DNA of 64,000 bases from Hyaloraphidium curvatum SAG 235-1 (taxonomy: Eukaryota; Fungi; Monoblepharomycota): positions 42,421 to 106,420 of the forward strand of contig JAIVFI010000047.1 of NCBI GenBank assembly GCA_025558095.1, read 5' to 3'. Both the position numbers and the translations under genes were made by a program. Every line of letters begins with the position of its first letter. Within the stretch, counting starts at the first letter, position 1. Below the pieces are notes generated by a model, which worked only from the letters and a program-made list of their open reading frames with translations, was not told the DNA's origin and made no database searches. Positions 1 through 64,000 of the stretch are shown here, one piece after another.

Positions 1-3000
1 CCGAAGAGGCGTTGGACTGCCGCGAGGCCATGGCCAGCGCGGTCGAATCCGAGTCCACGTCGCCCGACGCCGAGCTCAGGTCCCCGTACGAGAGCTCGTG
101 GTTGAAGCTCCGTCCGAAGAAGGAAGACGTCTGGCTCATGAGTGAAGGTTGGAACGAGGCCACCGAGGCCTGGCGGTGCATGTTCGAGTCCCTCCGCGGC
201 GGCAGCGGCGGCGGCGAGGCGGACGGCTGATGCGAGGCCAGGGCGTGGTGCGAGAGCGGCTGCGCCTTGCGGCCGAGCAGGGGCTGGAGGTAAAGGGTGA
301 CCTCGGCGTGCTCGGGCTCCTCGATGTACCTGAACGAGAACGTCGAAATCAGATGCGCTCGACCAACCCGAGAGCGTAATGAGCTTACAGGCTGAACCCA
401 GCCCGGTTTTGCGCCGGAATTTCGAGCGTGTAGTGCTCCGTCAGGCTGTCGACCTGCATGCGCTCCGTCACGCAGTCCTCGCGCGTTCCCCCGACGCCGA
501 TCCACAGCTGCGCCGGCGCTGTGCATCGATGCGCGTCAGTCCGATCTCGCGAGAAGAGCGCACCGCCACCCACTGAGGTAGTCCGGCATCATCTTGGGGA
601 TCTCGCACCGCACCACCCTCCCCGCGAACCACCCCGCGCCCGACTCGACCTCCCGCTTCAGCTCCTCCTTCTCCATCTGGATCCGTGCCTTGACGAGCTC
701 GGGGTTGGGCGCCGTGTACGTGATGACCTTATCCGCTTCGGGTTCAGGCCGGGCCGCAGCCTCGGGGAAGGCCTGCTCCAGCTGGAAGAGGGCGCTCGTG
801 GCAAAGGCGACGTCGTCAAAGTCCAGCTCGAGCCTGCCCGCCGACGGGATCTCGGGGATCTGCACCGCCGGTTCCGAGATCCCGGAGCTGCTGGCGGTAG
901 TCTCGCTGCGCAGCGTCGGCGGCGGCGCGGGAAGGGTGGCGGCCGACGCATCCGAAGCCGGGGTGTCGGGGACTTTCGTCGGAGACGGCGGATCTGGCGA
1001 CTGCAGGGCCGCGAGGATGCCCGTCAGGAAGCCGTTCTCCATCGGTTGATGTGCGCCGGCGGGCCAGACGGTCGGAGTGTTGGGAGGCGTGTTGTACCCT
1101 TTCTGCCCGACCGACGACTGACCGGGCGAGCTGCTGGGCGCCGGGGTGATTGGCGTGTTGGGCGGGACGTTGCCAATGGGAGGGAGGGAGAAGCGTGCGG
1201 ATGTCGGAGTGTTGGCGACCGAGGGCGGCGACGACGAGCTCAGAGGGAGATTCTGGATGATCTGGTCCAGCTCCTCGACGTGCAGGTCAAAGTCGCTCAA
1301 TGACGGTGCGCCGTCCAATGGAGTGTTCGGCGGCGGCCCCGGGCGCATCGAAGCGGCCGGGCTCGGCATGGGAGCATCCCCGTACGGCGAAGCGGGCGGG
1401 GTCTTGCCGACGCTCGAGTGCCCGGAAGCCGAGCTGTTGGTCGCCGCGACCTCGCGCAGAGCACGCTGGCTCGTGTCAATCTTGGGTATGCCCTTGCGCG
1501 AAGGCGTCGACTTGAGCGGGATCCGGGGGGGAAGCTGGCTCGCCTGTGCGGCGGATTCCCAGATGTCCTCGGCCTGTGGATGCAAGGAGTCAAAGCAGGC
1601 CTCGCACGAGGCGCAAGAATGACGCACCTCGAGTGAGATTCCGCTCTCCGACTTTGGCATCTGCATCTCGACGTCAAACTTCGAATCCTGCTTCGCCCTC
1701 ATGTTGTCGTCCTTGGCAGCCGAAAGCTCGGGGAGCACAAAGTCGGGTTGCGACTGCCCCAGGTGCGCGACCTTGTCTGTCAAGCGAACAATCCCGGGGG
1801 CGTCCTCGACCGTCGCCCGTGCCACACTGGTGGTCGGCGTGTACGGCGACGTCGTTGCAGGCGCGGTGTCTTTGGAGCTGAAGATGAGGCTGGCCGTCCG
1901 GACAACGTCCTTGGACGGGGACCCGTCGAGCTTTGAAGCCTTGGTCGGCGACGCGGCAGGCGGCACCGGCAGTGCCACGGCGACCGAGGTCGTGGGGGTG
2001 AGGGCTTCGGGGGGCACCTCGATCGAAGCCTGGCTCTCGGCTTCCTCGATCTGTTTCTTGCGGGCCTCGAACAGCGACAGCCCGCGGTCCTTGGTCGGGG
2101 AAGACGATGCCGAAGAGCCAGGCGCAGGTTTCTCGCCGGTCACGATGGGGACAACTCCTGAGGGCTGGCTGTCAGACCAGGATGCAGCCGCATTCTGCCT
2201 GCGCTCGAAAAGGGCGAGGCCTTTGTCGGGGCTTCCGCTTGCGAGGCGCGACGAAGCTGGGTTCGGGTTCGACCTCGTCGGGGTGCGCGAGCCGTCGTCG
2301 AGGCTTTCGCGCGGTGCACGAGACTCGCTCGCCGCGACGTTGCTCGTTGGCTCCGCCTCGTCCGGTTTCGGCGTTTCAGACCGCACTGCGGTTAGTTCGG
2401 TCTCTGAAGCGTCTGTGCTCTGCGGTTCGAACATGGGCTCCGAGATTTTTGCGATGAGGGGCTCGGTGATCGCGACCTCCGCAACGGGGGCTTCCAAAGC
2501 GTCCGCCTCCGCAGGCTGCGACGGCTCCACGGCAGTGACCGAAACAATGTCCACCTTGATCTCCTCGTTGAGCGCTTGAGAAGGCTCTGCATCAGCAGAA
2601 AAGGCCTCAGGAGCGGCCATCCCGTCGATCTCATCGCCGAGGAAGCCGCTTTCCTGGACCTTGAGGTAGAGTGCGAATTCGTTGCCCGCAGGGGGCTCGT
2701 CCTCGACGCGGGGAAGTTCCGGGTGGCTGTCGGTCCGCATGGACTCGGAATCCACGGCCGACGAGAGCATCGAGGTCGCCGAGGTGCCCCTCTCGAAGCG
2801 CGAGATCGACGAGGAGCTCTGGAAGCCCGACTCGGAGTCCGCGGCGTCGTCCTCGATCTCGATCTCCGACCCGGTGCCTTTCCACCACATGCGCACCTTC
2901 TGTCCCAGTGAAGGGTCCTCCGCCATGTCCATGGCCGTGAAGTTGCGCGAGTTGTTGGCGTCGGGCCGGAAACCGGCCTTGACGAGCATGACGGCGATTT

Positions 3001-3409
3001 CGGCCAGGCCGTAGAACATGGCCTCATGCAGCGGCGTGGTCACAGGAGGGAAGAGAGGCCGTTTCCAGTAGCTGGAAGGCTGCGTCTGTTTGCCGTCGGG
3101 GATGAGCCACTGGCGTCGTCGACGGTGAGGAAAGCCGCCCACCTCGAGCACCTGCAGCATGGCCTTGACCATCTCGGCCCCCTTCTTCTTGTCGTCCTTT
3201 CTGGCGAGCCGAACGGCGACGCTGAGCGGCGTCGGCGACACGTCCCCGAGCATCCACGCGACGTCGCGCCGGTGGTTCAGCGAGACGCCCTTGCCGGGGA
3301 GCTGGGCGGCCCAAAGCTCCTGATCACGCTGGAGCGCGGCGGCGACGGCGTCCGCGTCCCATCTCAGGATGCTCTCGAAGAGCGCCGAGGCATCCTCGGG
3401 TGCCGGCAT
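1..3409 (-). CDS. Large ankyrin-repeat protein with long Ser/Pro-rich disordered middle; 3' end runs off the window
   Basis: ATG at 3409 (MPAPEDAS) within ORF 536..3586. Ankyrin-like TPLSVAV and TPLHEAMFYGLAEIAVMLVKAG..DANNSRNFTAMDMA. Short GT-AG introns near 3.1 kb, 510-570 and 330-388, with the frame continuing to position 1. Confidence 0.7.
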
Positions 3410-3900
3410 GGCGCCGGTCGCTGAGTCGCGTTGTTGTGCGGCGGCCGACCAGCCCAGCGCGGGTGCTTCGGGGGAAATCCTGGTGGAAATGAAGAGTAAT
3501 GTTGGTGCCTTTGCAAATGGAACGACCAGCAGGCCGAGCCGGTGTGCCGCGCGGTGGGTGCGGCGCGGGGTGCCGTTGCAGCCCAACGAGTCCGCTCCCG
3601 GCGCCCGCGCGGCGGGGACAACTCACGTCCACCTGGGTGGTCGCTTTCCGTTATGAGCTAGCCCGGGCTGTTTTCCGGAAACCGCGCGAACCCGCCCGAG
3701 TCGGGGGACGGCGTCAGATTCGGAGGAGCGGTTTGGGGGGGGTCGAGCACGCGGCGCGTGCTTGTGACGCACACGCACAGCCGCTCGGATCTGGTTGCAA
3801 AACCCCCGGCAGAAAGCACCAAAACGGTATGAATTGTGAGGAATGTACAGTGGAATAGCTGGGATCTTCGGGTATCGTCGCGGCGCCACCCCAGCGGCGC

Positions 3901-4870
3901 TCAATCGTCCGAATCGGAGCCGCTCTCGGGGAAGCCGAGCACCGTCTTCCGCTTCGACGGCTGCGCGTTGTCCGCCGTGAGCTTGATGACCTCTGCGAGT
4001 GGAACAGACGCGGTCATGGGGCACGCGAAGAAGGATGTCGTTTGCGGCAAAAGAGGACGATCCCCAAGCAAGAGCATCAGTCACAAAACTGCTTCGAAGC
4101 GGGCAGACAAATGCTACCCACCGGATTTCGAGGCTAGGCGTTTCTCGAGCTGTGCCATAGTAAAGTTGTCGTTGTTGCCCAGCTCCTCGAAACCAACGAG
4201 TCTGGCCCGGGCGCCTTCAGAATCCACGTTTCCAGATAGCCGGCTTCGCCCCCCACCTGTCCACCGATATGCCGTCGACAAATGCCAGCACACACGGCAA
4301 AATTTGGATCTTGAGCCTCTCCACCAGGAACGGCGCGTTCTCCACGTCTATCCGGACGAACTTTGTCCGGAAGTGCTTCTTTGCCAGGGCCTGTCGACAG
4401 TCGCGTTCAGTCCGAGAAATCAATGCCAACACCCGCAATGAAACTGACTTCCAGATGCTTGTCCATGATCTGGCACCTCCGGAAGTCCTTGTGGAAGAAG
4501 CTGACCACGACGAGCTTCGTCGTCGTCGTGATCCGCATGAGCTCCTTCTCCTGCGTCACCGTCTCGTACGTGCCGTGGGCATTCTGCCGCATCTCCGAGA
4601 GCCGCTCCATCCTGGCCGGGCCGGGGCCGCGTCAGGACCGGGCCAGGTCCCGCTGTCCCGCGTTTCGGGGAGGTACCCACTCCCGCTTCAGCTCCTCCAT
4701 CCTCTGCTCCCGCAACCGCGCCATCCCGTGGTCCTCGTCCTCCTCGCGTTCCAGGGCGCGGAGGATCTCGTCCTCGTCGCGGAAGTCGTCGCTGCCGAAA
4801 GGGCAACCGCGTCGGAGGCCACCCCGGTCGCGGCGGCCGGGAATGCGGACTCATCGTGCGCCGACGGCAT
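3901..4870 (-). CDS. Phosducin-like thioredoxin-fold protein (PLP1/TXNDC9 family), multi-exon
   Basis: Exons read LREQRMEELKRE / VVVSFFHKDFRRCQIMDKHLE / LAKKHFRTKFVRIDVENAPFLVERLKIQILPCVLAFVDG / LVGFEELGNNDNF / acidic tail SDSDD*. Confidence 0.9.
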
Positions 4871-5274
4871 CCTGGCCGGCCGAGAAAATTGGACAAGTAA
4901 ACGACGATGGGCGAGGAGGGGAGGAAACGCCCGTAGAAAAAAGTCGAGCGAACGACGAGCTCGCGCGTGACGTCGCCGGCTCGCACCGAGAACCCGCCGC
5001 GTTTTTTTATCCATCGGGCGCTTTTGTTATCGATCTGGCTCTCTCCTACCCCAGTTTAGCTACTGATAGACATTGCGGCATGGCACATGTTTGCTCCTTG
5101 CCGTATTTCGCCGCCAGGGGCATGGGTCTACGAAGGGAGGCCCGGAAGTCAAGTCCATCATCTCGGGCATCCATACTGTCCCTATCCTTCACGAGTGGGT
5201 TGCTTGTCGACACCACTCATGTCCAATCCGCTGGATCCGTTCCAACGGAAGATTTGGGGGGCACATGCCGCACG

Positions 5275-6831
5275 ATGTCTGATCGACTCCCAAGGATCGT
5301 CGCCCGGCGGCTTGACTTCTCGGTCAAGCTCTCCGAAATGGCACCGCCGCCGTTCACGGCACGCGAGTGGGCGGCGCTCTTTCCCGCGCTGCCACCGGCG
5401 GCGGACGATGGGCTTGCGGCTAAGGCGGCCGACGGGTCCTCCGAGCCGAGCCGATTGGCGCAGGCCGAAGTGCTCGCTGCGCTGCCCAACGCCGCGCTGC
5501 GCGCATCTGTGCGGCTCTTCCCTGTTGCTTTGCGACTTTTCTCGCCATGGCGTGCGTTGGTCGTGTGGACGTCGCTGCCGACGACGGTCGTGGTGTCTCC
5601 GACCGCCGCACTGTTCGCGTTCGCGCGGGCCGACTTCGCCGGGCGGGCGTTCGGCGCCGCGCAGGTCGGCGTCGCTGTCGCCGCGCTCGCCGCGATGTCG
5701 CTCTCGTTCTTCGTGGCGCAGCGCATGGACGCGTTTGCTGCAGGCGCGGTCGCCGGCAACCCCGCCTCCGCCGACGACTACGCCGCGCACGCCATCGCAG
5801 GGCTGGTGCGCTGGCGGCAGCTGTGCGCCTCAGAGCCACAGAGTGCGCTCGTGCTGCACGTGGCGGGCGACGCGGACTGCCCGTGCCCCGGTTGCCTCCG
5901 GTCCGTGCTGCGCTCCGCCGCTGCCGCGTACTGGGTCGAGACCGCCGTCAAGGCTGCTGCTTCCATCGTATCTCTCTTCTTCGTCTTCTACTCGCCGTTC
6001 GTCACTTTTTCGCATGTATTTTGGCCGACGTGGTGGTGCGCCCTGCTCGGAATTGTCGGCTTCGTCGGAATGGGCTGGGGCCCTGTCACCTTCATCTTTG
6101 GCACGCACGGCCAGTCAGTGCCGGTGCTGGAAGTTGCAAAGAAACTGCACAAGCGTGCGATGGCGCTCGCACTGGATGTGGTGGCAGCGAACCTCGAGCT
6201 GCCCGAGGACGGAATGGCGGGACCGCGGCCGCCCGACGGCTCGGCTGCTGAACCCGAGCGCTCGATCGGTGCCGCGGCCCCCCGGCCACCTCACGGCTGC
6301 ACCGGTCCGCAGGGCACCCTCTACGCAGTGCTGCACGACCGCCTCGCGACCGCCTGGCGACGCCGCTCCGCCGCGGTCGCATACAGCGTCACCCGCCTCG
6401 TCGTCCACTTCCTCGGCCTCCTCTTCGCCGCCATCATCTCCGCCGCCGGCGCCTCCTGCATCCCCGCCTACGTCCCCCTTCTCGCGCTGTACCTCCTCCT
6501 GCAGCTCACCGCCGCCCTCGTCGTCCTCGCCGTCGCTAACTCCCAGATTGACGCCGTCGTGGACCTGTACGTCTCCACCCGCACTGCCCTCCGCCGGATC
6601 GCCGCCTCCTCCCTTGCCGTGCTCCCGAATCTGGAAGCGCACGACGCGCAGCTGGCGTTCTTTGCCTTGACGGCGGACAGGAGCCGCGCGAGGTTCGCGG
6701 GGGTCCCCGTTGGACTCGGGACCGCGAGAGCGGTTGTGGCGACTGTGGTGACCGTCGCGCTGGGGTTGTGGAGTCTGTTGAAGGGGGCGGGGTTGGCCGT
6801 CGTCGCGGACAACGTTTGTCCCGTGGTGTAG
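5275..6831 (+). CDS. Intronless 7-TM membrane protein, putative gustatory-receptor-like (7TMIC) family member
   Basis: Seven hydrophobic segments, a CPCPGC loop, SCIPAY, and C-terminal ARFAGVPVGLGTARAVVATVVTVALGLWSLL. Clearly paralogous to 40710..42333 and 62854..64000. Start may instead be 5338. Confidence 0.75.
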   Translation: MSDRLPRIVARRLDFSVKLSEMAPPPFTAREWAALFPALPPAADDGLAAKAADGSSEPSRLAQAEVLAALPNAALRASVRLFPVALRLFSPWRALVVWTSLPTTVVVSPTAALFAFARADFAGRAFGAAQVGVAVAALAAMSLSFFVAQRMDAFAAGAVAGNPASADDYAAHAIAGLVRWRQLCASEPQSALVLHVAGDADCPCPGCLRSVLRSAAAAYWVETAVKAAASIVSLFFVFYSPFVTFSHVFWPTWWCALLGIVGFVGMGWGPVTFIFGTHGQSVPVLEVAKKLHKRAMALALDVVAANLELPEDGMAGPRPPDGSAAEPERSIGAAAPRPPHGCTGPQGTLYAVLHDRLATAWRRRSAAVAYSVTRLVVHFLGLLFAAIISAAGASCIPAYVPLLALYLLLQLTAALVVLAVANSQIDAVVDLYVSTRTALRRIAASSLAVLPNLEAHDAQLAFFALTADRSRARFAGVPVGLGTARAVVATVVTVALGLWSLLKGAGLAVVADNVCPVV

Positions 6832-6899
6832 GCGTGCGCTACTTTCCGCAGTTGCCATTTTACAATACATACAGATGCTACGCCACGGTACATGCTTGC

Positions 6900-8969
6900 T
6901 CATTGTCGGATGTCGCAGCCTTCGGCATGGGCCTTGAGCACATAGGCCCGGTAGTCAAGAACATCATCCCGAGCTTCCATTTGCTCCACCAAATCCGCTT
7001 CCAGGTGCTTGTCAATGCCTCGCATGTTGAATCCGCCCGTGATCCACTGGTGCAGCACCATCCGTGGGGCATCCGTCCCAAAGTAAGAGTGACCTAGGAC
7101 GTCCTTGGCCGGATTTTTGACATCCACGTAGCGGATTCCTCGACAGACTGTGTGCTTTCCTCTGCCAAGGCGACGATGCCGAGTACCCCCAAGACCGTCA
7201 TTGATGAGGCTCCCTGAGACTATGAGGGCGAGGTCTGAGTAGGTTCCCATTACTAGGATGGGAGGTACTGTTGTCGACGATTGCAGCCTGGCATGCACGT
7301 CGGCCAAGTCCTTCACGAAAAGATCCTCAGAGACGTCTGGAGCCACGAATGCGACAGTGTTTGGGATGGTTTCGCCAGCAATCACCAGATCAAGGAGGAT
7401 TCTGCATCCCATGCTGTGGGCAAATGCATGCAGTTCCATGCCGTGAGAGTCAGTCCACCTCTTTAGCAGCTTCATGCATTCTTTTGCTCTTGGCAAAACA
7501 TGACGAGAGTTCTCTGAAGCCCGAGGATAGTTTGTCCACGGCATGAGCACACTGGTAAACTCGGATTCCCATGCAAATACGACTGGGATGTACTCGTCCA
7601 GGCAGCGGCACTCGACGAAGGAAGCCATCGTGTTCACAGCACCTTGGGCGGTGTTGTTGAACCCGTGGATGTAAACGACGACACCGCGGCAGCGTCTGAA
7701 CGCCTCAAGGGCCACCTTGGCATTCTCAAGGCAATCTAAAAAGCGGAGGTCACCAACGCGGGTAATGCGGAGATCCCGCTTGCGGTGGTTGTGGCCGGCC
7801 AAAACAACGTGGCCGTAGCGAAGGAAGTCGTCGCTTTCTGCTGCCGTCGGAAAGCTGTAGGCACCTTTGCCGGCAGGAGCATTTGGCAGTACGGGCCACC
7901 ACTTGGTTGTGACTAAGAAAAGGTCCCGGCGAGCTCGGTAGCGTTTGTAGTCGTTGAGATCCTTTCCAGCATAAGGATTAGGCTTCAGATTGGCGTCCAA
8001 TGCCACTGTCAGTATTGAAGTGTCAAGCCAGTTACTTGCGATAGACACTGCAGCGCCCAACTAACTTTCAGCTTTAGCATCCTGCTCCAGCAGAATCTTC
8101 GCGCTCTCGTTCCCGACAGAGAACACGTAGCCTTTCTTGTTGCAGGCGTAGCAGCCAACGACATTCAGGTCAGCTTCGAACTGGTCGTCCGCATCTAACG
8201 TCGCATGGATCTTTCCTCCACGGTGCCGCACGAGAGATGACTACTGGGAGCATCGGTCATCTGCCGACTGAGGAACGCACGATGCTGGGCCTACCACTCT
8301 CGACTTGTCTGCATCTATGCAGGCAAGTTCAATCTTTGCGCGGTCCCTGGCATCTGCAACATCGCGTTCTAGCCGTGTTTTCTGGAAGAAGCGGAGCAGT
8401 GATCTGTGAGCCGGACGGCGGCCTGCCAGAGAGAGCAAAGAGGGACGCACGATGTCATTGGCCCGGCGATCGATTTCTGCTTCCTTCGGTGACCGACCCA
8501 TCGGCGCAACGGCCCACAGGGGTAGCCAATCCTTTCGGTACGCAACCAGGAAGCCGTCTCCCCTGACCAGCACGTGGTTGATCCTCGCGCCAGCCAGGTC
8601 AACACCAACGAGCGCATCTTTTGGGCCAGCGGGGCCCTCGATCATGAGCTTGCCGTCTTGGATCACCGCTTTAGTCCCGTTTGCGACGTCGGGTGACCTC
8701 CATTCGATGCCGTCGCCGGAGCTGAAGACAAGCCTCGCGAACCGTTGATTGCCTATCGTCACCTCTTCGAGCTTGAGCTCCGCTCCCCCAGTCTCGGCGA
8801 GGAGCTTCAGTTGGCTGTCGGAGCGGTACGGCAAGAGCTCTCGTGTGGCGCGGAGCCGCATCTTGTCGTCTGACCCAGGGATCCCCACTTCGGCGATGAG
8901 GATGTCCTTGCGCTCCATGGTGGGCTGCGAGATCGCCCGGGGCAGAACGGGAGAGCTTTTGCTCGGCAT
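6900..8969 (-). CDS. Alpha/beta hydrolase (DUF900-like) with an uncharacterised N-terminal region
   Basis: VVYIHGFNN, nucleophile elbow FAHSMG, and LGHSY (catalytic His). ORFs 8241..9137 and 6900..8060 are in the same frame, and both intervening TAGs lie in predicted GT-AG introns (~8241-8294, ~8009-8065). Confidence 0.75.
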
Positions 8970-9019
8970 CGCTTTGCTGGGCGCTTCGGGAGAGGTTGCG
9001 GGAAGCGTCGCCTGAACCG

Positions 9020-9053
9020 CCGTGACTGACTGACTTCCGTGACTGACTGACTT
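9020..9053. repeat. Perfect 17-nt tandem direct repeat CCGTGACTGACTGACTT x2 in a divergent promoter
   Basis: Read directly at 9020-9036 and 9037-9053. Confidence 0.85.
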
Positions 9054-9405
9054 TCGGTGACGGACACGGTTACCAACGAAAGTATCCCCCGTCGAAAGTA
9101 GCAAAGTAGCAATCGCCTCACAATCACTGTCTCTCAACCTGTTTACAGACGCTTGAATAGTCCAAGAACCGACGTGACGCCGCGGTGCCAGGATGGGCCC
9201 TGGCAGTCATCAGGACCTCGCGCATCCGCCGGGGCACCAGGGGAGGCCGAGAAAGCAACAGAGCGGGTGATGAGGGATCGAAGGAACACCAAGGCCCAGA
9301 ACAAAAGCGGTGGTTTAGAATCAGACATCGACTGCGGCACTCACCCGCCCGCCCCGCGTCCTTTGTCCCCGCGCCGGGTCAGAAAAGCCGCCCAGTTATC
9401 CCGCC

Positions 9406-10571
9406 ATGACCTTCGACGGCCCTCCTGCGGACTCACTCTCCTCCCCTTTCGAGCTCTGGTGCGCCTCGCCCCTCCTGGTCGACCGCATTCCCGAGGACCT
9501 CGCGCTCTACCTCCACCCCGGCGGCCAGCCCGAGCGTTACGCGCTCATCGTGGTCAACACGCCGCTGTGCCGGAGGGACAGCTTTGAAAAAATCTGGAAC
9601 AGGGGTCGGTCTTCGCGTGTCGGTGTTCGCGGGGGGTGCTGACGGGTTCCGAAGCCGCGGTCAAGATATGCGCGGACGGGGGTGCAAACAGGCTGTTTGA
9701 CCAGTTCCGGGGCGACGATGCGGCGCGGGAAGAGTGGGCCAGCTTCTTGGCGCGGTTGCCGGGCCGCGATTGATATGCTCGTCGGCCAGATTCCTCCCGG
9801 GCTACATCGTCGGCGACCTCGACTCGGTCCGGCCCGAGGTCATGGACCACTACGCCGCGCGGGGTACCCGCGTGCTTCGCTTCGAGGACCAGGACTCGAC
9901 GGACCTGCAGAAGTGCATCACAGTGCTGCGGCAACTCGAGGTCGGGATCGACCCGGCGTCGCCCGTCGAGCACCGGAAACGGGCGTTGGCGGAACGGCCG
10001 AGGGCGAAAATGGACTTCGTGCCGCACGACCTGGTCGTCCTGGGTGCCCTGAATGGCCGGTTTGACCACTGCATCGCCAGCATCAACACGGTCTTTCTTT
10101 TGCGGGGTGGCCAGATCCACCTCGACGACGGGGTCGAGGGGGACGGCACGCCGGACCACCGCCGCGTCTGGCTCGTTAGCGACATGAGTGTCGCGACGGT
10201 CCTGGGCAAGGGGAGGCACAGGGTGGTGGTGATGCCGGCCGTGGAGGGACCGACGTGCGGACTGATGCCGCTGGGCGTGACCGAGGCCATGGTGGTGACG
10301 AAGGGCCTCAGATGGAACCTCGGTGCGTCGCCCTCTTTTCCCGATCGGCATCCGTGTTCCTTATCGCATGCTTCCGACGGCAGATCATTCGCTGCCCTTG
10401 CGCTTCGGCGGGATGGTGTCGACCTCGAACCAGTTTGCGCTGGAGGACCCGAAACTGGACCACGGCGGGGCGAACTTTGAGCGCGAGTGGCACGTCGTCG
10501 AAATCGAGACGGACGAGCCGATCGTGTGGACTGTCGAGGTGGACCTTGCGGGCAGCTACATCCCGCTATGA
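9406..10571 (+). CDS. THI80: Thiamine pyrophosphokinase
   Basis: ICADGGANRL, IVGDLDSV, DQDSTDLQKC, GALNGRFDH, GPTCGLMP, TKGLRWNL, FGGMVSTSN across exons. Confidence 0.93.
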
Positions 10572-10876
10572 CGGGGCCGCGGAAGGGCGCTGATGTAGTG
10601 GGACGTATTCTATGGTCTTGTAAAGCATGGCTCTCGCATCTCGGTCTGCTTCTTGCAAATTTGGTGTTGTCCGGACGCGGCTAAACCATGACGTGCCTGT
10701 GTGGCGAGTCTGCGAGAAAGGTCCCGAGCGAGTCGGGGGTCAGGCACCCGAACCGCAGCACAAAAGTCTGTGCCGCCCCCCTCCCATCAGGCGCGGCGTC
10801 CTTCGCGGCGTCCCTTTCTTGAGCGCGGCCACCGGCGGTTTTCGCGCGCGCGCCGCGGCGGCCGCTTCCGGTCGCG

Positions 10877-13524
10877 ATGTCCGCGCCGCCGCCGATGGGG
10901 ATGGGCGGGCCGTCGCACCGCGCGGCGCCGGGCAACGCGGGCGGCGCCGTCGCGCAGCTTGCGGCCCACGCCGCGCAGCACGCGCCCGCGTCGCACCGGC
11001 TGCCCGAGCTGCTCGAGGCCATCAAGGCCGAGTTCCAGACGCTGGCAGACGAAATGCACGTCTACAAAATGCAGCGCGACGAATACGCCGAGAAATGTGG
11101 GCCCTCCTCCGGCTCTGCTTGCTGCCGCTGACTTGGTTTTTTCGCAGTCACGGCCCAGGTCAACGAGCTGAGCCAGATCCGCGGCAACCTGTTCGACCTC
11201 GAGCGGATCCACAACACGATCAAGCAGCAGTACGAGGAGGACATCATGCGGCTGCGCAGGGAGCTCGAGGCCGCCGGAATCAACCCCTCGGTGGGCGCGC
11301 GGCCGGGTGGCCCCCTGCCGCCCAAACCCGAGTTTGCTGGTGCGGCGCCCGCCCTGGGTGGTGCTGCAGGTGCGTCCCCCGCGCCGCACGAACTCGTCGG
11401 CCGCTGACCGTATCTCCATTTCACCAGGCTCCATTCCGGACTCGCTGCACCGCCCGATGGGGCAGCCTCCCGCGAACCAGTACATGAACGGCGGACCCCC
11501 TCCGCTCCCCCCCTCCTCCCTGCCCAGCATGGGTCCCGGCGGCACCCCTCCGCTCGGCAACCCCAACGACCCCAACAACCCGAACAAGCGCCTGCGCGGG
11601 CCCGAGGAGGGCTTCCCGAGGCCGCCGGGTCCGGGCACGCCGGGCGGCTCCCAGCCGTCGTCGTTCCCGCCGCCGCCGCGGCCGGGCGGGATGCCGCCTT
11701 TCGGGATGGATGTGAAGCCGCCTGGGCCGGGGCAGCCGCTGCCGAGTCTGAAGGATGGGCCCGGATTCAGGGGTAAGAGGGCTGCGGGACACCCCGGGGG
11801 ATCGGTCCCTCAATTTTGTGGCTTCCGCAGGACCGTCGACTCCCGGACCCGCTCCGCCTGGAGGCCTTCCATCCATGCAGGCATCAACTCCTCCCAGCAG
11901 CTCCGCTCCACTCGTAAGCAAGCAGCTTTTCGTTTCGTTGGACTGCCTCTCACCGCTTCGTCCAGCCCCCCTCCGCCGGCTCCGCCCCGCAGCCCACGAC
12001 CCCCGTCTCCGCCAACGCTCCCTCCAGCGCCGTATCGCAGCCCGTCACGGGCTTCTGCGAGCTGGATCCCGAAAGCGTGCCCGCGAATTACCGGAAGGAG
12101 GGCCCGGATTGGGTTGTTGTGTACAACCCGAAGCTGCCGCGGACGGTGAACGTGGAGCTCGTCCACAGCCTCGACCACCAGAGGTGGGTTGCTTTCCCGC
12201 GCGCGTTGCTCTGCCTCCTGACGCCTGCGCCCTAGCGTCGTCTGCTGCGTCAAGTTCTCGCAGGACGGCAAGTTCCTGGCCACGGGCTGCAACCGCGTCG
12301 CCCAGATCTTCGACGCCGTCACGGGTGCCAAGATCATGACCCTCGCCGAGGACTTCTCGCCCAAGGACGGCGACCTGTACATCCGCTCCGTGTGCTTCTC
12401 GCCCGACGCAAAGTACCTCGCCACCGGCGCGGAGGACAAGATGATCCGCGTGTGGGACATCCAGCGGAAGAAGGTCAAATGGGTGCTGCCGGGGCACGAC
12501 CAGGACATCTACTCGCTGGACTGGAGCAGGGACGGGCGCTACGTCGTCAGCGGATCCGGCGACAGGACCGTCAGGGTATGTCTGTCGGGACGCAGGCTCT
12601 GTCGAGGTGTGACAATACCGCACAGATCTGGGAGGTGGAAACCGGGCGTTGCCTCGTGACCATGATGAACGAGGACGACAAGACGATGAACCAGTTCCCG
12701 CGGACGCAGGCTACGTCCAAGGACTCGGGCGTGACGAGCGTGGCCATCAGCCCGCTCGATGGCCGTGTCGTCGCAGCTGTGGGTCTTGTCCGCCACGTTG
12801 TTAGCAACATCTAACATCCACTTTCAGGGCTCGCTGGACAAGATGGTCCGGCTGTGGGACGCGCGGACCGGGCAGCTTCTGGAGCGCTTCGACGGCCACA
12901 AGGACTCTGTCTACAGCGTCGCCTTCTCCAGTGACGGAAAGTCCATCGTCTCGGGCTCGCTGGACAAGACGCTCAAGATCTGGGACATCTCCCCCCCCGT
13001 CCTCTCCTACCTCGCCGCAACGGCGCACATCGACATGTCGGAGGACGGCCAGCCCCCCGACACCTTCCCGCGGTTCGAGGCCCTTGTCACCACCACGTGC
13101 CGCCACACCTTTGCGGGGCACAAGGACTTTGTCCTCAGCGTCGCGTACGGGGCCGTGTTCCCGTCACTGCCGCCGCAGAGCGAGGACGAGTGCCGCGAGT
13201 GGGTGGTGAGCGGGAGCAAGGATCGCACGGTTACGTTCTGGGACGCGCGAGGTAGGTCGTTTGCCGCTTGCCGCGCTTAACCTGGCGCTCAAACGCATCC
13301 TTGCAGGCCCGAGGGGACGGGATCCCGCGACGGTCACGCAGTTCATGCTCCAGGGTCACAAGAACTCTGGTGAGTGTTCTTGAGGCGTTTGCCTACCCTG
13401 GGTCTGACGATTTCGGACAGTTATTTCTGTCGCCCTGTCGCCGATCGGGGGAACGTTTGCCACGGGCTCCGGGGACTGGCGGGCCCGCATATGGAGGTAC
13501 TCGAAGCGCGAGGAGACCTCGTGA
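10877..13524 (+). CDS. TUP1: General transcriptional corepressor Tup1 (Tup_N helix + WD40)
   Basis: [30 protein letters not shown]; [23 protein letters not shown]; GHKDFVLSV; GSKDR; [14 protein letters not shown]. Confidence 0.95.
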
Positions 13525-13633
13525 GCGGGACGCGGTCCAGGTCTTTCGATCATGGCAATCGAGGCGCGGGAGGAAACTAGTCTTGCCGTGCTCTGTAATT
13601 GGGTATATCGTCGGGAAAGAAACAACTACTCCC

Positions 13634-14990
13634 CTACATGAAGAGGAACGTGCTGTTGGTGTCGTTGCCCGGTGCTGGCGGCGGCGAGGGCGCCGGCTCA
13701 TCCGGCTGCCCGTCGTCCGGCGGCGCGCCGGAGTGCAGCACCACGAACCGGAAGAAAACGACTTTGAACAGCACGGCGAGGCTGAACTGCGCCAGAGCGA
13801 TGAAGGAGAGCACGAAGGTCGTTGCCCTCTTGTCCTCCGAGCGCGAAGTGATGGCGTGCGCGTTCCGCAACATGAACGCCGCAGAGAAGACAAATGCCAG
13901 CACGATAAGAACCCATCGGAAAGTTTCCGATGGGATGATAGAGAGGACCTGTTTCGCGCGTCAGCGACGCCACGGGAACCAACTCGGCCGAAACTCACGG
14001 ATACGGGGATCCAGATGAACATCCCGTACCCGTAAATCATGACCAGCTCCAGGAGTTGTGCTGGTGCCGACAGCCAGCGACACAGTACCCAAACTATCAA
14101 CGGCACCAGGAATGCGTAGAGGTAGCACGTCGTGGTCGCAAACGACAGCAGGGTAAAGTCATACTCCAGCGGCTGGCCCCCGATGTACGACACGATGTTG
14201 TTTGCAATCGATGTCGTCACAAACAGGGCAAAGATGACGGTGGTTGGGATCCAAAAAGGTCCGTAGAGCTCCAGGTTGTTCTCCACAAGCTCCAGAAAAG
14301 AGCCCCTCGGGGCAAAGGTCGCCGAAATCCGTTTCAGTACCTGATTTCGCAGTTTTGTAGCTAGCCCACAATAGCAACAGAAGACGGCAACAATACCTGG
14401 TCGGAATCGACGTCGAACCATTGCTGGTAATATTCAATGTTCCAGAAGGAAGCATTCGACGACTCGGCGGACGCGTTCGCCTGGGTTGCCGTAAACGCGT
14501 ACGCGGCTGAAGACGGAACCGAGATCAGAATAAGTTTTGAGTCGCAGAGCTCCAAGCCGACACCGCGGGCCAGAGCAGTGCCACGCGCGCCGGTCCGTGG
14601 GGATCCGTGAGGAACACCCACCTCCCGAGCCCGTCGACGCCCCATTCTGCCCTCCAGCAACTCCACCGCCACCGCTCGCGCCGATTGTCGTACCTTGGCC
14701 ACGGGAGGGGCCGCTGTTGTCCGACAGGACAAAGTCTGAGCGACACGGGACCCAGGCCTTGGTGAGCAACAGAGAAACCAGGGCAGGAATGGCGGTCCCC
14801 ACTTTGAAACTGAAGCTCCTGCTCGGCCGTGCTCTGCATTCGGGGAAAGCAACGAGCCGACGGGCGCGTTGAATTGGTTGAAGTGATACTCCTTGAGTTG
14901 CCAGCTCTCCGGGCCCATGCCGCCACCGTGCCCCACCGAGAAATCGAGAATTGAATCCTGTTTGCCGTTTCCGGCAGAGGATCCGGCCAT
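13634..14990 (-). CDS. Yip1-domain Golgi membrane protein (YIPF1/2, Yip5-like)
   Basis: FWNIEYYQQWFDVD, ELYGPFWIPTTVIF, YGYGMFIWIPVS and several TM segments. Confidence 0.88.
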
Positions 14991-15194
14991 GGTCCCCTCG
15001 TTCGGTGGCACAGGACCGAGTGGTGAACCCCAAGAATGACGTCCCGTGCGGGAGCTGATCGACGATCGATGCGCTGTTGGCCGCAGCAAGGTCTCGGCGG
15101 CAGTCTCCTCGGAAGGCTGCCGTAGCCCTAATCGGCGACCGTTGCGCCAAAGTGCTTGACCATAACTAGTATCTTGGGCCGTCTGGAGCTCACG

Positions 15195-16235
15195 ATGGCC
15201 CTCCGCCGGGTGTTGGCGGCCTTGACCGTGGTGCTTCTCGCGGTCAGCGCTTCGGCGACCGTAGTCGACCTCGACGACAGCAATTTCAACAGCTTGGTAT
15301 GGAGCCCAATCGTCACGATTTCTCTGGCGGCTCGGCCTCGGCAGAAGTCTGCTTTGGACAGCTCTCATTCACTCGATCTCTCCGTTCCGCAGGTCCGGTC
15401 AGACGGGCCGCCGTGGATTATCAAGTTGTGGGTTTCGATGCCTGTATCGTCATGGGTGCCAATGTCTGACCTTCTTCCGTCCCATTTGGGCAACGAAGCT
15501 ACGCGAAATGGTGCGGAATGGGCGGTTTCCTCCGAGAATGGGACGATCTCATATGCCGGGGTTGGCCGCAGGTGTGGAGCCTGCCAGTCGATGGCGGTGG
15601 AGTACGAGGAGTTTGGCAAGGACGTCGACGAGGCGGATATGGATCTGCGGATCGGGCGTGTCGACATTGACGAGAACCCGATCTTGGTCAATCGGTGGAC
15701 GATCATGAGGCTACCGACACTCATGCACGTGCTGCCGAACCGCGAAGGTCGGTCTTTCTGGATCTTTGAGTTAAGTTCCACTAGTGACCTTCTTTTCAGT
15801 GAGGGAGGTCGAGCTGGAGGCTCGGACGGCGGAGGGCTTGATGAAGTACATCAAGGAGGAGCAGTGGAAGAACACCACCCCGAGATGGAGCATAACGGGT
15901 CCTTATTCCCTGTTTGGCTACTTCATGGGGTACATGGGATGGTTCGTGAAGCAGTTTGGGAAGATTGCGCTCTGGTTCGAGGCGAGGCCGTGGGTCCTTT
16001 GGTACGACCCGCGGAATTCGGCTCTTGACTGGTTCCCGACAGCGGGTACGAGACCGCCCTCATCGTCTCCATCAGCATGATCTGCCCAATCATAGTCAGC
16101 TACTCGTTCCATCGCAGCCGCGAGCGGGAAAAGGCGGCGAAGGAGGCTGCTAAGGAAGCGGCTCGCGCGAACGGCGCCAGCGGAAGCGGAGCCGCGGGAA
16201 CGCCGAAAAAGGCGAAGGCGAAAAAGACGTCTTGA
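15195..16235 (+). CDS. Transmembrane thioredoxin (TMX-like) with signal peptide and KKxx ER-retrieval tail
   Basis: Signal peptide; active site FYAKWCGAC assembled via a 12-nt microexon (15499-15510); RVDID..RLPT; ends KAKKTS*. Confidence 0.85.
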
Positions 16236-16487
16236 ATCTTGTATCGTTGGAATGAAAGAAACGAAGAGGCGATCTCGATCTCGGTGGGTGCCACGTCAGT
16301 GGAGTTTTGATGGGCGTGCGGACTCGTCGCGAGAACGCGTCGACTCCGCGAGTTCACAAACCCTCCGCCATCGCCCCTGTCCTCCGAATTGCACCCCGGC
16401 CGCGAGCTCAATAGGCAGAAATTGCCTTGCCGATGCCGAGGGCGACATTCAGCATGTGCGCATCGGCTCTTGGTCGAGTTCCGACGA

Positions 16488-17754
16488 ATGGACGCCTCAC
16501 TGACTCCCCGCCCGGCATCGCGCTGGGAAAACACCGCCATTGACCCGCTGCACGCCATCGATGTCACGGTGATGGTCTCCAGCGAAGATGCACTCGGCCG
16601 AGGCGGCCAGATTGTCGAATGCCGGGAGCACCTCAACAACCGCGGAAAGTACACCGTTCGTGTCGAGCTGCCCCCGGGCGGTGCCGAGCCCGCCTCCGTC
16701 CTGACGTAAGTCTGTCTTTGTATTCGACTTCGCTTTGTCTCAACTTCGTTCCAAAATCGGCAGCTATACGAACATCTCGGGGTGAGTGAATCAGCCCTGT
16801 GCAACGAACTCACTGTGCTCATCACGCGCTTATCAGGCACTTACTCGCGATGTTCCGGCGGTCCATGTCTGTTTCGAGCAAGGCTATGGTGCCGCCGACG
16901 AACGGAACGTCCGCCAAGTCGCCCGGCCGCCCCGAGATCGCCCCTGCCCAGCGTGGCGTCAAGAAGAAGCGCACCGAGGCCACTGGGAGGCAAAGGCGCA
17001 AAAGCACATCATCGCCGCCTCCTCCGCCTTCCGAGCACGAGTCTTCCAGTGTCCTGGACAGCGAAGAAGTAGGTTTCGCAGTCGCTATGCGCTTCCCCGC
17101 TCGCGAACTCATGTGAACCTATAGCAAACGGAACCTCCTTCGCCGAGCGACATCGAGAGGTACAGCACTCCGTACATTGTGTATTTGCGGATGCCCGAGG
17201 ATGGCCAGATCGAGGTCTTTGGCAATGTTTCGCTGGTGAGACCAGGGGACGACTCGTGGAGCCTGTCAATCTCTAAATCTTTGTCCTTTACTACAGGCAC
17301 GGATCGAAGCCATCCACAAGCAGGTTCTCGCCATGCAGTACGACTCGGACGACGACGACGGGGATGACCGGGAGCCCGGTGAGTTGGAGATGATCGAAAC
17401 GAAAAGTTTACTGATACCCTTTTCTATCGTTACAGAAGATGTGCTCGATGCGTGAGTGTTCTGACGGTCGAAGGTTCGGCGATTGGCCCACTGATTCCTT
17501 TACCAGATGCGTCAAGAGGGGAGGAACAATCATCCACGTTGATCCATTCCCGCTCGCAGTCAAGACCGAGCTTGCTGTTGAGGATGATGTCATGAGTGAA
17601 GACGGTAAGCTATCGTCGCGGGCAGATTCGATATGGCTGACCTCGTGAATCAGCAGATGCCACCGAAGGCGGCGCGGAGATGCCAGATATGTCCGCCCTC
17701 CTCGCGCTCAACCAACTCCTGTCTTCCAACTTCCCATCTCTTGTCTCTACGTAA
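16488..17754 (+). CDS. Hypothetical multi-exon protein with basic NLS-like (KKKR, RQRRK) and acidic tracts
   Basis: Successive GT-AG introns join exons in a consistent frame (ASVLT|YTNISG|HLLAMFRRS..DSEE|QTEPP..FGN|ARIEAIHKQ..). No family recognised. Confidence 0.55.
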
Positions 17755-17935
17755 GATACGCCGAAGTTGATTCTTGATTCACCGATCTGGGCGTGGGACC
17801 AACCTGGGTGTGCGATCAAGTCTTGGCGTGGGGCGTGGGGGATTGGCGAATACCATAATCAGGGAAAGTGCGTTCTATTGTAAAGCGTGCTCGCAACGCA
17901 AAGGAAATGCGAGCTTTTTGCTGGGCCTGAAGCCT

Positions 17936-20028
17936 CTAGTGCGTGAACAACCGCGTGCTGGTAAAGACGAGAACCATGCCGTTGTCGTTTGCGGCATCAA
18001 TGACGACCTGGTCGTTGACCGAGCCGCTCGGTGCCGCGACATAGTCCACGCCGGACATCTTTGCCCGTTGGATATTGTCCGAGAAGGGGAAGAAGGCGTC
18101 CGAGGAAACAACCACGCCCGAGAGTTTCTTCTTCCACTCCTTCTTCTCCTCGGCCGTCAGCAGATCGGGCACCGAGGCCGGGTTGAACAGCGCCTGCCAC
18201 GCGGCGAGATCCGTGATCTGGTCCGTGACGTAGAGATCGATGGCGTTGGCACGGTCCGGCCTCTTGACTTCCTTCTTGAAATCAAAGGCCAGGACCTTCG
18301 GGTGGTGCCGAAGCCACCAGTTATCGGCCTTGTCGCCGGCCAGACGGGTGCCTGAATGAACGAATGGTCAAAGCTTGAAAAAGAATGCAAGCCGCGACCG
18401 CTCACAGTGAATGCGGCTCTGCTGCCCGGCGCCCAATCCGATCGTTTGGCCGTTCTTGGCGTAGCAGACCGAGTTGCTCTGCGTGTACTTGAGAGCGATC
18501 GTAGCCACGATGAGATCACGTAGAGCGTCCTCTGGGATCTCTTTCTTGGCCGAAACAACGTTGGTGAAGAAGCTCTTCCCGATCTCGAGGTCGTTGCGAC
18601 CCTGCTCCAGGTACATTCCGTAGACCTGGCGGACCTCCCTCTTTTCCGGGACGTACGACGGGTCCATCTCCAAAACGGTGTACTTTCCGCCCTTCTTCTT
18701 CTTCAAAATCTCGAGCGCCGCCGGTTCGTATCCAGGAGCAATGATACCGTCCGAGACCTCGCGGGAGATGATCCTTGCGGTAACGACGTCGCACTTGTCG
18801 GAAAGCGCGATCCAGTCGCCGAAGGAGCTCATGCGGTCCGCACCCCTGGCGCGAGCGTAGGCGTTGGCGAGCGGGGTGAGCTCCGCGGCGAGATCCTCCA
18901 CAGCATAGACGTCCAGCTCCTCCTTCGAGAGCGGGACACCAACGGCGGCGCCGGCGGGAGAAACGTGCTTGAACGAGGCAGCAGCGGGCAGGCCGATCGC
19001 GGCCTTCAGCTCCTGCACCAACGGGTACGAGTTGAAGGCATCAAGGAGGTTGATGTAGCCTGGGGAGCCGGCGAGCACTGAAGAAAGGTGTGAATTGGGG
19101 GGACAAATGAAAGGAATCGACGAGCTCACCTTTGAAGGGCAGCTTTCCGTGCTTAACGTACACGCTGGCGGGCTTCTGATGCGGGTTGATGCCGTAGCGG
19201 AGCGGCTGGAACTGCTCTCCTGCCGCGTACTGGCCCCTGAAGTACCCGCTAATGGCCGTGTCGTAGTCTGAAGTCTGAGTGAACGCTTTCAGGGCAAGGG
19301 TCTTCCTCGTGGCCTCCGAGATGGTCTTGTTCGCCTTCAGCTCGGTGAGGAAGCTGGCGTAGTCCGCGGGGTCCGACAGAATTGTGACACGAGCGTGGTT
19401 CTTGGCAGCGGCACGGAGAAGCGTGACGCCGCCTACGGAAAGCTAAGTCGGGAGGAAGAAACAGCGCTTGACAAGGAACCAACCGATATCAATCTCCTCG
19501 ACCGCCTCCGGGATGGTGACACCCTCCTTTGCCACGGTCTTTTCGAACGGGTAAAGGTTGCAGACCACGTAATCGATCTTATTGTAGCCACGGGCCGCCA
19601 TGTCGGCGTTGTCAGAGGGAATGTCGCGAGCGAGAATTCCTGGTGACCGCAAAGAATTCCAATCAAACACATGGAATGTTTCCTTCAGTAATCCATCAAC
19701 GTACCGCCGTGGACAGCGGGGTGGAGGGTCTTGACACGGCCTCCCAGCATCTCCGGCGCCTGGGTGATGTCGGCGACATCGCTGACCTCCAATCCCGCGT
19801 CCCGGATGGCTTTCGCGGTCCCTCCAGAAGCAATGAGCCGCACACCGCACTCGGACAGGCCCTTGGCCAGGTCCAAGAGGCCGGTTTTGTCCGAAACGGA
19901 CAGGAGCGCTGCGGTCCCATTAGTTCCCACGCGAGTCCCGGAATCGCGGCGCGGAGACCAGTCAGACGCTGAAAAAATAGAATTCTTGCCGAGAGCGTCG
20001 TACCGTAGGATCCCTGCTGCGAAGCCAT
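17936..20028 (-). CDS. ADE17: Bifunctional AICAR transformylase/IMP cyclohydrolase (PurH/ATIC; ADE16/ADE17 family)
   Basis: [71 protein letters not shown]. Confidence 0.96.
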
Positions 20029-20161
20029 TTCGTGGGAGCGCGGGGATTGCCGTGTTTTTGTTTTGGTTCTGCGGCCGCGTCGTGCGTTCCAGCAGTGACT
20101 TGGCCGAGCCTCGAAGCATTCGCACCACCCCGCGGAGCCCTACTTCGGCGCGCGTTGCTCC

Positions 20162-23100
20162 ATGGCGGCCGGTGTTCCGCCCTCGCCGGCGATCGAAGCC
20201 GGCGCCGGCCAGCCCTCCGTGAGGGGCCTGGGCATCTCCTTTTCGCCGCCGGGTTCGGAACCGTCGCAAGACGAGATCGAAGACTCCGTCGGCCGCCAGC
20301 CCGCGGCACCAGCGCGCACCTCGAAAGCAAATGCTCCCTCGCAAGGGAGCGGCGCGGCCAAGAGGAGAGCGGCCCGTTCGCGCCTGACCTTCGACGACGC
20401 TGACGGGGACGATCGCTCGCCGCAGGTGCGCGTCCAGCGCGCTCTGCCGCCGGAGCACGAGGACTGGCGATTGACGCGTCTTATGCAGAGCAAAGGACTG
20501 GTCGCGCGGGCCAGGCAAGGGGCAGGCGGGGACGATCGTTCGCCGAGCCCCGGCCCGAGTCACGTAGCGATCAAACCGCTGGACCCGCTGGATTTCGAGG
20601 CATTCTCGGCGTTCGATCTCCGCATCCGGGAGGACGGGAACAATGCCTATGCCGTTGAAGGAGACGAGGATGCCGCGGAAGCGGACAGAGGACGCGGCGG
20701 ACCCGGGATCCGTGGCAGGAAGCGCACCGTTGCGAGCAAGAAGGCCCGCTTCGCCCCTCCAAGTCAAAACATGTACATCGACCCGTCGGCCTCGGTGGTG
20801 ACCTCTTCGGCCGCTCAAATCCGTGACGATGCGAGCCAGGCGTCGTCGGAGAACATCGCGGAGCAGGAGGACGTGCGGGAGGACGACGCGGTGAGATTCC
20901 TCGAAGCTGCAATTGCACGCCCGCTCAATGAGCGACTTTAGGTGGTACTGTGCCTTTTGCATCGCAAGAAAAGGCTGGGGGCAGCTGCTTTCTTTCCTGC
21001 GACACGTATTCTCTACCTCATGCAGGAATGCGAGGAGACGGACAAGTTCGCCGTTGCCCACCAAGGTCATAACCCCCAGGAGCCGCCCTTCTTGATGGTC
21101 TTTTTGATAAGTTCCTCCCATGCAGTGATCTTGCAGCTCCGACCTGCCCGCATCATCACCTCGTCCCGCTCGGACGAGTCTTTCCTGGACTTTCTCAAGA
21201 ACATCGAAGGCAACCGCGCCTTCATCGACGTCAGGCCCAGCACCGAGTTCTCCTTCCCCAACTCGCTCAACCGCCTCCTCACCGTCCGCATCCTCGGCAA
21301 CGGGTTCGACGTGCCCTCGTTCGAGGACCGAAAGGAGGCCGAGACGTGGCTGTCTGGCCGGATCGACCTCAGCACGCGAAACGGCGAAACAGTGACGGCC
21401 GCGGGCGCGCTGCTGGCGTACCTGCAGCGGTCTCTGGTGGCGGGCGACGCCCCGCAGCAGAAGACCAAGAAGAGGGGGAGAAAGCAGCTCGAGGAGGACG
21501 AGGACGACGAGGGGCCGTCGGTGCCCGAGGTGGAGCTCGAGGGGGTCGAGGAGATGGCGCTGGAGGCGCACCTGCAGATCAGCGAAGACACGCTGAGGTC
21601 AGCAATCCGGCCACAGAGCACACAACCTGCCGCTCATTCTCCGCGCCAACAGGGCCCTGTCGATCTTCATCGAGGACCGCCACCCAAGCATGCACAGCTC
21701 CCACCGCAAGGAGGGCCTCTCCCTCTTCGGCCTCCTCGACACCACTCTCACCCCGCTGGGCAAGCGGCTCCTCCGCTCGTGGTTCCTCAAGCCCAGCGCG
21801 GACCCGAAGGTGCTCCAGGGCCGGCACGACGCCGTGGCCATGTTCGTCAGGCCCGAGTACGAGCACACGGCGGACCAGATCCGGACGGCGCTCAAGCAGG
21901 TCGGAAACATCAGGGTAGGCTTCGTGCGTGGTCAGTTTCTGTCGGCAAAACTTACCGGGCTTCTCAGAGGGTCGTGCAGAACCTGCGGGTGCAGCCGACC
22001 AGCGCCGACTTCCAGAGCCTGCTCAAGTGAGTACAATCTTCCGCACGCCCCCTTTGGCACGCTGACTGTTCCGTCAGATTCGCCTACTACGCCATCCGCA
22101 TTCGGTCCCACCTCCGCGAGCTCCCACGAGGTACAACCATCGAGGCGATCGCCAAGGCAAGCCTGTCCGCCCATCCCGGCGGACAATGACCTGACTCCCG
22201 CCCCTGCCTCTAGTTCCAGGCGCTATGCGACGCCGCCAGCCTCCGCGAGATCGGCAGCCTCATCAACGAGATCTGCGACTTTGACGCGTCGGCCGAGGAG
22301 GGCAGGTTCGTGGTCAAGCCCGGGGTGGACGAGGAGCTGGACGAGATGAAGCGGACCTACGAGGGGCTGAACGATTTCCTGGTGCGTTCCCGCGCCAAGC
22401 GGTCTTCTGGGAGCGCTTGCTGATTTGTGCGGCGCAGACCTCGGTCGCGAGGGAAATGTCCGAGATCGTGGACCTGCCGCCGGGCAGCACCCTCAACTGT
22501 ACGCCTGCCCTCGTCCCCCATGCGCGCACTGCTTACCCGCATTCTGCAGGCATCTACTTCCCCCAGCTCGGCTTTCTCGTCACCGTCCCCCTACAGCCCA
22601 CATGGCGCACCGCCGCCGACTTCGAGATCCCGGGCCTGCAGTACCAGTTCTGCACCGCCAACACGGTCTACTACAAATCGGACCGCATGCGCGCCCTCGA
22701 CGCGGAGCTGGGCGACGTGCACGGCCTGATCGCCGACCGCGAGATCGAGCTGATGCACCAGCTGTCCGAGGCGGTGCTGGAGCACGGAGGGATGATGGTA
22801 CGCGCGTGCGAGGCGCTGGCAGAGCTGGATTGGTGGGTCGAACATGCCTCCGGGGCCGTGCATGGGACGGAACAGCTGACCCGATGCCGGGCGTTCAGCT
22901 TGCTCGCGTTCGCGGCCGCGGCGAGGAAGCACGGCTACGCGCGGCCAGCCATGACCGACGCCAACGTGCTCCTCGTCCGTGGGGCCCGCCACCCGCTGTC
23001 GGAGATCGTCGCCGAGACGTTCGTGCGCAACGACGTGAAGTTCAACGAGCCCGGGGGTGGGACGAGGGTGCTTATGCTGTCGGGGGCCAACTGCTCGGGG

Positions 23101-23981
23101 AAGAGCACCTACCTCAAGCAGGTGGGTTGCTCGGGCTCCGGGAGCGAGTGGATTGGGCTCATTGCTTGCGCGGCAGATCGCACTGATCGTGTTCATGGCC
23201 CACATTGGTGATTCTTGCCTGCACACGTGGTCCGTCCACGCCTGACCCTTTCATTCAGGCTCCTTCGTCCCCGCCGACTCGGCCGTCGTCGGCTTCACCG
23301 ACCGCATCCTCGCCCGCATCCAGACCCGCGAGACGGTCTCCAAGCACGCCTCGGCCTTCATGCTCGACCTCGTGCAGGCCAACCAGGCCCTCCTGTTCGC
23401 CACGCCGCGCAGCCTCGTCCTGCTGGACGAGTTCGGCAAAGGCACCGCGACGGCGGACGGGATCGCGCTTCTGTGCGGGATCGTGGAGCACTTTGTCGAC
23501 CAGGGGGCGGCGTGCCCCAAGGTGGCGGTGGCGACTCACTTCCACGAAGTGTTCCGGAACGAGCTTTTGAAACCATCGTCAATGTTGGGCTACAGCGTGA
23601 TGGAGGTGATGCAGGGGGGTTCGGCGGAGGAGCTCACGTTCCTGTACCGGTGGGTGGCGGCGCTGGGGCTCGGCGATCGCAGGATCGGCATTGACGATGG
23701 ATGGCAGGCTTGCGCCGGGGCGTGCGACCAAATCGTTCGGCAACTACGTGGCCGGCCTGGCTGGGATCCCTCGGCGCATCGTGGAGCGCAGCGAGCGGGT
23801 GTCGGAGAGCTTCGCGCGGTTCGAGCCCGTCGAGACGGTCGAGACGGAGGAGGACCGCGCGCGGACCGAGGCGGCGGCGCGGATCGCGAGGCGGTTCGGG
23901 GCCATGGAGCTCGAGGTGTTCGGGAGCGTGGGCGAGTTCCTCGATGAGGTGGCTAGGGAGGCCGAGGCCCTCGGAATGTAG
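20162..23981 (+). CDS. MSH5: Meiotic MutS homolog 5
   Basis: [45 protein letters not shown], Walker [29 protein letters not shown]. Confidence 0.92.
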
Positions 23982-24085
23982 GAGTTCCAGGGGTTGGGAT
24001 GGAGCCGATCGAGGTGATGGTTGCATGTTTGGGTCCGCAGCCGATTTGAGTTGCCCTCCTCGAACCGCGTCGACAGCCGCAGCCG

Positions 24086-24112
24086 ACGCGTTCCGCGCGA
24101 CGCCCCACGCGT
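24086..24112 (+). promoter_or_regulatory. Two MCB-like elements (ACGCGT) upstream of the Whi5/Nrm1-like gene
   Basis: ACGCGT at 24086-24091 and 24107-24112, plus further CGCG cores, within 75 nt of the ATG at 24158. Confidence 0.45.
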
Positions 24113-24157
24113 CCGCGCGTGCCTGAGGCCTCCGCGGGAGCCCGAATCGCCGGCACG

Positions 24158-24995
24158 ATGGCTGTTCCCGCGGAAGGTGCGCGCGCGGCGTCCCCCGCGC
24201 AGCCGCGCCACCACCGGGCGGCGGGGCCGGCGGCGCTGCCGGCCGAGCTGCTGCCGGTGTTTGTCACGCGGGCGGAAGCCTTCAAGATGTCGCACACCTT
24301 GTCGACGCGGCTGCGGTTCGCGGGCTTCAAGGTCGCGCGCGGCCTCGAGGGCAAGACGTTCCGCGAGGTCGCAGACATCTTCGACGCCCCGCCGTCGCCG
24401 CGCAGGGAGGCGCTTCCGCACAGTCCGCGTCGCGACGCGCTGCCGGACCGCGAGCCGCCGGGCGGCGCAAAGCGGGGTGGGTGGCCGTGTCCGCGTGACC
24501 TCCCAACTGCGCACTCACCGCGGTGCACTTCCCACAAAAAACAACCCGATTCCAGCCCGGGCGTCGCTCAGCCCCGAGGCAGAGACCGAGGCCGTCGAGC
24601 TGCTGATGGCGCTGAGCTCCACGCGCGCCTCGTGCTCGCCCGAGCCGCACCATGACGACGACGGCGACGCCTCCGACCCCCAAACCGCCTCGCCCGCGCG
24701 CTCCCTCGCCCCCCGCCGCTCGTCGGACGACGCACCGCCCTCGGGCCCGCCCACGCCCGACACGGTGATGGCCGAGAAGGACGAGGACATGGACGACGGC
24801 GGCACCGACCGGGGCGACCGCGACCCCGCCCCGGCGCCTGCACCGCCCGCGGTGCCGACTACCCTCGTCTCGCCGCCCACCCCGGCAAACGCGGATGCGC
24901 CGCCACCGGACGAACCCGGCGCACACGGGCACCCGCCGCCGGCGGTCCCGCTGCCGCCGACCAAGCGGTACCGGCAGGGTTCCATCTCCTCATAG
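24158..24995 (+). CDS. Whi5/Nrm1-family G1/S transcriptional repressor
   Basis: GTB-like motif LSTRLRFAGFKVARGLEGKTFREV; EAVELLMALSS; many SP/TP putative CDK sites; one intron near 24477-24555. Confidence 0.65.
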
Positions 24996-25320
24996 CGGCC
25001 TCGCGCCGCACCCGCAATGCGGCCGTGTGCCGCACAAGGCTCCGATCGCGGTTCCCCCGTGGGGCAAGCCGCGTGTACATACCGCTCCGCCACCCTTCCG
25101 TGTCGCGAACGCCGCCGGCGCGGGCCCGGGCCCGGCGGCCTTGTTTTGGGCCCCGACGGCGCAATGTAGAATGTTCCTGCCCGTGTTGTTGGGCGGTTCT
25201 GTCTGTTTCCCCTTATTCTGTATGAGGCTTTGTGTGAAGCTGCGAGGCGTTTTCTGCATGATGATTCTTTCTGTACGCGTGATCAATGAAAGCACCGTTT
25301 TTGAAGCTCTACAGGCACGC

Positions 25321-27838
25321 CTACAACCTTGCCTTCACCGGGAGCATGCCCGAGATCACGGGGCCCTTGCTACCATCATTATCTAGCATGGGCCTGTACG
25401 TGCTGCCGATGAAGCTTGCGACTGGGTAGTTGTTCCCCTGGTTGAGCGGATCCGCGATCGCCCACTTGAACAGCGTCTCGTACACCCTGCCGTCGTACCG
25501 CCCCAGCGCGGACTTGAGCTCCCAGTCCGTGAACCCTGCCCGTCCGATCAGCTTCGCATGCACCCCGCGCGGCGCCCAGCACACCCACCCCACGCATCAG
25601 TCAGCGCCACCGCGTCCTTCCTCACCTCCGCGACCAACCCCCTCACGAGCCGGCGCACCCATCCGAGCTGCTCCCCCGAAAGGTACCCGTTGGTCGCGAA
25701 CGCGGGTTCGGCCTCGACCGTGGAGAGGCAGTACAGAAAGAGCAGGCGCTCCAGCGCCGCCCACGCCCCGGCGTCGATGCGCCCGCGCAGGAGGCGGAGC
25801 TGCTCCGCGAAGCTCGAGGCGATGATGAACTGGCCGTGGGCCTTGGAAATCATGTTGCCCTGCGTGACGGGCGGGGCGCTGAGTCGGGGACGAGCGACGG
25901 CTGGACGCACGCATGCATGCATCCATCTGCACACGGGGAGCCCACCTCCCACTGCAGCGCCGTGGGCGCGACCCCCGCATCCACCTCGTCCGCATACCAC
26001 GCGACCAGCCTCCCCGCGCGCGCGGCAAAGATCTTGACGAGCGTGTCGGCGTCAAGCAGGTCCGCCGGCCTCGCTGCCGCGCATTTTGTCGCGCCCCCGG
26101 GAGGAGGCCGTGCGGCCTCGAGAAGGTAGGCGGTCGTGGGCGTCCCGACGGCCGCGCCCTTCTTGCCGGTGCGCATGGCGACCATTGCCTTGTGGAGGTA
26201 GCGCGCGCACTGCAGCGCGATCATCCAGTTGTCTCCTTCACCGGTGACCATGATTCCTGCGCGAGAATGAATGCGTCAGATGGACAGGCAAAACAGCGCA
26301 CGGCCGCGCACCGTAATCGTTGTTGCTGATCCCGCTGAACTCCGAGTACCCGTGGCCCCCGCACGCCCGCCGCATGTCGTCGATCCCCGCGTACGCCATG
26401 TCCGTGCACAGGGCCTTGAGCGAGCTCGCGGTGGCGTGCACCTCGGGCTGCATCGCCTCGGCCGCCGCCGGATCCCGCCGCAGCAGGTCCTCGTATTCCG
26501 CGTACTGCCGCTGCATCATGTCCCGGCCGACGAATTGCAAAGCATAAGCCTCGGCGAGGCGGTAGCACAGCCGGTGGGTCTGCTGGGAGTGGTCGATGAT
26601 GCGGGTTTCGGCGGGGAGGCCGGTGCGCGCGGACCAGGCCGCGCCGACAGAGTCGTTGAAGGCCGAGGGGTCGTTGGCGGCCGTCTGGCGGCGAACGGCG
26701 GAGAATCGGGTGGCGATGGTGACGGATTTGGCGAGGGAGGCGGCGGCGCCGCGGACCATATAAGCGCGAATCATCATCCTGCGACGGCGGAATGCGTGAG
26801 CTGGCGACGATCGGGCTTGCCATGCCAACAACCCACATGGCGGTGTAGACGATCCGCCCCGAGATGTCGCGGACGTACTTCCCGTCCCTCGACACCTTGG
26901 AGAAGCGCGACAGCAGCGCCGTCTTCGGTATGCGGAAGTTGGTGAAGACGCAGAAGCCGTTGTCGATCCCCTGGTTGCCGTACTTGGACCCGATGTCGCC
27001 GACGAAGACCCCCGGGAGAGGCTCGTGCGTTCTTTCGTCGCGGATGCGGAAGACAAAGTTGTGCGGGCCACGGTTGCGGCCGCCGACGACCAGGCGCGCC
27101 ATGAGGGCAACGTGGGTCGCGGACTTGCCCAGAGCTCCGATCCACCTGCGACAGCGCCGGGCGGGGGGTTACTAGGCTGCCAGGAAGCGAACCAACAGTC
27201 CGAACTGGGACTGCTACGCACCATTTGGCCGAGGTCAGGAACGGTGAGCGAACCTCGAAGCAGTCGTCTTCCTGGATGTAATGAACCTCGGTTTCCAGGC
27301 CCTGCACATTGGACCCATGGCCCAGCTCCGTCTGGGCATAAGAGCCGATGATGTTGAAGTTCGCGACTTTTTCAAGAAGCTCCTTCCGCTGCTCGTCCGT
27401 GGCCTCGGTTTCGATGATCGAGACTGCGGCCGTGGCGTCAGGACCCGACGCCAAAGCCCGCCGACGCAGCTTTCCGAGCCCACCGAAAATGGTCGTGGTG
27501 AGCGTCAGCGGTTGCCCGTGCTCCACGAAGCCAAGCGCCGTGTTCCACTCCTGCATCCCCCACCGCTCCTCCCTGCTGATCTCGGCCAGCCTCGCCGTCC
27601 TTTCGACCGACACGCGGACCTGCTCGTGGTGCGGCAGGGAAAAGTGCAGCCGCGTGAAGAGCAGTTCTGACTCCAGGCGGCGGAGCACGGTCCTCCGTAT
27701 CGCCAGCTCGTCGGGGGCGCGCACGACGGACTCCATGGCGCCCACGGGGAAGCTGGCGCCGGCGCGCTCGGCGGCGAGAGACTCGGGGCCCGACGGGCCG
27801 TACGGCTCCAGGTGGGCGACGGCGTCGAAGCTGGCCAT
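25321..27838 (-). CDS. Peroxisomal acyl-CoA oxidase (POX1/ACOX family)
   Basis: SYAQTELGHGSNVQGLET, VGDIGSKYG, DNG, AVRRQ, RRACGGHGYS, TGEGDN, LGRYDGRVYE; C-terminal PTS1 ARL. Confidence 0.94.
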
Positions 27839-28257
27839 GCTGGCGTTCAGGGACGGAGAATGGTGGGAGGCAGCGGAGCGTGGCAAAGACGCGGCAAGTT
27901 CCGCCGCACGTCCCCTTCGCTCGCCAACATTCTAGCTTCTCATTGGGCCGATCCATCCCACAAGGATGATTGAAGTACGGCATTTGTGCTGCGGCATCCG
28001 TGCGATGGCTTGCATCCGTACGAGGTGGCGTCCAGGGTCCCGATCGACGGACTTCAGGCGCCAGCCCCGAGGCGACAGTTCAAAAGGGAGAGAGAACGAA
28101 TGACCATATCGCTCTGATGCTACATCGGCTCTAGATGACTACGGCCATGGGCCAAGGGGGGGGCAAATCGGGGTGAAGCCGTGACAGTGTTTGCGGGTCC
28201 TCACGACGCCGCATCGGAGCAAGTCGGGGCCAGCGGTCTCCCAACATCCAGGGCACG

Positions 28258-31200
28258 ATGCATCTCGCCAGCGCCGCCCGCCGCGCCGCCGGGCTCGTCT
28301 TGCGGGCGCGGCCGAGTGCCGCCCCGCTGCGTGCCGCGGCGGCGCCCCGCGCCGCGCCCTGCCGCCTCCGCCCGGCGCGCGCGCTCGCCACGGCGGCGCC
28401 CGGCCAGGACGCGTTCGCCAACGGCACGAGCGCCGCGGTCCTCGAGAGCATCTACGACTCGTGGCGGCAGAACCCGGCGTCGGTGCCCGCAGACTGGGGC
28501 GCGTACTTCAACGCGCTGGAGAGCCACCAGTTCGTGGCGGTGGCTCCCGGCGTGCAGGTCGCCGCCCCGGAGGCCGTGGTCACCCCGAAGCTGCTGCAGG
28601 AGCAGGTCAAGCGTGCGTGGACCCCCACCGCGCCCGCATCGCCGCTGAAACGCCCCCCCTCCCAAGTGATGGAGCTCATCCGCTCGTTCCGCGTCTTCGG
28701 CCACCTGTCGGCCAACCTCGACCCCCTGGGCCTGTGGAACCGCCCGCCCTACGCAGAGCTGGACTACAAGTTCTGGGGATTCACCGAGGCGGACCTGGGC
28801 CGCAAGTTCTTCGTCGGCGCGCCGCTGGCCCCCGGAGGTGGGTCCCCGCGGGGTGGCGCACCCCCGGCACGCCCTGACCCCGAACGGCAGACGGGTGGTT
28901 GACCCTCGGGGAGATCGTGGACAAGCTCAAGTACACGTACTGCAGCACCGTGGGCGTCGAGTACATGCACATGCAGGACGTGGCGCGGAAGGACTGGATC
29001 CAGAAGAAGGTGGGCTGTTCTGCCCCGCTCCGCCTTTTCATAAGTAACGCGCCCCCCAATTTAGCTCGAGGAGCGCGCGCGCACCTTCACCCCCGAGAAG
29101 AAGAAGATGATCCTCGCGTGGCTGACCTGGGGCGACAAGTTCGAGAGCTACCTGGCCAAGAAGTACCCCTTCACCAAGCGCTTCGGCCTCGAGGGCGCCG
29201 AGTCGCTGATCCCCTGCCTCGAGGCCATCCTCGAGCGCGGCACGGAGCTGGGCATCGAGACGGCGATCCTGGGGATGCCCCACCGCGGGCGGCTCAACGT
29301 GCTGGCCAACGTGATGAAGAAGCCCATGTACAAGATGTTCGCCGAGTTCGAGGACAAGAAGGGCACGCAGAACAACGAGGACGTCGAGGGCTCCGGGGAC
29401 GTCATGTACCACCTGGGCGCGTCGACGGACCGCGTCATGGCCTCCGGCAAGGAGATCCACCTCTCGCTCGTGTCGAACCCGTCGCACCTCGAGGCCGTGA
29501 ACCCCGTGGTGATCGGTAAGACGAGGGCCAAGCAGTTCTGGGACGACGACTACATGTTTGAGAAGAGCATGTCGATCCTGATGCACGGTGATGCTGGTGG
29601 GTCTCGTCCTCGCCGTCAGTGAACGCGGTTGCTGATGGGCATTTGTCTCGAACCCACAGCCTTTGCGGGCCAGGGCGTGGTGGCCGAGACCATCAACCTC
29701 AACGACCTGCCCGACTACACCGTCGGCGGCTGCATCCACATAGTCGTCAACAACCAGATCGGCTTCACCACCAACCCCAAGTTCTCGCGCTCCTCGCCCT
29801 ACCCCACCGACATCGCCAAGGGCTTCCAGGCCCCCATCTTCCACGTCAACGGTGACGACCCCGAGGCCGTGGTGTGGGCCGCCGAGGCCGCGATGGACTT
29901 CCGGCAGACCTTCCGGGACGAGGTCGTGATCGACATCTTCAGCTACCGCCGGCACGGCCACAACGAGATCGACGAGCCCATGTTCACGCAGCCCATCATG
30001 TACAAGAAGATCGCGCGGACGCCGTCGACGCTGGAGCAGTACCGCGAGACGCTGCTCAAGGAGGGCACCTTTGACCAGGGCACCATCGCCGAGGTCGAGG
30101 CCAAGTACATGGCCCTCTGCAACTCGCAGTACGACATGACCTCCCAGGCCGCGTACGAGCCCCCCTCGGACTGGCTCAAGGACTCGTGGTCGGCCATGCT
30201 AAAGCCGTCGCAGCTGGCCACGCGCCAGGAGACAGGCGTGCCGACCGAGGTGCTCAAGGAGGTCGGGATCATGGCCACGGACGTGCCGAGCAACTTCCGC
30301 CCGCACCGCAAGATCCAGCAGATCTACGACGCCCGCCGCAAGATGTACCAGACCGGCAAGGCGCTCGACTGGGGCGCCGCCGAGACGCTCACCTTCGGGT
30401 CGCTGCTCAACGAGGGCTACCACGTCCGGCTGTCGGGCCAGGACTGCGAGCGCGGCACCTTCTCGCACCGGCACGCGGTCATCTACGACCAGGAGACCGA
30501 GGCGCGGCACTGCGCCCTGGCCAACATCAGCCGCAAGCCCACGGGCATGTCCAACTTCACCGTCGTCAACTCGTCGCTGTCCGAGTACGGCGTCATGGGC
30601 TTCGAGTACGGGTACTCGCTCGAGAACCCCAACGCCCTGGTCATCTGGGAGGCGCAGTTCGGCGACTTCGGTGGGCTCCATCCTCGCGGTGCCGTCGTTG
30701 GCGCTGTGTCTGACTTTCGTCCAGTCAACGGCGCCCAGATCATGATCGACCAGTTCGTCTCCTCGGCCGAGCACAAGTGGTACCGCCAGTCCGGCCTCGT
30801 CCTCCTCCTCCCCCACGGCTTCGAGGGCCAGGGCCCCGAGCACTCGTCGGCCCGCCTGGAGCGCTTCCTCCAGGCCGTCAACGAGGAGCCCACCGAGTTC
30901 CCCGAATACGACAGCCTGGACCCCGCGGCCATCTCGGCGACGCTGATGAAGCAGACGCAGAACATCAACATGGTCGTGGCCAACCCGACGACGCCGGCCA
31001 ACCTGTACCACCTGCTCCGGCGGCAGGTCCACCGCATGTTCCGCAAGCCGCTGGTCATGATGAGCCCCAAGTCTCTGCTAAAGGCCCCCTACTGCGTGTC
31101 GGACCTGGAGGAGTTCGGCCCGGGCAAGCGCGTCATGAACGTGATCCCCGACCAGCTCCCGGACCTCGTGGACGGGGACAAGGTCCGCCAGGTCATCTTC

Positions 31201-31705
31201 TGCACGGGCAAGGTGTACTACGACCTCACCAAGGCCAGGGACAAGAACTCCTTCAAGGTCTGGCTCATCTGCCCGCCGTCAGAGGCTGCTCGTGCTGACC
31301 TTTCCCGCTCAGGACGTCGCCATCGTCCGCATCGAGCAGCTCTCCCCCTTCCCCTTCCTCCACGTCCTCATCGAGATGAACAAGTACCCCAACGCCGAGC
31401 TCGTCTGGTGCCAGGAGGAGCCGCGCAACCAGGGCGCGTGGTCCTTTGTCCGGCCGAGGCTGCTGCTGACCAAGACCGAGTCGGCGGGCAAGCCCGCCAT
31501 CGAGATCGTGGGTCCCTCCTAGCGAGCCGGTGCCGGACCCCGCTCATCGCGCTCCGCCCCATTCTAGCGCTATGCTGGCCGCGCGCCCTCCGCTGCGCCG
31601 GCCACGGGCTCCAAGAAGAAGCACTACGCCGAGCTGGAGGCCTTTGTCCGGGACGCGTTCGGCAAGAGTGAGGACCCCAAGTGGAAGGGGCTGGACTACA
31701 TTTAG
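28258..31705 (+). CDS. KGD1: Mitochondrial 2-oxoglutarate dehydrogenase E1
   Basis: Arg/Ala-rich presequence; [64 protein letters not shown]. Confidence 0.95.
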
Positions 31706-31764
31706 GCGTGCCATGTATTGATGTGCCGTAGCCGTGGCAAGGTTTAGAGCGTTTCTTGGATGTC

Positions 31765-32043
31765 GACTTGGCCCTCTCCGATCGCGGCGCGTGGCTCAAC
31801 GCTCCAGCGGGGCTGCTGCGCGCGGACATGTCGTCCAAGCCCGCGTACAACGCGCTGATGCGGCTGATCAGGGGCGAATGGTGGACTCGGACGGCGGGGC
31901 GGACGGGGAGGGACGGGAGACTAGTGGTCAAGGCGTTCTACGTCGTGCACGCGGTCGAGGTGAAGCTCGGCGGCATCACGCGTACGGTGAGGACGGAGCT
32001 GCCGCTGAGGAGCGGGTCGAGGACGGTGACTGTACGGGTGTGA
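31765..32043 (+). pseudogene. Orphan C-terminal fragment of a GH10 endo-1,4-beta-xylanase-like gene
   Basis: LSDRGAWLNAPAGLLRADMSSKPAYNALMRLIRGEWWT..G.T..DG..AFY matches the tail of GH10 proteins. It begins only ~60 nt after the KGD1 stop, leaving no room for the catalytic barrel. Confidence 0.65.
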
Positions 32044-32182
32044 TGGATTGACATTCAATGCTGCTGGACCTCACTCCAATCTCTCTGCTGCACCACGTCA
32101 TCACGCTTCAATCTGCGCGCCAGATTAGATTTGCATGACCGTTATGCCTCATCTGCAACGCACCTTGCCCGACGAGCGCAGG

Positions 32183-32889
32183 CTAGCTGCATCCGGACTC
32201 TGTGCATCCGCCACCGCAGACTGTGGAGTCGCGGACGGTGCAATTGCCGATTCCATCGCAATATCTGTTGGTGACGGTGGGCGTATTGCACCGCGGTCCT
32301 CCGCATGGGATATCGATGGCGGTGATGGCACAGGCACCGTATCCGTTGCAGGTCCTGCCGCATTCACACGGGCCGGGGCCAAAACACCCGTCTGTGGTGC
32401 ACTCTTTCTTGAAATCCCGGGCCCACAGGGTGCCAGTGCATGCGCCTGTGACTCCACCGGTGCGCGCGGCAAGACAGCTCATGCACGTCCCGGTGCACGC
32501 GATGTTGCAGCAGACACTCTCCACGCAGTAGGTGGACGAGCACTCCGCGTTGCTCACACAGGCCTGGCCCAATTGAAGGCTGTACGAACGGTATCGAAGC
32601 CTCCTGCCTTCGCCTGAGTCGATTGTGGTGGTGCAAGTGACTTGGCCTTCAGGGGTGCTGCCATCGTAGTCGCAGAACGCGCCGTCGGGGCAATCACTGC
32701 AGGACGCTGCAAACAGCACGCTTTGCTGCTTTAGGGTTGCCACTGCGGCACATTGCTGCGACGGAGAGGGGCATGGTCAGCTACAGAACTTGGGGGACAA
32801 GGCCGCGTCACCTTTCCCAAGGTCGCGAGCACTATGGCGGTCGCGACCACAAGCGCCCACGCCGCACCCCATTGCGCATGCTGTATCAT
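32183..32889 (-). CDS. Secreted Cys-rich protein: SCxDC/TPEGQV module plus myxobacterial-style Cys-rich region
   Basis: Hydrophobic leader AAWALVVATAIVLA; SCSDCPDGAFCDYDGSTPEGQVTC; GQACVSNAECSSTYCVESVCCNIACTGTCMSC. Confidence 0.6.
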
Positions 32890-33132
32890 AGCAAATGGTG
32901 AGGCGGGAGAAGATCCGACGGCCGGGACGCGGTGGACGCGTGGTCCCTCAGTTGCGAGCACGTTGTGTGTCATCACACCGCCAAGCTGCAAGCAGTTCTC
33001 GCAGTCCCGCACACGATTTATCACGCGTAGGAAATAGCTAAGTACTATGCTATCCCGCGTGCTTGGCGCAGACCGGACTGTCAGAGCTTGGGGGTCTACT
33101 GGCTGTATCGCAACGTGAAGCAGGTCACTATG

Positions 33133-34172
33133 CTACGCAGAGATCGCCGCCACCCCGTTGCTCACGACCACCCTGTCCCCGACCATGACACGGAACCGCA
33201 CCAGCTTCTGTCCCTCCTTCTTCTTCTCCTCCGCAAGGGGCAGTCCCGAATCCGAGGCGTCCCAAAGCTCCGTCCGGAGCAAGTCCCCGGGAATGACGGG
33301 CGAGGCGAAGCGGCAATGGACCATGCGGAGACGCCGGGCAACGCCATCGCAGAAGGCGTAGACGACGGCGCGGCAGGCGAAGCCGATCTGTCGTGGTTGG
33401 GGTGGTCATTATGGGTCCTGGAGCCCTGCGCGCAACTCACCGTGCAGGGACCATGAAGTATGGGCTTGTCGTAGCCATTTTTCTTCGTTACCACGGGATC
33501 AACGTGGTGGGGGTTGAAGTCGCCAGTGAGCCTGAAGATCATTGCCTGGTTGAGATTGGTCTGCAGCTCGACCTGGAAAAGGCCACAGGCCCATGAGCCA
33601 CAAGCCGAGTCCGTAAACCCCTGTGTCCACCCACCGTCTTGTGTGGGGCGCCCGAAAGAGCCGGCAGCGCGTCGAGAGGATCAATGGGACGCTTGGGCCC
33701 GCCCCACCCGCCGCCGCCGAGCGAGAACCCGCATCCCAGCTGCCTGAACAGCGGCTTCCCGTTACCGTCCTTCAGCAGGCTCTCCGAGTCCGTAATGAGG
33801 TGCTTCCCGCCGTCCCAGACGCCCGTCACGCGGCGCTCCAGGGTCGCGTTCGCCTCTGCCACAGGCAGGGGAGCCAGGAACTCCAAGGTGAGGTCGCCCG
33901 CGAGCTGTCCCCGGAAGTTCTGCTTGATTCCCGGGATGACGACCGCGGATTGCTTCACGAGCTCGACGAAATCCGTCACGTCAACGGAAGTCCCCTTGAA
34001 CTGTATGTTGATCGGGAATGGGGAATAGCTGAAAGTCCTTGTCCAGCTCGTAGGTATACTTGAGCTCCGAGCATCCGATGCCGATGTTGTAGAGTATGGT
34101 ATCGCGCCGGTTCCACGCGATGGCCGAGGTGGAGCGGGGCAGACTTGCGAGATCAATGGTCACGGTAGACAT
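33133..34172 (-). pseudogene. MaoC-like hydratase-2 (peroxisomal dehydratase, hot-dog fold), frameshifted
   Basis: [50 protein letters not shown]. Frame break TTC CCC A TTC CCG near 34019 with no intron there. Confidence 0.7.
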
Positions 34173-34752
34173 TCTTCCGCAAACTTCCTCGAGATTCGAG
34201 GGCCGAAGCGTTCCAGGGAGACAGTCGTCGCGCGCGCGCGCGTGCTGTCTCATGGTGGCAAGGGGAGGCCTGCGTTGCCACACAGGCACGCAGGTGATTG
34301 CTCAAAAGGTGAACATGTGAATCCATCCGTCACTCCCACATGATGAAAGGAGTCCATTTGCAGTTCAAGCAAGCCGTGCCGCTTGGTCGTCTGCGGTCGG
34401 TGATGGGCTGTTGGGCCGGCACGTGCAACACCTTTTCGTGCAACCAAGGCGGCTCCCGCCCAGAAGGGCTCAAAGGGCACCAATCAAAGAGCCATTCAGC
34501 AACCGCAAGTCTTCGGAGTCCGGTTGGCACGGCGACCTCCGGCCTACTCGGAAAGCGATCAAACGCACCGCCGGGCACAGCCTCGCGGCGGCCGCCCCAT
34601 AAAGGAAGGGGTCCTTCTCGAATCCGCACTCGCCCACACGCACACCGGTCGCCGCAGCACTTCGAGGCTTCACGGGCCGCATGTCGGAGCGTGAGTCTCG
34701 ATCTCTCGGCGGGTTCGATGCCCAGGATGCTAACTCTGTGCCGTTTGCGCAG

Positions 34753-35901
34753 TCGTCGCGAACGATGTGCCGCCAGGCGTCCAGGTCCTCCCAGTGGATC
34801 CTTCGGCCTCCGTCGGCAGCCCGGGCACCTCCGTCGGTATACTGGTGACTTCCGTTGCGGGGACTCCAGCCGCGGCAACGGCCACGACGGCCTCGTTGGG
34901 ACCCACTGGGGCGGCGTCCTCGGCGCTGGCGACCACCGCCTCGCCAAGCTCGACTTCCCGGCCTGCATCTACGATTTTGGGATCCTCCTCAGCGTCTCAA
35001 ACCACCACGTCCTCCACGGTCTCTACCTCGAGCTCGAAGCCGGCGAGCTCGGCCAGCAAAACGTCTTCGGCTTCTTCCACCCGCACCTCTTCCGTCGGAT
35101 TCGCTTCTAGCACCGCTTCCGCCGTTCCTACGTCGACTTGGGCCTCCCAGACAACAGCCACGAGCCACTTCACGACGGTGTCGGGGACCGCAACGGATCT
35201 GGTCACTGCGACTGCCACTCCGAGCATCGTTCCTTCGGACGCTGTTTCCCCGCTCACATATGGCGTCATCATCGGGATTGCTGCCGGCGGGATGCTGCTG
35301 CTGATGGCCATTGCTGGGCTTTTCCTGTGGCACCGCTCAAGGAGAAACAAAGTGGGTCTAGGTCATTGCGTGACAGAAAGCCTTCGTCTGACGGCATTGC
35401 TTTCGATAGCAGCGATCCGTGACGCAGCCCCAGATGATTGAGGCTCCGTCTTACACCCCATACACCCCCGCTCGCCCCGTTTCGTATCCTGCCGCGACGC
35501 CAGCGCCATCTCCCCCGCCCAAGGAACCGCAAATGTCGCTTGAGGAAATCGAGGCGGTCCGCGCTTCCCTCCGGATTCAAACGGACGTACTTTCTGCCTT
35601 CACTGTGCTGCAACGGAACCGGGAATCCATGTTTGGGCAGGCGCCGGCGCAGGCTCATGGCTTCGTCGCCCTCCCGTCACCTCAGTCGGCGGGCTTCGAG
35701 CACACGCAAGCGGATGCCGCCCTTCCCGACCTTCCGCCAGTAGTACTGCCTTCGGCTCAGGCCGGAACAGCTTCCTTCCGGTACTACAAGAACAACTTTG
35801 CCACCCCTCAGCGATCTTCCTCTTTCATTGGATCACCCCACGCCGATACCCGCCACGGGCTCCCCAGTGCCGCTGAGAGCTACCCTGGAGAGGACGCTTG
35901 A
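34753..35901 (+). CDS. Ser/Thr-rich single-pass membrane protein (Mid2/Wsc-like sensor); 5' exon(s) not defined
   Basis: Long S/T/A tract, TM segment VIIGIAAGGMLLLMAIAGLFLW followed by HRSRRNK, and a Pro-rich cytoplasmic tail after an intron. Confidence 0.65.
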
Positions 35902-36172
35902 TTACCCTACTACTGTACTAGCCTTTGACAGAATCTTGACATCTAATCGACATTCACCTCCAGCTCTCACGCCAGTGCTCAGTGACGCCGTGATCCGATA
36001 GCTCAGCAAGCTACCATTGCGCTTGTCTTCGTCCGGCTGCACTTGACCAAGTAGAAAGATAGCCACAGGTTGTGAGACGATTTCGGGCGGCAGTTTCATA
36101 GGGCTGGGACGACGAGGTTTTCGCTGCGCTGCCGAAGTTCCCACTCACTTTGCCCGGTCCCTGCCCCCGGAA

Positions 36173-37828
36173 ATGGAGCGCGTGACCCGCTCTTCGGAGA
36201 GCCGCGGGGGCGTCGGCACACGGCGCGCCGCGGCGGGCGCGGGTGCGCTGAACTCGCCCGTGGACTTCTCTCTCGAGTCTGTCGCTGCCGCCCCGCTCGC
36301 CCAGCTGCCGCCGCGGCTCATCGCCCCGGGGCCGATGGCGGGAAAGAATGTGCCGCAGTTTCTCTCCAAGCTCTTCAAGTGGGCCGGGTTGCGAACCCCC
36401 GCGCGGCTCCTCTGACACCGGGCCGAATCTCCGCAGCATGGTCAACGACCCCAACTCGGACAACCTGATCCACTGGAGCGAAGAGGGAAACTCGTTCATC
36501 GGTAGGAAGCGCGGCTATCGTGGCCCCGCCCCCCTCTGACCCCGGCCGCAGTCGAGAACCCGGACGAGTTTGCCCACGAGATCCTCCCCCGCTTCTTCAA
36601 GCACTCGAACTTCTCCTCCTTTGTCCGCCAGCTCAACATGTACGGCTTCCACAAAGTTCCGCACCTGCAGGCCGGCGCCCTGCTCCCTCCCCAGGAGGCC
36701 GAGCTGGCGACAGAGTTTGCCCACCCGCACTTCCTCCGGGACCAGCCCGAGCTGCTCTCGCTCGTCACGCGCAAAAAGGGGAAGGAGGAGGACAATCCGC
36801 AGGCCTTGTCGCCCGGCTCGTCGCTCGAACTGTCGACGCTGATCCAGGAGATGGCCGGCATCAAACGGCACCAGTTTGCGATCCAGAACGACCTCCAGAC
36901 GATGCAGAAGGCGAACCAGGAGATGTGGGCGGAAACGGAGAGCCTGCGGGCGCAGTACCAGAAGCAGCAGGAGCTCATCGAGAAGATCATCCAGTTCCTG
37001 GCCTCTGTGTTCCAGTCGAAGACTGGCCTGGGACAGGGGAAGCGGCGGAAGCTGGTCACGGGCGTGGCGCTGACGGACGACGACGACGACGAGGATGACG
37101 AGAACGCAGCCAACGGGATCGAGGAGATTCTGCAGCTGAGGCCGGAACCTGAGCAGCACGTGCATTGTGGGTGCTCTTGGAAGGGGCGTCTTCCTCACGA
37201 CTCTAAACTGCTTCAACTTGCAGCCGCGCGGCAAGGTCCCATCATTCTGCCCTTCAACGCCCCTTCACCCGCTGGCTCGAGCTCGTCCACCTCGAGCGCC
37301 GGCGCTTCCGCTCCCGCCGCCCGCAAGATCTCCGAGGCCAAACCCCCGTCTGCCGCCAAGGGCAAGAAGAAGGGCGCTGCATCTCCCGAACCGACGGAAA
37401 CCATCAACGGCGGACCCAGCACTCCCCCCGGGCCGGCTTCCGACGCGGTGATACCGCAGTCGACCGCCGCCCTCTTCAACCTCCCTCTGGCCTCGCTCGT
37501 CGCACCCCCTCCGACGGAAGCCATCGGCAACCTCTCCAAAATGGCGTCCAACATCGATCTGACCAAGGGGAGCGCGGATGCGCTGTCCAAGGACATTGAG
37601 AACCTGGAGCACTCGCTGGCCAACGTCCAATCGGCGCTCGGGGTCGACTTGGACGGCGGGAACATGGACCTTGACCAGTACCTGCAGCAGCACGACTTCG
37701 GCGGGACCGAAGAAGACCAGGCTGTGCTCCTGAAACTGTTGCAGGATCACCCGGACCTCTTTCTTACCCACGGCGTGGCACCGAAAACGGAGGACGAGGA
37801 GGATCCGATGAGCTTTTTGGACGTCTGA
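36173..37828 (+). CDS. HSF1: Heat shock transcription factor
   Basis: HSF DNA-binding domain VPQFLSKL..IHWSEEGNSF..LPRFFKHSNFSSFVRQLNMYGFHKV..EFAHPHF, then HR-A/B coiled coil ending QQELIEKIIQFL. Confidence 0.93.
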
Positions 37829-38108
37829 AGCGTCCAAAGCAATTGTCGATGTGTCGATGTGGACAGATATCTGTGTGCTGAATCAATCTCTGTCGCTGTC
37901 ACTGATGCTGGTTGGCCTGTGTGCGGACTACTGTAGCTTGCGCAGCACGGGGATGAGGCTCGGACGGACTGACGAAGGGCAAGGCGCGGCCGCTTCACAG
38001 GCGACTAGTATTACTCCCAGATTATAGCCCATGTACGAAGTCAGTCTTTTCGAAAGAGCGCGGCTCAGACGCCGCATCCCCATTTTGTCCCATCCATCCG
38101 TCCGTCTG

Positions 38109-38694
38109 TCACTTCTGGCCCGGCGCCGGCGAATCGGGCGGCTTGACCGCCGCGCCGTAGGATCCCCCGAAATCGTGCTCAAGCTGGCCCCCGCCCATGG
38201 CCGCAAAGATCCCCTCGTGCGACCCCGCCTGAGCCCCGTTGCCGGAGAACATGCCCAGCATCCCCGACGGCGGGCTCGCGGCATCCATGGGCGCATCGTG
38301 GAACCTGGGCTCCTCGCCGTGCTCGAAGGGCGAGAGCATGCGCTGCGGGTGCAGGAACTTTTCGCCGCCGCCCTCCCACCCCTTCGGGGGTGCCGGGGTA
38401 GCCGAACTCGCTGGAATGGGGTGGGAGTGGGGGGATCAGGTGGTGGCGGGGCCCGGGGCGGTGCGGGGAGCCCACCAGAAGGAGGTGCTGTCGCAGTCGC
38501 TGCACGACCGCTTGAAAACGGCGCCCGGCGTGGGCGATGCGGCGGCCAGGCTGATCAAAGGGCCGCGGCGCCGCGGGCGTCCGGAGGGGCGGGGAGCGGT
38601 GGCGGTTTCAGCGACAGCGCCGCTGCGGGCGTAAAGCGACCCACGGCACGGCCGCAGCCAGAGCGGAGATCAGCAGGCAGGCGGCGGACCTCAT
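38109..38694 (-). CDS. Small secreted chimeric protein: signal peptide + KR-SCSDC/GTPEG module + unrelated Gly/acidic tail
   Basis: MRSAACLLISALAAAVP, GPLISLAASPTPGAVFKRSCSDCDSTSF, EFGYPGTPEG. Similarity to the 39 kb paralog stops right after GTPEG. Confidence 0.55.
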
Positions 38695-39174
38695 GTTGTC
38701 GCGGGCAGCGTTCGCAGTAGGTTGCGACGGGTTGCGAAGTGGGAGGGGATCGAGGGACGCCGCGTCCCTGTCCTTGGGCCTGGACCATCGCCGCCCGCAT
38801 GCAGAGGGATGCAGGGGAACGCGAAAGCATCATCTCCCGCCGTCTTCCAGCCCCCATGACAAGCTCCCGCCACTGAGTTGGACCCGCGACGGGCGCTCCG
38901 AGTCACGGACGCTGGCCGGCGCGCGGAGGTTTGGGGACTGCGCTGACCGGGCGGCTCATGGTCCCTCGCGCGAGAACCGGATCTGGCTTGCCGCCGTTCC
39001 ACCTTCGAACCATCGTCGAGGACCGAAGTTGCGATCCTTGCATGGAATCATCGCACGCGACGGTTTCGTTTGCAATGACGCGTCTATCCGTTCGCGCTGC
39101 TTCGAGTCGGCATCGCAGAGAAACATACACTTGTGAATACGCCAACAGAGGTCTTTACAACAGCCCGGCCACCA

Positions 39175-39831
39175 TCAAATGCAGTCATACTTCTGAATAC
39201 CGCACCCGGCCTTGCTCCACGTGTGCATGTTGCCCGTGGTGTTGACGTGGCTCCGGATGGCCGACTGGAGCATGCAGTCGAGAGTGTTGCCGGACCAGAC
39301 GAAGCCGGTGCACTGCACGTTGGCGTCGCACGCGGCCTGGCACAGCGCGGCCGAGTTCTTGGTCCCCGCGTAGACGAGCCCGTCGGCGCTGCAGACGTTG
39401 TCGCCCGTGCCGCACTCCTCCCACACGGGGGCGTAGCGCCGGTACAGGCCCGCGCTGCGGGACACGGTCTCCGAGACGCAGGCAACCTGGCCCTCGGGGG
39501 TGCCGGGGTACGCGAACTCGCTGCAAGGGAACGGTCGCCGCGGGGGGGGGGGGGGGGGGGGTCAGCTGCTGATGGGGACCAGTGCGGTGCTGGCGCCCAC
39601 CAGAACGATTTGGAATCGCAATCGGTGCACGAGCGCTTGAACACGGCGCCCGGGGTAGGCGATGCCGTGATCAGGCTGATCAGGGGACCGCGACGGGAGA
39701 GGGCGAGGGAGCGCGAGCGTGGATGGCGCCGGCGTCAGCTTCCCGCCGCGCGCTGCGCGGGGCGCGGGGCGCGGGACCCACGGCGCGGCAACGGCGAGCG
39801 CGGCGATCAGCAGGCAGGGAAGCGTCCTCAT
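39175..39831 (-). CDS. Small secreted protein: signal peptide + KR-SCTDC/GTPEGQV module + PAN/Apple-like domain
   Basis: MRTLPCLLIAALAVAAP; AVFKRSCTDCDSKSF; EFAYPGTPEGQVAC; SAALCQAACDANVQCTGFVWSGNTLDCML (PAN/Apple Cys spacing). Confidence 0.7.
39542..39561. repeat. Poly-G homopolymer (~20 nt) inside an intron
   Basis: Read directly. Confidence 0.9.
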
Positions 39832-40709
39832 GGCTTGGCGCGCGGCGGCTGCGGCAACTTTCGATTCCGAGTGTGAAATGTGGGGTCGAGGGACTCGGTG
39901 TCCCCTGGCCTCGGCCTCTGCGGCGGCGGCACCGAATTGCCGCCCGCATCCCCACAAGGATGGAGGGGACTACAAAAGTGCCCGTGGCCGAGGAATCCCA
40001 CCTCCAGAAGAAGTCGCAAGCTCCCGGCTAGCAGATACGCACCCAAGATGAGCGCTCCGATGCATATGCTCTCACCGGCGAGCGTGGCTGGCACTTTGAG
40101 GGCCGTTCTGCTCGGGCGGCCCTGGCCCCAATGGCGCCGGCACGAGATCCGAATCAGCCTCACGCTGCTCGGCCCTTCAGTGTTTGACGATCTCAAGGAT
40201 TTCGTTTCGCGCCATATTGGCGAGGAAGAGCATTTGCTGGGAAGGGAATCATCGACTGCGAGGTGCGAAAGAGATCCAGAAACCTCGCGCGCCTAAGGAA
40301 TAGAAGATCACGATGGAGGACTCAGGTTCTATAGGTATCGCCTGCTTCTGATGTGGGTTTATGGTCCAGTTTAGGCCCTCAAACGGAAGCTCGAAGATGC
40401 GCACGAAGGATGTTGACTCGTTAGACCGCACCGGAGCATCGAAAGCTGAAGAGCCTGCGGCCATGATACTGTCCAGCGTGTTGTAGATAAATCACCTCCT
40501 TCGTCGGAATGATTTCGGCAAGAGGAATGTTCCTTCTCGCTGTAGTCCTGAGGCACGTCCTGCGGTCGGCGGCGAATCGACGCGCCGACCAAACTTCCAC
40601 AGCGCGAGACGTCCGAGGTTTACCCTCTTGTTGATCGTCGGTCGGAAGAGAATATCAGGCTCGTGCCATGAGTGGAGAAAGCAAGCCCGCCGCCGCCGCC
40701 GCCGCCGCA

Positions 40710-42333
40710 ATGGGCGTCCCCGCACTCCAAGACCCAACCTCTGCTGCCTCTCACGGCGACCCGAGCGCGCCGCACGGCGACCCAAGCGCGCCGGACGCCG
40801 ATTTCTCGCCCGAAGAATGGGTGTGCCTGTTCCCCGCCGCGACGCCGCCGTTCCGGCCGCTGCTGCAAGACGAGGAAGCAGGGGAAGCGGGGGGCGACCC
40901 CGCGGCCGAGTTCCGAGGAGCGCACCCCGTGACGTTCGAAACCATGCTGGCCGACTTCGACGACCCCGTGCTCCGAATGTTCGCTTTTCTCTCCGCGTCT
41001 CCGACCGCGAGCTTCCTGGGCTGGAGGACCACAGGACTTACTGGACTCTCCGAGTGCTTCATGCTGGCATTCCAGGGGCTGGCATGGGCGTGGAACGACG
41101 GCCGTTTCGGAACCAAACAGATGGCGGTGGGAATGGCTTCCCTGGCTATCATTGCCTCTATCGGCTTCGGAACTTTCGTTCTCTACGCCCTCGCCGTTCC
41201 CAGGGTGCCCAAGGTGCTCGATTTTTCCGCCCCGGCGGTGCTCTGCAGATGGCTGCAGCTGACGAGGAAGGAGGGAGGGGGGAAACCTGGAGCACCGGTC
41301 AATGCTGGAGCCCGCAATCTCGTCGCGCACGAAGAGGGTGACCGTTTCTGTCCGTGCTCTGTCTGTGTCGGCAACATCCAGCAGCTTGCAGCTTGTATGA
41401 CCTTCTTGGACATCGTTCTCAACTTCCTCGTTGGATTTTTCTGGGTATGGACTCCAGGTTGGACTGCACTTGTTACATATGGAGCCCAGCTGTGGTCCAC
41501 ATGGTGGGTTGCGTTCTCGGAGCAATCTACGGTTAGTGGCCTTGGCGTCGAGTGCTTCTGTTCACTCATCGCCATCTGCTTTGCAGCTTGCGCTTCGCTG
41601 GCGTACTTCAGGAACTGTGCTTGTCGCTTCGTTGGCATAGCCAACATTGCTTACGCTAGGCTTGAAGCAAGGCTGCACCATCGTGCTGTCTATGAGATCC
41701 ATGCTGGAAACTGTGCTCAACGGACGCCCGAACAGGCAGGGACCGTGGTTGTACGTTCGCCTGCACCACAGCTTTGCTGCGTGGTGCAAGACGCGGGAGA
41801 TCCAAGACCAAGCCATCGTCAGTAAATCGATGTTGGTCATCTTTTTGCCTTCGGTCGTCATTGCGATCGTTGTCAATGTCGTGAGTGGTTGGGACAGGGA
41901 ATCGAGCATCCGGGGTGCTGACGCTGCCGCCATCAAACAGGCGGCCGGATCCTGCGTCACTGCCTGGCTCCTCTTCGTCACCGGCTTGGTCGTCGTCTAC
42001 ATGCTCATCAACGCCATCAACCTCGCCTAGCGCAACAACCTCATCTCCGTCGTCGCATCGGCATACCACGATGCCCGGCGGGACCTCCGCACGGCGTGCC
42101 TCAAGCTCGGACCGACCCCTCTCGCCGCCGCGCTGGAGCAGCACGACCGCGTCATTGGCTCGTTCCTCGAGGTGTCGCGGTACAGCGCCAAGATTCTGGG
42201 GTTCACCGTCACCTACGGAGGCGTGCGGACCATGGTGGTCACGATGGTGACCCTCTCTGTGGCTCTGTGGAGCGTGTTCAGGTCTCTGGGGGTGTTCTTC
42301 ACGATGGAGAGCTTCTGTCCTTTGGTTGACTAG
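40710..42333 (+). pseudogene. Disrupted 7-TM (7TMIC/GRL-like) family paralog
   Basis: FSPEEWVCLFP, CPCSVC, AKILGFTVTYGGVRTMVVTMVTLSVALWSVF. Lesions relative to the 63 kb copy: 1-nt G loss near 41507, 8-nt deletion near 41690, TCG>TAG at 42028-42030. Introns at 41532-41586 and 41881-41940. Confidence 0.8.
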
Positions 42334-42395
42334 GAGGTGGAGCCAAAGGTGGCAAGAATCGCGATCGCCGCGCCGTCTATTCCGCCTCCGGCTCA
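41993..42395 (+). repeat. Near-identical inverted repeat arm 1 (partner at 62781-63194)
   Basis: Last exon plus 3' flank match the reverse complement of 62781-63194 with a handful of substitutions and one 11-nt indel. Confidence 0.9.
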
Positions 42396-43752
42396 GAGCT
42401 TCACCTTGGGATCGTCGCAGCTCACCTTCCACTTCCCTTGGCGGTCCCACTCCATCCCCGTGATCCCGCCCGGCGTGCCGGGCTTGCTGCTCCCGTACGA
42501 GAGCACCAGGCGGTGGTGCGAGTCGGCGGGGGTGCCCTTCTCCGTGGCCGAGTGGAGGGCGTCGCCGGGGAGGACAGCGACCTGGCGTGTGGGCAGTCGC
42601 GTCAGAAATGGAAACGGGGAAAGGAACGGGGCAAGTACCGTGTGGTCGCCGTCCTTGTAGAACTCGGGCTGGAACGCGGCGCGCTCGAAGGGCGTGCGCT
42701 CCTTCTTGCCCTCCACGAAGGGGCGGAGGTGCGACGCGGTGGGGTAGAACTTGGCCAGCTCCGTGAGCTGTCCGCAAAGTCAGCGACGGCAATCCCGGCA
42801 GGAACAGCGGACATCGAACCTGGTAGAACTGCGGCGGGAACATCCGCACCTCCCCCTTGTTGAACTTGTCCAGCGCCTCCTGCGGCGTCATCCACGTCAG
42901 GCTCAGCGTCTCAGTCCCATCCGCCGACGTCGTCCTCGAGTGCGCGCGGCCGATGGGGTACGGCAGGTACGTGAGGAAGAACTGGGTCCGGAACCGCTTG
43001 TGCTCCACGGTTGGCGTGTTCCAGTTGGCCCAGTGCACGAGGCGCCCGACGTCGGGGGCCATGCCGGTGCCTTCAAAGACCTTAGGGAAGGTCGGCGCCG
43101 AGGCATGGACCTCCTTGCGGATCTCTTGCAGGCCGCTGTCGGTCAGGGAGGTGGGGCGGCGGGGGTAGCTGAGCAGCAGGCCGACCTCCTCGAAGCTCTG
43201 GGTCGGACGTCAGTCCACAGGTCCTTGTCGGCCCAGAAAGGGGGAGAAAACCGACCTCCCGCACGGCTCCGATGTAGTACTCCAGCCCGACGTCGATCCC
43301 GTCCCCATTGGTCTTGCGGTTCAGCACGGCCTCGGCCTCGGCCTTCGGCACACCGTTGCGCTCCCACGTTTCCAGCAGCAGCTTCCGCCACAGCGGGTCC
43401 GAATCCACGGGCTCGATCGCGCCGCCTTGGCGGGGGAGACGTTTCAGCCCGGAACGCGGCGCCACAGAAAACGCGTCCGCCCACCGGGGTACACCGTCAG
43501 CCCGCCAAACGGGCCGCGCTGTGCGCGCTGGATCATCAGCACCTTGTACTTTTCGGGGTCCGCGCCCTCCTCGCTCGCGCAGACGATGAGCGACGCCGCC
43601 GGCTTGAGCGGCGGCGGGTTCGAAGGCGGGGTGCGCAGGAGCTCGGCCATGCCGCGGGCGGGGTTCCGGGAAGAAAGAAGCGAAGCTCGGAGGGGCGAGA
43701 GCGCGGCGGAGGCCGGGATGCGCGCAAGGAGGAGGGGGACACCGCGGCTCAT
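42393..43752 (-). CDS. Nudix hydrolase, NUDT19-like (acyl-CoA diphosphatase)
   Basis: KPAASLIV..VLMIQR..VYPGG..D..D, AVRESFEEVG, WANWNTP..KRFRTQFF, DGTE, MFPPQFY, LPGD; ends KVKL. Two in-frame ATGs (43752, 43650). Confidence 0.85.
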
Positions 43753-44275
43753 CAGGTGCGGGTGGCAAAGCCTAGTAGGCACTTCGCATGGTGCGAGTGC
43801 AAGTCGTGCCGATCCCCCCGCACGTGGGACGACGGGCAGCCGGCCTCGCCGCCGCCGCTGGATGCCATCAGGCAGAAGGGCGAGGTGCACGCTCGTACCG
43901 TACCGCAGTCGTCGAAGCCACCACGCGCCAGCCTTGACACCGCGCCGCAGAACCGAAAAAAGCTCACCTGAGGAGGCGGGTTCCCCGCAGGAGGGCCAAA
44001 ACCGTTAGTAGGCCCGCCGAAAGGGCCGTTGCCGAGAGGGATCATGAGGAGGAAGGCGGCGGCGCGGTGAGTAAAGTGCTTGAGGCGGGGCTGGCCCGAG
44101 GCGGCGGCGACGACGGCGTCAGGTAGAGTGGATGGATGCAAGCGGTAGCGCCTCTGTACCTTGACCTTCCCTGATTGATTCGATCCTATACTGTACACAG
44201 ATTCCATGTCTGAAGGTCCTCTACGTGTCGTCCAATCGAACAGAAAAGTCCTCCGTAGCTTGCCGGCACAGTCCG

Positions 44276-44700
44276 TCAAGCGGGGGCGGCACAGACCGCG
44301 CGATCGCCCCTCATCTCGCAGTGTTCGCTGTACCGCCATAGGCAAGAAACACGGTACCGGAAAGAGGCAGGATGAATGGCGAAAACATCATGGGATCGGT
44401 AAGGCGATGATTTCTCCACCGGGTCGAAGAAAAGACCCACGGCTCCAAGCACTCGTTCACCACCTCCTTGCCCTCGAAGCACTCGACCACGTGCCGCCCC
44501 TCGCAGTACTGACTTTCGCAAGGCTTGTTCCTGAACGAGAAGCGCGCCGGGGGGATGAGCGTCGGCTCGGGGAAGATGCCGGCGGGGACAGGGTGCTGCG
44601 CCTCTTCCGCGGCCATGGCCGGCCCGGCGACGGCGAGGAACAGCAGGGCGGCAAGGAGGGCGAAGAGGCAAATGCGGCGCAAAGAGGCGGAGGCGGGCAT
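44276..44700 (-). CDS. Small secreted six-cysteine protein (CBM19/chitin-binding-like spacing)
   Basis: Signal peptide; spliced mature end CESQYCEGRHVVECFEGKEVVNECLEPEHCEMRGDRAVCAAPA*. Confidence 0.55.
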
Positions 44701-44973
44701 CGTTGACGCCGGTCACGGAGTTCGTCGGGAACCGAACGGAGTGATGGAATGAATCACCGGCGACCAACGGCGACTTCGAATCACTGGCCGGCTGGAGCAA
44801 GCTTCGAATCACACGCGGCTGGAGCACCCTCGAGTAAGAGCAAGCAGCTATGATCATGGCAATCTGCATTACACATCTCTATGGGAACGTCTATCGGGCG
44901 CCGGAAGCCCGCCCCGGCCCCCGCGAGTGCCGTCACGTCCAGGATTCCAGCATGCAGGTACGGAAAGGAAGGC

Positions 44974-47315
44974 TCAGAGGCCCTTGAGGTCCACCTGCAC
45001 CTCGTCCCGGAGCTTGTCCTTGTACTGCGCGATGGTGCCCTCCCACTTCGTGACGGTGCCGTTTTCTGGCAAAGGGAATGGATCAGCATCGTGGCGTTGT
45101 CAAGATCCTGAAGGAGACCAACCGCAGACGAGGATGTCCTCGGCCACCTGACTGATGAGCCGGAAGTCGTGCGAGACGAGCACGACGCCGCCGGTGAACT
45201 CGTTGATGGCGTCCGCGAGGGCGTCGATCGAATCGATGTCGCTGGACAACAGAGTCAGATGGAGCTTCGGGGCCAATCCACGCGCAACTCACAGAGCGTT
45301 GGTCGGTTCGTCGAACAGGATGATGTGCGGCCTGCTGAGCGCGATCTCGCAAAACACGATCCTCGCGCGCTGCCCGTCCGACAGGTTCCGGATCGGGCAA
45401 AGCTGCGAGTTGCCCGTCAGGCCGAACCGGCCGATCTGCTGGCGCCAGAACTGCAGCTCCCGCGGGAGGTCGGGGAACTTGCTGCGCAGGTACTCGATGG
45501 CCGACGCCGTCATGTCGAGCTGGTCCGCGGCGTGCTGGTGGTACCGGACCATCTTCATGTTGGTGTGCCGCGAGACGGTGCCGTTGACGGGGACGAGCTC
45601 GCCGGTCATGAGCTTCAGGAGCGTCGATTTGCCTAGCAGAGGCAAGAAAGTGAGCAAATCATTCCGCCGCAGGTCTCGAAGATTCACGCACCGGCTCCGT
45701 TCGGCCCGACGAGCGCCACCCGCGAGTCCATGTCCACGCCGAGGTCCAGGTCCTTGTAGATCAGGTCCTCCCGCTTCTGGCTCCCGTTGTAGCTGAACGA
45801 CACCTGGGTGAAGGCCACCAGCGGCGGCGGCAGCTTCCCGATCTCCTGGAAGTAGAACGCCGTCGTCTTGCGCTTCTCGACCTTCTCCACAAGGCCGTCG
45901 GCCTCCATCTTGTCCAGGATCTTCTGGCGCGACTTGGCCTGCCGCACCAGGTTCGCGTACGTGCCGACCGAGGCGATGAACTCCTTCATGTGCTTGATCT
46001 CGGCCTGCTGCTTGTCGAACTGCTTGTTCTGGTTGACCGAGAGCTCGTCGAAGGTCTGGACGTACTGGTCGTAGTTGCCCGTGTAGTACTGGAGCGTCTT
46101 TTTTGGCGTCCAGTCAATGATGTTCTAAACGGCGGTCGCAGGTGAGCATCAAGACAACCGGTGTCCAGCACAAGCGATCCCACCGTGCAGACGTTGTTGA
46201 GGAAGTCCTGGGAGTGGGAGACGATGAGGAGGATGCGGTCGTAGCGCTTGAGGTACTCCTCGAGCCACACGCAGGCGCCGAGGTCTGAAGCAGCAGAAGT
46301 GAGCGAGGAGAATGATCAATCGCAACGCCTGCGCTCACCAAGGTGGTTCGTAGGTTCATCCATGATCAAGAGCGTGGGTCTCACGAACAGGGCCCGGGCA
46401 AGGCTGACCCTCATCCGCCAACCACCGCTCAGGTCCTTGGTCATCTTCTTCATCCGCTTCGCGTCGAAGCCCAGACCGTGGAGGATCATCGAGGCGCGCG
46501 CCTCGAAGGTGTTGGGGTCCAGCCGGTCAATCGACTCGTAGATCCCGTCGAGCAGCTCCGACTCCGGGTCCTCGGTGAGGATCTGTTCCATCAAGTCCTC
46601 CAGGCGCTGAAGAAAAGAGAGATCAGGTCCACGGGAAACCAAATGGTGGGCAAGCTCGACCAACCTTGACCTCCTCGGCACCGATAGCAACGACGGCCTC
46701 CAAAGCGGTCTGCTCCGTCGCCGCGTACTCCTCCTTCAGCAGATAGATGTCGATGTGATCCGGGATAGGAGCCTCGCGGGCGGCAAGGGAGCGAAGGAAG
46801 GTAGATTTGCCTGGGCAACGACGGTGGTCAGATCAATGCCCAGCGTGGTTCCGAACTCGCCCAGACAACAGCCCAAAGGCCAGAGCTGATGCGGTCCCTC
46901 CACACGTCCAAAGATGACGAGACCCACCGCAGCCGTTGGCGCCGATGAGACCATAACGCCGACCAAAGTTGAGTTCGATGGTCGTCTCCTGCAGCAAGAT
47001 GTTGCTGTAGAAAGAAAGGGAGTACAACTCGATCTTGATGTCCCTCGATTGACGGTGAGACGTCAGGACGCCGGAGCTGGTCCGGTTTCCGGCCTCCGGG
47101 TCGGGGGCCGTGGTGGAGCCGCCTAGCGAGAGGTTCGAGACGGACGAAGCCAGTGTTTCCGCCGACTCGTCGCTCCTGTCCGACAGGGCGGGGGAGGCAG
47201 CCCGCTTCTCAGCGTCCTTGGCGGCCTTCGAGGAGGGGGCGGCCTTTCCGTTGGCCTTGGCGGCGCCGTTGGCCTTGGCAGGCGCCGGCTTCGTGGCCTT
47301 CGCTTTCGGAGGCAT
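44974..47315 (-). CDS. ARB1: ABC-F family ATPase ABCF2/Arb1
   Basis: [67 protein letters not shown]; no TM segments. Confidence 0.94.
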
Positions 47316-47659
47316 GGCGTGTCCGGGAGAAGACAGCGACCTCAGGAGCGTTCAGAAAAGACCGCCGAAGAAGTCAGAGGGGCCCGAAGAGGTGGCAGGA
47401 GGCGGCGTCCGGGTGTGGAACGAGGCAAGAGGTGCGGGAGAAAAATGGCGGGCCGAGCCTGCGCTGGGACGACCGCCCCAACAAGGCGGCTGACCTGGTG
47501 ATTTCTCGGACAGGAAGGCCATCGAAAGAGGATGATGTCTATTCTTGGTCCGCCCTGTCGCTCGGAAGACCCAGGAATCGCTCCATAAAGGCCTTGTAGC
47601 GCGGACGCATCAGCTCCAAGAGCTGCCAAGGAGCTGGTAAGCCCGAGGACGATGATTTC

Positions 47660-48761
47660 TCAGTCCCGCCGAACCTTGAATCGGGTGCCGACCTCCAGCT
47701 TCTCGAAAGACGCCGCAGTGTTGCCGACGGCGATGTCCCGCTCCCCTTTCGCGAAACCAGCGAACACGGAGGCCACGAACTCGTCCACGGGCATCTCGGC
47801 GAGCTTCCCCCGGTCTTCCGCCGACATTTTGTCGAATGCCAGGGTAGGTTGATGTTTGTGATCGTGCAGCTCGGATGCCACCAACGGCGGAAGGATCTCG
47901 ATAACGTGGAGGTTAGGGAAGGGGTCAGAGAGCTGTTCTCGAATTGCGAGGATCAGGTGATGAAGAGCAGCCTGGGACACTCAGTCAGCACATCTATGGC
48001 CCTCGCGGGACCGCGAGAATAGGCCTACCTTGGTGGCACAGTAATTCGCACACGCCGGCAATGGCACAAGGGCGAGACCGGACGTCACAACCGCGAGGTA
48101 CGAGTCGGTGCCCGCCTTTGCGAGCCCTTGGAGGTGCGGGAGGAAATGAACGATCATGTGGAGGAAAGAAGTATAGTTTGTGTCGACCTCGGCATCCAAC
48201 TCGTCCAGGCTGATCGAAGAAGGGTCCAGGAAGTTGGTTTGCCGCTGGAAGAAGCACGAGAACGCGGATAAGTAAGCGCCGCATCCATCTCCTCCGAAGC
48301 GAATCACGGTCACCTGCAAGCCAGCGTTCAGGATGACAGCGTTGAGGTCCGGGTTCTCCTCGACGACCTTCTTGCACCACGGTCCCAACTCCGCGAGCCT
48401 GGAACCATCGAGAGGGTAGGCACGCACGCGGTCCCCGTACTTCGAGGTCATTTCGTCCAGCCGCTCCTGCCTCCGGCCGGTGACAATGACCTTCGTCGTG
48501 GGCGCGACGAGGAAGGCCTCGGCGAGAGCGTAGCCCAATCCGGAGGTCGCCCCGTGAACTAGGACGGTGTTGAACTTGAACGGCTTGCCAAGAGGATATC
48601 TGGATCCAGTGGCACCCAGGAATAGCGCAGGTGTTGGCCATTCGAATGCGTCAGAACTTCTTGTCGCGCCGCGCTCGCCCAAGCGCTAACCGTTCGTAGT
48701 GGTGGGCCGCTTTCCGCGTCCCTGCCGAGGCAGGATCGCCACCGGCATTGCCCGAGGCCAT
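47660..48761 (-). CDS. Short-chain dehydrogenase/reductase (DltE-like)
   Basis: TVLVHGATSGLG, TGRR, ILNAGLQ, VTSGLALVP, YCATK, VIEILPPLVASELH. Confidence 0.88.
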
Positions 48762-48913
48762 GGCGGCGGTTGAGCGACCTCGACGGGGAAACTTTGTGAG
48801 GGACGTCGGAATCGGCTCCTCGCGTCGGTGTCGACGGACCAAAACACATATCTTTCTTCGCGCCGCCAGCAAGTACAGATACCGTCCAAGAACGCGTAGA
48901 CGACAGAGATCGA

Positions 48914-49500
48914 CTAGAGCTTCGGCTTGTGGTCCACGAGAGGCGTCAGGAACTTCATCGGGCCGTTCGTGGTGTACTGGCCGAGCTTGCTGCCGACTGG
49001 CAGAAGAAGGCGAAATAGGTGAGACATGAACGAGCGAAAACAGTGAGCGGGCGCACGTTTGGCAAAGTGGGGTGACTTGAGGTGGGCAACGAACGCGTCG
49101 CGGTCCTTGTAGTGCTCGACCTGGTTGCGAGTTGAGGTTAGAGACGAACCAGCGGCAGACAGCAAAGACCAACCATAAAGTACTTTTCGGGCTCCGTCCG
49201 GGAAGCCAGCTCCTTCGGGTTCTTCGCCTGCTGCGTCAAAGTGTAAGTGAGCATGCCTGGCTCCTTCTGTCCTCCGAGAATCGCGTCAGCGGACTTCGGC
49301 GCTCCAAAGTCATGTCGTTCCCACGAGCGACTCGGTCATGAGCTCCTTCATGAGGGCCTCGAAAGCTTCCCTGAGAAGATGAAAGGGAACGAAGAGGAGA
49401 GAGGGGGGAACAGTCGGTTCAACGGCACACTGCGGTCCCGTGTGGCCACCGACTTCTGCCCCGGCTTCACGCTCATCTCGGCAATGATCCAGAACGACAT
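48914..49500 (-). CDS. Antibiotic biosynthesis monooxygenase (ABM)-domain small protein
   Basis: Spliced MSFWIIAEMSVKPGQKEAFEALMKEL..PEKYFMVEHYKDRDAFVAHLKSPHF; ends KPKL. Confidence 0.75.
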
Positions 49501-50307
49501 TGTGACGCGCGCTTGGCGATGGGATAGTCTTTGGGTACGGGGAGCGCGTCCGACGTCCGTCCGAGCCGGCGCGCGGGAGACAGCGCGGCGTCGCGCAATC
49601 CCGGTGCCAGAACGAGACGGAAATGGTCAGGTCCGAGGCAGTCGTTCGAAATCGTTGGGCGTCCTCACGAGCTGCCGTGTAGTGCCGAACTCGCGGGATT
49701 GTCGGGACGGTTGATTTCGGCAGCCGATCGAACTTGCCACCGCACCCCGCGGACCAGAGGACCACAGTTGAGGACGCAGCATTCCTCATCACAAAGCAAG
49801 ACGAATCCTATACTACGACCGCGACGTGTTTGTCTTCCAGATTCAGCTGCCTCGCCTATCTTCGGATCACCATCTCTCGCACAGATTGAAAGCGTTTTCA
49901 CGGCGCAGATGTTCGACGCACCCTCAAAAGCAGCATCAGAGAATGTGGATCGGAGGCGACTATCATTGAAGCAGAAGAAGCCACCCGTCGTCCGATAGCT
50001 GGCTGTGCTAACTGACTTGGCCACCGAGGGCCTGGGATCCTTGGGAGTTCCCGCTGCCGCCATCACGCCATTCGATTAATGCAGGGTAAGCGGATGCAAA
50101 GTCCCGTCGCGTCAGATTCATCCGACGTTCCGATGGACATGTGAGTGCGGGACCCTTTGCGGGTGGGGTCGGAGGCGGGGGTTCCTGCCCAGCCTTGAGG
50201 ACCCTTAAGCGGGTCGGCCGACTTTCTTGACCGCCGCCCGCCTTCCTCGTCCAGCATCTGCGTCCACTTACCCTCGACTTCCCCTCCTCATCGACAAGGA
50301 CGCGCAG

Positions 50308-52193
50308 ATGGACGCCAAGAACGCGTCGCCGGTGGAGAGCGGCGTCGGGATCAACATCGGCGGCGTGACGGACGTGAGCCGGGGACGCTCGCGCGGTCGT
50401 TCCATTCGCTCACAGCAGCCCCCTGAATCCCCGTCGTTGGCCTCGCGCGATCTTCATCGGCACCGCTGCCGTCTTTTCCGCCGCGGCTTTGGCGGCATTC
50501 GCGCTCTTTTGCCCGGCCGACCAATCCGTTCATCCCCCCCGCTATCTCGGCCATTGCAGGCCAAAGTCGCCGGCTATGACAAGTTCATGGACCAGGTGAG
50601 CAAGCGATGGCCCCGATCTCGGCGACACGTGTCTCATTCGAGCTCTTTCAGCTGCTCCACTCGTTCCCGGGCGGGAACATGGCCTCTAGCTCGATGCGCT
50701 TCTCCTGGGTCCGCTGGTCGGGATCCGTCCGTGGGTTCCTGCATCATAGGGCCCCTCTTTGGTGGTCGCTTATCTTGTTTCGCAGTGCCCCGGGTCTGGC
50801 TCACTGTGGTGTTCTGGACGCTGTATGCCACGGTGATCGTCCTCATCGCCGAGCTGACTGGGTGGCGGAACACCATGAGCGCGCCCAACACCGGCATCAT
50901 CAACCTGATTGGTGGGTCTTGTGCTGCGGGCCTGCTCTGGTCCGGATCAGGCAGTAATCACAAGTCCAGGCTTCGCCGCCGCCCTGCTCCTCGGTTTCCG
51001 CACCAACAGCGCTTGTGCGTGATCCCCGTGCTCCCATTTCCGCCCACGCCTCACCTTCGCCCCGCAGACGAGCGCTGGTACGAAGGCCGGAAGCTCTTCG
51101 AGGTCGCCTGCGCCCGCGTGCGCGAGATCGTGCGCTATTGGACTATTTACTTCCCGGCCACCACGGACGAGGACAAGGGGCTGCAGCTCGATGCCTGCCG
51201 CGCCGCGGTCGCCTACGTATACGCACTCATGTGTACGTTCCTCGCTCCCTGCGGGCGGTTCCAAACCGTGCTGATCGCCGGTGCTTTCACACAGACCACC
51301 TCCGCGACGAGGACCCGCTCGACCACCCGGACTGCTCGGACCTCATCCCCCGCACCAAGAACGGCAACCTGGCCATCGAGTCCGACAACCCCAACACGCC
51401 GCGCTACTACTTCGAACAGGCGCACCGGGTCGTCCAGATGTCCGGGATCAACCGCACCGCCGGGACCGTAGAGATCAAGAAGAACCTCACGTCCTTCAGG
51501 CTGCCGGGCACGTGGCGCAACCCGCAGACCTACGCCGTGCCGTCGCAGTTGATGGGGCTCATGTACAAGTACACCAAGGAGAAGGCCGGGATCGCGCAGA
51601 CGGGCCTCTTCACCGACCTCGGCTACACTCAAATGTCTTTGGAGCGCATCCTGTCGACTCCCATGGTGGGCTGCTGTGTCGCCACGACACGGTATCGCTC
51701 GCTGACACCGCCCCATCCAGCCCCCCGTTTACTCCATTCACCTCAAGATGGTCCTCACGATCTACTTCGCCAGCATCCCCTTCCAGTTCCTGCAGTGGTC
51801 GTACTTCGGCATCCTCCTCATGGCCGTCACCGCCTTTGTCATGTGGGGCTTCGAGTCCATGGGCCTCGAGCTCGAGAACCCCTTCGGGTGCGCACCTCCG
51901 CCTCCTTGCCGCAGCCTGCGAAAGCTGATCTCCCCCACCCCGACAGCTACGACGCCAACGACCTCCCCCTGACCGAGATCTGCGCCATGCTCCGCCGCGA
52001 GATCGACTTCCTCTTCGAGAACCCGGTGTCGGACCTCGCGGACTGGGAGGCCAAGGCGACGCGCACGACGGACGAGCAGCTCGAGGCCGAGATGGCGGCA
52101 GAGAACGGGCTCACGGCCGAGGACATGGCGAGGCTGGACAAGAGGATGGCGGGGATCGACGCCGAGGACGAGAAGAGGATGAAAGCGCAGTGA
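50308..52193 (+). CDS. Bestrophin-family (microbial YneE/UPF0187-type) anion channel
   Basis: LLLGFRTNSAY.RWYEGRKL, LERILSTP, ELENPFG.DANDLPL. Confidence 0.9.
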
Positions 52194-53160
52194 GCGTTGG
52201 GGACGGCAGGAGACCGACACGAACTTGGACTGCGCGGGGAACGCGCGCCGACGGATCGCATATAGAGAAGGGTGGACAAGCGGATTGTGCACTACCAGGG
52301 AGTACCAAGCATGTAAGCATGTAATGTAGGAAACCAACAGTGATCTCATCTGGGCACGGGCTTGGAGGACGTTGGAATGCCTCGATTTATGGCGCGTAAG
52401 CCCAAGGCCAGATCTGGTTTGGAGGAAGATTGCGTTCGGGGCGTCCCGAACCCTCCGCCACCCGCTGCGCCACGTCCAGAAGATCCGATGTTCCGGAGAC
52501 GTTCCGCGCAGCCCCGCCCCAGCAAGGACGGAAATCTTGACGAAACCACATGCAGGGTGTAAGGGAGGGAGGAATCCGGGCCAGGTCGGTCGGCATTGGT
52601 CGGGGGGCAGGGCTTCGCTTTTCGTGTACATTGGTCCTCCAAATCACCGGCCTGAATTCTCCCGCACCCGAGGGGAATGCCAGTACCGCACCCCTCGCCA
52701 CCATCTCTCACCATCGGCGATGGATATCTCCGATCTGCTGTGGAGGATCGTCGGCGGGCTCACGACGAGGTGAACCAGAAGGCTGGGCCGCCGGCGAGCA
52801 GGCGACGGCCGCCGCGCGGAAGCGCCGCCGCATCATTCTCAACCGAAGCGAACATCCGAAGCCAACATCGCACACGGAGGAGAATACTTCGTTCCTGTCG
52901 GACTGGCGTCAAGTCGTCTTACTTTATGGCTGCCCGGGGCTCGAGGCTCCCGATCGATACAAACGGACAGATACTCAGAACAAATGTACTGGAGAAGTTC
53001 GATGGATGATGTTATTCAGTTCGCTAGGCCGCCGACGGCATTGCGCAGCAGCTCGGACGCCAACGGCGGCCCAACGTCGAAAGATCGACCCAAATCCGCA
53101 GCCCCGCAAAGTCCCAAAGCAGGTCTCAAGTGTCCGCCCTGCGTCCGCCGCCAGGATCCC

Positions 53161-53832
53161 TCACACGACCGCCCAGACTATCCTCTCCTCCCCGACGACA
53201 AGCACCACCGCCTCCCCCTCCGGATCGTACAGCTCCACCGCCTCGAAGAACCTGCCCGCGACCTGCGGCAGCCTCTCGCGCGGGACGAACTCGGCGTGCT
53301 CGACGGCGGGCGCGGGCAGCGACGAGAAAGGCACGCGGAGGGCACCGCGGCCGTGCACGGCGTAAGAGGAGCGCGCGAGGGCTCGGAGGGGGGGAGGGAG
53401 GGAGAGGAGGAGCTGGGAGAATGGGTCGGCGGCGTCGTAGGAGCTGTTTGTGGCGGAATACGAGTAAGACGACAACTGCGGAGTTTCGGGCGAGGAGGCG
53501 ACCCACCCCTGCCCGCCGGACGAAAGCAGCGCAGTCACGACTGCCTCCAGCCGCTCCCTGGGCGCCACCAGCCTGATTCGCTCCTCCCTTTCCCGGGCCA
53601 TCTCGGTCGCCCGCCGCGTCGGCATCCGCCAGCTGGCTTCGGAAGCGCCCTCTGCCGCCCCGGCGATGTCCCGCCGCATCTCCCACGCGAGCCCCTCGAC
53701 CTTGCAGCGCTCCGAGCAGTACCCGTCGGCGAGCGAGCCGCGGCGGCGGTTCGGCGACGACTGCGCGGGGAACAGCGAGCGCAGGCACGCCGGGTTGGCG
53801 CACGCGCGCGGCGGCGGGATGAGCGACGCCAT
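53161..53832 (-). CDS. Hypothetical protein with MYND-like Zn-finger half (CxxxxC..YCSxxC)
   Basis: MASLIPPPRACANPAC..YCSERC..AVELYDPEGEAVVLVV. An extra upstream exon near 54150-54182 is possible. Confidence 0.55.
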   Translation of the reverse strand: MASLIPPPRACANPACLRSLFPAQSSPNRRRGSLADGYCSERCKVEGLAWEMRRDIAGAAEGASEASWRMPTRRATEMAREREERIRLVAPRERLEAVVTALLSSGGQGWVASSPETPQLSSYSYSATNSSYDAADPFSQLLLSLPPPLRALARSSYAVHGRGALRVPFSSLPAPAVEHAEFVPRERLPQVAGRFFEAVELYDPEGEAVVLVVGEERIVWAVV

Positions 53833-54325
53833 GCCGGGCGGAATCGGGCGTTCGAAGCGGGGCGGGCGGGAAACGGGGGCCGCTCGGTGCGGGGCCTCGG
53901 GGGAGGGTCGGGAGTCGGGAGCAAGGTCGGAAGGCGGACCGTGCGGAACGAGGGCAAGCCGGGACGCGTGCGTCACCGGTCGCGGCGCCCGCCTCGGACG
54001 GCACTCCACGGCAGGACAGCGCGCCCGCGGTCGGACCGGGGCATGCACTGCCGCCCCGTTTCCCATCCGCGCAACTCCGGGGCCCGCGGGCGGGTTGACC
54101 GGTCGCGGGCGGCGGGGGTGTGGCACGCCGGCCACCACGGTGACGAGGAGATACTCGGGCTTCGCCCGCCTAGTGTTGTGCATCACCCTCCGGCTCGCCG
54201 GCCCGGCCACTACTCGCTCGCTCGCTACCCGCGCACGCATCCGTCGACGTCCGCCGCGCGATCGGCCCGTCCCCGCGGATAAACGGGCGCGCCCGCCCGT
54301 GCTTCCGCACGCACCTCGAACGGCG

Positions 54326-55990
54326 CTAGGAAGCGTGCTTCGCATGGCACCGCCCGAGCACCCCCACGTCCCCCGCGAACGCGCGCCACACGGCGTCCAG
54401 CGGCCTCGACACCCTCCACCTCCTCCCGCCCTCCTCCACCGCATCTGGCACCGCGTCCCCGGCCGTGCCCCCCGCCGGCGGCGCGATCCCGTCCCACGGC
54501 TTCCCGGCGTTGTCGAAGTGCGCCGCCGCGGCGTCCAGCACCGCCGCGGCCATCGCCGCCGGCCGCGGGCGCGAGCCAAAGGCCGGGGTGCCCCAGCGCG
54601 GGTGAATGGCGACGCACAGGCCCGTCGCGGCGACGTTGGTGGCGTAGGCGGTGGCGGAGAGGAAGGGCGGCCAGACGCCCGCGGGGAGGGCGGACTGCAG
54701 GAGGAGCAGGGCGGAGAGGCGCGCGGGGTAGCGGTGCCGGCGGGCGGAGCAGCCGTGGAAGAAGGAGATGCCGCCGCCGTTGACGGCGTCCTCCCACCAG
54801 ACGTCGGAGCCGTTGGTGCCGCCCGAGCCGGACATGGCGGTGGCGATCGTGAGGGCGGATTCGATGCGGCTGCGCATGGCGGGGCCGACGGCGGAGGAGG
54901 CGGGGAGGGCGGTGGTGGACTCGGCGACGGGGAAGGGGTGGCGGGCGAGCGTGGGCACGGGGGCAAAGTGCGCGGGGTCGGCGCCGTTGGGGAGGAGGTG
55001 CGTGGCGGCGCCGGGGAAGGGCGCGTCCCGCGCGGGGTCGCGGAAGAGGACGACGTCCGTGTCGACGAGGAGGAAGACGTCGCAGCCGAGCTCGGGGAAC
55101 AGGTGCAGGGCAAAGATGCGCGCGAAGCCCGAGGCCGAGCGGACGATGCGCGCCTTGAAGGACGCCTCCCGGTCGGCCAGGAAGTGCGGGGCGATATCGG
55201 CGACGCGGCGAATGGTGAGCGCGCCGTCGGCGGTGCGGATGGAGGCGAGGTCGGCCACGAGGGGGTCCGCGGGCAGCTGCGCAATGTCGGGGCCGACGAA
55301 CGGGAAGACGGAGCGGGCGGCGGCGTCCGCGCGGCCGGCGTCGACCACGCCCGCGCAGACGAGGAACGCGAGCAGCTCCTCGGGGTCGCCGTCGTAGCCG
55401 AGGAAGAAGCGCGGCGGGCCGTTGGAGGCGGCGTTGCGCGCGGCGCTGCGCATCAGCGCGGGCAGCCCGAGGCGGTGCGGGCCCCGGTCGGCGAAGGCGA
55501 CCACGTTCAGCGGGCGCGCGTACGGCCGCTCGCCGGCCCTCACGGACGGCGCCGCGGCGCACGGGTCCCCCGCGTCCCCCGGCGGGGACGCCACGGGGTC
55601 GTCGGCGGGCGCGGGCGAGCAGCCCGGCATCAGCGGGTTGGTGGCGGCGGCGGCGAGGGCTGCGCGCTGCTTCAGCCGCTGGCGCTCGGCGCTCGCGGAC
55701 GGCGGGCGGGCGCGCGCGGCGGCGGCGGCGAGGGCGCTGAGCTCCGCGGCGTCGAACGGCTGCGGCGGCGGCGCGGCGGCGAACTGCGCGCGCGCGGCAC
55801 CCACGAGCTCGGGCGGCGCGGGCGCCACCGGCGGCGACGCGAAGCCGTCGTCGGCGCGGCCGTCGAGCAGCACGTCCGCCGCCAGCGCGACGAGCGCGTC
55901 GCCGCGCGGGGGGTGCCGCGGCAGCGCCCCGAGCGCCGCGCACAGCAGGAAGCCGGCACACGCCGCGAGCGCGGTCCGGGCGCGCGACAT
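54326..55990 (-). CDS. Intronless type II membrane glycosyltransferase, GT8-like (GT-A fold)
   Basis: N-terminal anchor; FARIFALHLFP..FLLVDTDVV (DxD); VNGG; AAHFDNAGKPW. Confidence 0.75.
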   Translation of the reverse strand: MSRARTALAACAGFLLCAALGALPRHPPRGDALVALAADVLLDGRADDGFASPPVAPAPPELVGAARAQFAAAPPPQPFDAAELSALAAAAARARPPSASAERQRLKQRAALAAAATNPLMPGCSPAPADDPVASPPGDAGDPCAAAPSVRAGERPYARPLNVVAFADRGPHRLGLPALMRSAARNAASNGPPRFFLGYDGDPEELLAFLVCAGVVDAGRADAAARSVFPFVGPDIAQLPADPLVADLASIRTADGALTIRRVADIAPHFLADREASFKARIVRSASGFARIFALHLFPELGCDVFLLVDTDVVLFRDPARDAPFPGAATHLLPNGADPAHFAPVPTLARHPFPVAESTTALPASSAVGPAMRSRIESALTIATAMSGSGGTNGSDVWWEDAVNGGGISFFHGCSARRHRYPARLSALLLLQSALPAGVWPPFLSATAYATNVAATGLCVAIHPRWGTPAFGSRPRPAAMAAAVLDAAAAHFDNAGKPWDGIAPPAGGTAGDAVPDAVEEGGRRWRVSRPLDAVWRAFAGDVGVLGRCHAKHAS

Positions 55991-56043
55991 CCCCAGCCAC
56001 GCTCGCGGGGGGAGCGGGAGGGGGAGGGGGAGTCTGTCCCCAC

Positions 56044-56051
56044 TGACGTCA
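56044..56051. promoter_or_regulatory. CRE/ATF palindrome TGACGTCA in the GT8/O-FucT bidirectional promoter
   Basis: Read directly, near the middle of the 136-nt intergenic gap. Confidence 0.35.
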
Positions 56052-56126
56052 TCGGGCTGGTGTGGGTCCTGGGCCCCCACCGCAGCCCCACGCGCCGCAG
56101 CCCCCGCCGAGCGGTTCCGTGGGGCC

Positions 56127-57593
56127 ATGCGGGCGCTGGTCCGCGGGGCCGTCGCGGGCGCCGCGCTCTGCGCCGCCGCGGTGTGCGCCGCCGTGGCCGG
56201 CGAGGCCCGCGGGTGGGCGCCGCGCCCGCCGCCAGCGCTCGCGCCGCTGCTGCGCGGCCCCGTCGATGCCGCGGCGCTCGGGCGCGGGGCGCCGCGCGCG
56301 CAGCTGATCGCGGCGTTCGCGTTCGAGGGCCCCGCGCGTGCGCGCCCCCTCCGCGCACGCCCCGCGTTCCGGCACTGCCTCGTCGTCGCCGACGTCGCGC
56401 ACGGCAACCGCTCCGGCCCGTCCAACCAGCTGCTGGCCGTCGTGCGGCTGGCCGTGCTCGCGCGCGACCTGCTCGGCTGTCGGCTGGCCGAGCCCGCGCT
56501 GGGCAGGCCGACGCGGTGGGGCGCCCCCGCGGTGCCGGCGTCGGCGCTGCTCGAGACGGACGGTGGCGCGTGGGCGCTGGCGGACGGCACGCCGCTCTTT
56601 GTCGGGCGCGACGAGGGGCTGCGGCTGGGCCTGCACCCCGCGTGGCTGCCGCCGCCGCCGGCAACCGCAGATGGCCCGCCGCCGGGGCGCCCGGCCGCCG
56701 CAGAGGACCCGCCGCCGGGCATCGCCTGCGCCATCACGCCCACCATCGCCCTGCTCACGCCGCCGGCCGACTACCCGCCGGCCATCCGCTGCTCCTCGGC
56801 GACCGCCGCGTGGGACCGCCCGGGCTGGGACGCGGACCTGCTCGCCGACGCCCGGCGGACGCACGCCCCCGGCGGCCTCGCCGTCGTCGGCGTCCCCGTG
56901 CCCATGTTCTTCCACACCGCCTTTGCCCCCGACGACCCCGCCGCGGCCCGGCCCGTCTGGCACCTCAACGCCGCCCCGGAGCACCCGCGCTCGGTCCTCG
57001 CCCCGCGGCCGTTCCTGCGCGACCTCGCCCGCGCCTGGCTGGCCAACCTCACCGGGCTCGCCGTCCCTCCTTCCCGCGGCGGCGGCCCCTGCCCCGACCT
57101 GCCGTACGCCGCCGTGCACTCGCGCGCCGCCCCGTCCTACGCGCAGCTGTGCGCCGAGATCCCCGAGGTCCCCTGCGGCACCACCACCGCCGCCTCCGCC
57201 CTCGCCGCCTCGCAGCTCGCCTGCCGCCACCCGCTCGTCCTCATCGGCAGCGACACCCCCTCCGGCCTCGCCCGCGCCGCCCTCGCCGCCGCATCCGCCC
57301 TCTGCCCTTCCCCGGCGCGCATCGTCGACCTCCCATCGCAGCACCACCCGTCCATCCTCCCCTTCCTGCGCGGCCTCGTCCCCGCGCCTCCGCTGCTCGC
57401 CGCGGGCCCGCGCGACGCCGAAGCGCTCGCGCTCTACTCGGCGACGCAGCTGCTCATGGCGTGCGCGGACGAGTTCGCGGGCACGGCGAGGAGCACCTTC
57501 TCGGAGCGGGTCAGGGGACTCAGGGGGTGGCTGGGGAAGGGAGGCGTGGCGGAGCTGCCGCCGCTGAGGTTCGGGGGGCCGGACGGCGGGTGA
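56127..57593 (+). CDS. Intronless O-fucosyltransferase-like glycosyltransferase (GT-B fold)
   Basis: Signal/anchor; GPSNQLL..AVLA; YAAVHSR; LIGSD; QLLMACADEFAGTARSTFSERV. Confidence 0.75.
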   Translation: MRALVRGAVAGAALCAAAVCAAVAGEARGWAPRPPPALAPLLRGPVDAAALGRGAPRAQLIAAFAFEGPARARPLRARPAFRHCLVVADVAHGNRSGPSNQLLAVVRLAVLARDLLGCRLAEPALGRPTRWGAPAVPASALLETDGGAWALADGTPLFVGRDEGLRLGLHPAWLPPPPATADGPPPGRPAAAEDPPPGIACAITPTIALLTPPADYPPAIRCSSATAAWDRPGWDADLLADARRTHAPGGLAVVGVPVPMFFHTAFAPDDPAAARPVWHLNAAPEHPRSVLAPRPFLRDLARAWLANLTGLAVPPSRGGGPCPDLPYAAVHSRAAPSYAQLCAEIPEVPCGTTTAASALAASQLACRHPLVLIGSDTPSGLARAALAAASALCPSPARIVDLPSQHHPSILPFLRGLVPAPPLLAAGPRDAEALALYSATQLLMACADEFAGTARSTFSERVRGLRGWLGKGGVAELPPLRFGGPDGG

Positions 57594-57949
57594 CGTGCGC
57601 TCCCCGTCCGCGGGGACCCGATCGTGCGGCGCAGGGCCCGCCGCTTTTCCCCGCCGCCGCCCCGCGTGCCGGCTGTGCCGCGGAGCGGACCTGCGAACGC
57701 CGGCGGGCAGCCCCGCGCCGGCGGGCAGCCCTGCGCCGGCGGGCACGCGGCCGCCGAGCGCGCGGCGCGGGGGTCGGACCCGGGGCGGAACTCCGCAACG
57801 GTAGCCTGGGACGGGCGGCGGATGGAAGGGACGAAGGCGAATTCCGCCCCGAAACTCCGTCGCCCTTTTCACTCGTCGAGAGAGACCGCCTCAAAATACA
57901 ACCCCGGACTCCCTTCCGCGCCAACTCCGCCCGTCCGCCCGCCCCGCCT

Positions 57950-59350
57950 TCACGCCAACACCTCCGCCACCACCAACCCTCCCCTCTCCGCCCTCAACCT
58001 CCGCACCATCCCCGCCATGGCCTCGTACACCACCATCACCCTGATCACCTCCAGCCCCGGCAAGCTCAGCAGCGCGTCGCCGACGGCCTCCCAGCTCGTC
58101 GTTCCCAGCTCTTTGCCGACCCTCCGCAGCTCGACCTCGCGCAGCCGCGAGAGGCCCGCGGGCGGGGGGCGGGGGAACCACCTGAAGAAGCCGGGCTTGG
58201 CGGCGAGCTTTTCCAGGCGGGTCTGTGGGAGCAAGAAGGCGAGCGGGACGGAGGCGTGGGTGCCCGCGGCTTCGAGGAACGCGAGGCGCAGGAGGGAGGT
58301 GGGCGCGGAGGAGCGCAGCCGCGAGACGGCGCCCGGATCGCGGGGGAACCAGCACGAATCCAGCGCGAGGTCCTCCAGCGCGGGGTTGTGCGCGAGGAGG
58401 GTGCAGAATGCGTCGTGGGCCGAGAGGAGGTCCACGGATTTAAGGTGCAGCACGCGGAGGGAGGAGGAGGGGAAGGAGGGGAGCCACATGAAGTTGCGGA
58501 GGGAGGTGGTGGCGCGGTCGATCTCGAGGCGGACGAGGCGGGTGGTGGCGGGTGCCAGAGCGGCGGGGGCGTCGTCCGATTGGGCGGCGTGGAGATTGGC
58601 AAGGCGCAGCCCCTCGAGCGCGCCGGGGTCGCGGAGCGAGAAGAGCGTTTCCAGGTCGTCCAGGCACAGGGGGCGCTCCCTGTTGTCCTGCAGCTGCAGG
58701 GTGCGCAGGCCAGGAGGGATGGCCGGGAGGAGCAGCGCGGCGCCGTCGTCCGTTTTGGGCGCGGCCACCGAGAGGGACGCCAGGTGCGGCCAGTTCCGCA
58801 GCATCCCGGCCGCCGCGGCGTCCGGCACGTGGTCGTTGAACAGATGCGGCACGTTGGAGGCCCGCAGTCCGTCCAAGATAATCGTCCATGCCCCGGGACT
58901 TGCTCGAAACGTCCGCGCGAAAGAGACCGTCCTCAACCCTCTGCACCTCTTCAGCGCCTCGGCCGCCCTCCCGACGTTGTCCTCCGACACTCCGATCACC
59001 GCGTGCCGCACGAACGACGCGTAGAGCTCCCCTCTTGGCCCTTCCAGCGCCGGCAGCACCGGGTCCCTCAGGTTCAGGTGCGCCCACAGCAGCTCCGCGC
59101 ATGCCGCGTGCCACGAAGCGTCCAGCGCGATCAGATTGAAGAGGGATTTGCGGTCGGAGGGGCGGCAGCGGCACAGGAGGATGTCGGACCACGCGGTGCA
59201 GCGGCACGCGCGGGACGCGCGGCGGACGACGCGGCGGACGAGCTCGAGGAGCAGCCGGGGGCGCGGGCGCGGAGAGGAGGGGGGCGGCGGCGCGTCCGCC
59301 TCGTCCGCATCGCTTTCCGCGGCGCCATCGAGGTCCGGTTCGGAGGACAT
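57950..59350 (-). CDS. F-box-like / leucine-rich-repeat (RNI-like) protein, intronless
   Basis: LLLELVRRV..LDASWHAACAELLWAHLNL, followed by repeated LRTLQL/LEGLRL/LRVLHL/LEDLAL/LREVEL units. Confidence 0.7.
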   Translation of the reverse strand: MSSEPDLDGAAESDADEADAPPPPSSPRPRPRLLLELVRRVVRRASRACRCTAWSDILLCRCRPSDRKSLFNLIALDASWHAACAELLWAHLNLRDPVLPALEGPRGELYASFVRHAVIGVSEDNVGRAAEALKRCRGLRTVSFARTFRASPGAWTIILDGLRASNVPHLFNDHVPDAAAAGMLRNWPHLASLSVAAPKTDDGAALLLPAIPPGLRTLQLQDNRERPLCLDDLETLFSLRDPGALEGLRLANLHAAQSDDAPAALAPATTRLVRLEIDRATTSLRNFMWLPSFPSSSLRVLHLKSVDLLSAHDAFCTLLAHNPALEDLALDSCWFPRDPGAVSRLRSSAPTSLLRLAFLEAAGTHASVPLAFLLPQTRLEKLAAKPGFFRWFPRPPPAGLSRLREVELRRVGKELGTTSWEAVGDALLSLPGLEVIRVMVVYEAMAGMVRRLRAERGGLVVAEVLA

Positions 59351-59568
59351 TGTGGCGAATGGTAAAGCGGGGGCGACGCCGCTTCCTCTGCAGCGATGCG
59401 CATCACCATTCGTTGCGTCTTCTGACCATGGAAGGCTATTATTGATGCTATTGGATCTTGTCAGACTGTCTTCGAAACAATATGAGGAAGGGTGAAGCAT
59501 GCAGACCCTGTATCTCCAAGAGTCTCCTCAAACTCCGCCTTCGGACGGCAGCAACCCAGGCCGCCCGA

Positions 59569-60801
59569 ATGAACCGTCTTTCGCTCCTCGTGGAGCTCGC
59601 CTCCCCCTTTATAGCCCCCGATGTGCCCACGATGGCCGCGCTCCAGTCTTTCATCGCCGCGGACGGTCTCGAAGTGGACACGTCTCCCATGTGGCGGCTC
59701 GCGCTCCTGGACGGCAGCCCGAACGCGCTGCTTTCGTGCCTTCCGACGTATCTCGGGCGGCCGATGCCCGTGAACATTTTCGCCCGCTTCGTGGAGCCGG
59801 AGGACCTGAAGGCCTGCTCGGCCGACGCGTTTGCCCAAGTCGCCGGGCGGATACGCGACGCGCGATGGCAGCTGCTTGTACCGGACCACGCCTCCGAATC
59901 GGCCAACGCGGAGGGCGAAAGCGACCGGTGGGAAGACCGGAGGTGGGGCCGGCAGGAGGACGATGCGTTCGACTGGCGGCGCCTCGACGAGCGCGCCGCG
60001 GAGGTCACCCTCGGCCGCGCCGCGGGGGACCCGTACGCGGCTTACCTCGAGGAAGAGGTGTTCTCCGCGAAGCCGAGGAGGAGGCGGACGACCTCCGCCA
60101 GCCTGCGGCAGGAGGTCCTTTCGGCCGCCCTCCGGGAACGGGGCTACGAGGGGCTGGCGAAGCACCCTGCATCGCAGAGGTGGATCCTGGGCTACCTCCG
60201 CGGCTTCTTCGCCGACGCCGTCGGCCGCGTCCTCGACGAGCTCGAGACGATCGGGTTCCTCCTTGCGGAAACGCGGTACCCCGAGATCCTGGCGGCCGCG
60301 CTCGCGGAGGAAGGCGTGCGCCCGCGCTGGTTCGCCGGGAGGTTCGGGCAGCGGACGTACGACGCCGTTTGGAGCGCGGAAACGCGCGCCCGGGACGAGG
60401 CGGTCGCCGAGTACGTTGCCTACCGCGGCCCCGTGGGCCTGCCGCGCCGCGCTGCGTGGATCCACGAGGCGAAGGAGCGGGCCAAGGCCGCGAAAGCCGA
60501 GCAGGAGTACCGGACGGCCCGTCACCTTGCTCTGATGGCGGAACAGCGCAAGGCAAAGGAGGAGAGGCTGGCGCGGGAGGAGGCTGCCAAGGCCGACACG
60601 CGGGCCGCGGTCGTCGAGCGGCACCGTTTGGCCTTCGAAGCGCTCGCTTCGGACCCGGAAGCCGCCCCCGTGCCTCCGATCCACGGCCTGACCTCCAACG
60701 AGCGGGCCGCGCTGCACGGCTTTGCACAATCGCTGGGGCTGGAAACGTGGAGCGACGGGCCGCGGTGGTACAGGGTGTTGCACGTCGCGAGACGGGACTG
60801 A
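59569..60801 (+). CDS. Hypothetical protein with C-terminal R3H nucleic-acid-binding domain, intronless
   Basis: LTSNERAALHGFAQSLGLETWSDG..RVLHV (R-x3-H), preceded by a coiled coil. Confidence 0.7.
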   Translation: MNRLSLLVELASPFIAPDVPTMAALQSFIAADGLEVDTSPMWRLALLDGSPNALLSCLPTYLGRPMPVNIFARFVEPEDLKACSADAFAQVAGRIRDARWQLLVPDHASESANAEGESDRWEDRRWGRQEDDAFDWRRLDERAAEVTLGRAAGDPYAAYLEEEVFSAKPRRRRTTSASLRQEVLSAALRERGYEGLAKHPASQRWILGYLRGFFADAVGRVLDELETIGFLLAETRYPEILAAALAEEGVRPRWFAGRFGQRTYDAVWSAETRARDEAVAEYVAYRGPVGLPRRAAWIHEAKERAKAAKAEQEYRTARHLALMAEQRKAKEERLAREEAAKADTRAAVVERHRLAFEALASDPEAAPVPPIHGLTSNERAALHGFAQSLGLETWSDGPRWYRVLHVARRD

Positions 60802-61019
60802 TCTCGAGGGAGGGGACGGCGATCTTCCGTGATCCGATGGGCGGCCGTGGCTTGGGTGTGGGCGGTGGTCTTTGCGGGCAGATCGGGCTCCGTGGTCTCG
60901 GGAGGAGGAAAGTGCGAATCTTTGGAATGCGACGAGTTCTTAGGACGATGCAAAGCACGCAATGCTACTGTCCCATGCATTTTCATCACCTGTGCTGAAC
61001 CAAAGGCATCCCCAGAGTG

Positions 61020-62082
61020 TCAAACAGCGATGCAATCAACCGCTCTCGGCCCCGCGTCCACAGCGAGCCACGCACCCTGCCCCTCCGCCCCGCCATACCG
61101 ACCCCAGTCCCCAATGCGTTCCATCTCCCAGAACCACGGATGCGCCAGCGCCTCCGCGGCCGTTGCCCTCCGCCCCTGGTCCGGGCAAAGCATCCGTGTG
61201 ACGAGGTCCCCGAAACCGTGCGAGAACCCCGCGGGCAGCCCCGCCCAGCGGCACTCGCAGATGGCAGCAAACAGCCCGTGGAAGTCCTCCGCTTGCGCGA
61301 AAGGGGTGCGGCCGGTGGCCAGCTCAACGGCGATGCAGCCCGCCGCCCAGACGTCCACACCGCGGCCGTACGGCAGGCAGCGGACGATCTCGGGGGCGAG
61401 GTAGAACGGCGTGCCCGCCAGCTGCGAGAACTGGCCCTGCGCATCCGTGCCAAAGTCCCCGCAGATGCCGGCGTTGTCGAAATCGGCCAGCGCGAGGTCC
61501 GAAGGGTCCGCTTCGGGGCGGCGGAGGAGGATGTTGGAGGGTTTGAGGTCGCGGTGGGCGATGCCTCGCGAATGGAGGTACGCGAGACCGGAGAGTATGG
61601 AGCGGAGGACGGGGCGGATGAGGTGCTCGGGGAGGGGGCCGTGCAGGGTGAGATAGGTGCGGAGGTCCATCGCGCAGAGCTCCATGACGGTGTAGACCTG
61701 TCGGAGCGGGGCGGAGTAAATTCAGGCAAACACTCCAATCTTCCAGCGACGCAGATCACACCTTTGACCGGGTCTCGAACATCTCGAACACGCGGCAGAC
61801 GTTCGGGTGGTTCAGCGACGACAGGGCACCGAACCGGTGCCGCGCCGCCCTGCGCTCGGCGGCGTCCGCGGGGCACCACACGCTCTTGACGGCGACCTCG
61901 CGCCTGTTGTCGAGGCACACCGCGGCGCGCACGCGGCCGGACGCCCCGCTGCCGAGAGTGGCCCCGGACGCGATGCGGCGGCGGCGTGCGCGGCCGGCGG
62001 CAAACAGCGCGGCGTCGGCGGCAGGCGGAGCGGGCAATGAGGCCGGTGGAGCCTCTCCGCCGCTCGCGCTCGTGAGCGCCAT
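61020..62082 (-). CDS. Ser/Thr protein kinase (CAMK-like) with DFD motif
   Basis: LGSGASG, VAVK, LNHPNV, HRDLKPSNIL, ADFD, GTPFYLAPE, DVWAAG; one intron near 61700-61761. Confidence 0.9.
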
Positions 62083-62780
62083 CGTGTTTGCCGGGGGTTC
62101 GGGTTCGATCAGGTGCTACGATGGGTGGCACTGCTCTGGCGGCGGGTGCCCGCAACAATTCGTCGGACTCCGCCCGGTCAGGTGCACGCGGCCGGCCCCG
62201 CGGCGCCCCTCTATTCACACAGTAGCCTTCTCGATGGTCCATTCGCACGTTTGCAATCTATCCCGCCCTTTCCCCGGCGCTTCGCCGGCCAGAAACGAGG
62301 GAGCTGCCGGGGGTGTCGAACCACGCGCTGACGCACAGCCACCACGCCCGGCGCACATGGCCCCGCTCACGGCAGGATTGTCCAACCCAACCGCGGACCT
62401 GCCCCGCACTATGCCGGCAGCTATGTTCCTCTCGGGACTATCGTTTGGCCGCGATTGGCCTCGCCGGACTGCCCGTAGCGGCGGCTTCCTTCGCTCGGGC
62501 CCGAAGGCACAGCACCGGCCACCCCGCCGACACCCCCGGTACCCGCCGATCCAGGCCAGGGCCTGACCTGACCTCGAACGAGAGGTCCGTGCTGCACCGC
62601 TTTCCACGTGGAGCGCCGGGGTGGGCGCGGGCCGGGAGCCGGAGGGGAGACCCGCCCTGCCAGGTGATTCGGCGAGCCACCGGCAGATGCACGGCGACCG
62701 CAAGCTCGGGACCTTTTGCTTTTGCTTTGTTCATGTTGCTTGATCCTCTTTGCAAATGCTGCAACATTCGATGTCAGCTG

Positions 62781-63194
62781 TGAGCCGGAGGCGGAATAGA
62801 CGGCGCGGCGATCGCGATTCTTGCCACCTTTGGCTTCATTACACGGCCACCTCCTAGTCAACCAACGGGCAGAAGCTCTCCATCGTGAAGAACACCCCCA
62901 GGGATCGAAACACGCTCCACAGAGCCACAGAGAGGGTGACCATCGTGACCACCATGGTCCGCACGCCTCCGTAGGTGACGGTGAATCCCAGAATCTTGGC
63001 GCTGTACCGCGACACCTCGAGGAACGAGCCAATGACGCGGTCGTGCTGCTCCAGCGCGGCGGCGAGAGGGGTCGGTCCGAGCTTGAGGCACGCCGTGCGG
63101 AGGTCCCGCCGGGCATCGTGGTATGCCGATGCGACGACGGAGATGAGGTTGTTGCGCGAGGCGAGGTTGATGGCGTTGATGAGCATGTAGACGA
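62781..63194 (-). repeat. Near-identical inverted repeat arm 2 (partner at 41993-42395)
   Basis: Reverse complement matches 41993-42395. Confidence 0.9.
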
Positions 63195-64000
63195 GGACAA
63201 TGGAAAGGCAAAAGAGGAGCCATGCGGGAATGCAGGACCCGACGCCCTGACGGATGGCGGAAGCGCTAGATCAGTCCCAGATTGTCTTCCCCGAATCGTG
63301 TGTCACTCACGACATTGACAATGATTGTGATTACAATCAGAGGAAACATGATGACAAACACGGAGTTGCTGAGCAGTGTCTGGTCCTGCATCTCGCGCAC
63401 TTTGCACCAAGCTGCGAAGCCGTGGTGAAGCCGAACGTACAGCCAAGGCTCTGACCCGGTCGGCCGGTCCCCGAGTGCAGTTTGCAGCATGGATCTCATG
63501 GAGAGGACGACAGCACGATGGTGCAGCCGCGCTTCGAGCCTCGCGGACGCGACGTTGGTCACCCCGACAAAGCGAGCTGCAGAGTTCATGAAGGATGCCA
63601 CGGCGACACAAACTGCAGGTTGGAGATATGTGAGTCAGCAGAGTCATTCCTGCGACGGGCGTGCGATGGCCTGACTGTAGATGGCCCCGAGAACACAACC
63701 CCACCACGTGGACAAGAGTTTGGAGCCAAAAGTGATCCACGTGGTCCATCCGGCAGTGAAGGTGAAAAGGAATGAGAACAAGAAGTTGTAAACGATATCC
63801 AAGAAGGTCATGCAAGCTGCAAGCCGCTGAATATTGCCAACGCAGCCGGAACACGGACAGAACCGGTCGCCCCTCTTCGTGCGCGACGAGGAAGAGGCTT
63901 CCATCGAATGACCCCACGACCAGGTTTTGGCCCTTCTTCCTTCCTCGTCAGCTGCAGCCATCTGCAGAGCACCGCCGGGGCGGCGAAATCCAGCACCTTT
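62854..64000 (-). pseudogene. Disrupted 7-TM (7TMIC/GRL-like) family paralog; 5' end outside the window
   Basis: VLDFAAPAVLCRWLQLTRKE, CPCSGC, GSCIPAW, and the same C-terminus as the 41 kb copy. Two +1 insertions (near 63915 and in the G-run at 63870-63873). Confidence 0.75.

Follow-up and report, generated by a model that had tools for sequence, protein, structure and literature searches.

A large seven-helix protein family with a predicted insect odorant/gustatory receptor-like fold in the fungus Hyaloraphidium curvatum

Hyaloraphidium curvatum is a non-flagellated monoblepharid fungus of chytrid grade. The window considered here, the whole 64,000-nucleotide stretch of its DNA that was analysed, carries three members of one gene family (Table 1). 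The target gene, at 5275-6831, is intact, as the preliminary description had it: it is an open frame of 518 codons plus a stop, without an intron, and its transcription is documented by covering spliced-transcriptome contigs. The start codon may be the ATG at 5080, 5275 or 5338. The deposited model, P0001 (583 aa), begins at 5080, 65 codons upstream of 5275, and the RNA contig over the gene begins at or before 5017; paralogs mostly start 4-26 residues ahead of the FxxxEW motif. A still longer ORF of 822 codons (4363-6831) was rejected as the true gene, since a strongly expressed minus-strand gene with five introns runs across its 5' part.

Table 1. Coordinates of the family members in the window and of the parts of the target protein
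Feature	Positions	Strand	Remarks
Possible 65-codon N-terminal extension	5080..5274	+	P0001 residues 66-583 match target
Target CDS	5275..6831	+	518 codons + stop; 7-TM protein, predicted insect OR/GR-like (7TMIC) fold
FTAREWAALFP, cytosolic N-terminal motif	5353..5385	+	residues 27-37; P37 invariant
TM1	5551..5619	+	~residues 93-115; least confident helix, pLDDT 56-79
TM2	5647..5718	+	~residues 125-148
His/Cys motif H195-x6-C202-P-C204-x2-C207	5857..5895	+	invariant in 60 and 61 sequences
TM3	5926..5994	+	~residues 218-240
TM4	6028..6099	+	~residues 252-275; model helix H253-276, then cytosolic helical extension H282-307
IL2 (long second intracellular loop)	6100..6384	+	residues 276-370; middle 308-348 disordered
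TM5	6385..6450	+	~residues 371-392; membrane part of 45-residue helix H349-393 reaching into cytosol
EL3 (six-residue outer loop ASCIPA)	6451..6468	+	carries invariant C395
TM6	6469..6537	+	~residues 399-421; part of 47-residue helix H399-445 reaching into cytosol
TM7a	6622..6681	+	cytosolic helix H450-469, first half of split TM7
Gly-containing hairpin TM7a/TM7b	6682..6720	+	residues 470-482, invariant G476; bridges 472-477
TM7b	6721..6786	+	residues 483-504, model helix H481-504; R485, T490, invariant T493, L498, W499, L502, K/R503
C-terminal tail, short, outer	6787..6828	+	carries invariant C515
Paralog 2, pseudogene	40668..42333	+	introns 41532-41586 and 41881-41940
Paralog 3, 3' two-thirds of apparently intact gene	62854..64000	-	two canonical introns

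The count of three paralogs in 64 kb stands: two further copies lie where they had been placed, and the family HMM finds no fourth in the window. Both are recovered by tblastn (E 1e-8 to 2e-10) and by the HMM, with matches at 40782-42324 (E 4e-56 and 2e-38) and 62863-63243 (E 5e-50). Both had also been called disrupted, and here their fates diverge. Paralog 2 is a true pseudogene: set against the other copy, it lacks 1 nt near 41507 and 8 nt near 41690, and at 42028-42030 an in-frame TAG takes the place of that copy's TCG. Paralog 3 is not disrupted; both of its frame breaks are canonical introns, located at 63675-63613 (63 nt, GTCAGG...CTGAC...CAG) and 63310-63247 (64 nt, GTGAGT...CAG). Without them, a single open frame runs from the end of the window to the stop codon, and it matches positions 189-495 of the family HMM as one uninterrupted stretch (score 288). 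The truncation of the gene is due solely to the contig ending at window base 64000.

Topology and conserved motifs of the protein

The target protein contains seven hydrophobic helices; the loop between TM4 and TM5 is long and the one between TM5 and TM6 has 6 residues, which matches the architecture first proposed. The N-in orientation expected by the preliminary description, which had named N-out as a refutation, emerges from charge counts: as means over 60 paralogs, K+R total 2.0 in the four outer segments (EL1, EL2, EL3, and C-tail) and 33.8 in the four inner segments (N-terminus, IL1, IL2, and IL3). By the positive-inside rule, the protein is therefore N-in/C-out, in agreement with its superposition on odorant receptors (ORs). 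Across the same paralogs, the outer loops have median lengths of 9 (EL1), 11 (EL2), and 6 residues (EL3) and the inner loops of 74 (IL1), 76 (IL2), and 66 residues (IL3). Outer loops shorter than the inner ones belong to the structural definition of 7TMICs by Himmel et al., as do seven helices in an OR-like packing, a split TM7 and a homotetramer with a TM7b-lined pore and anchor-domain contacts. The target model has a split TM7, formed by a cytosolic TM7a and a membrane TM7b, as well as cytosolic extensions of TM4-TM6, and both features recur in the same layout in a second model. Ahead of TM1, where that definition has an N-terminal re-entrant loop (TM0), are the short helices H46-52 and H63-69, and superpositions begin at model residues 55-76. 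In the model, a beta-bridge connects EL3 (395-397) with the C-terminal tail (508-510). A 4-copy complex prediction for residues 270-518, run without an alignment, returned a poorly folded chain and speaks neither for nor against a tetramer.

Conservation was read from a 60-sequence paralog alignment. Invariant residues are H195, C202, C204, C207, C395, N422 (at the inner end of TM6), G476, T493, and C515. Every shared motif listed in the preliminary description is found in the target, including CPCPGC (residues 202-207), LHKRA (291-295), YAVLHDRLATAW (350-361), SCIPAY (394-399), and the C-terminal motif F...RARFAGVPVGLGTARAVVATVVTVALGLWS. Within the family, IL2 holds (K/R)LxxRA, with R294 at 98% and A295 at 95%, and YxxLHxxxxxxW (Y350, L353, H354, and W361). 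Column entropy is 1.35 in EL3, 1.56 in TM7b, 1.98 in the hairpin, and 2.7-3.0 in the cores of TM1-TM6. TM7b, with the family consensus RTxxVTxxTVxVGLWSxLRG, is thus the best conserved of the helices, and variation is greatest in the cores of TM1-TM6. The same pattern has been reported for ORs and further 7TMICs, in which conservation is highest in the pore (TM7b) and anchor regions and lowest in the N-terminal helices (Himmel et al. preprint, 10.1101/2023.08.30.555482).

Two sets of invariant residues stand out. The His/Cys motif lies in the ~70-residue IL1, a loop that has no regular secondary structure yet is modelled at pLDDT 96-97. The CPCxxC earlier placed after TM2 is present in the target, but with a minority spacing: H-x6-C-x-C-x4-C occurs in 42/60 paralogs and the x2 form of the target in 13/60. 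Its position also needs correction, as it lies ~50 residues past TM2 and directly ahead of TM3. Charge counts and the alignment to ORs place it on the cytosolic side. The possible metal site of the preliminary description gains H195 as a further invariant residue. We infer metal binding and regard the motif as a candidate Zn-binding knuckle. On the opposite side of the membrane, C515 is probably the disulfide partner of C395.

Size, range, and divergence of the family

The preliminary description proposed a lineage expansion and suggested a genome-wide count of copies. The count bears the expansion out, with about 120 or more loci in H. curvatum, mostly intact. A genome search with a single protein, in which 83 of 657 candidates were scored, gave at least 108 matches; in a profile search, 86 of 887 first-look candidates were scored and all 86 match at E <= 1e-80. 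A representative protein library yields 274 matches at E <= 1e-3, and 27 of 30 sampled matches are H. curvatum proteins; the family also occurs in at least one related organism. We estimate roughly 120 or more genes, possibly about 250, which would make this the largest such repertoire that we found reported outside animals and plants. Most members are intronless genes that encode about 500 residues.

The family is diverse. The best-scoring paralog is 45% identical to the target protein and most are 25-35% identical, values on which a transposon-borne multicopy gene was rejected. A maximum likelihood tree was built from the C-terminal 250 residues of 28 H. curvatum copies and 3 from the other organism, leaving out L004 and L007 for their aberrant C-termini. 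Its deep forks are unresolved and its terminal branches long (median 0.71); the tree therefore gives no order for the expansion and the split between the organisms. The family had further been described as rapidly turning over. This finds little support, because an in-frame stop occurs in only about 6 of the 86 scored loci and one of the copies called disrupted is intact.

Fold, interpretation, and comparison with known systems

The 7TMICs are seven-transmembrane ion channels that comprise, among others, insect odorant and gustatory receptors (ORs and GRs), animal GRLs, and plant DUF3537; insects smell and taste by means of them. Against a PDB representative set of 48,161 chains, all eight 7TMIC representatives occupy ranks 1-8 for the target model, and with the second model none of them ranks below 9. 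The matches align over about 85-95% of their length, in helix order, with an rmsd of 5-6 A. Insect OR/GR channels are the best and only full-length PDB matches of the predicted fold, and nothing else is comparable, in line with what the preliminary description had anticipated; none of the outcomes that it had named as refuting its reading was observed. Foldseek against the PDB likewise lists OR/GR first, at E >= 0.13, a match that is therefore not significant on its own. A fold search of the ESM-Atlas retrieves a DUF3537 cluster named 'Gustatory receptor' (TM 0.52 by query, 0.61 by target, 357 residues aligned), together with unnamed cnidarian, arthropod, and chlorophyte clusters (TM 0.52-0.55 overall).

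The proposed affinity is supported at the level of fold, to ORs and GRs in the PDB and to DUF3537 in the ESM-Atlas; no link in sequence to any of the three was detected. A Pfam-A hmmscan of the target and 60 paralogs returned no 7tm_6 or 7tm_7 match at E up to 1, no DUF3537 (PF12056) match, and nothing credible besides. The family profile, run against all PDB chain sequences, gave only a chance match to VMA21 (E 0.35). Six-frame genome searches with PF12056 and PF08395 were empty, and their controls were silent too, so these searches are without power. The TM7b consensus does not contain the TYhhhhhQF motif; only its Thr (invariant T493) could correspond.

We consider it probable that the target is a divergent member of the 7TMIC superfamily, belonging to a previously undescribed expanded family in H. 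curvatum. A convergent origin, in which the long helices of an unrelated seven-helix family happen to superpose on 7TMICs, would account for the lack of detected sequence or profile similarity, for the rmsd of 5-6 A, and for Foldseek E values above 0.1; helical bundles can also reach high Z by chance. We judge such convergence improbable, since all eight 7TMIC representatives lead the ranking of PDB chains over most of their length with helix order kept, since the N-in orientation, minimal outer loops, TM4-6 extensions, split TM7, and TM7b conservation co-occur, and since the independent Atlas matches to DUF3537 and animal clusters agree. A GPCR-like, PAQR-like, or transporter-type 7-TM protein has the number of helices as its sole support; with no GPCR or transporter among the top rows of the PDB structure comparison, and with the topology indicated by charge, this identity is effectively refuted and we give it hardly any credence.

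What a divergent 7TMIC family would do in this fungus is approached here by analogy with the solved ORs and GRs, from which channel and chemosensory function can be inferred. Subunits would form tetramers through their cytosolic anchor domain, and TM7b would line a central cation pore. A ligand pocket differing among paralogs would lie in the variable bundle of TM1-TM6, and the repertoire would therefore act as ligand-gated chemosensory channels. Two further steps are particular to the fungal proteins: the H-x6-C-x-C-x2/4-C motif of the enlarged IL1 may bind Zn2+ in a structural or regulatory role, and a C395-C515 disulfide may staple the C-terminal tail beside the outer end of TM7b. As a tentative proposal, Hyaloraphidium and its relatives could have independently built 100 to 250 ligand-gated 7TMIC channels for chemical sensing by a non-motile planktonic fungus, with gating coupled to a cytosolic Zn-binding His/Cys3 module.

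It is also conceivable, if rather unlikely, that the family is truly a remote 7TMIC homolog and not a ligand-gated chemosensory channel. Its members might instead be constitutive or metal-/redox-regulated channels of internal membranes, scaffolds, or recognition proteins, and the expansion might serve an end other than chemical sensing, for example contacts with algae or bacteria or telling self from non-self. No function is known for non-animal 7TMICs, whether DUF3537, PHTF, or protist GRLs (PMC7746228; 10.1101/2023.08.30.555482), and H. curvatum, reported as non-flagellated, offers no obvious behavioural output. The enlarged IL1 with its invariant His/Cys3 suggests cytosolic regulation, and a long IL1 is a trait of PHTF-like Class-B 7TMICs (10.1101/2023.08.30.555482). 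However, variable TM1-TM6 helices combined with a conserved TM7b are what ligand-diversified OR/GR repertoires display, and a housekeeping channel would hardly account for diverged paralogs numbering about 120 or more.

The chemosensory proposal, if true, would describe a large chemoreceptor system of 7TMICs, the first outside animals, comparable in repertoire size to those of insect ORs and GRs; it would also be an accessible model for the role of ancestral 7TMICs. The very large and mostly intact family implies diversifying use and not a housekeeping role. Its many natural variants lend themselves to the question of whether ligands gate 7TMIC channels outside animals; as most members are intronless and about 500 residues long, they are easy to clone and express. 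It also offers two new conserved features: the cytosolic His/Cys3 motif and the outer Cys pair. By Benton et al. 2020 (PMC7746228), the fungal 7TMICs reported to date are chytrid genes in single copy, and neither a ligand nor a current is known for any 7TMIC outside animals. Sequence search does not detect the family, and a structure-based screen would therefore have had to cover this proteome to find it. Full-text searches of a literature library found no paper tying gustatory receptors to Hyaloraphidium, nor is a fungal expansion mentioned in the titles or abstracts of the papers on 7TMICs that they retrieved.

Relative to insect ORs and GRs (Orco, MhOR5, AgamOR28, BmGr9, Gr43a, and Gr64a; 7tm_6 and 7tm_7), the fungal family has no detectable sequence similarity and no TYhhhhhQF. 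It differs further in a larger IL1, of about 74 residues, that carries the invariant His/Cys3 motif, in an invariant Cys pair between EL3 and the C-tail, in an N-terminal cytosolic region of about 90 residues, and in its host, a fungus in which most of the genes are intronless. With plant DUF3537 (PF12056) and the GRLs of unicellular eukaryotes it shares the standing of a non-animal 7TMIC, and the DUF3537 cluster is among its top Atlas fold matches. 7TMICs have been reported in Chytridiomycota and Blastocladiomycota (Himmel, Moi and Benton preprint, 10.1101/2023.08.30.555482). The chytrid genes SpunGRL1 and SpalGRL1 are single-copy GRLs (Benton et al. 2020, PMC7746228), and a chytrid GRL keeps only one of four TM7 motif positions (PMC7746228). 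Those fungal GRLs are single genes found by similarity to GRs, whereas the Hyaloraphidium family has about 120 or more copies and is not detectable in that way; it is set apart from SpunGRL1 by description, not by sequence. PHTF-like Class-B 7TMICs have a long IL1, whereas in the Hyaloraphidium family the loop measures only about 74 residues and contains a His/Cys motif of its own. We take the family to be a newly recognised and expanded branch within the known 7TMIC superfamily.

Membrane anatomy and fold

We describe the protein encoded at 5275-6831(+), here called the target, together with its paralogs in Hyaloraphidium curvatum, here called the family. Hydropathy and the secondary structure of an AF2 model concur on seven membrane helices, and a strong positive-inside signal across the paralogs puts the N-terminus in the cytosol and the C-terminus on the outer face (Table); the preliminary description had expected seven TMs with the N-terminus inside. 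The model, computed from a 60-sequence alignment with no templates, has a pLDDT of 83 and a pTM of 0.85. In it, TM4 is extended by a cytosolic helix (282-307), TM5 and TM6 form helices of 45 and 47 residues that reach far into the cytosol, and TM7 comes in two parts, a cytosolic helix (450-469) and a membrane helix (481-504), joined by a glycine-containing hairpin; a second model has the same helix layout. The paralogs are most conserved in EL3, TM7b, the hairpin, and the C-tail (entropy 1.35-1.99) and vary most in the TM1-TM6 cores (2.7-3.0).

Table. Features of the family and of the window (residues in target numbering; TM, membrane helix by hydropathy and AF2; IL and EL, intracellular and outer loops; lengths and K+R counts from 60 paralogs; remarks on ORFs give Pfam matches)
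Feature	Position	Strand	Median length (residues)	Mean K+R	Remarks
N-terminus			82	7.8
TM1	residues ~93-115
EL1			9	0.9
TM2	residues 125-148
IL1			74	8.4
TM3	residues 218-240
EL2			11	0.5
TM4	residues 252-275
IL2			76	9.7
TM5	residues 371-392
EL3			6	0.1
TM6	residues 399-421
IL3			66	7.9
TM7b	residues 483-504
C-tail			14	0.5
Copy 2	40668-42333	+			pseudogene; introns with canonical signals, 41532-41586 and 41881-41940 (GTGAGT...CTGAC...CAG)
Copy 3	62854-64000	-			canonical introns 63675-63613 and 63310-63247; ends at contig edge
ORF	19688-21571	-			MGS-like domain
ORF	29629-31668	+			2-oxoglutarate dehydrogenase E1 (E1_dh, Transket_pyr, OxoGdeHyase_C)
ORF	36638-37825	+			HSF-type DNA-binding domain
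ORF	50227-51468	+			bestrophin-like, borderline (26.7 bits vs cut-off 27)

Seven-transmembrane ion channels (7TMICs) include insect ORs and GRs, animal GRLs, and plant DUF3537 proteins, and Himmel et al. (10.1101/2023.08.30.555482) list six structural hallmarks for them. Five are present here. The seven helices pack as in ORs in an N-in/C-out arrangement, the outer loops are short, TM4-6 extend into the cytosol, and TM7 is split; the sixth, a re-entrant TM0, is one that only coordinates can show. The conservation pattern described by the same authors is also present. Foldseek ranks BmGr9, AgamOR28, and Gr64a at the top, with E values of only 0.13-0.5. A fold search of ESM-Atlas returned four eukaryotic clusters at TM scores of 0.52-0.55 and all others at 0.21 or below; one of the four is 98% PF12056 (DUF3537) and carries the automatic name 'Gustatory receptor.' Language-model features resemble the same unnamed animal clusters (0.95-0.96) and DUF3537 (0.93), which we count as weak support because their recognition value is low. 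A four-copy complex prediction of residues 270-518, made without an alignment, left the chain poorly folded and gave no answer.

Two cysteine features are specific to the family. IL1, enlarged to about 74 residues, contains one invariant His and three invariant Cys. Of 60 paralogs, 42 space them as H-x6-C-x-C-x4-C and 13, the target among them, as H-x6-C-x-C-x2-C. The motif faces the cytosol, and the model gives it a pLDDT of 96-97 and no regular secondary structure; its simplest reading is a candidate zinc knuckle. On the outer face, two cysteines are invariant: C395, within the six-residue EL3, and C515, which most paralogs have 2-4 residues before the C-terminus. The AF2 model has a beta-bridge between EL3 (395-397) and the tail (508-510); the pair likely forms a disulfide.

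The target gene and its copies in the window

The target frame has 518 open codons followed by a stop, and the gene is intact, as previously proposed. A longer stop-to-stop frame, beginning at 4363, has the target as its 3' part. The upstream part of this frame (ORF 4363-6831) is spurious because a minus-strand gene at 3842-4966, with five introns and high expression, overlaps it; transcriptome contigs thus rule it out as part of the target gene, and the long frame is a by-product of 64% G+C. Contig depth over the minus-strand gene is about 1600 versus 60-130 for its neighbours, and its introns are short with CT..AC ends. P0001, the deposited model of 583 aa, takes the first in-frame ATG, 5080, as its start; 5275 is another candidate.

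Transcript evidence comes from the assembled contigs of the single public run in which the stretch occurs, whose label reads just 'RNA?'. These contigs omit eight short segments of the minus-strand genes next to the target; each segment is bounded by CT..AC, a GT..AG intron when read on that strand, and the run is therefore a spliced transcriptome. RNA contigs cover 5017-5629 and 5884 onward, with depth in all 30 bins and no joint within the target: it is transcribed and intronless. One contig continues into the convergent neighbour, through either 3' overlap of the transcripts or merging by the assembler. That neighbour appears at 6900-8060(-) as a DUF900 alpha/beta-hydrolase ORF (Pfam E 4e-16), 69 nt from the target stop; the ORF is merely the last exon of a longer minus-strand gene in 6900-9500, whose additional introns in RNA contigs are 8006-8065, 8241-8294, and 8382-8450.

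Scanned with a family HMM made from alignment A1, the window yields three copies and no more, in agreement with the preliminary description, which called two of them disrupted. Copy 2 is so: set against copy 3, it lacks 1 nt near 41507 and 8 nt near 41690 and reads TAG at 42028-42030 in place of TCG, and it is a pseudogene. For copy 3 the call fails, as both frame breaks are canonical introns. Splicing them out leaves an uninterrupted frame between the window edge and the stop, which, compared with the family HMM only, matches positions 189-495 in a single stretch (score 288); the copy is incomplete solely because base 64000 is the contig end. The two intron-containing copies are separated by 20 kb and point in opposite directions. 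They share 59-83% identity over most of their length and 94-100% over the final ~340 nt, from the end of TM6 to the stop (41987-42333 versus 62854-63200), a tract that includes the TAG of copy 2; this mosaic suggests gene conversion at the conserved 3' end.

Elsewhere in the window, a 1899-codon ORF (53666-59365; 78-79% G+C) lies among many overlapping long ORFs on both strands. Arg makes up 21% of its translation, Gly 16%, Ala 15%, and Pro 10%; there is no Pfam match, and a real protein in that frame is improbable.

Size, range, and divergence of the family

The 31.9-Mb assembly of 55 contigs, in which the window is C47:42421-106420, was searched in two ways. With a single protein, at least 108 matches were found (83 scored of 657 first-look candidates); with a profile, all 86 scored loci, the best of 887 candidates, matched, the weakest at E ~1e-80, so that 86 is a lower bound. 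By inspection, about 35 of the profile loci are missing from the single-protein search, and the family thus has at least about 120 distinct loci, the two further window copies included. An exhaustive phmmer search of 1.84 billion representative proteins gave 274 matches at E <=1e-3 and 177 at <=1e-10, up to about 270 annotated family proteins and fragments. The closest are GenBank entries named 'hypothetical protein DFJ74DRAFT_...' from H. curvatum, which confirms the fungal host.

Among 30 sampled matches, 27 come from H. curvatum, 1 from an IMG metagenome, and 2 from the Logan assembly of SRR26194948 (53-54% G+C). In this assembly, MIOX and amine-oxidase genes keep the order of contig G000:C9 at a DNA identity of only 73-76%, and its source is therefore a different but related organism. 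It holds at least three family members, two in tandem; alignment row P0028, taken as a full-length match, is one. Members lie at 1160-2870 of contig L031 and 2076-5653 of contig L032. Two copies change frame at HMM position ~256-257, near intron 1 of copies 2 and 3 (~258), and these may mark a shared intron.

Paralogs are about 25-35% identical in pairs, and the family tree has long terminal branches (median 0.71 changes per site), a few recent pairs, and deep forks without resolution. In-frame stops are confined to about 6 of the 86 loci that were scored. Most of the family is intact, and the earlier view of it as rapidly turning over is therefore weakly supported.

Proposed function and relation to known 7TMICs

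The structural evidence argues that the family is probably a true 7TMIC branch. Sequence comparison is silent: Pfam-A has no match for the target or any of 60 paralogs, the family profile has none among all PDB sequences, and membership in 7tm_6, 7tm_7, or DUF3537 was not found. The GR TM7 motif TYhhhhhQF is not recognisable in the family, and a like loss is reported for known chytrid GRLs, which keep one of its four positions (PMC7746228). We consider a convergent resemblance to 7TMICs improbable. Another seven-helix class is effectively refuted; the family topology is opposite to that of GPCRs.

Fold, topology, pattern of conservation, expression, and copy number are established here; the further steps of a mechanism are drawn from solved ORs and GRs. 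Four subunits would join via the cytosolic TM4-6/TM7a bundle, TM7b would line a central cation pore, and a ligand pocket, different from one paralog to another, would be formed by the variable outer halves of TM1-TM6. H. curvatum is described as an atypical non-flagellated fungus placed in Monoblepharidomycota (PMC8371127). Given this reported lack of a flagellum, chemotaxis is a less likely output than ion or calcium signals by which metabolism or development is adjusted. By this analogy we tentatively propose a ligand-gated chemosensory repertoire, at roughly half the confidence given to 7TMIC membership, and view a 7TMIC fold with some other function as rather unlikely.

A long IL1 is a trait of the PHTF-like Class-B branch (Himmel et al., 10.1101/2023.08.30.555482) shared by the family, whose class may therefore be either A or B. 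A structure-based screen placed fungal 7TMICs in Chytridiomycota and Blastocladiomycota only (10.1101/2023.08.30.555482). Our literature search returned no paper linking Hyaloraphidium with gustatory receptors, and the titles and abstracts of the 7TMIC papers it returned describe no fungal expansion. New in the family are the cytosolic His/Cys motif, the outer Cys pair, and the copy number: every fungal GRL reported to date is a single gene (PMC7746228), whereas the H. curvatum family comprises at least about 120 loci.
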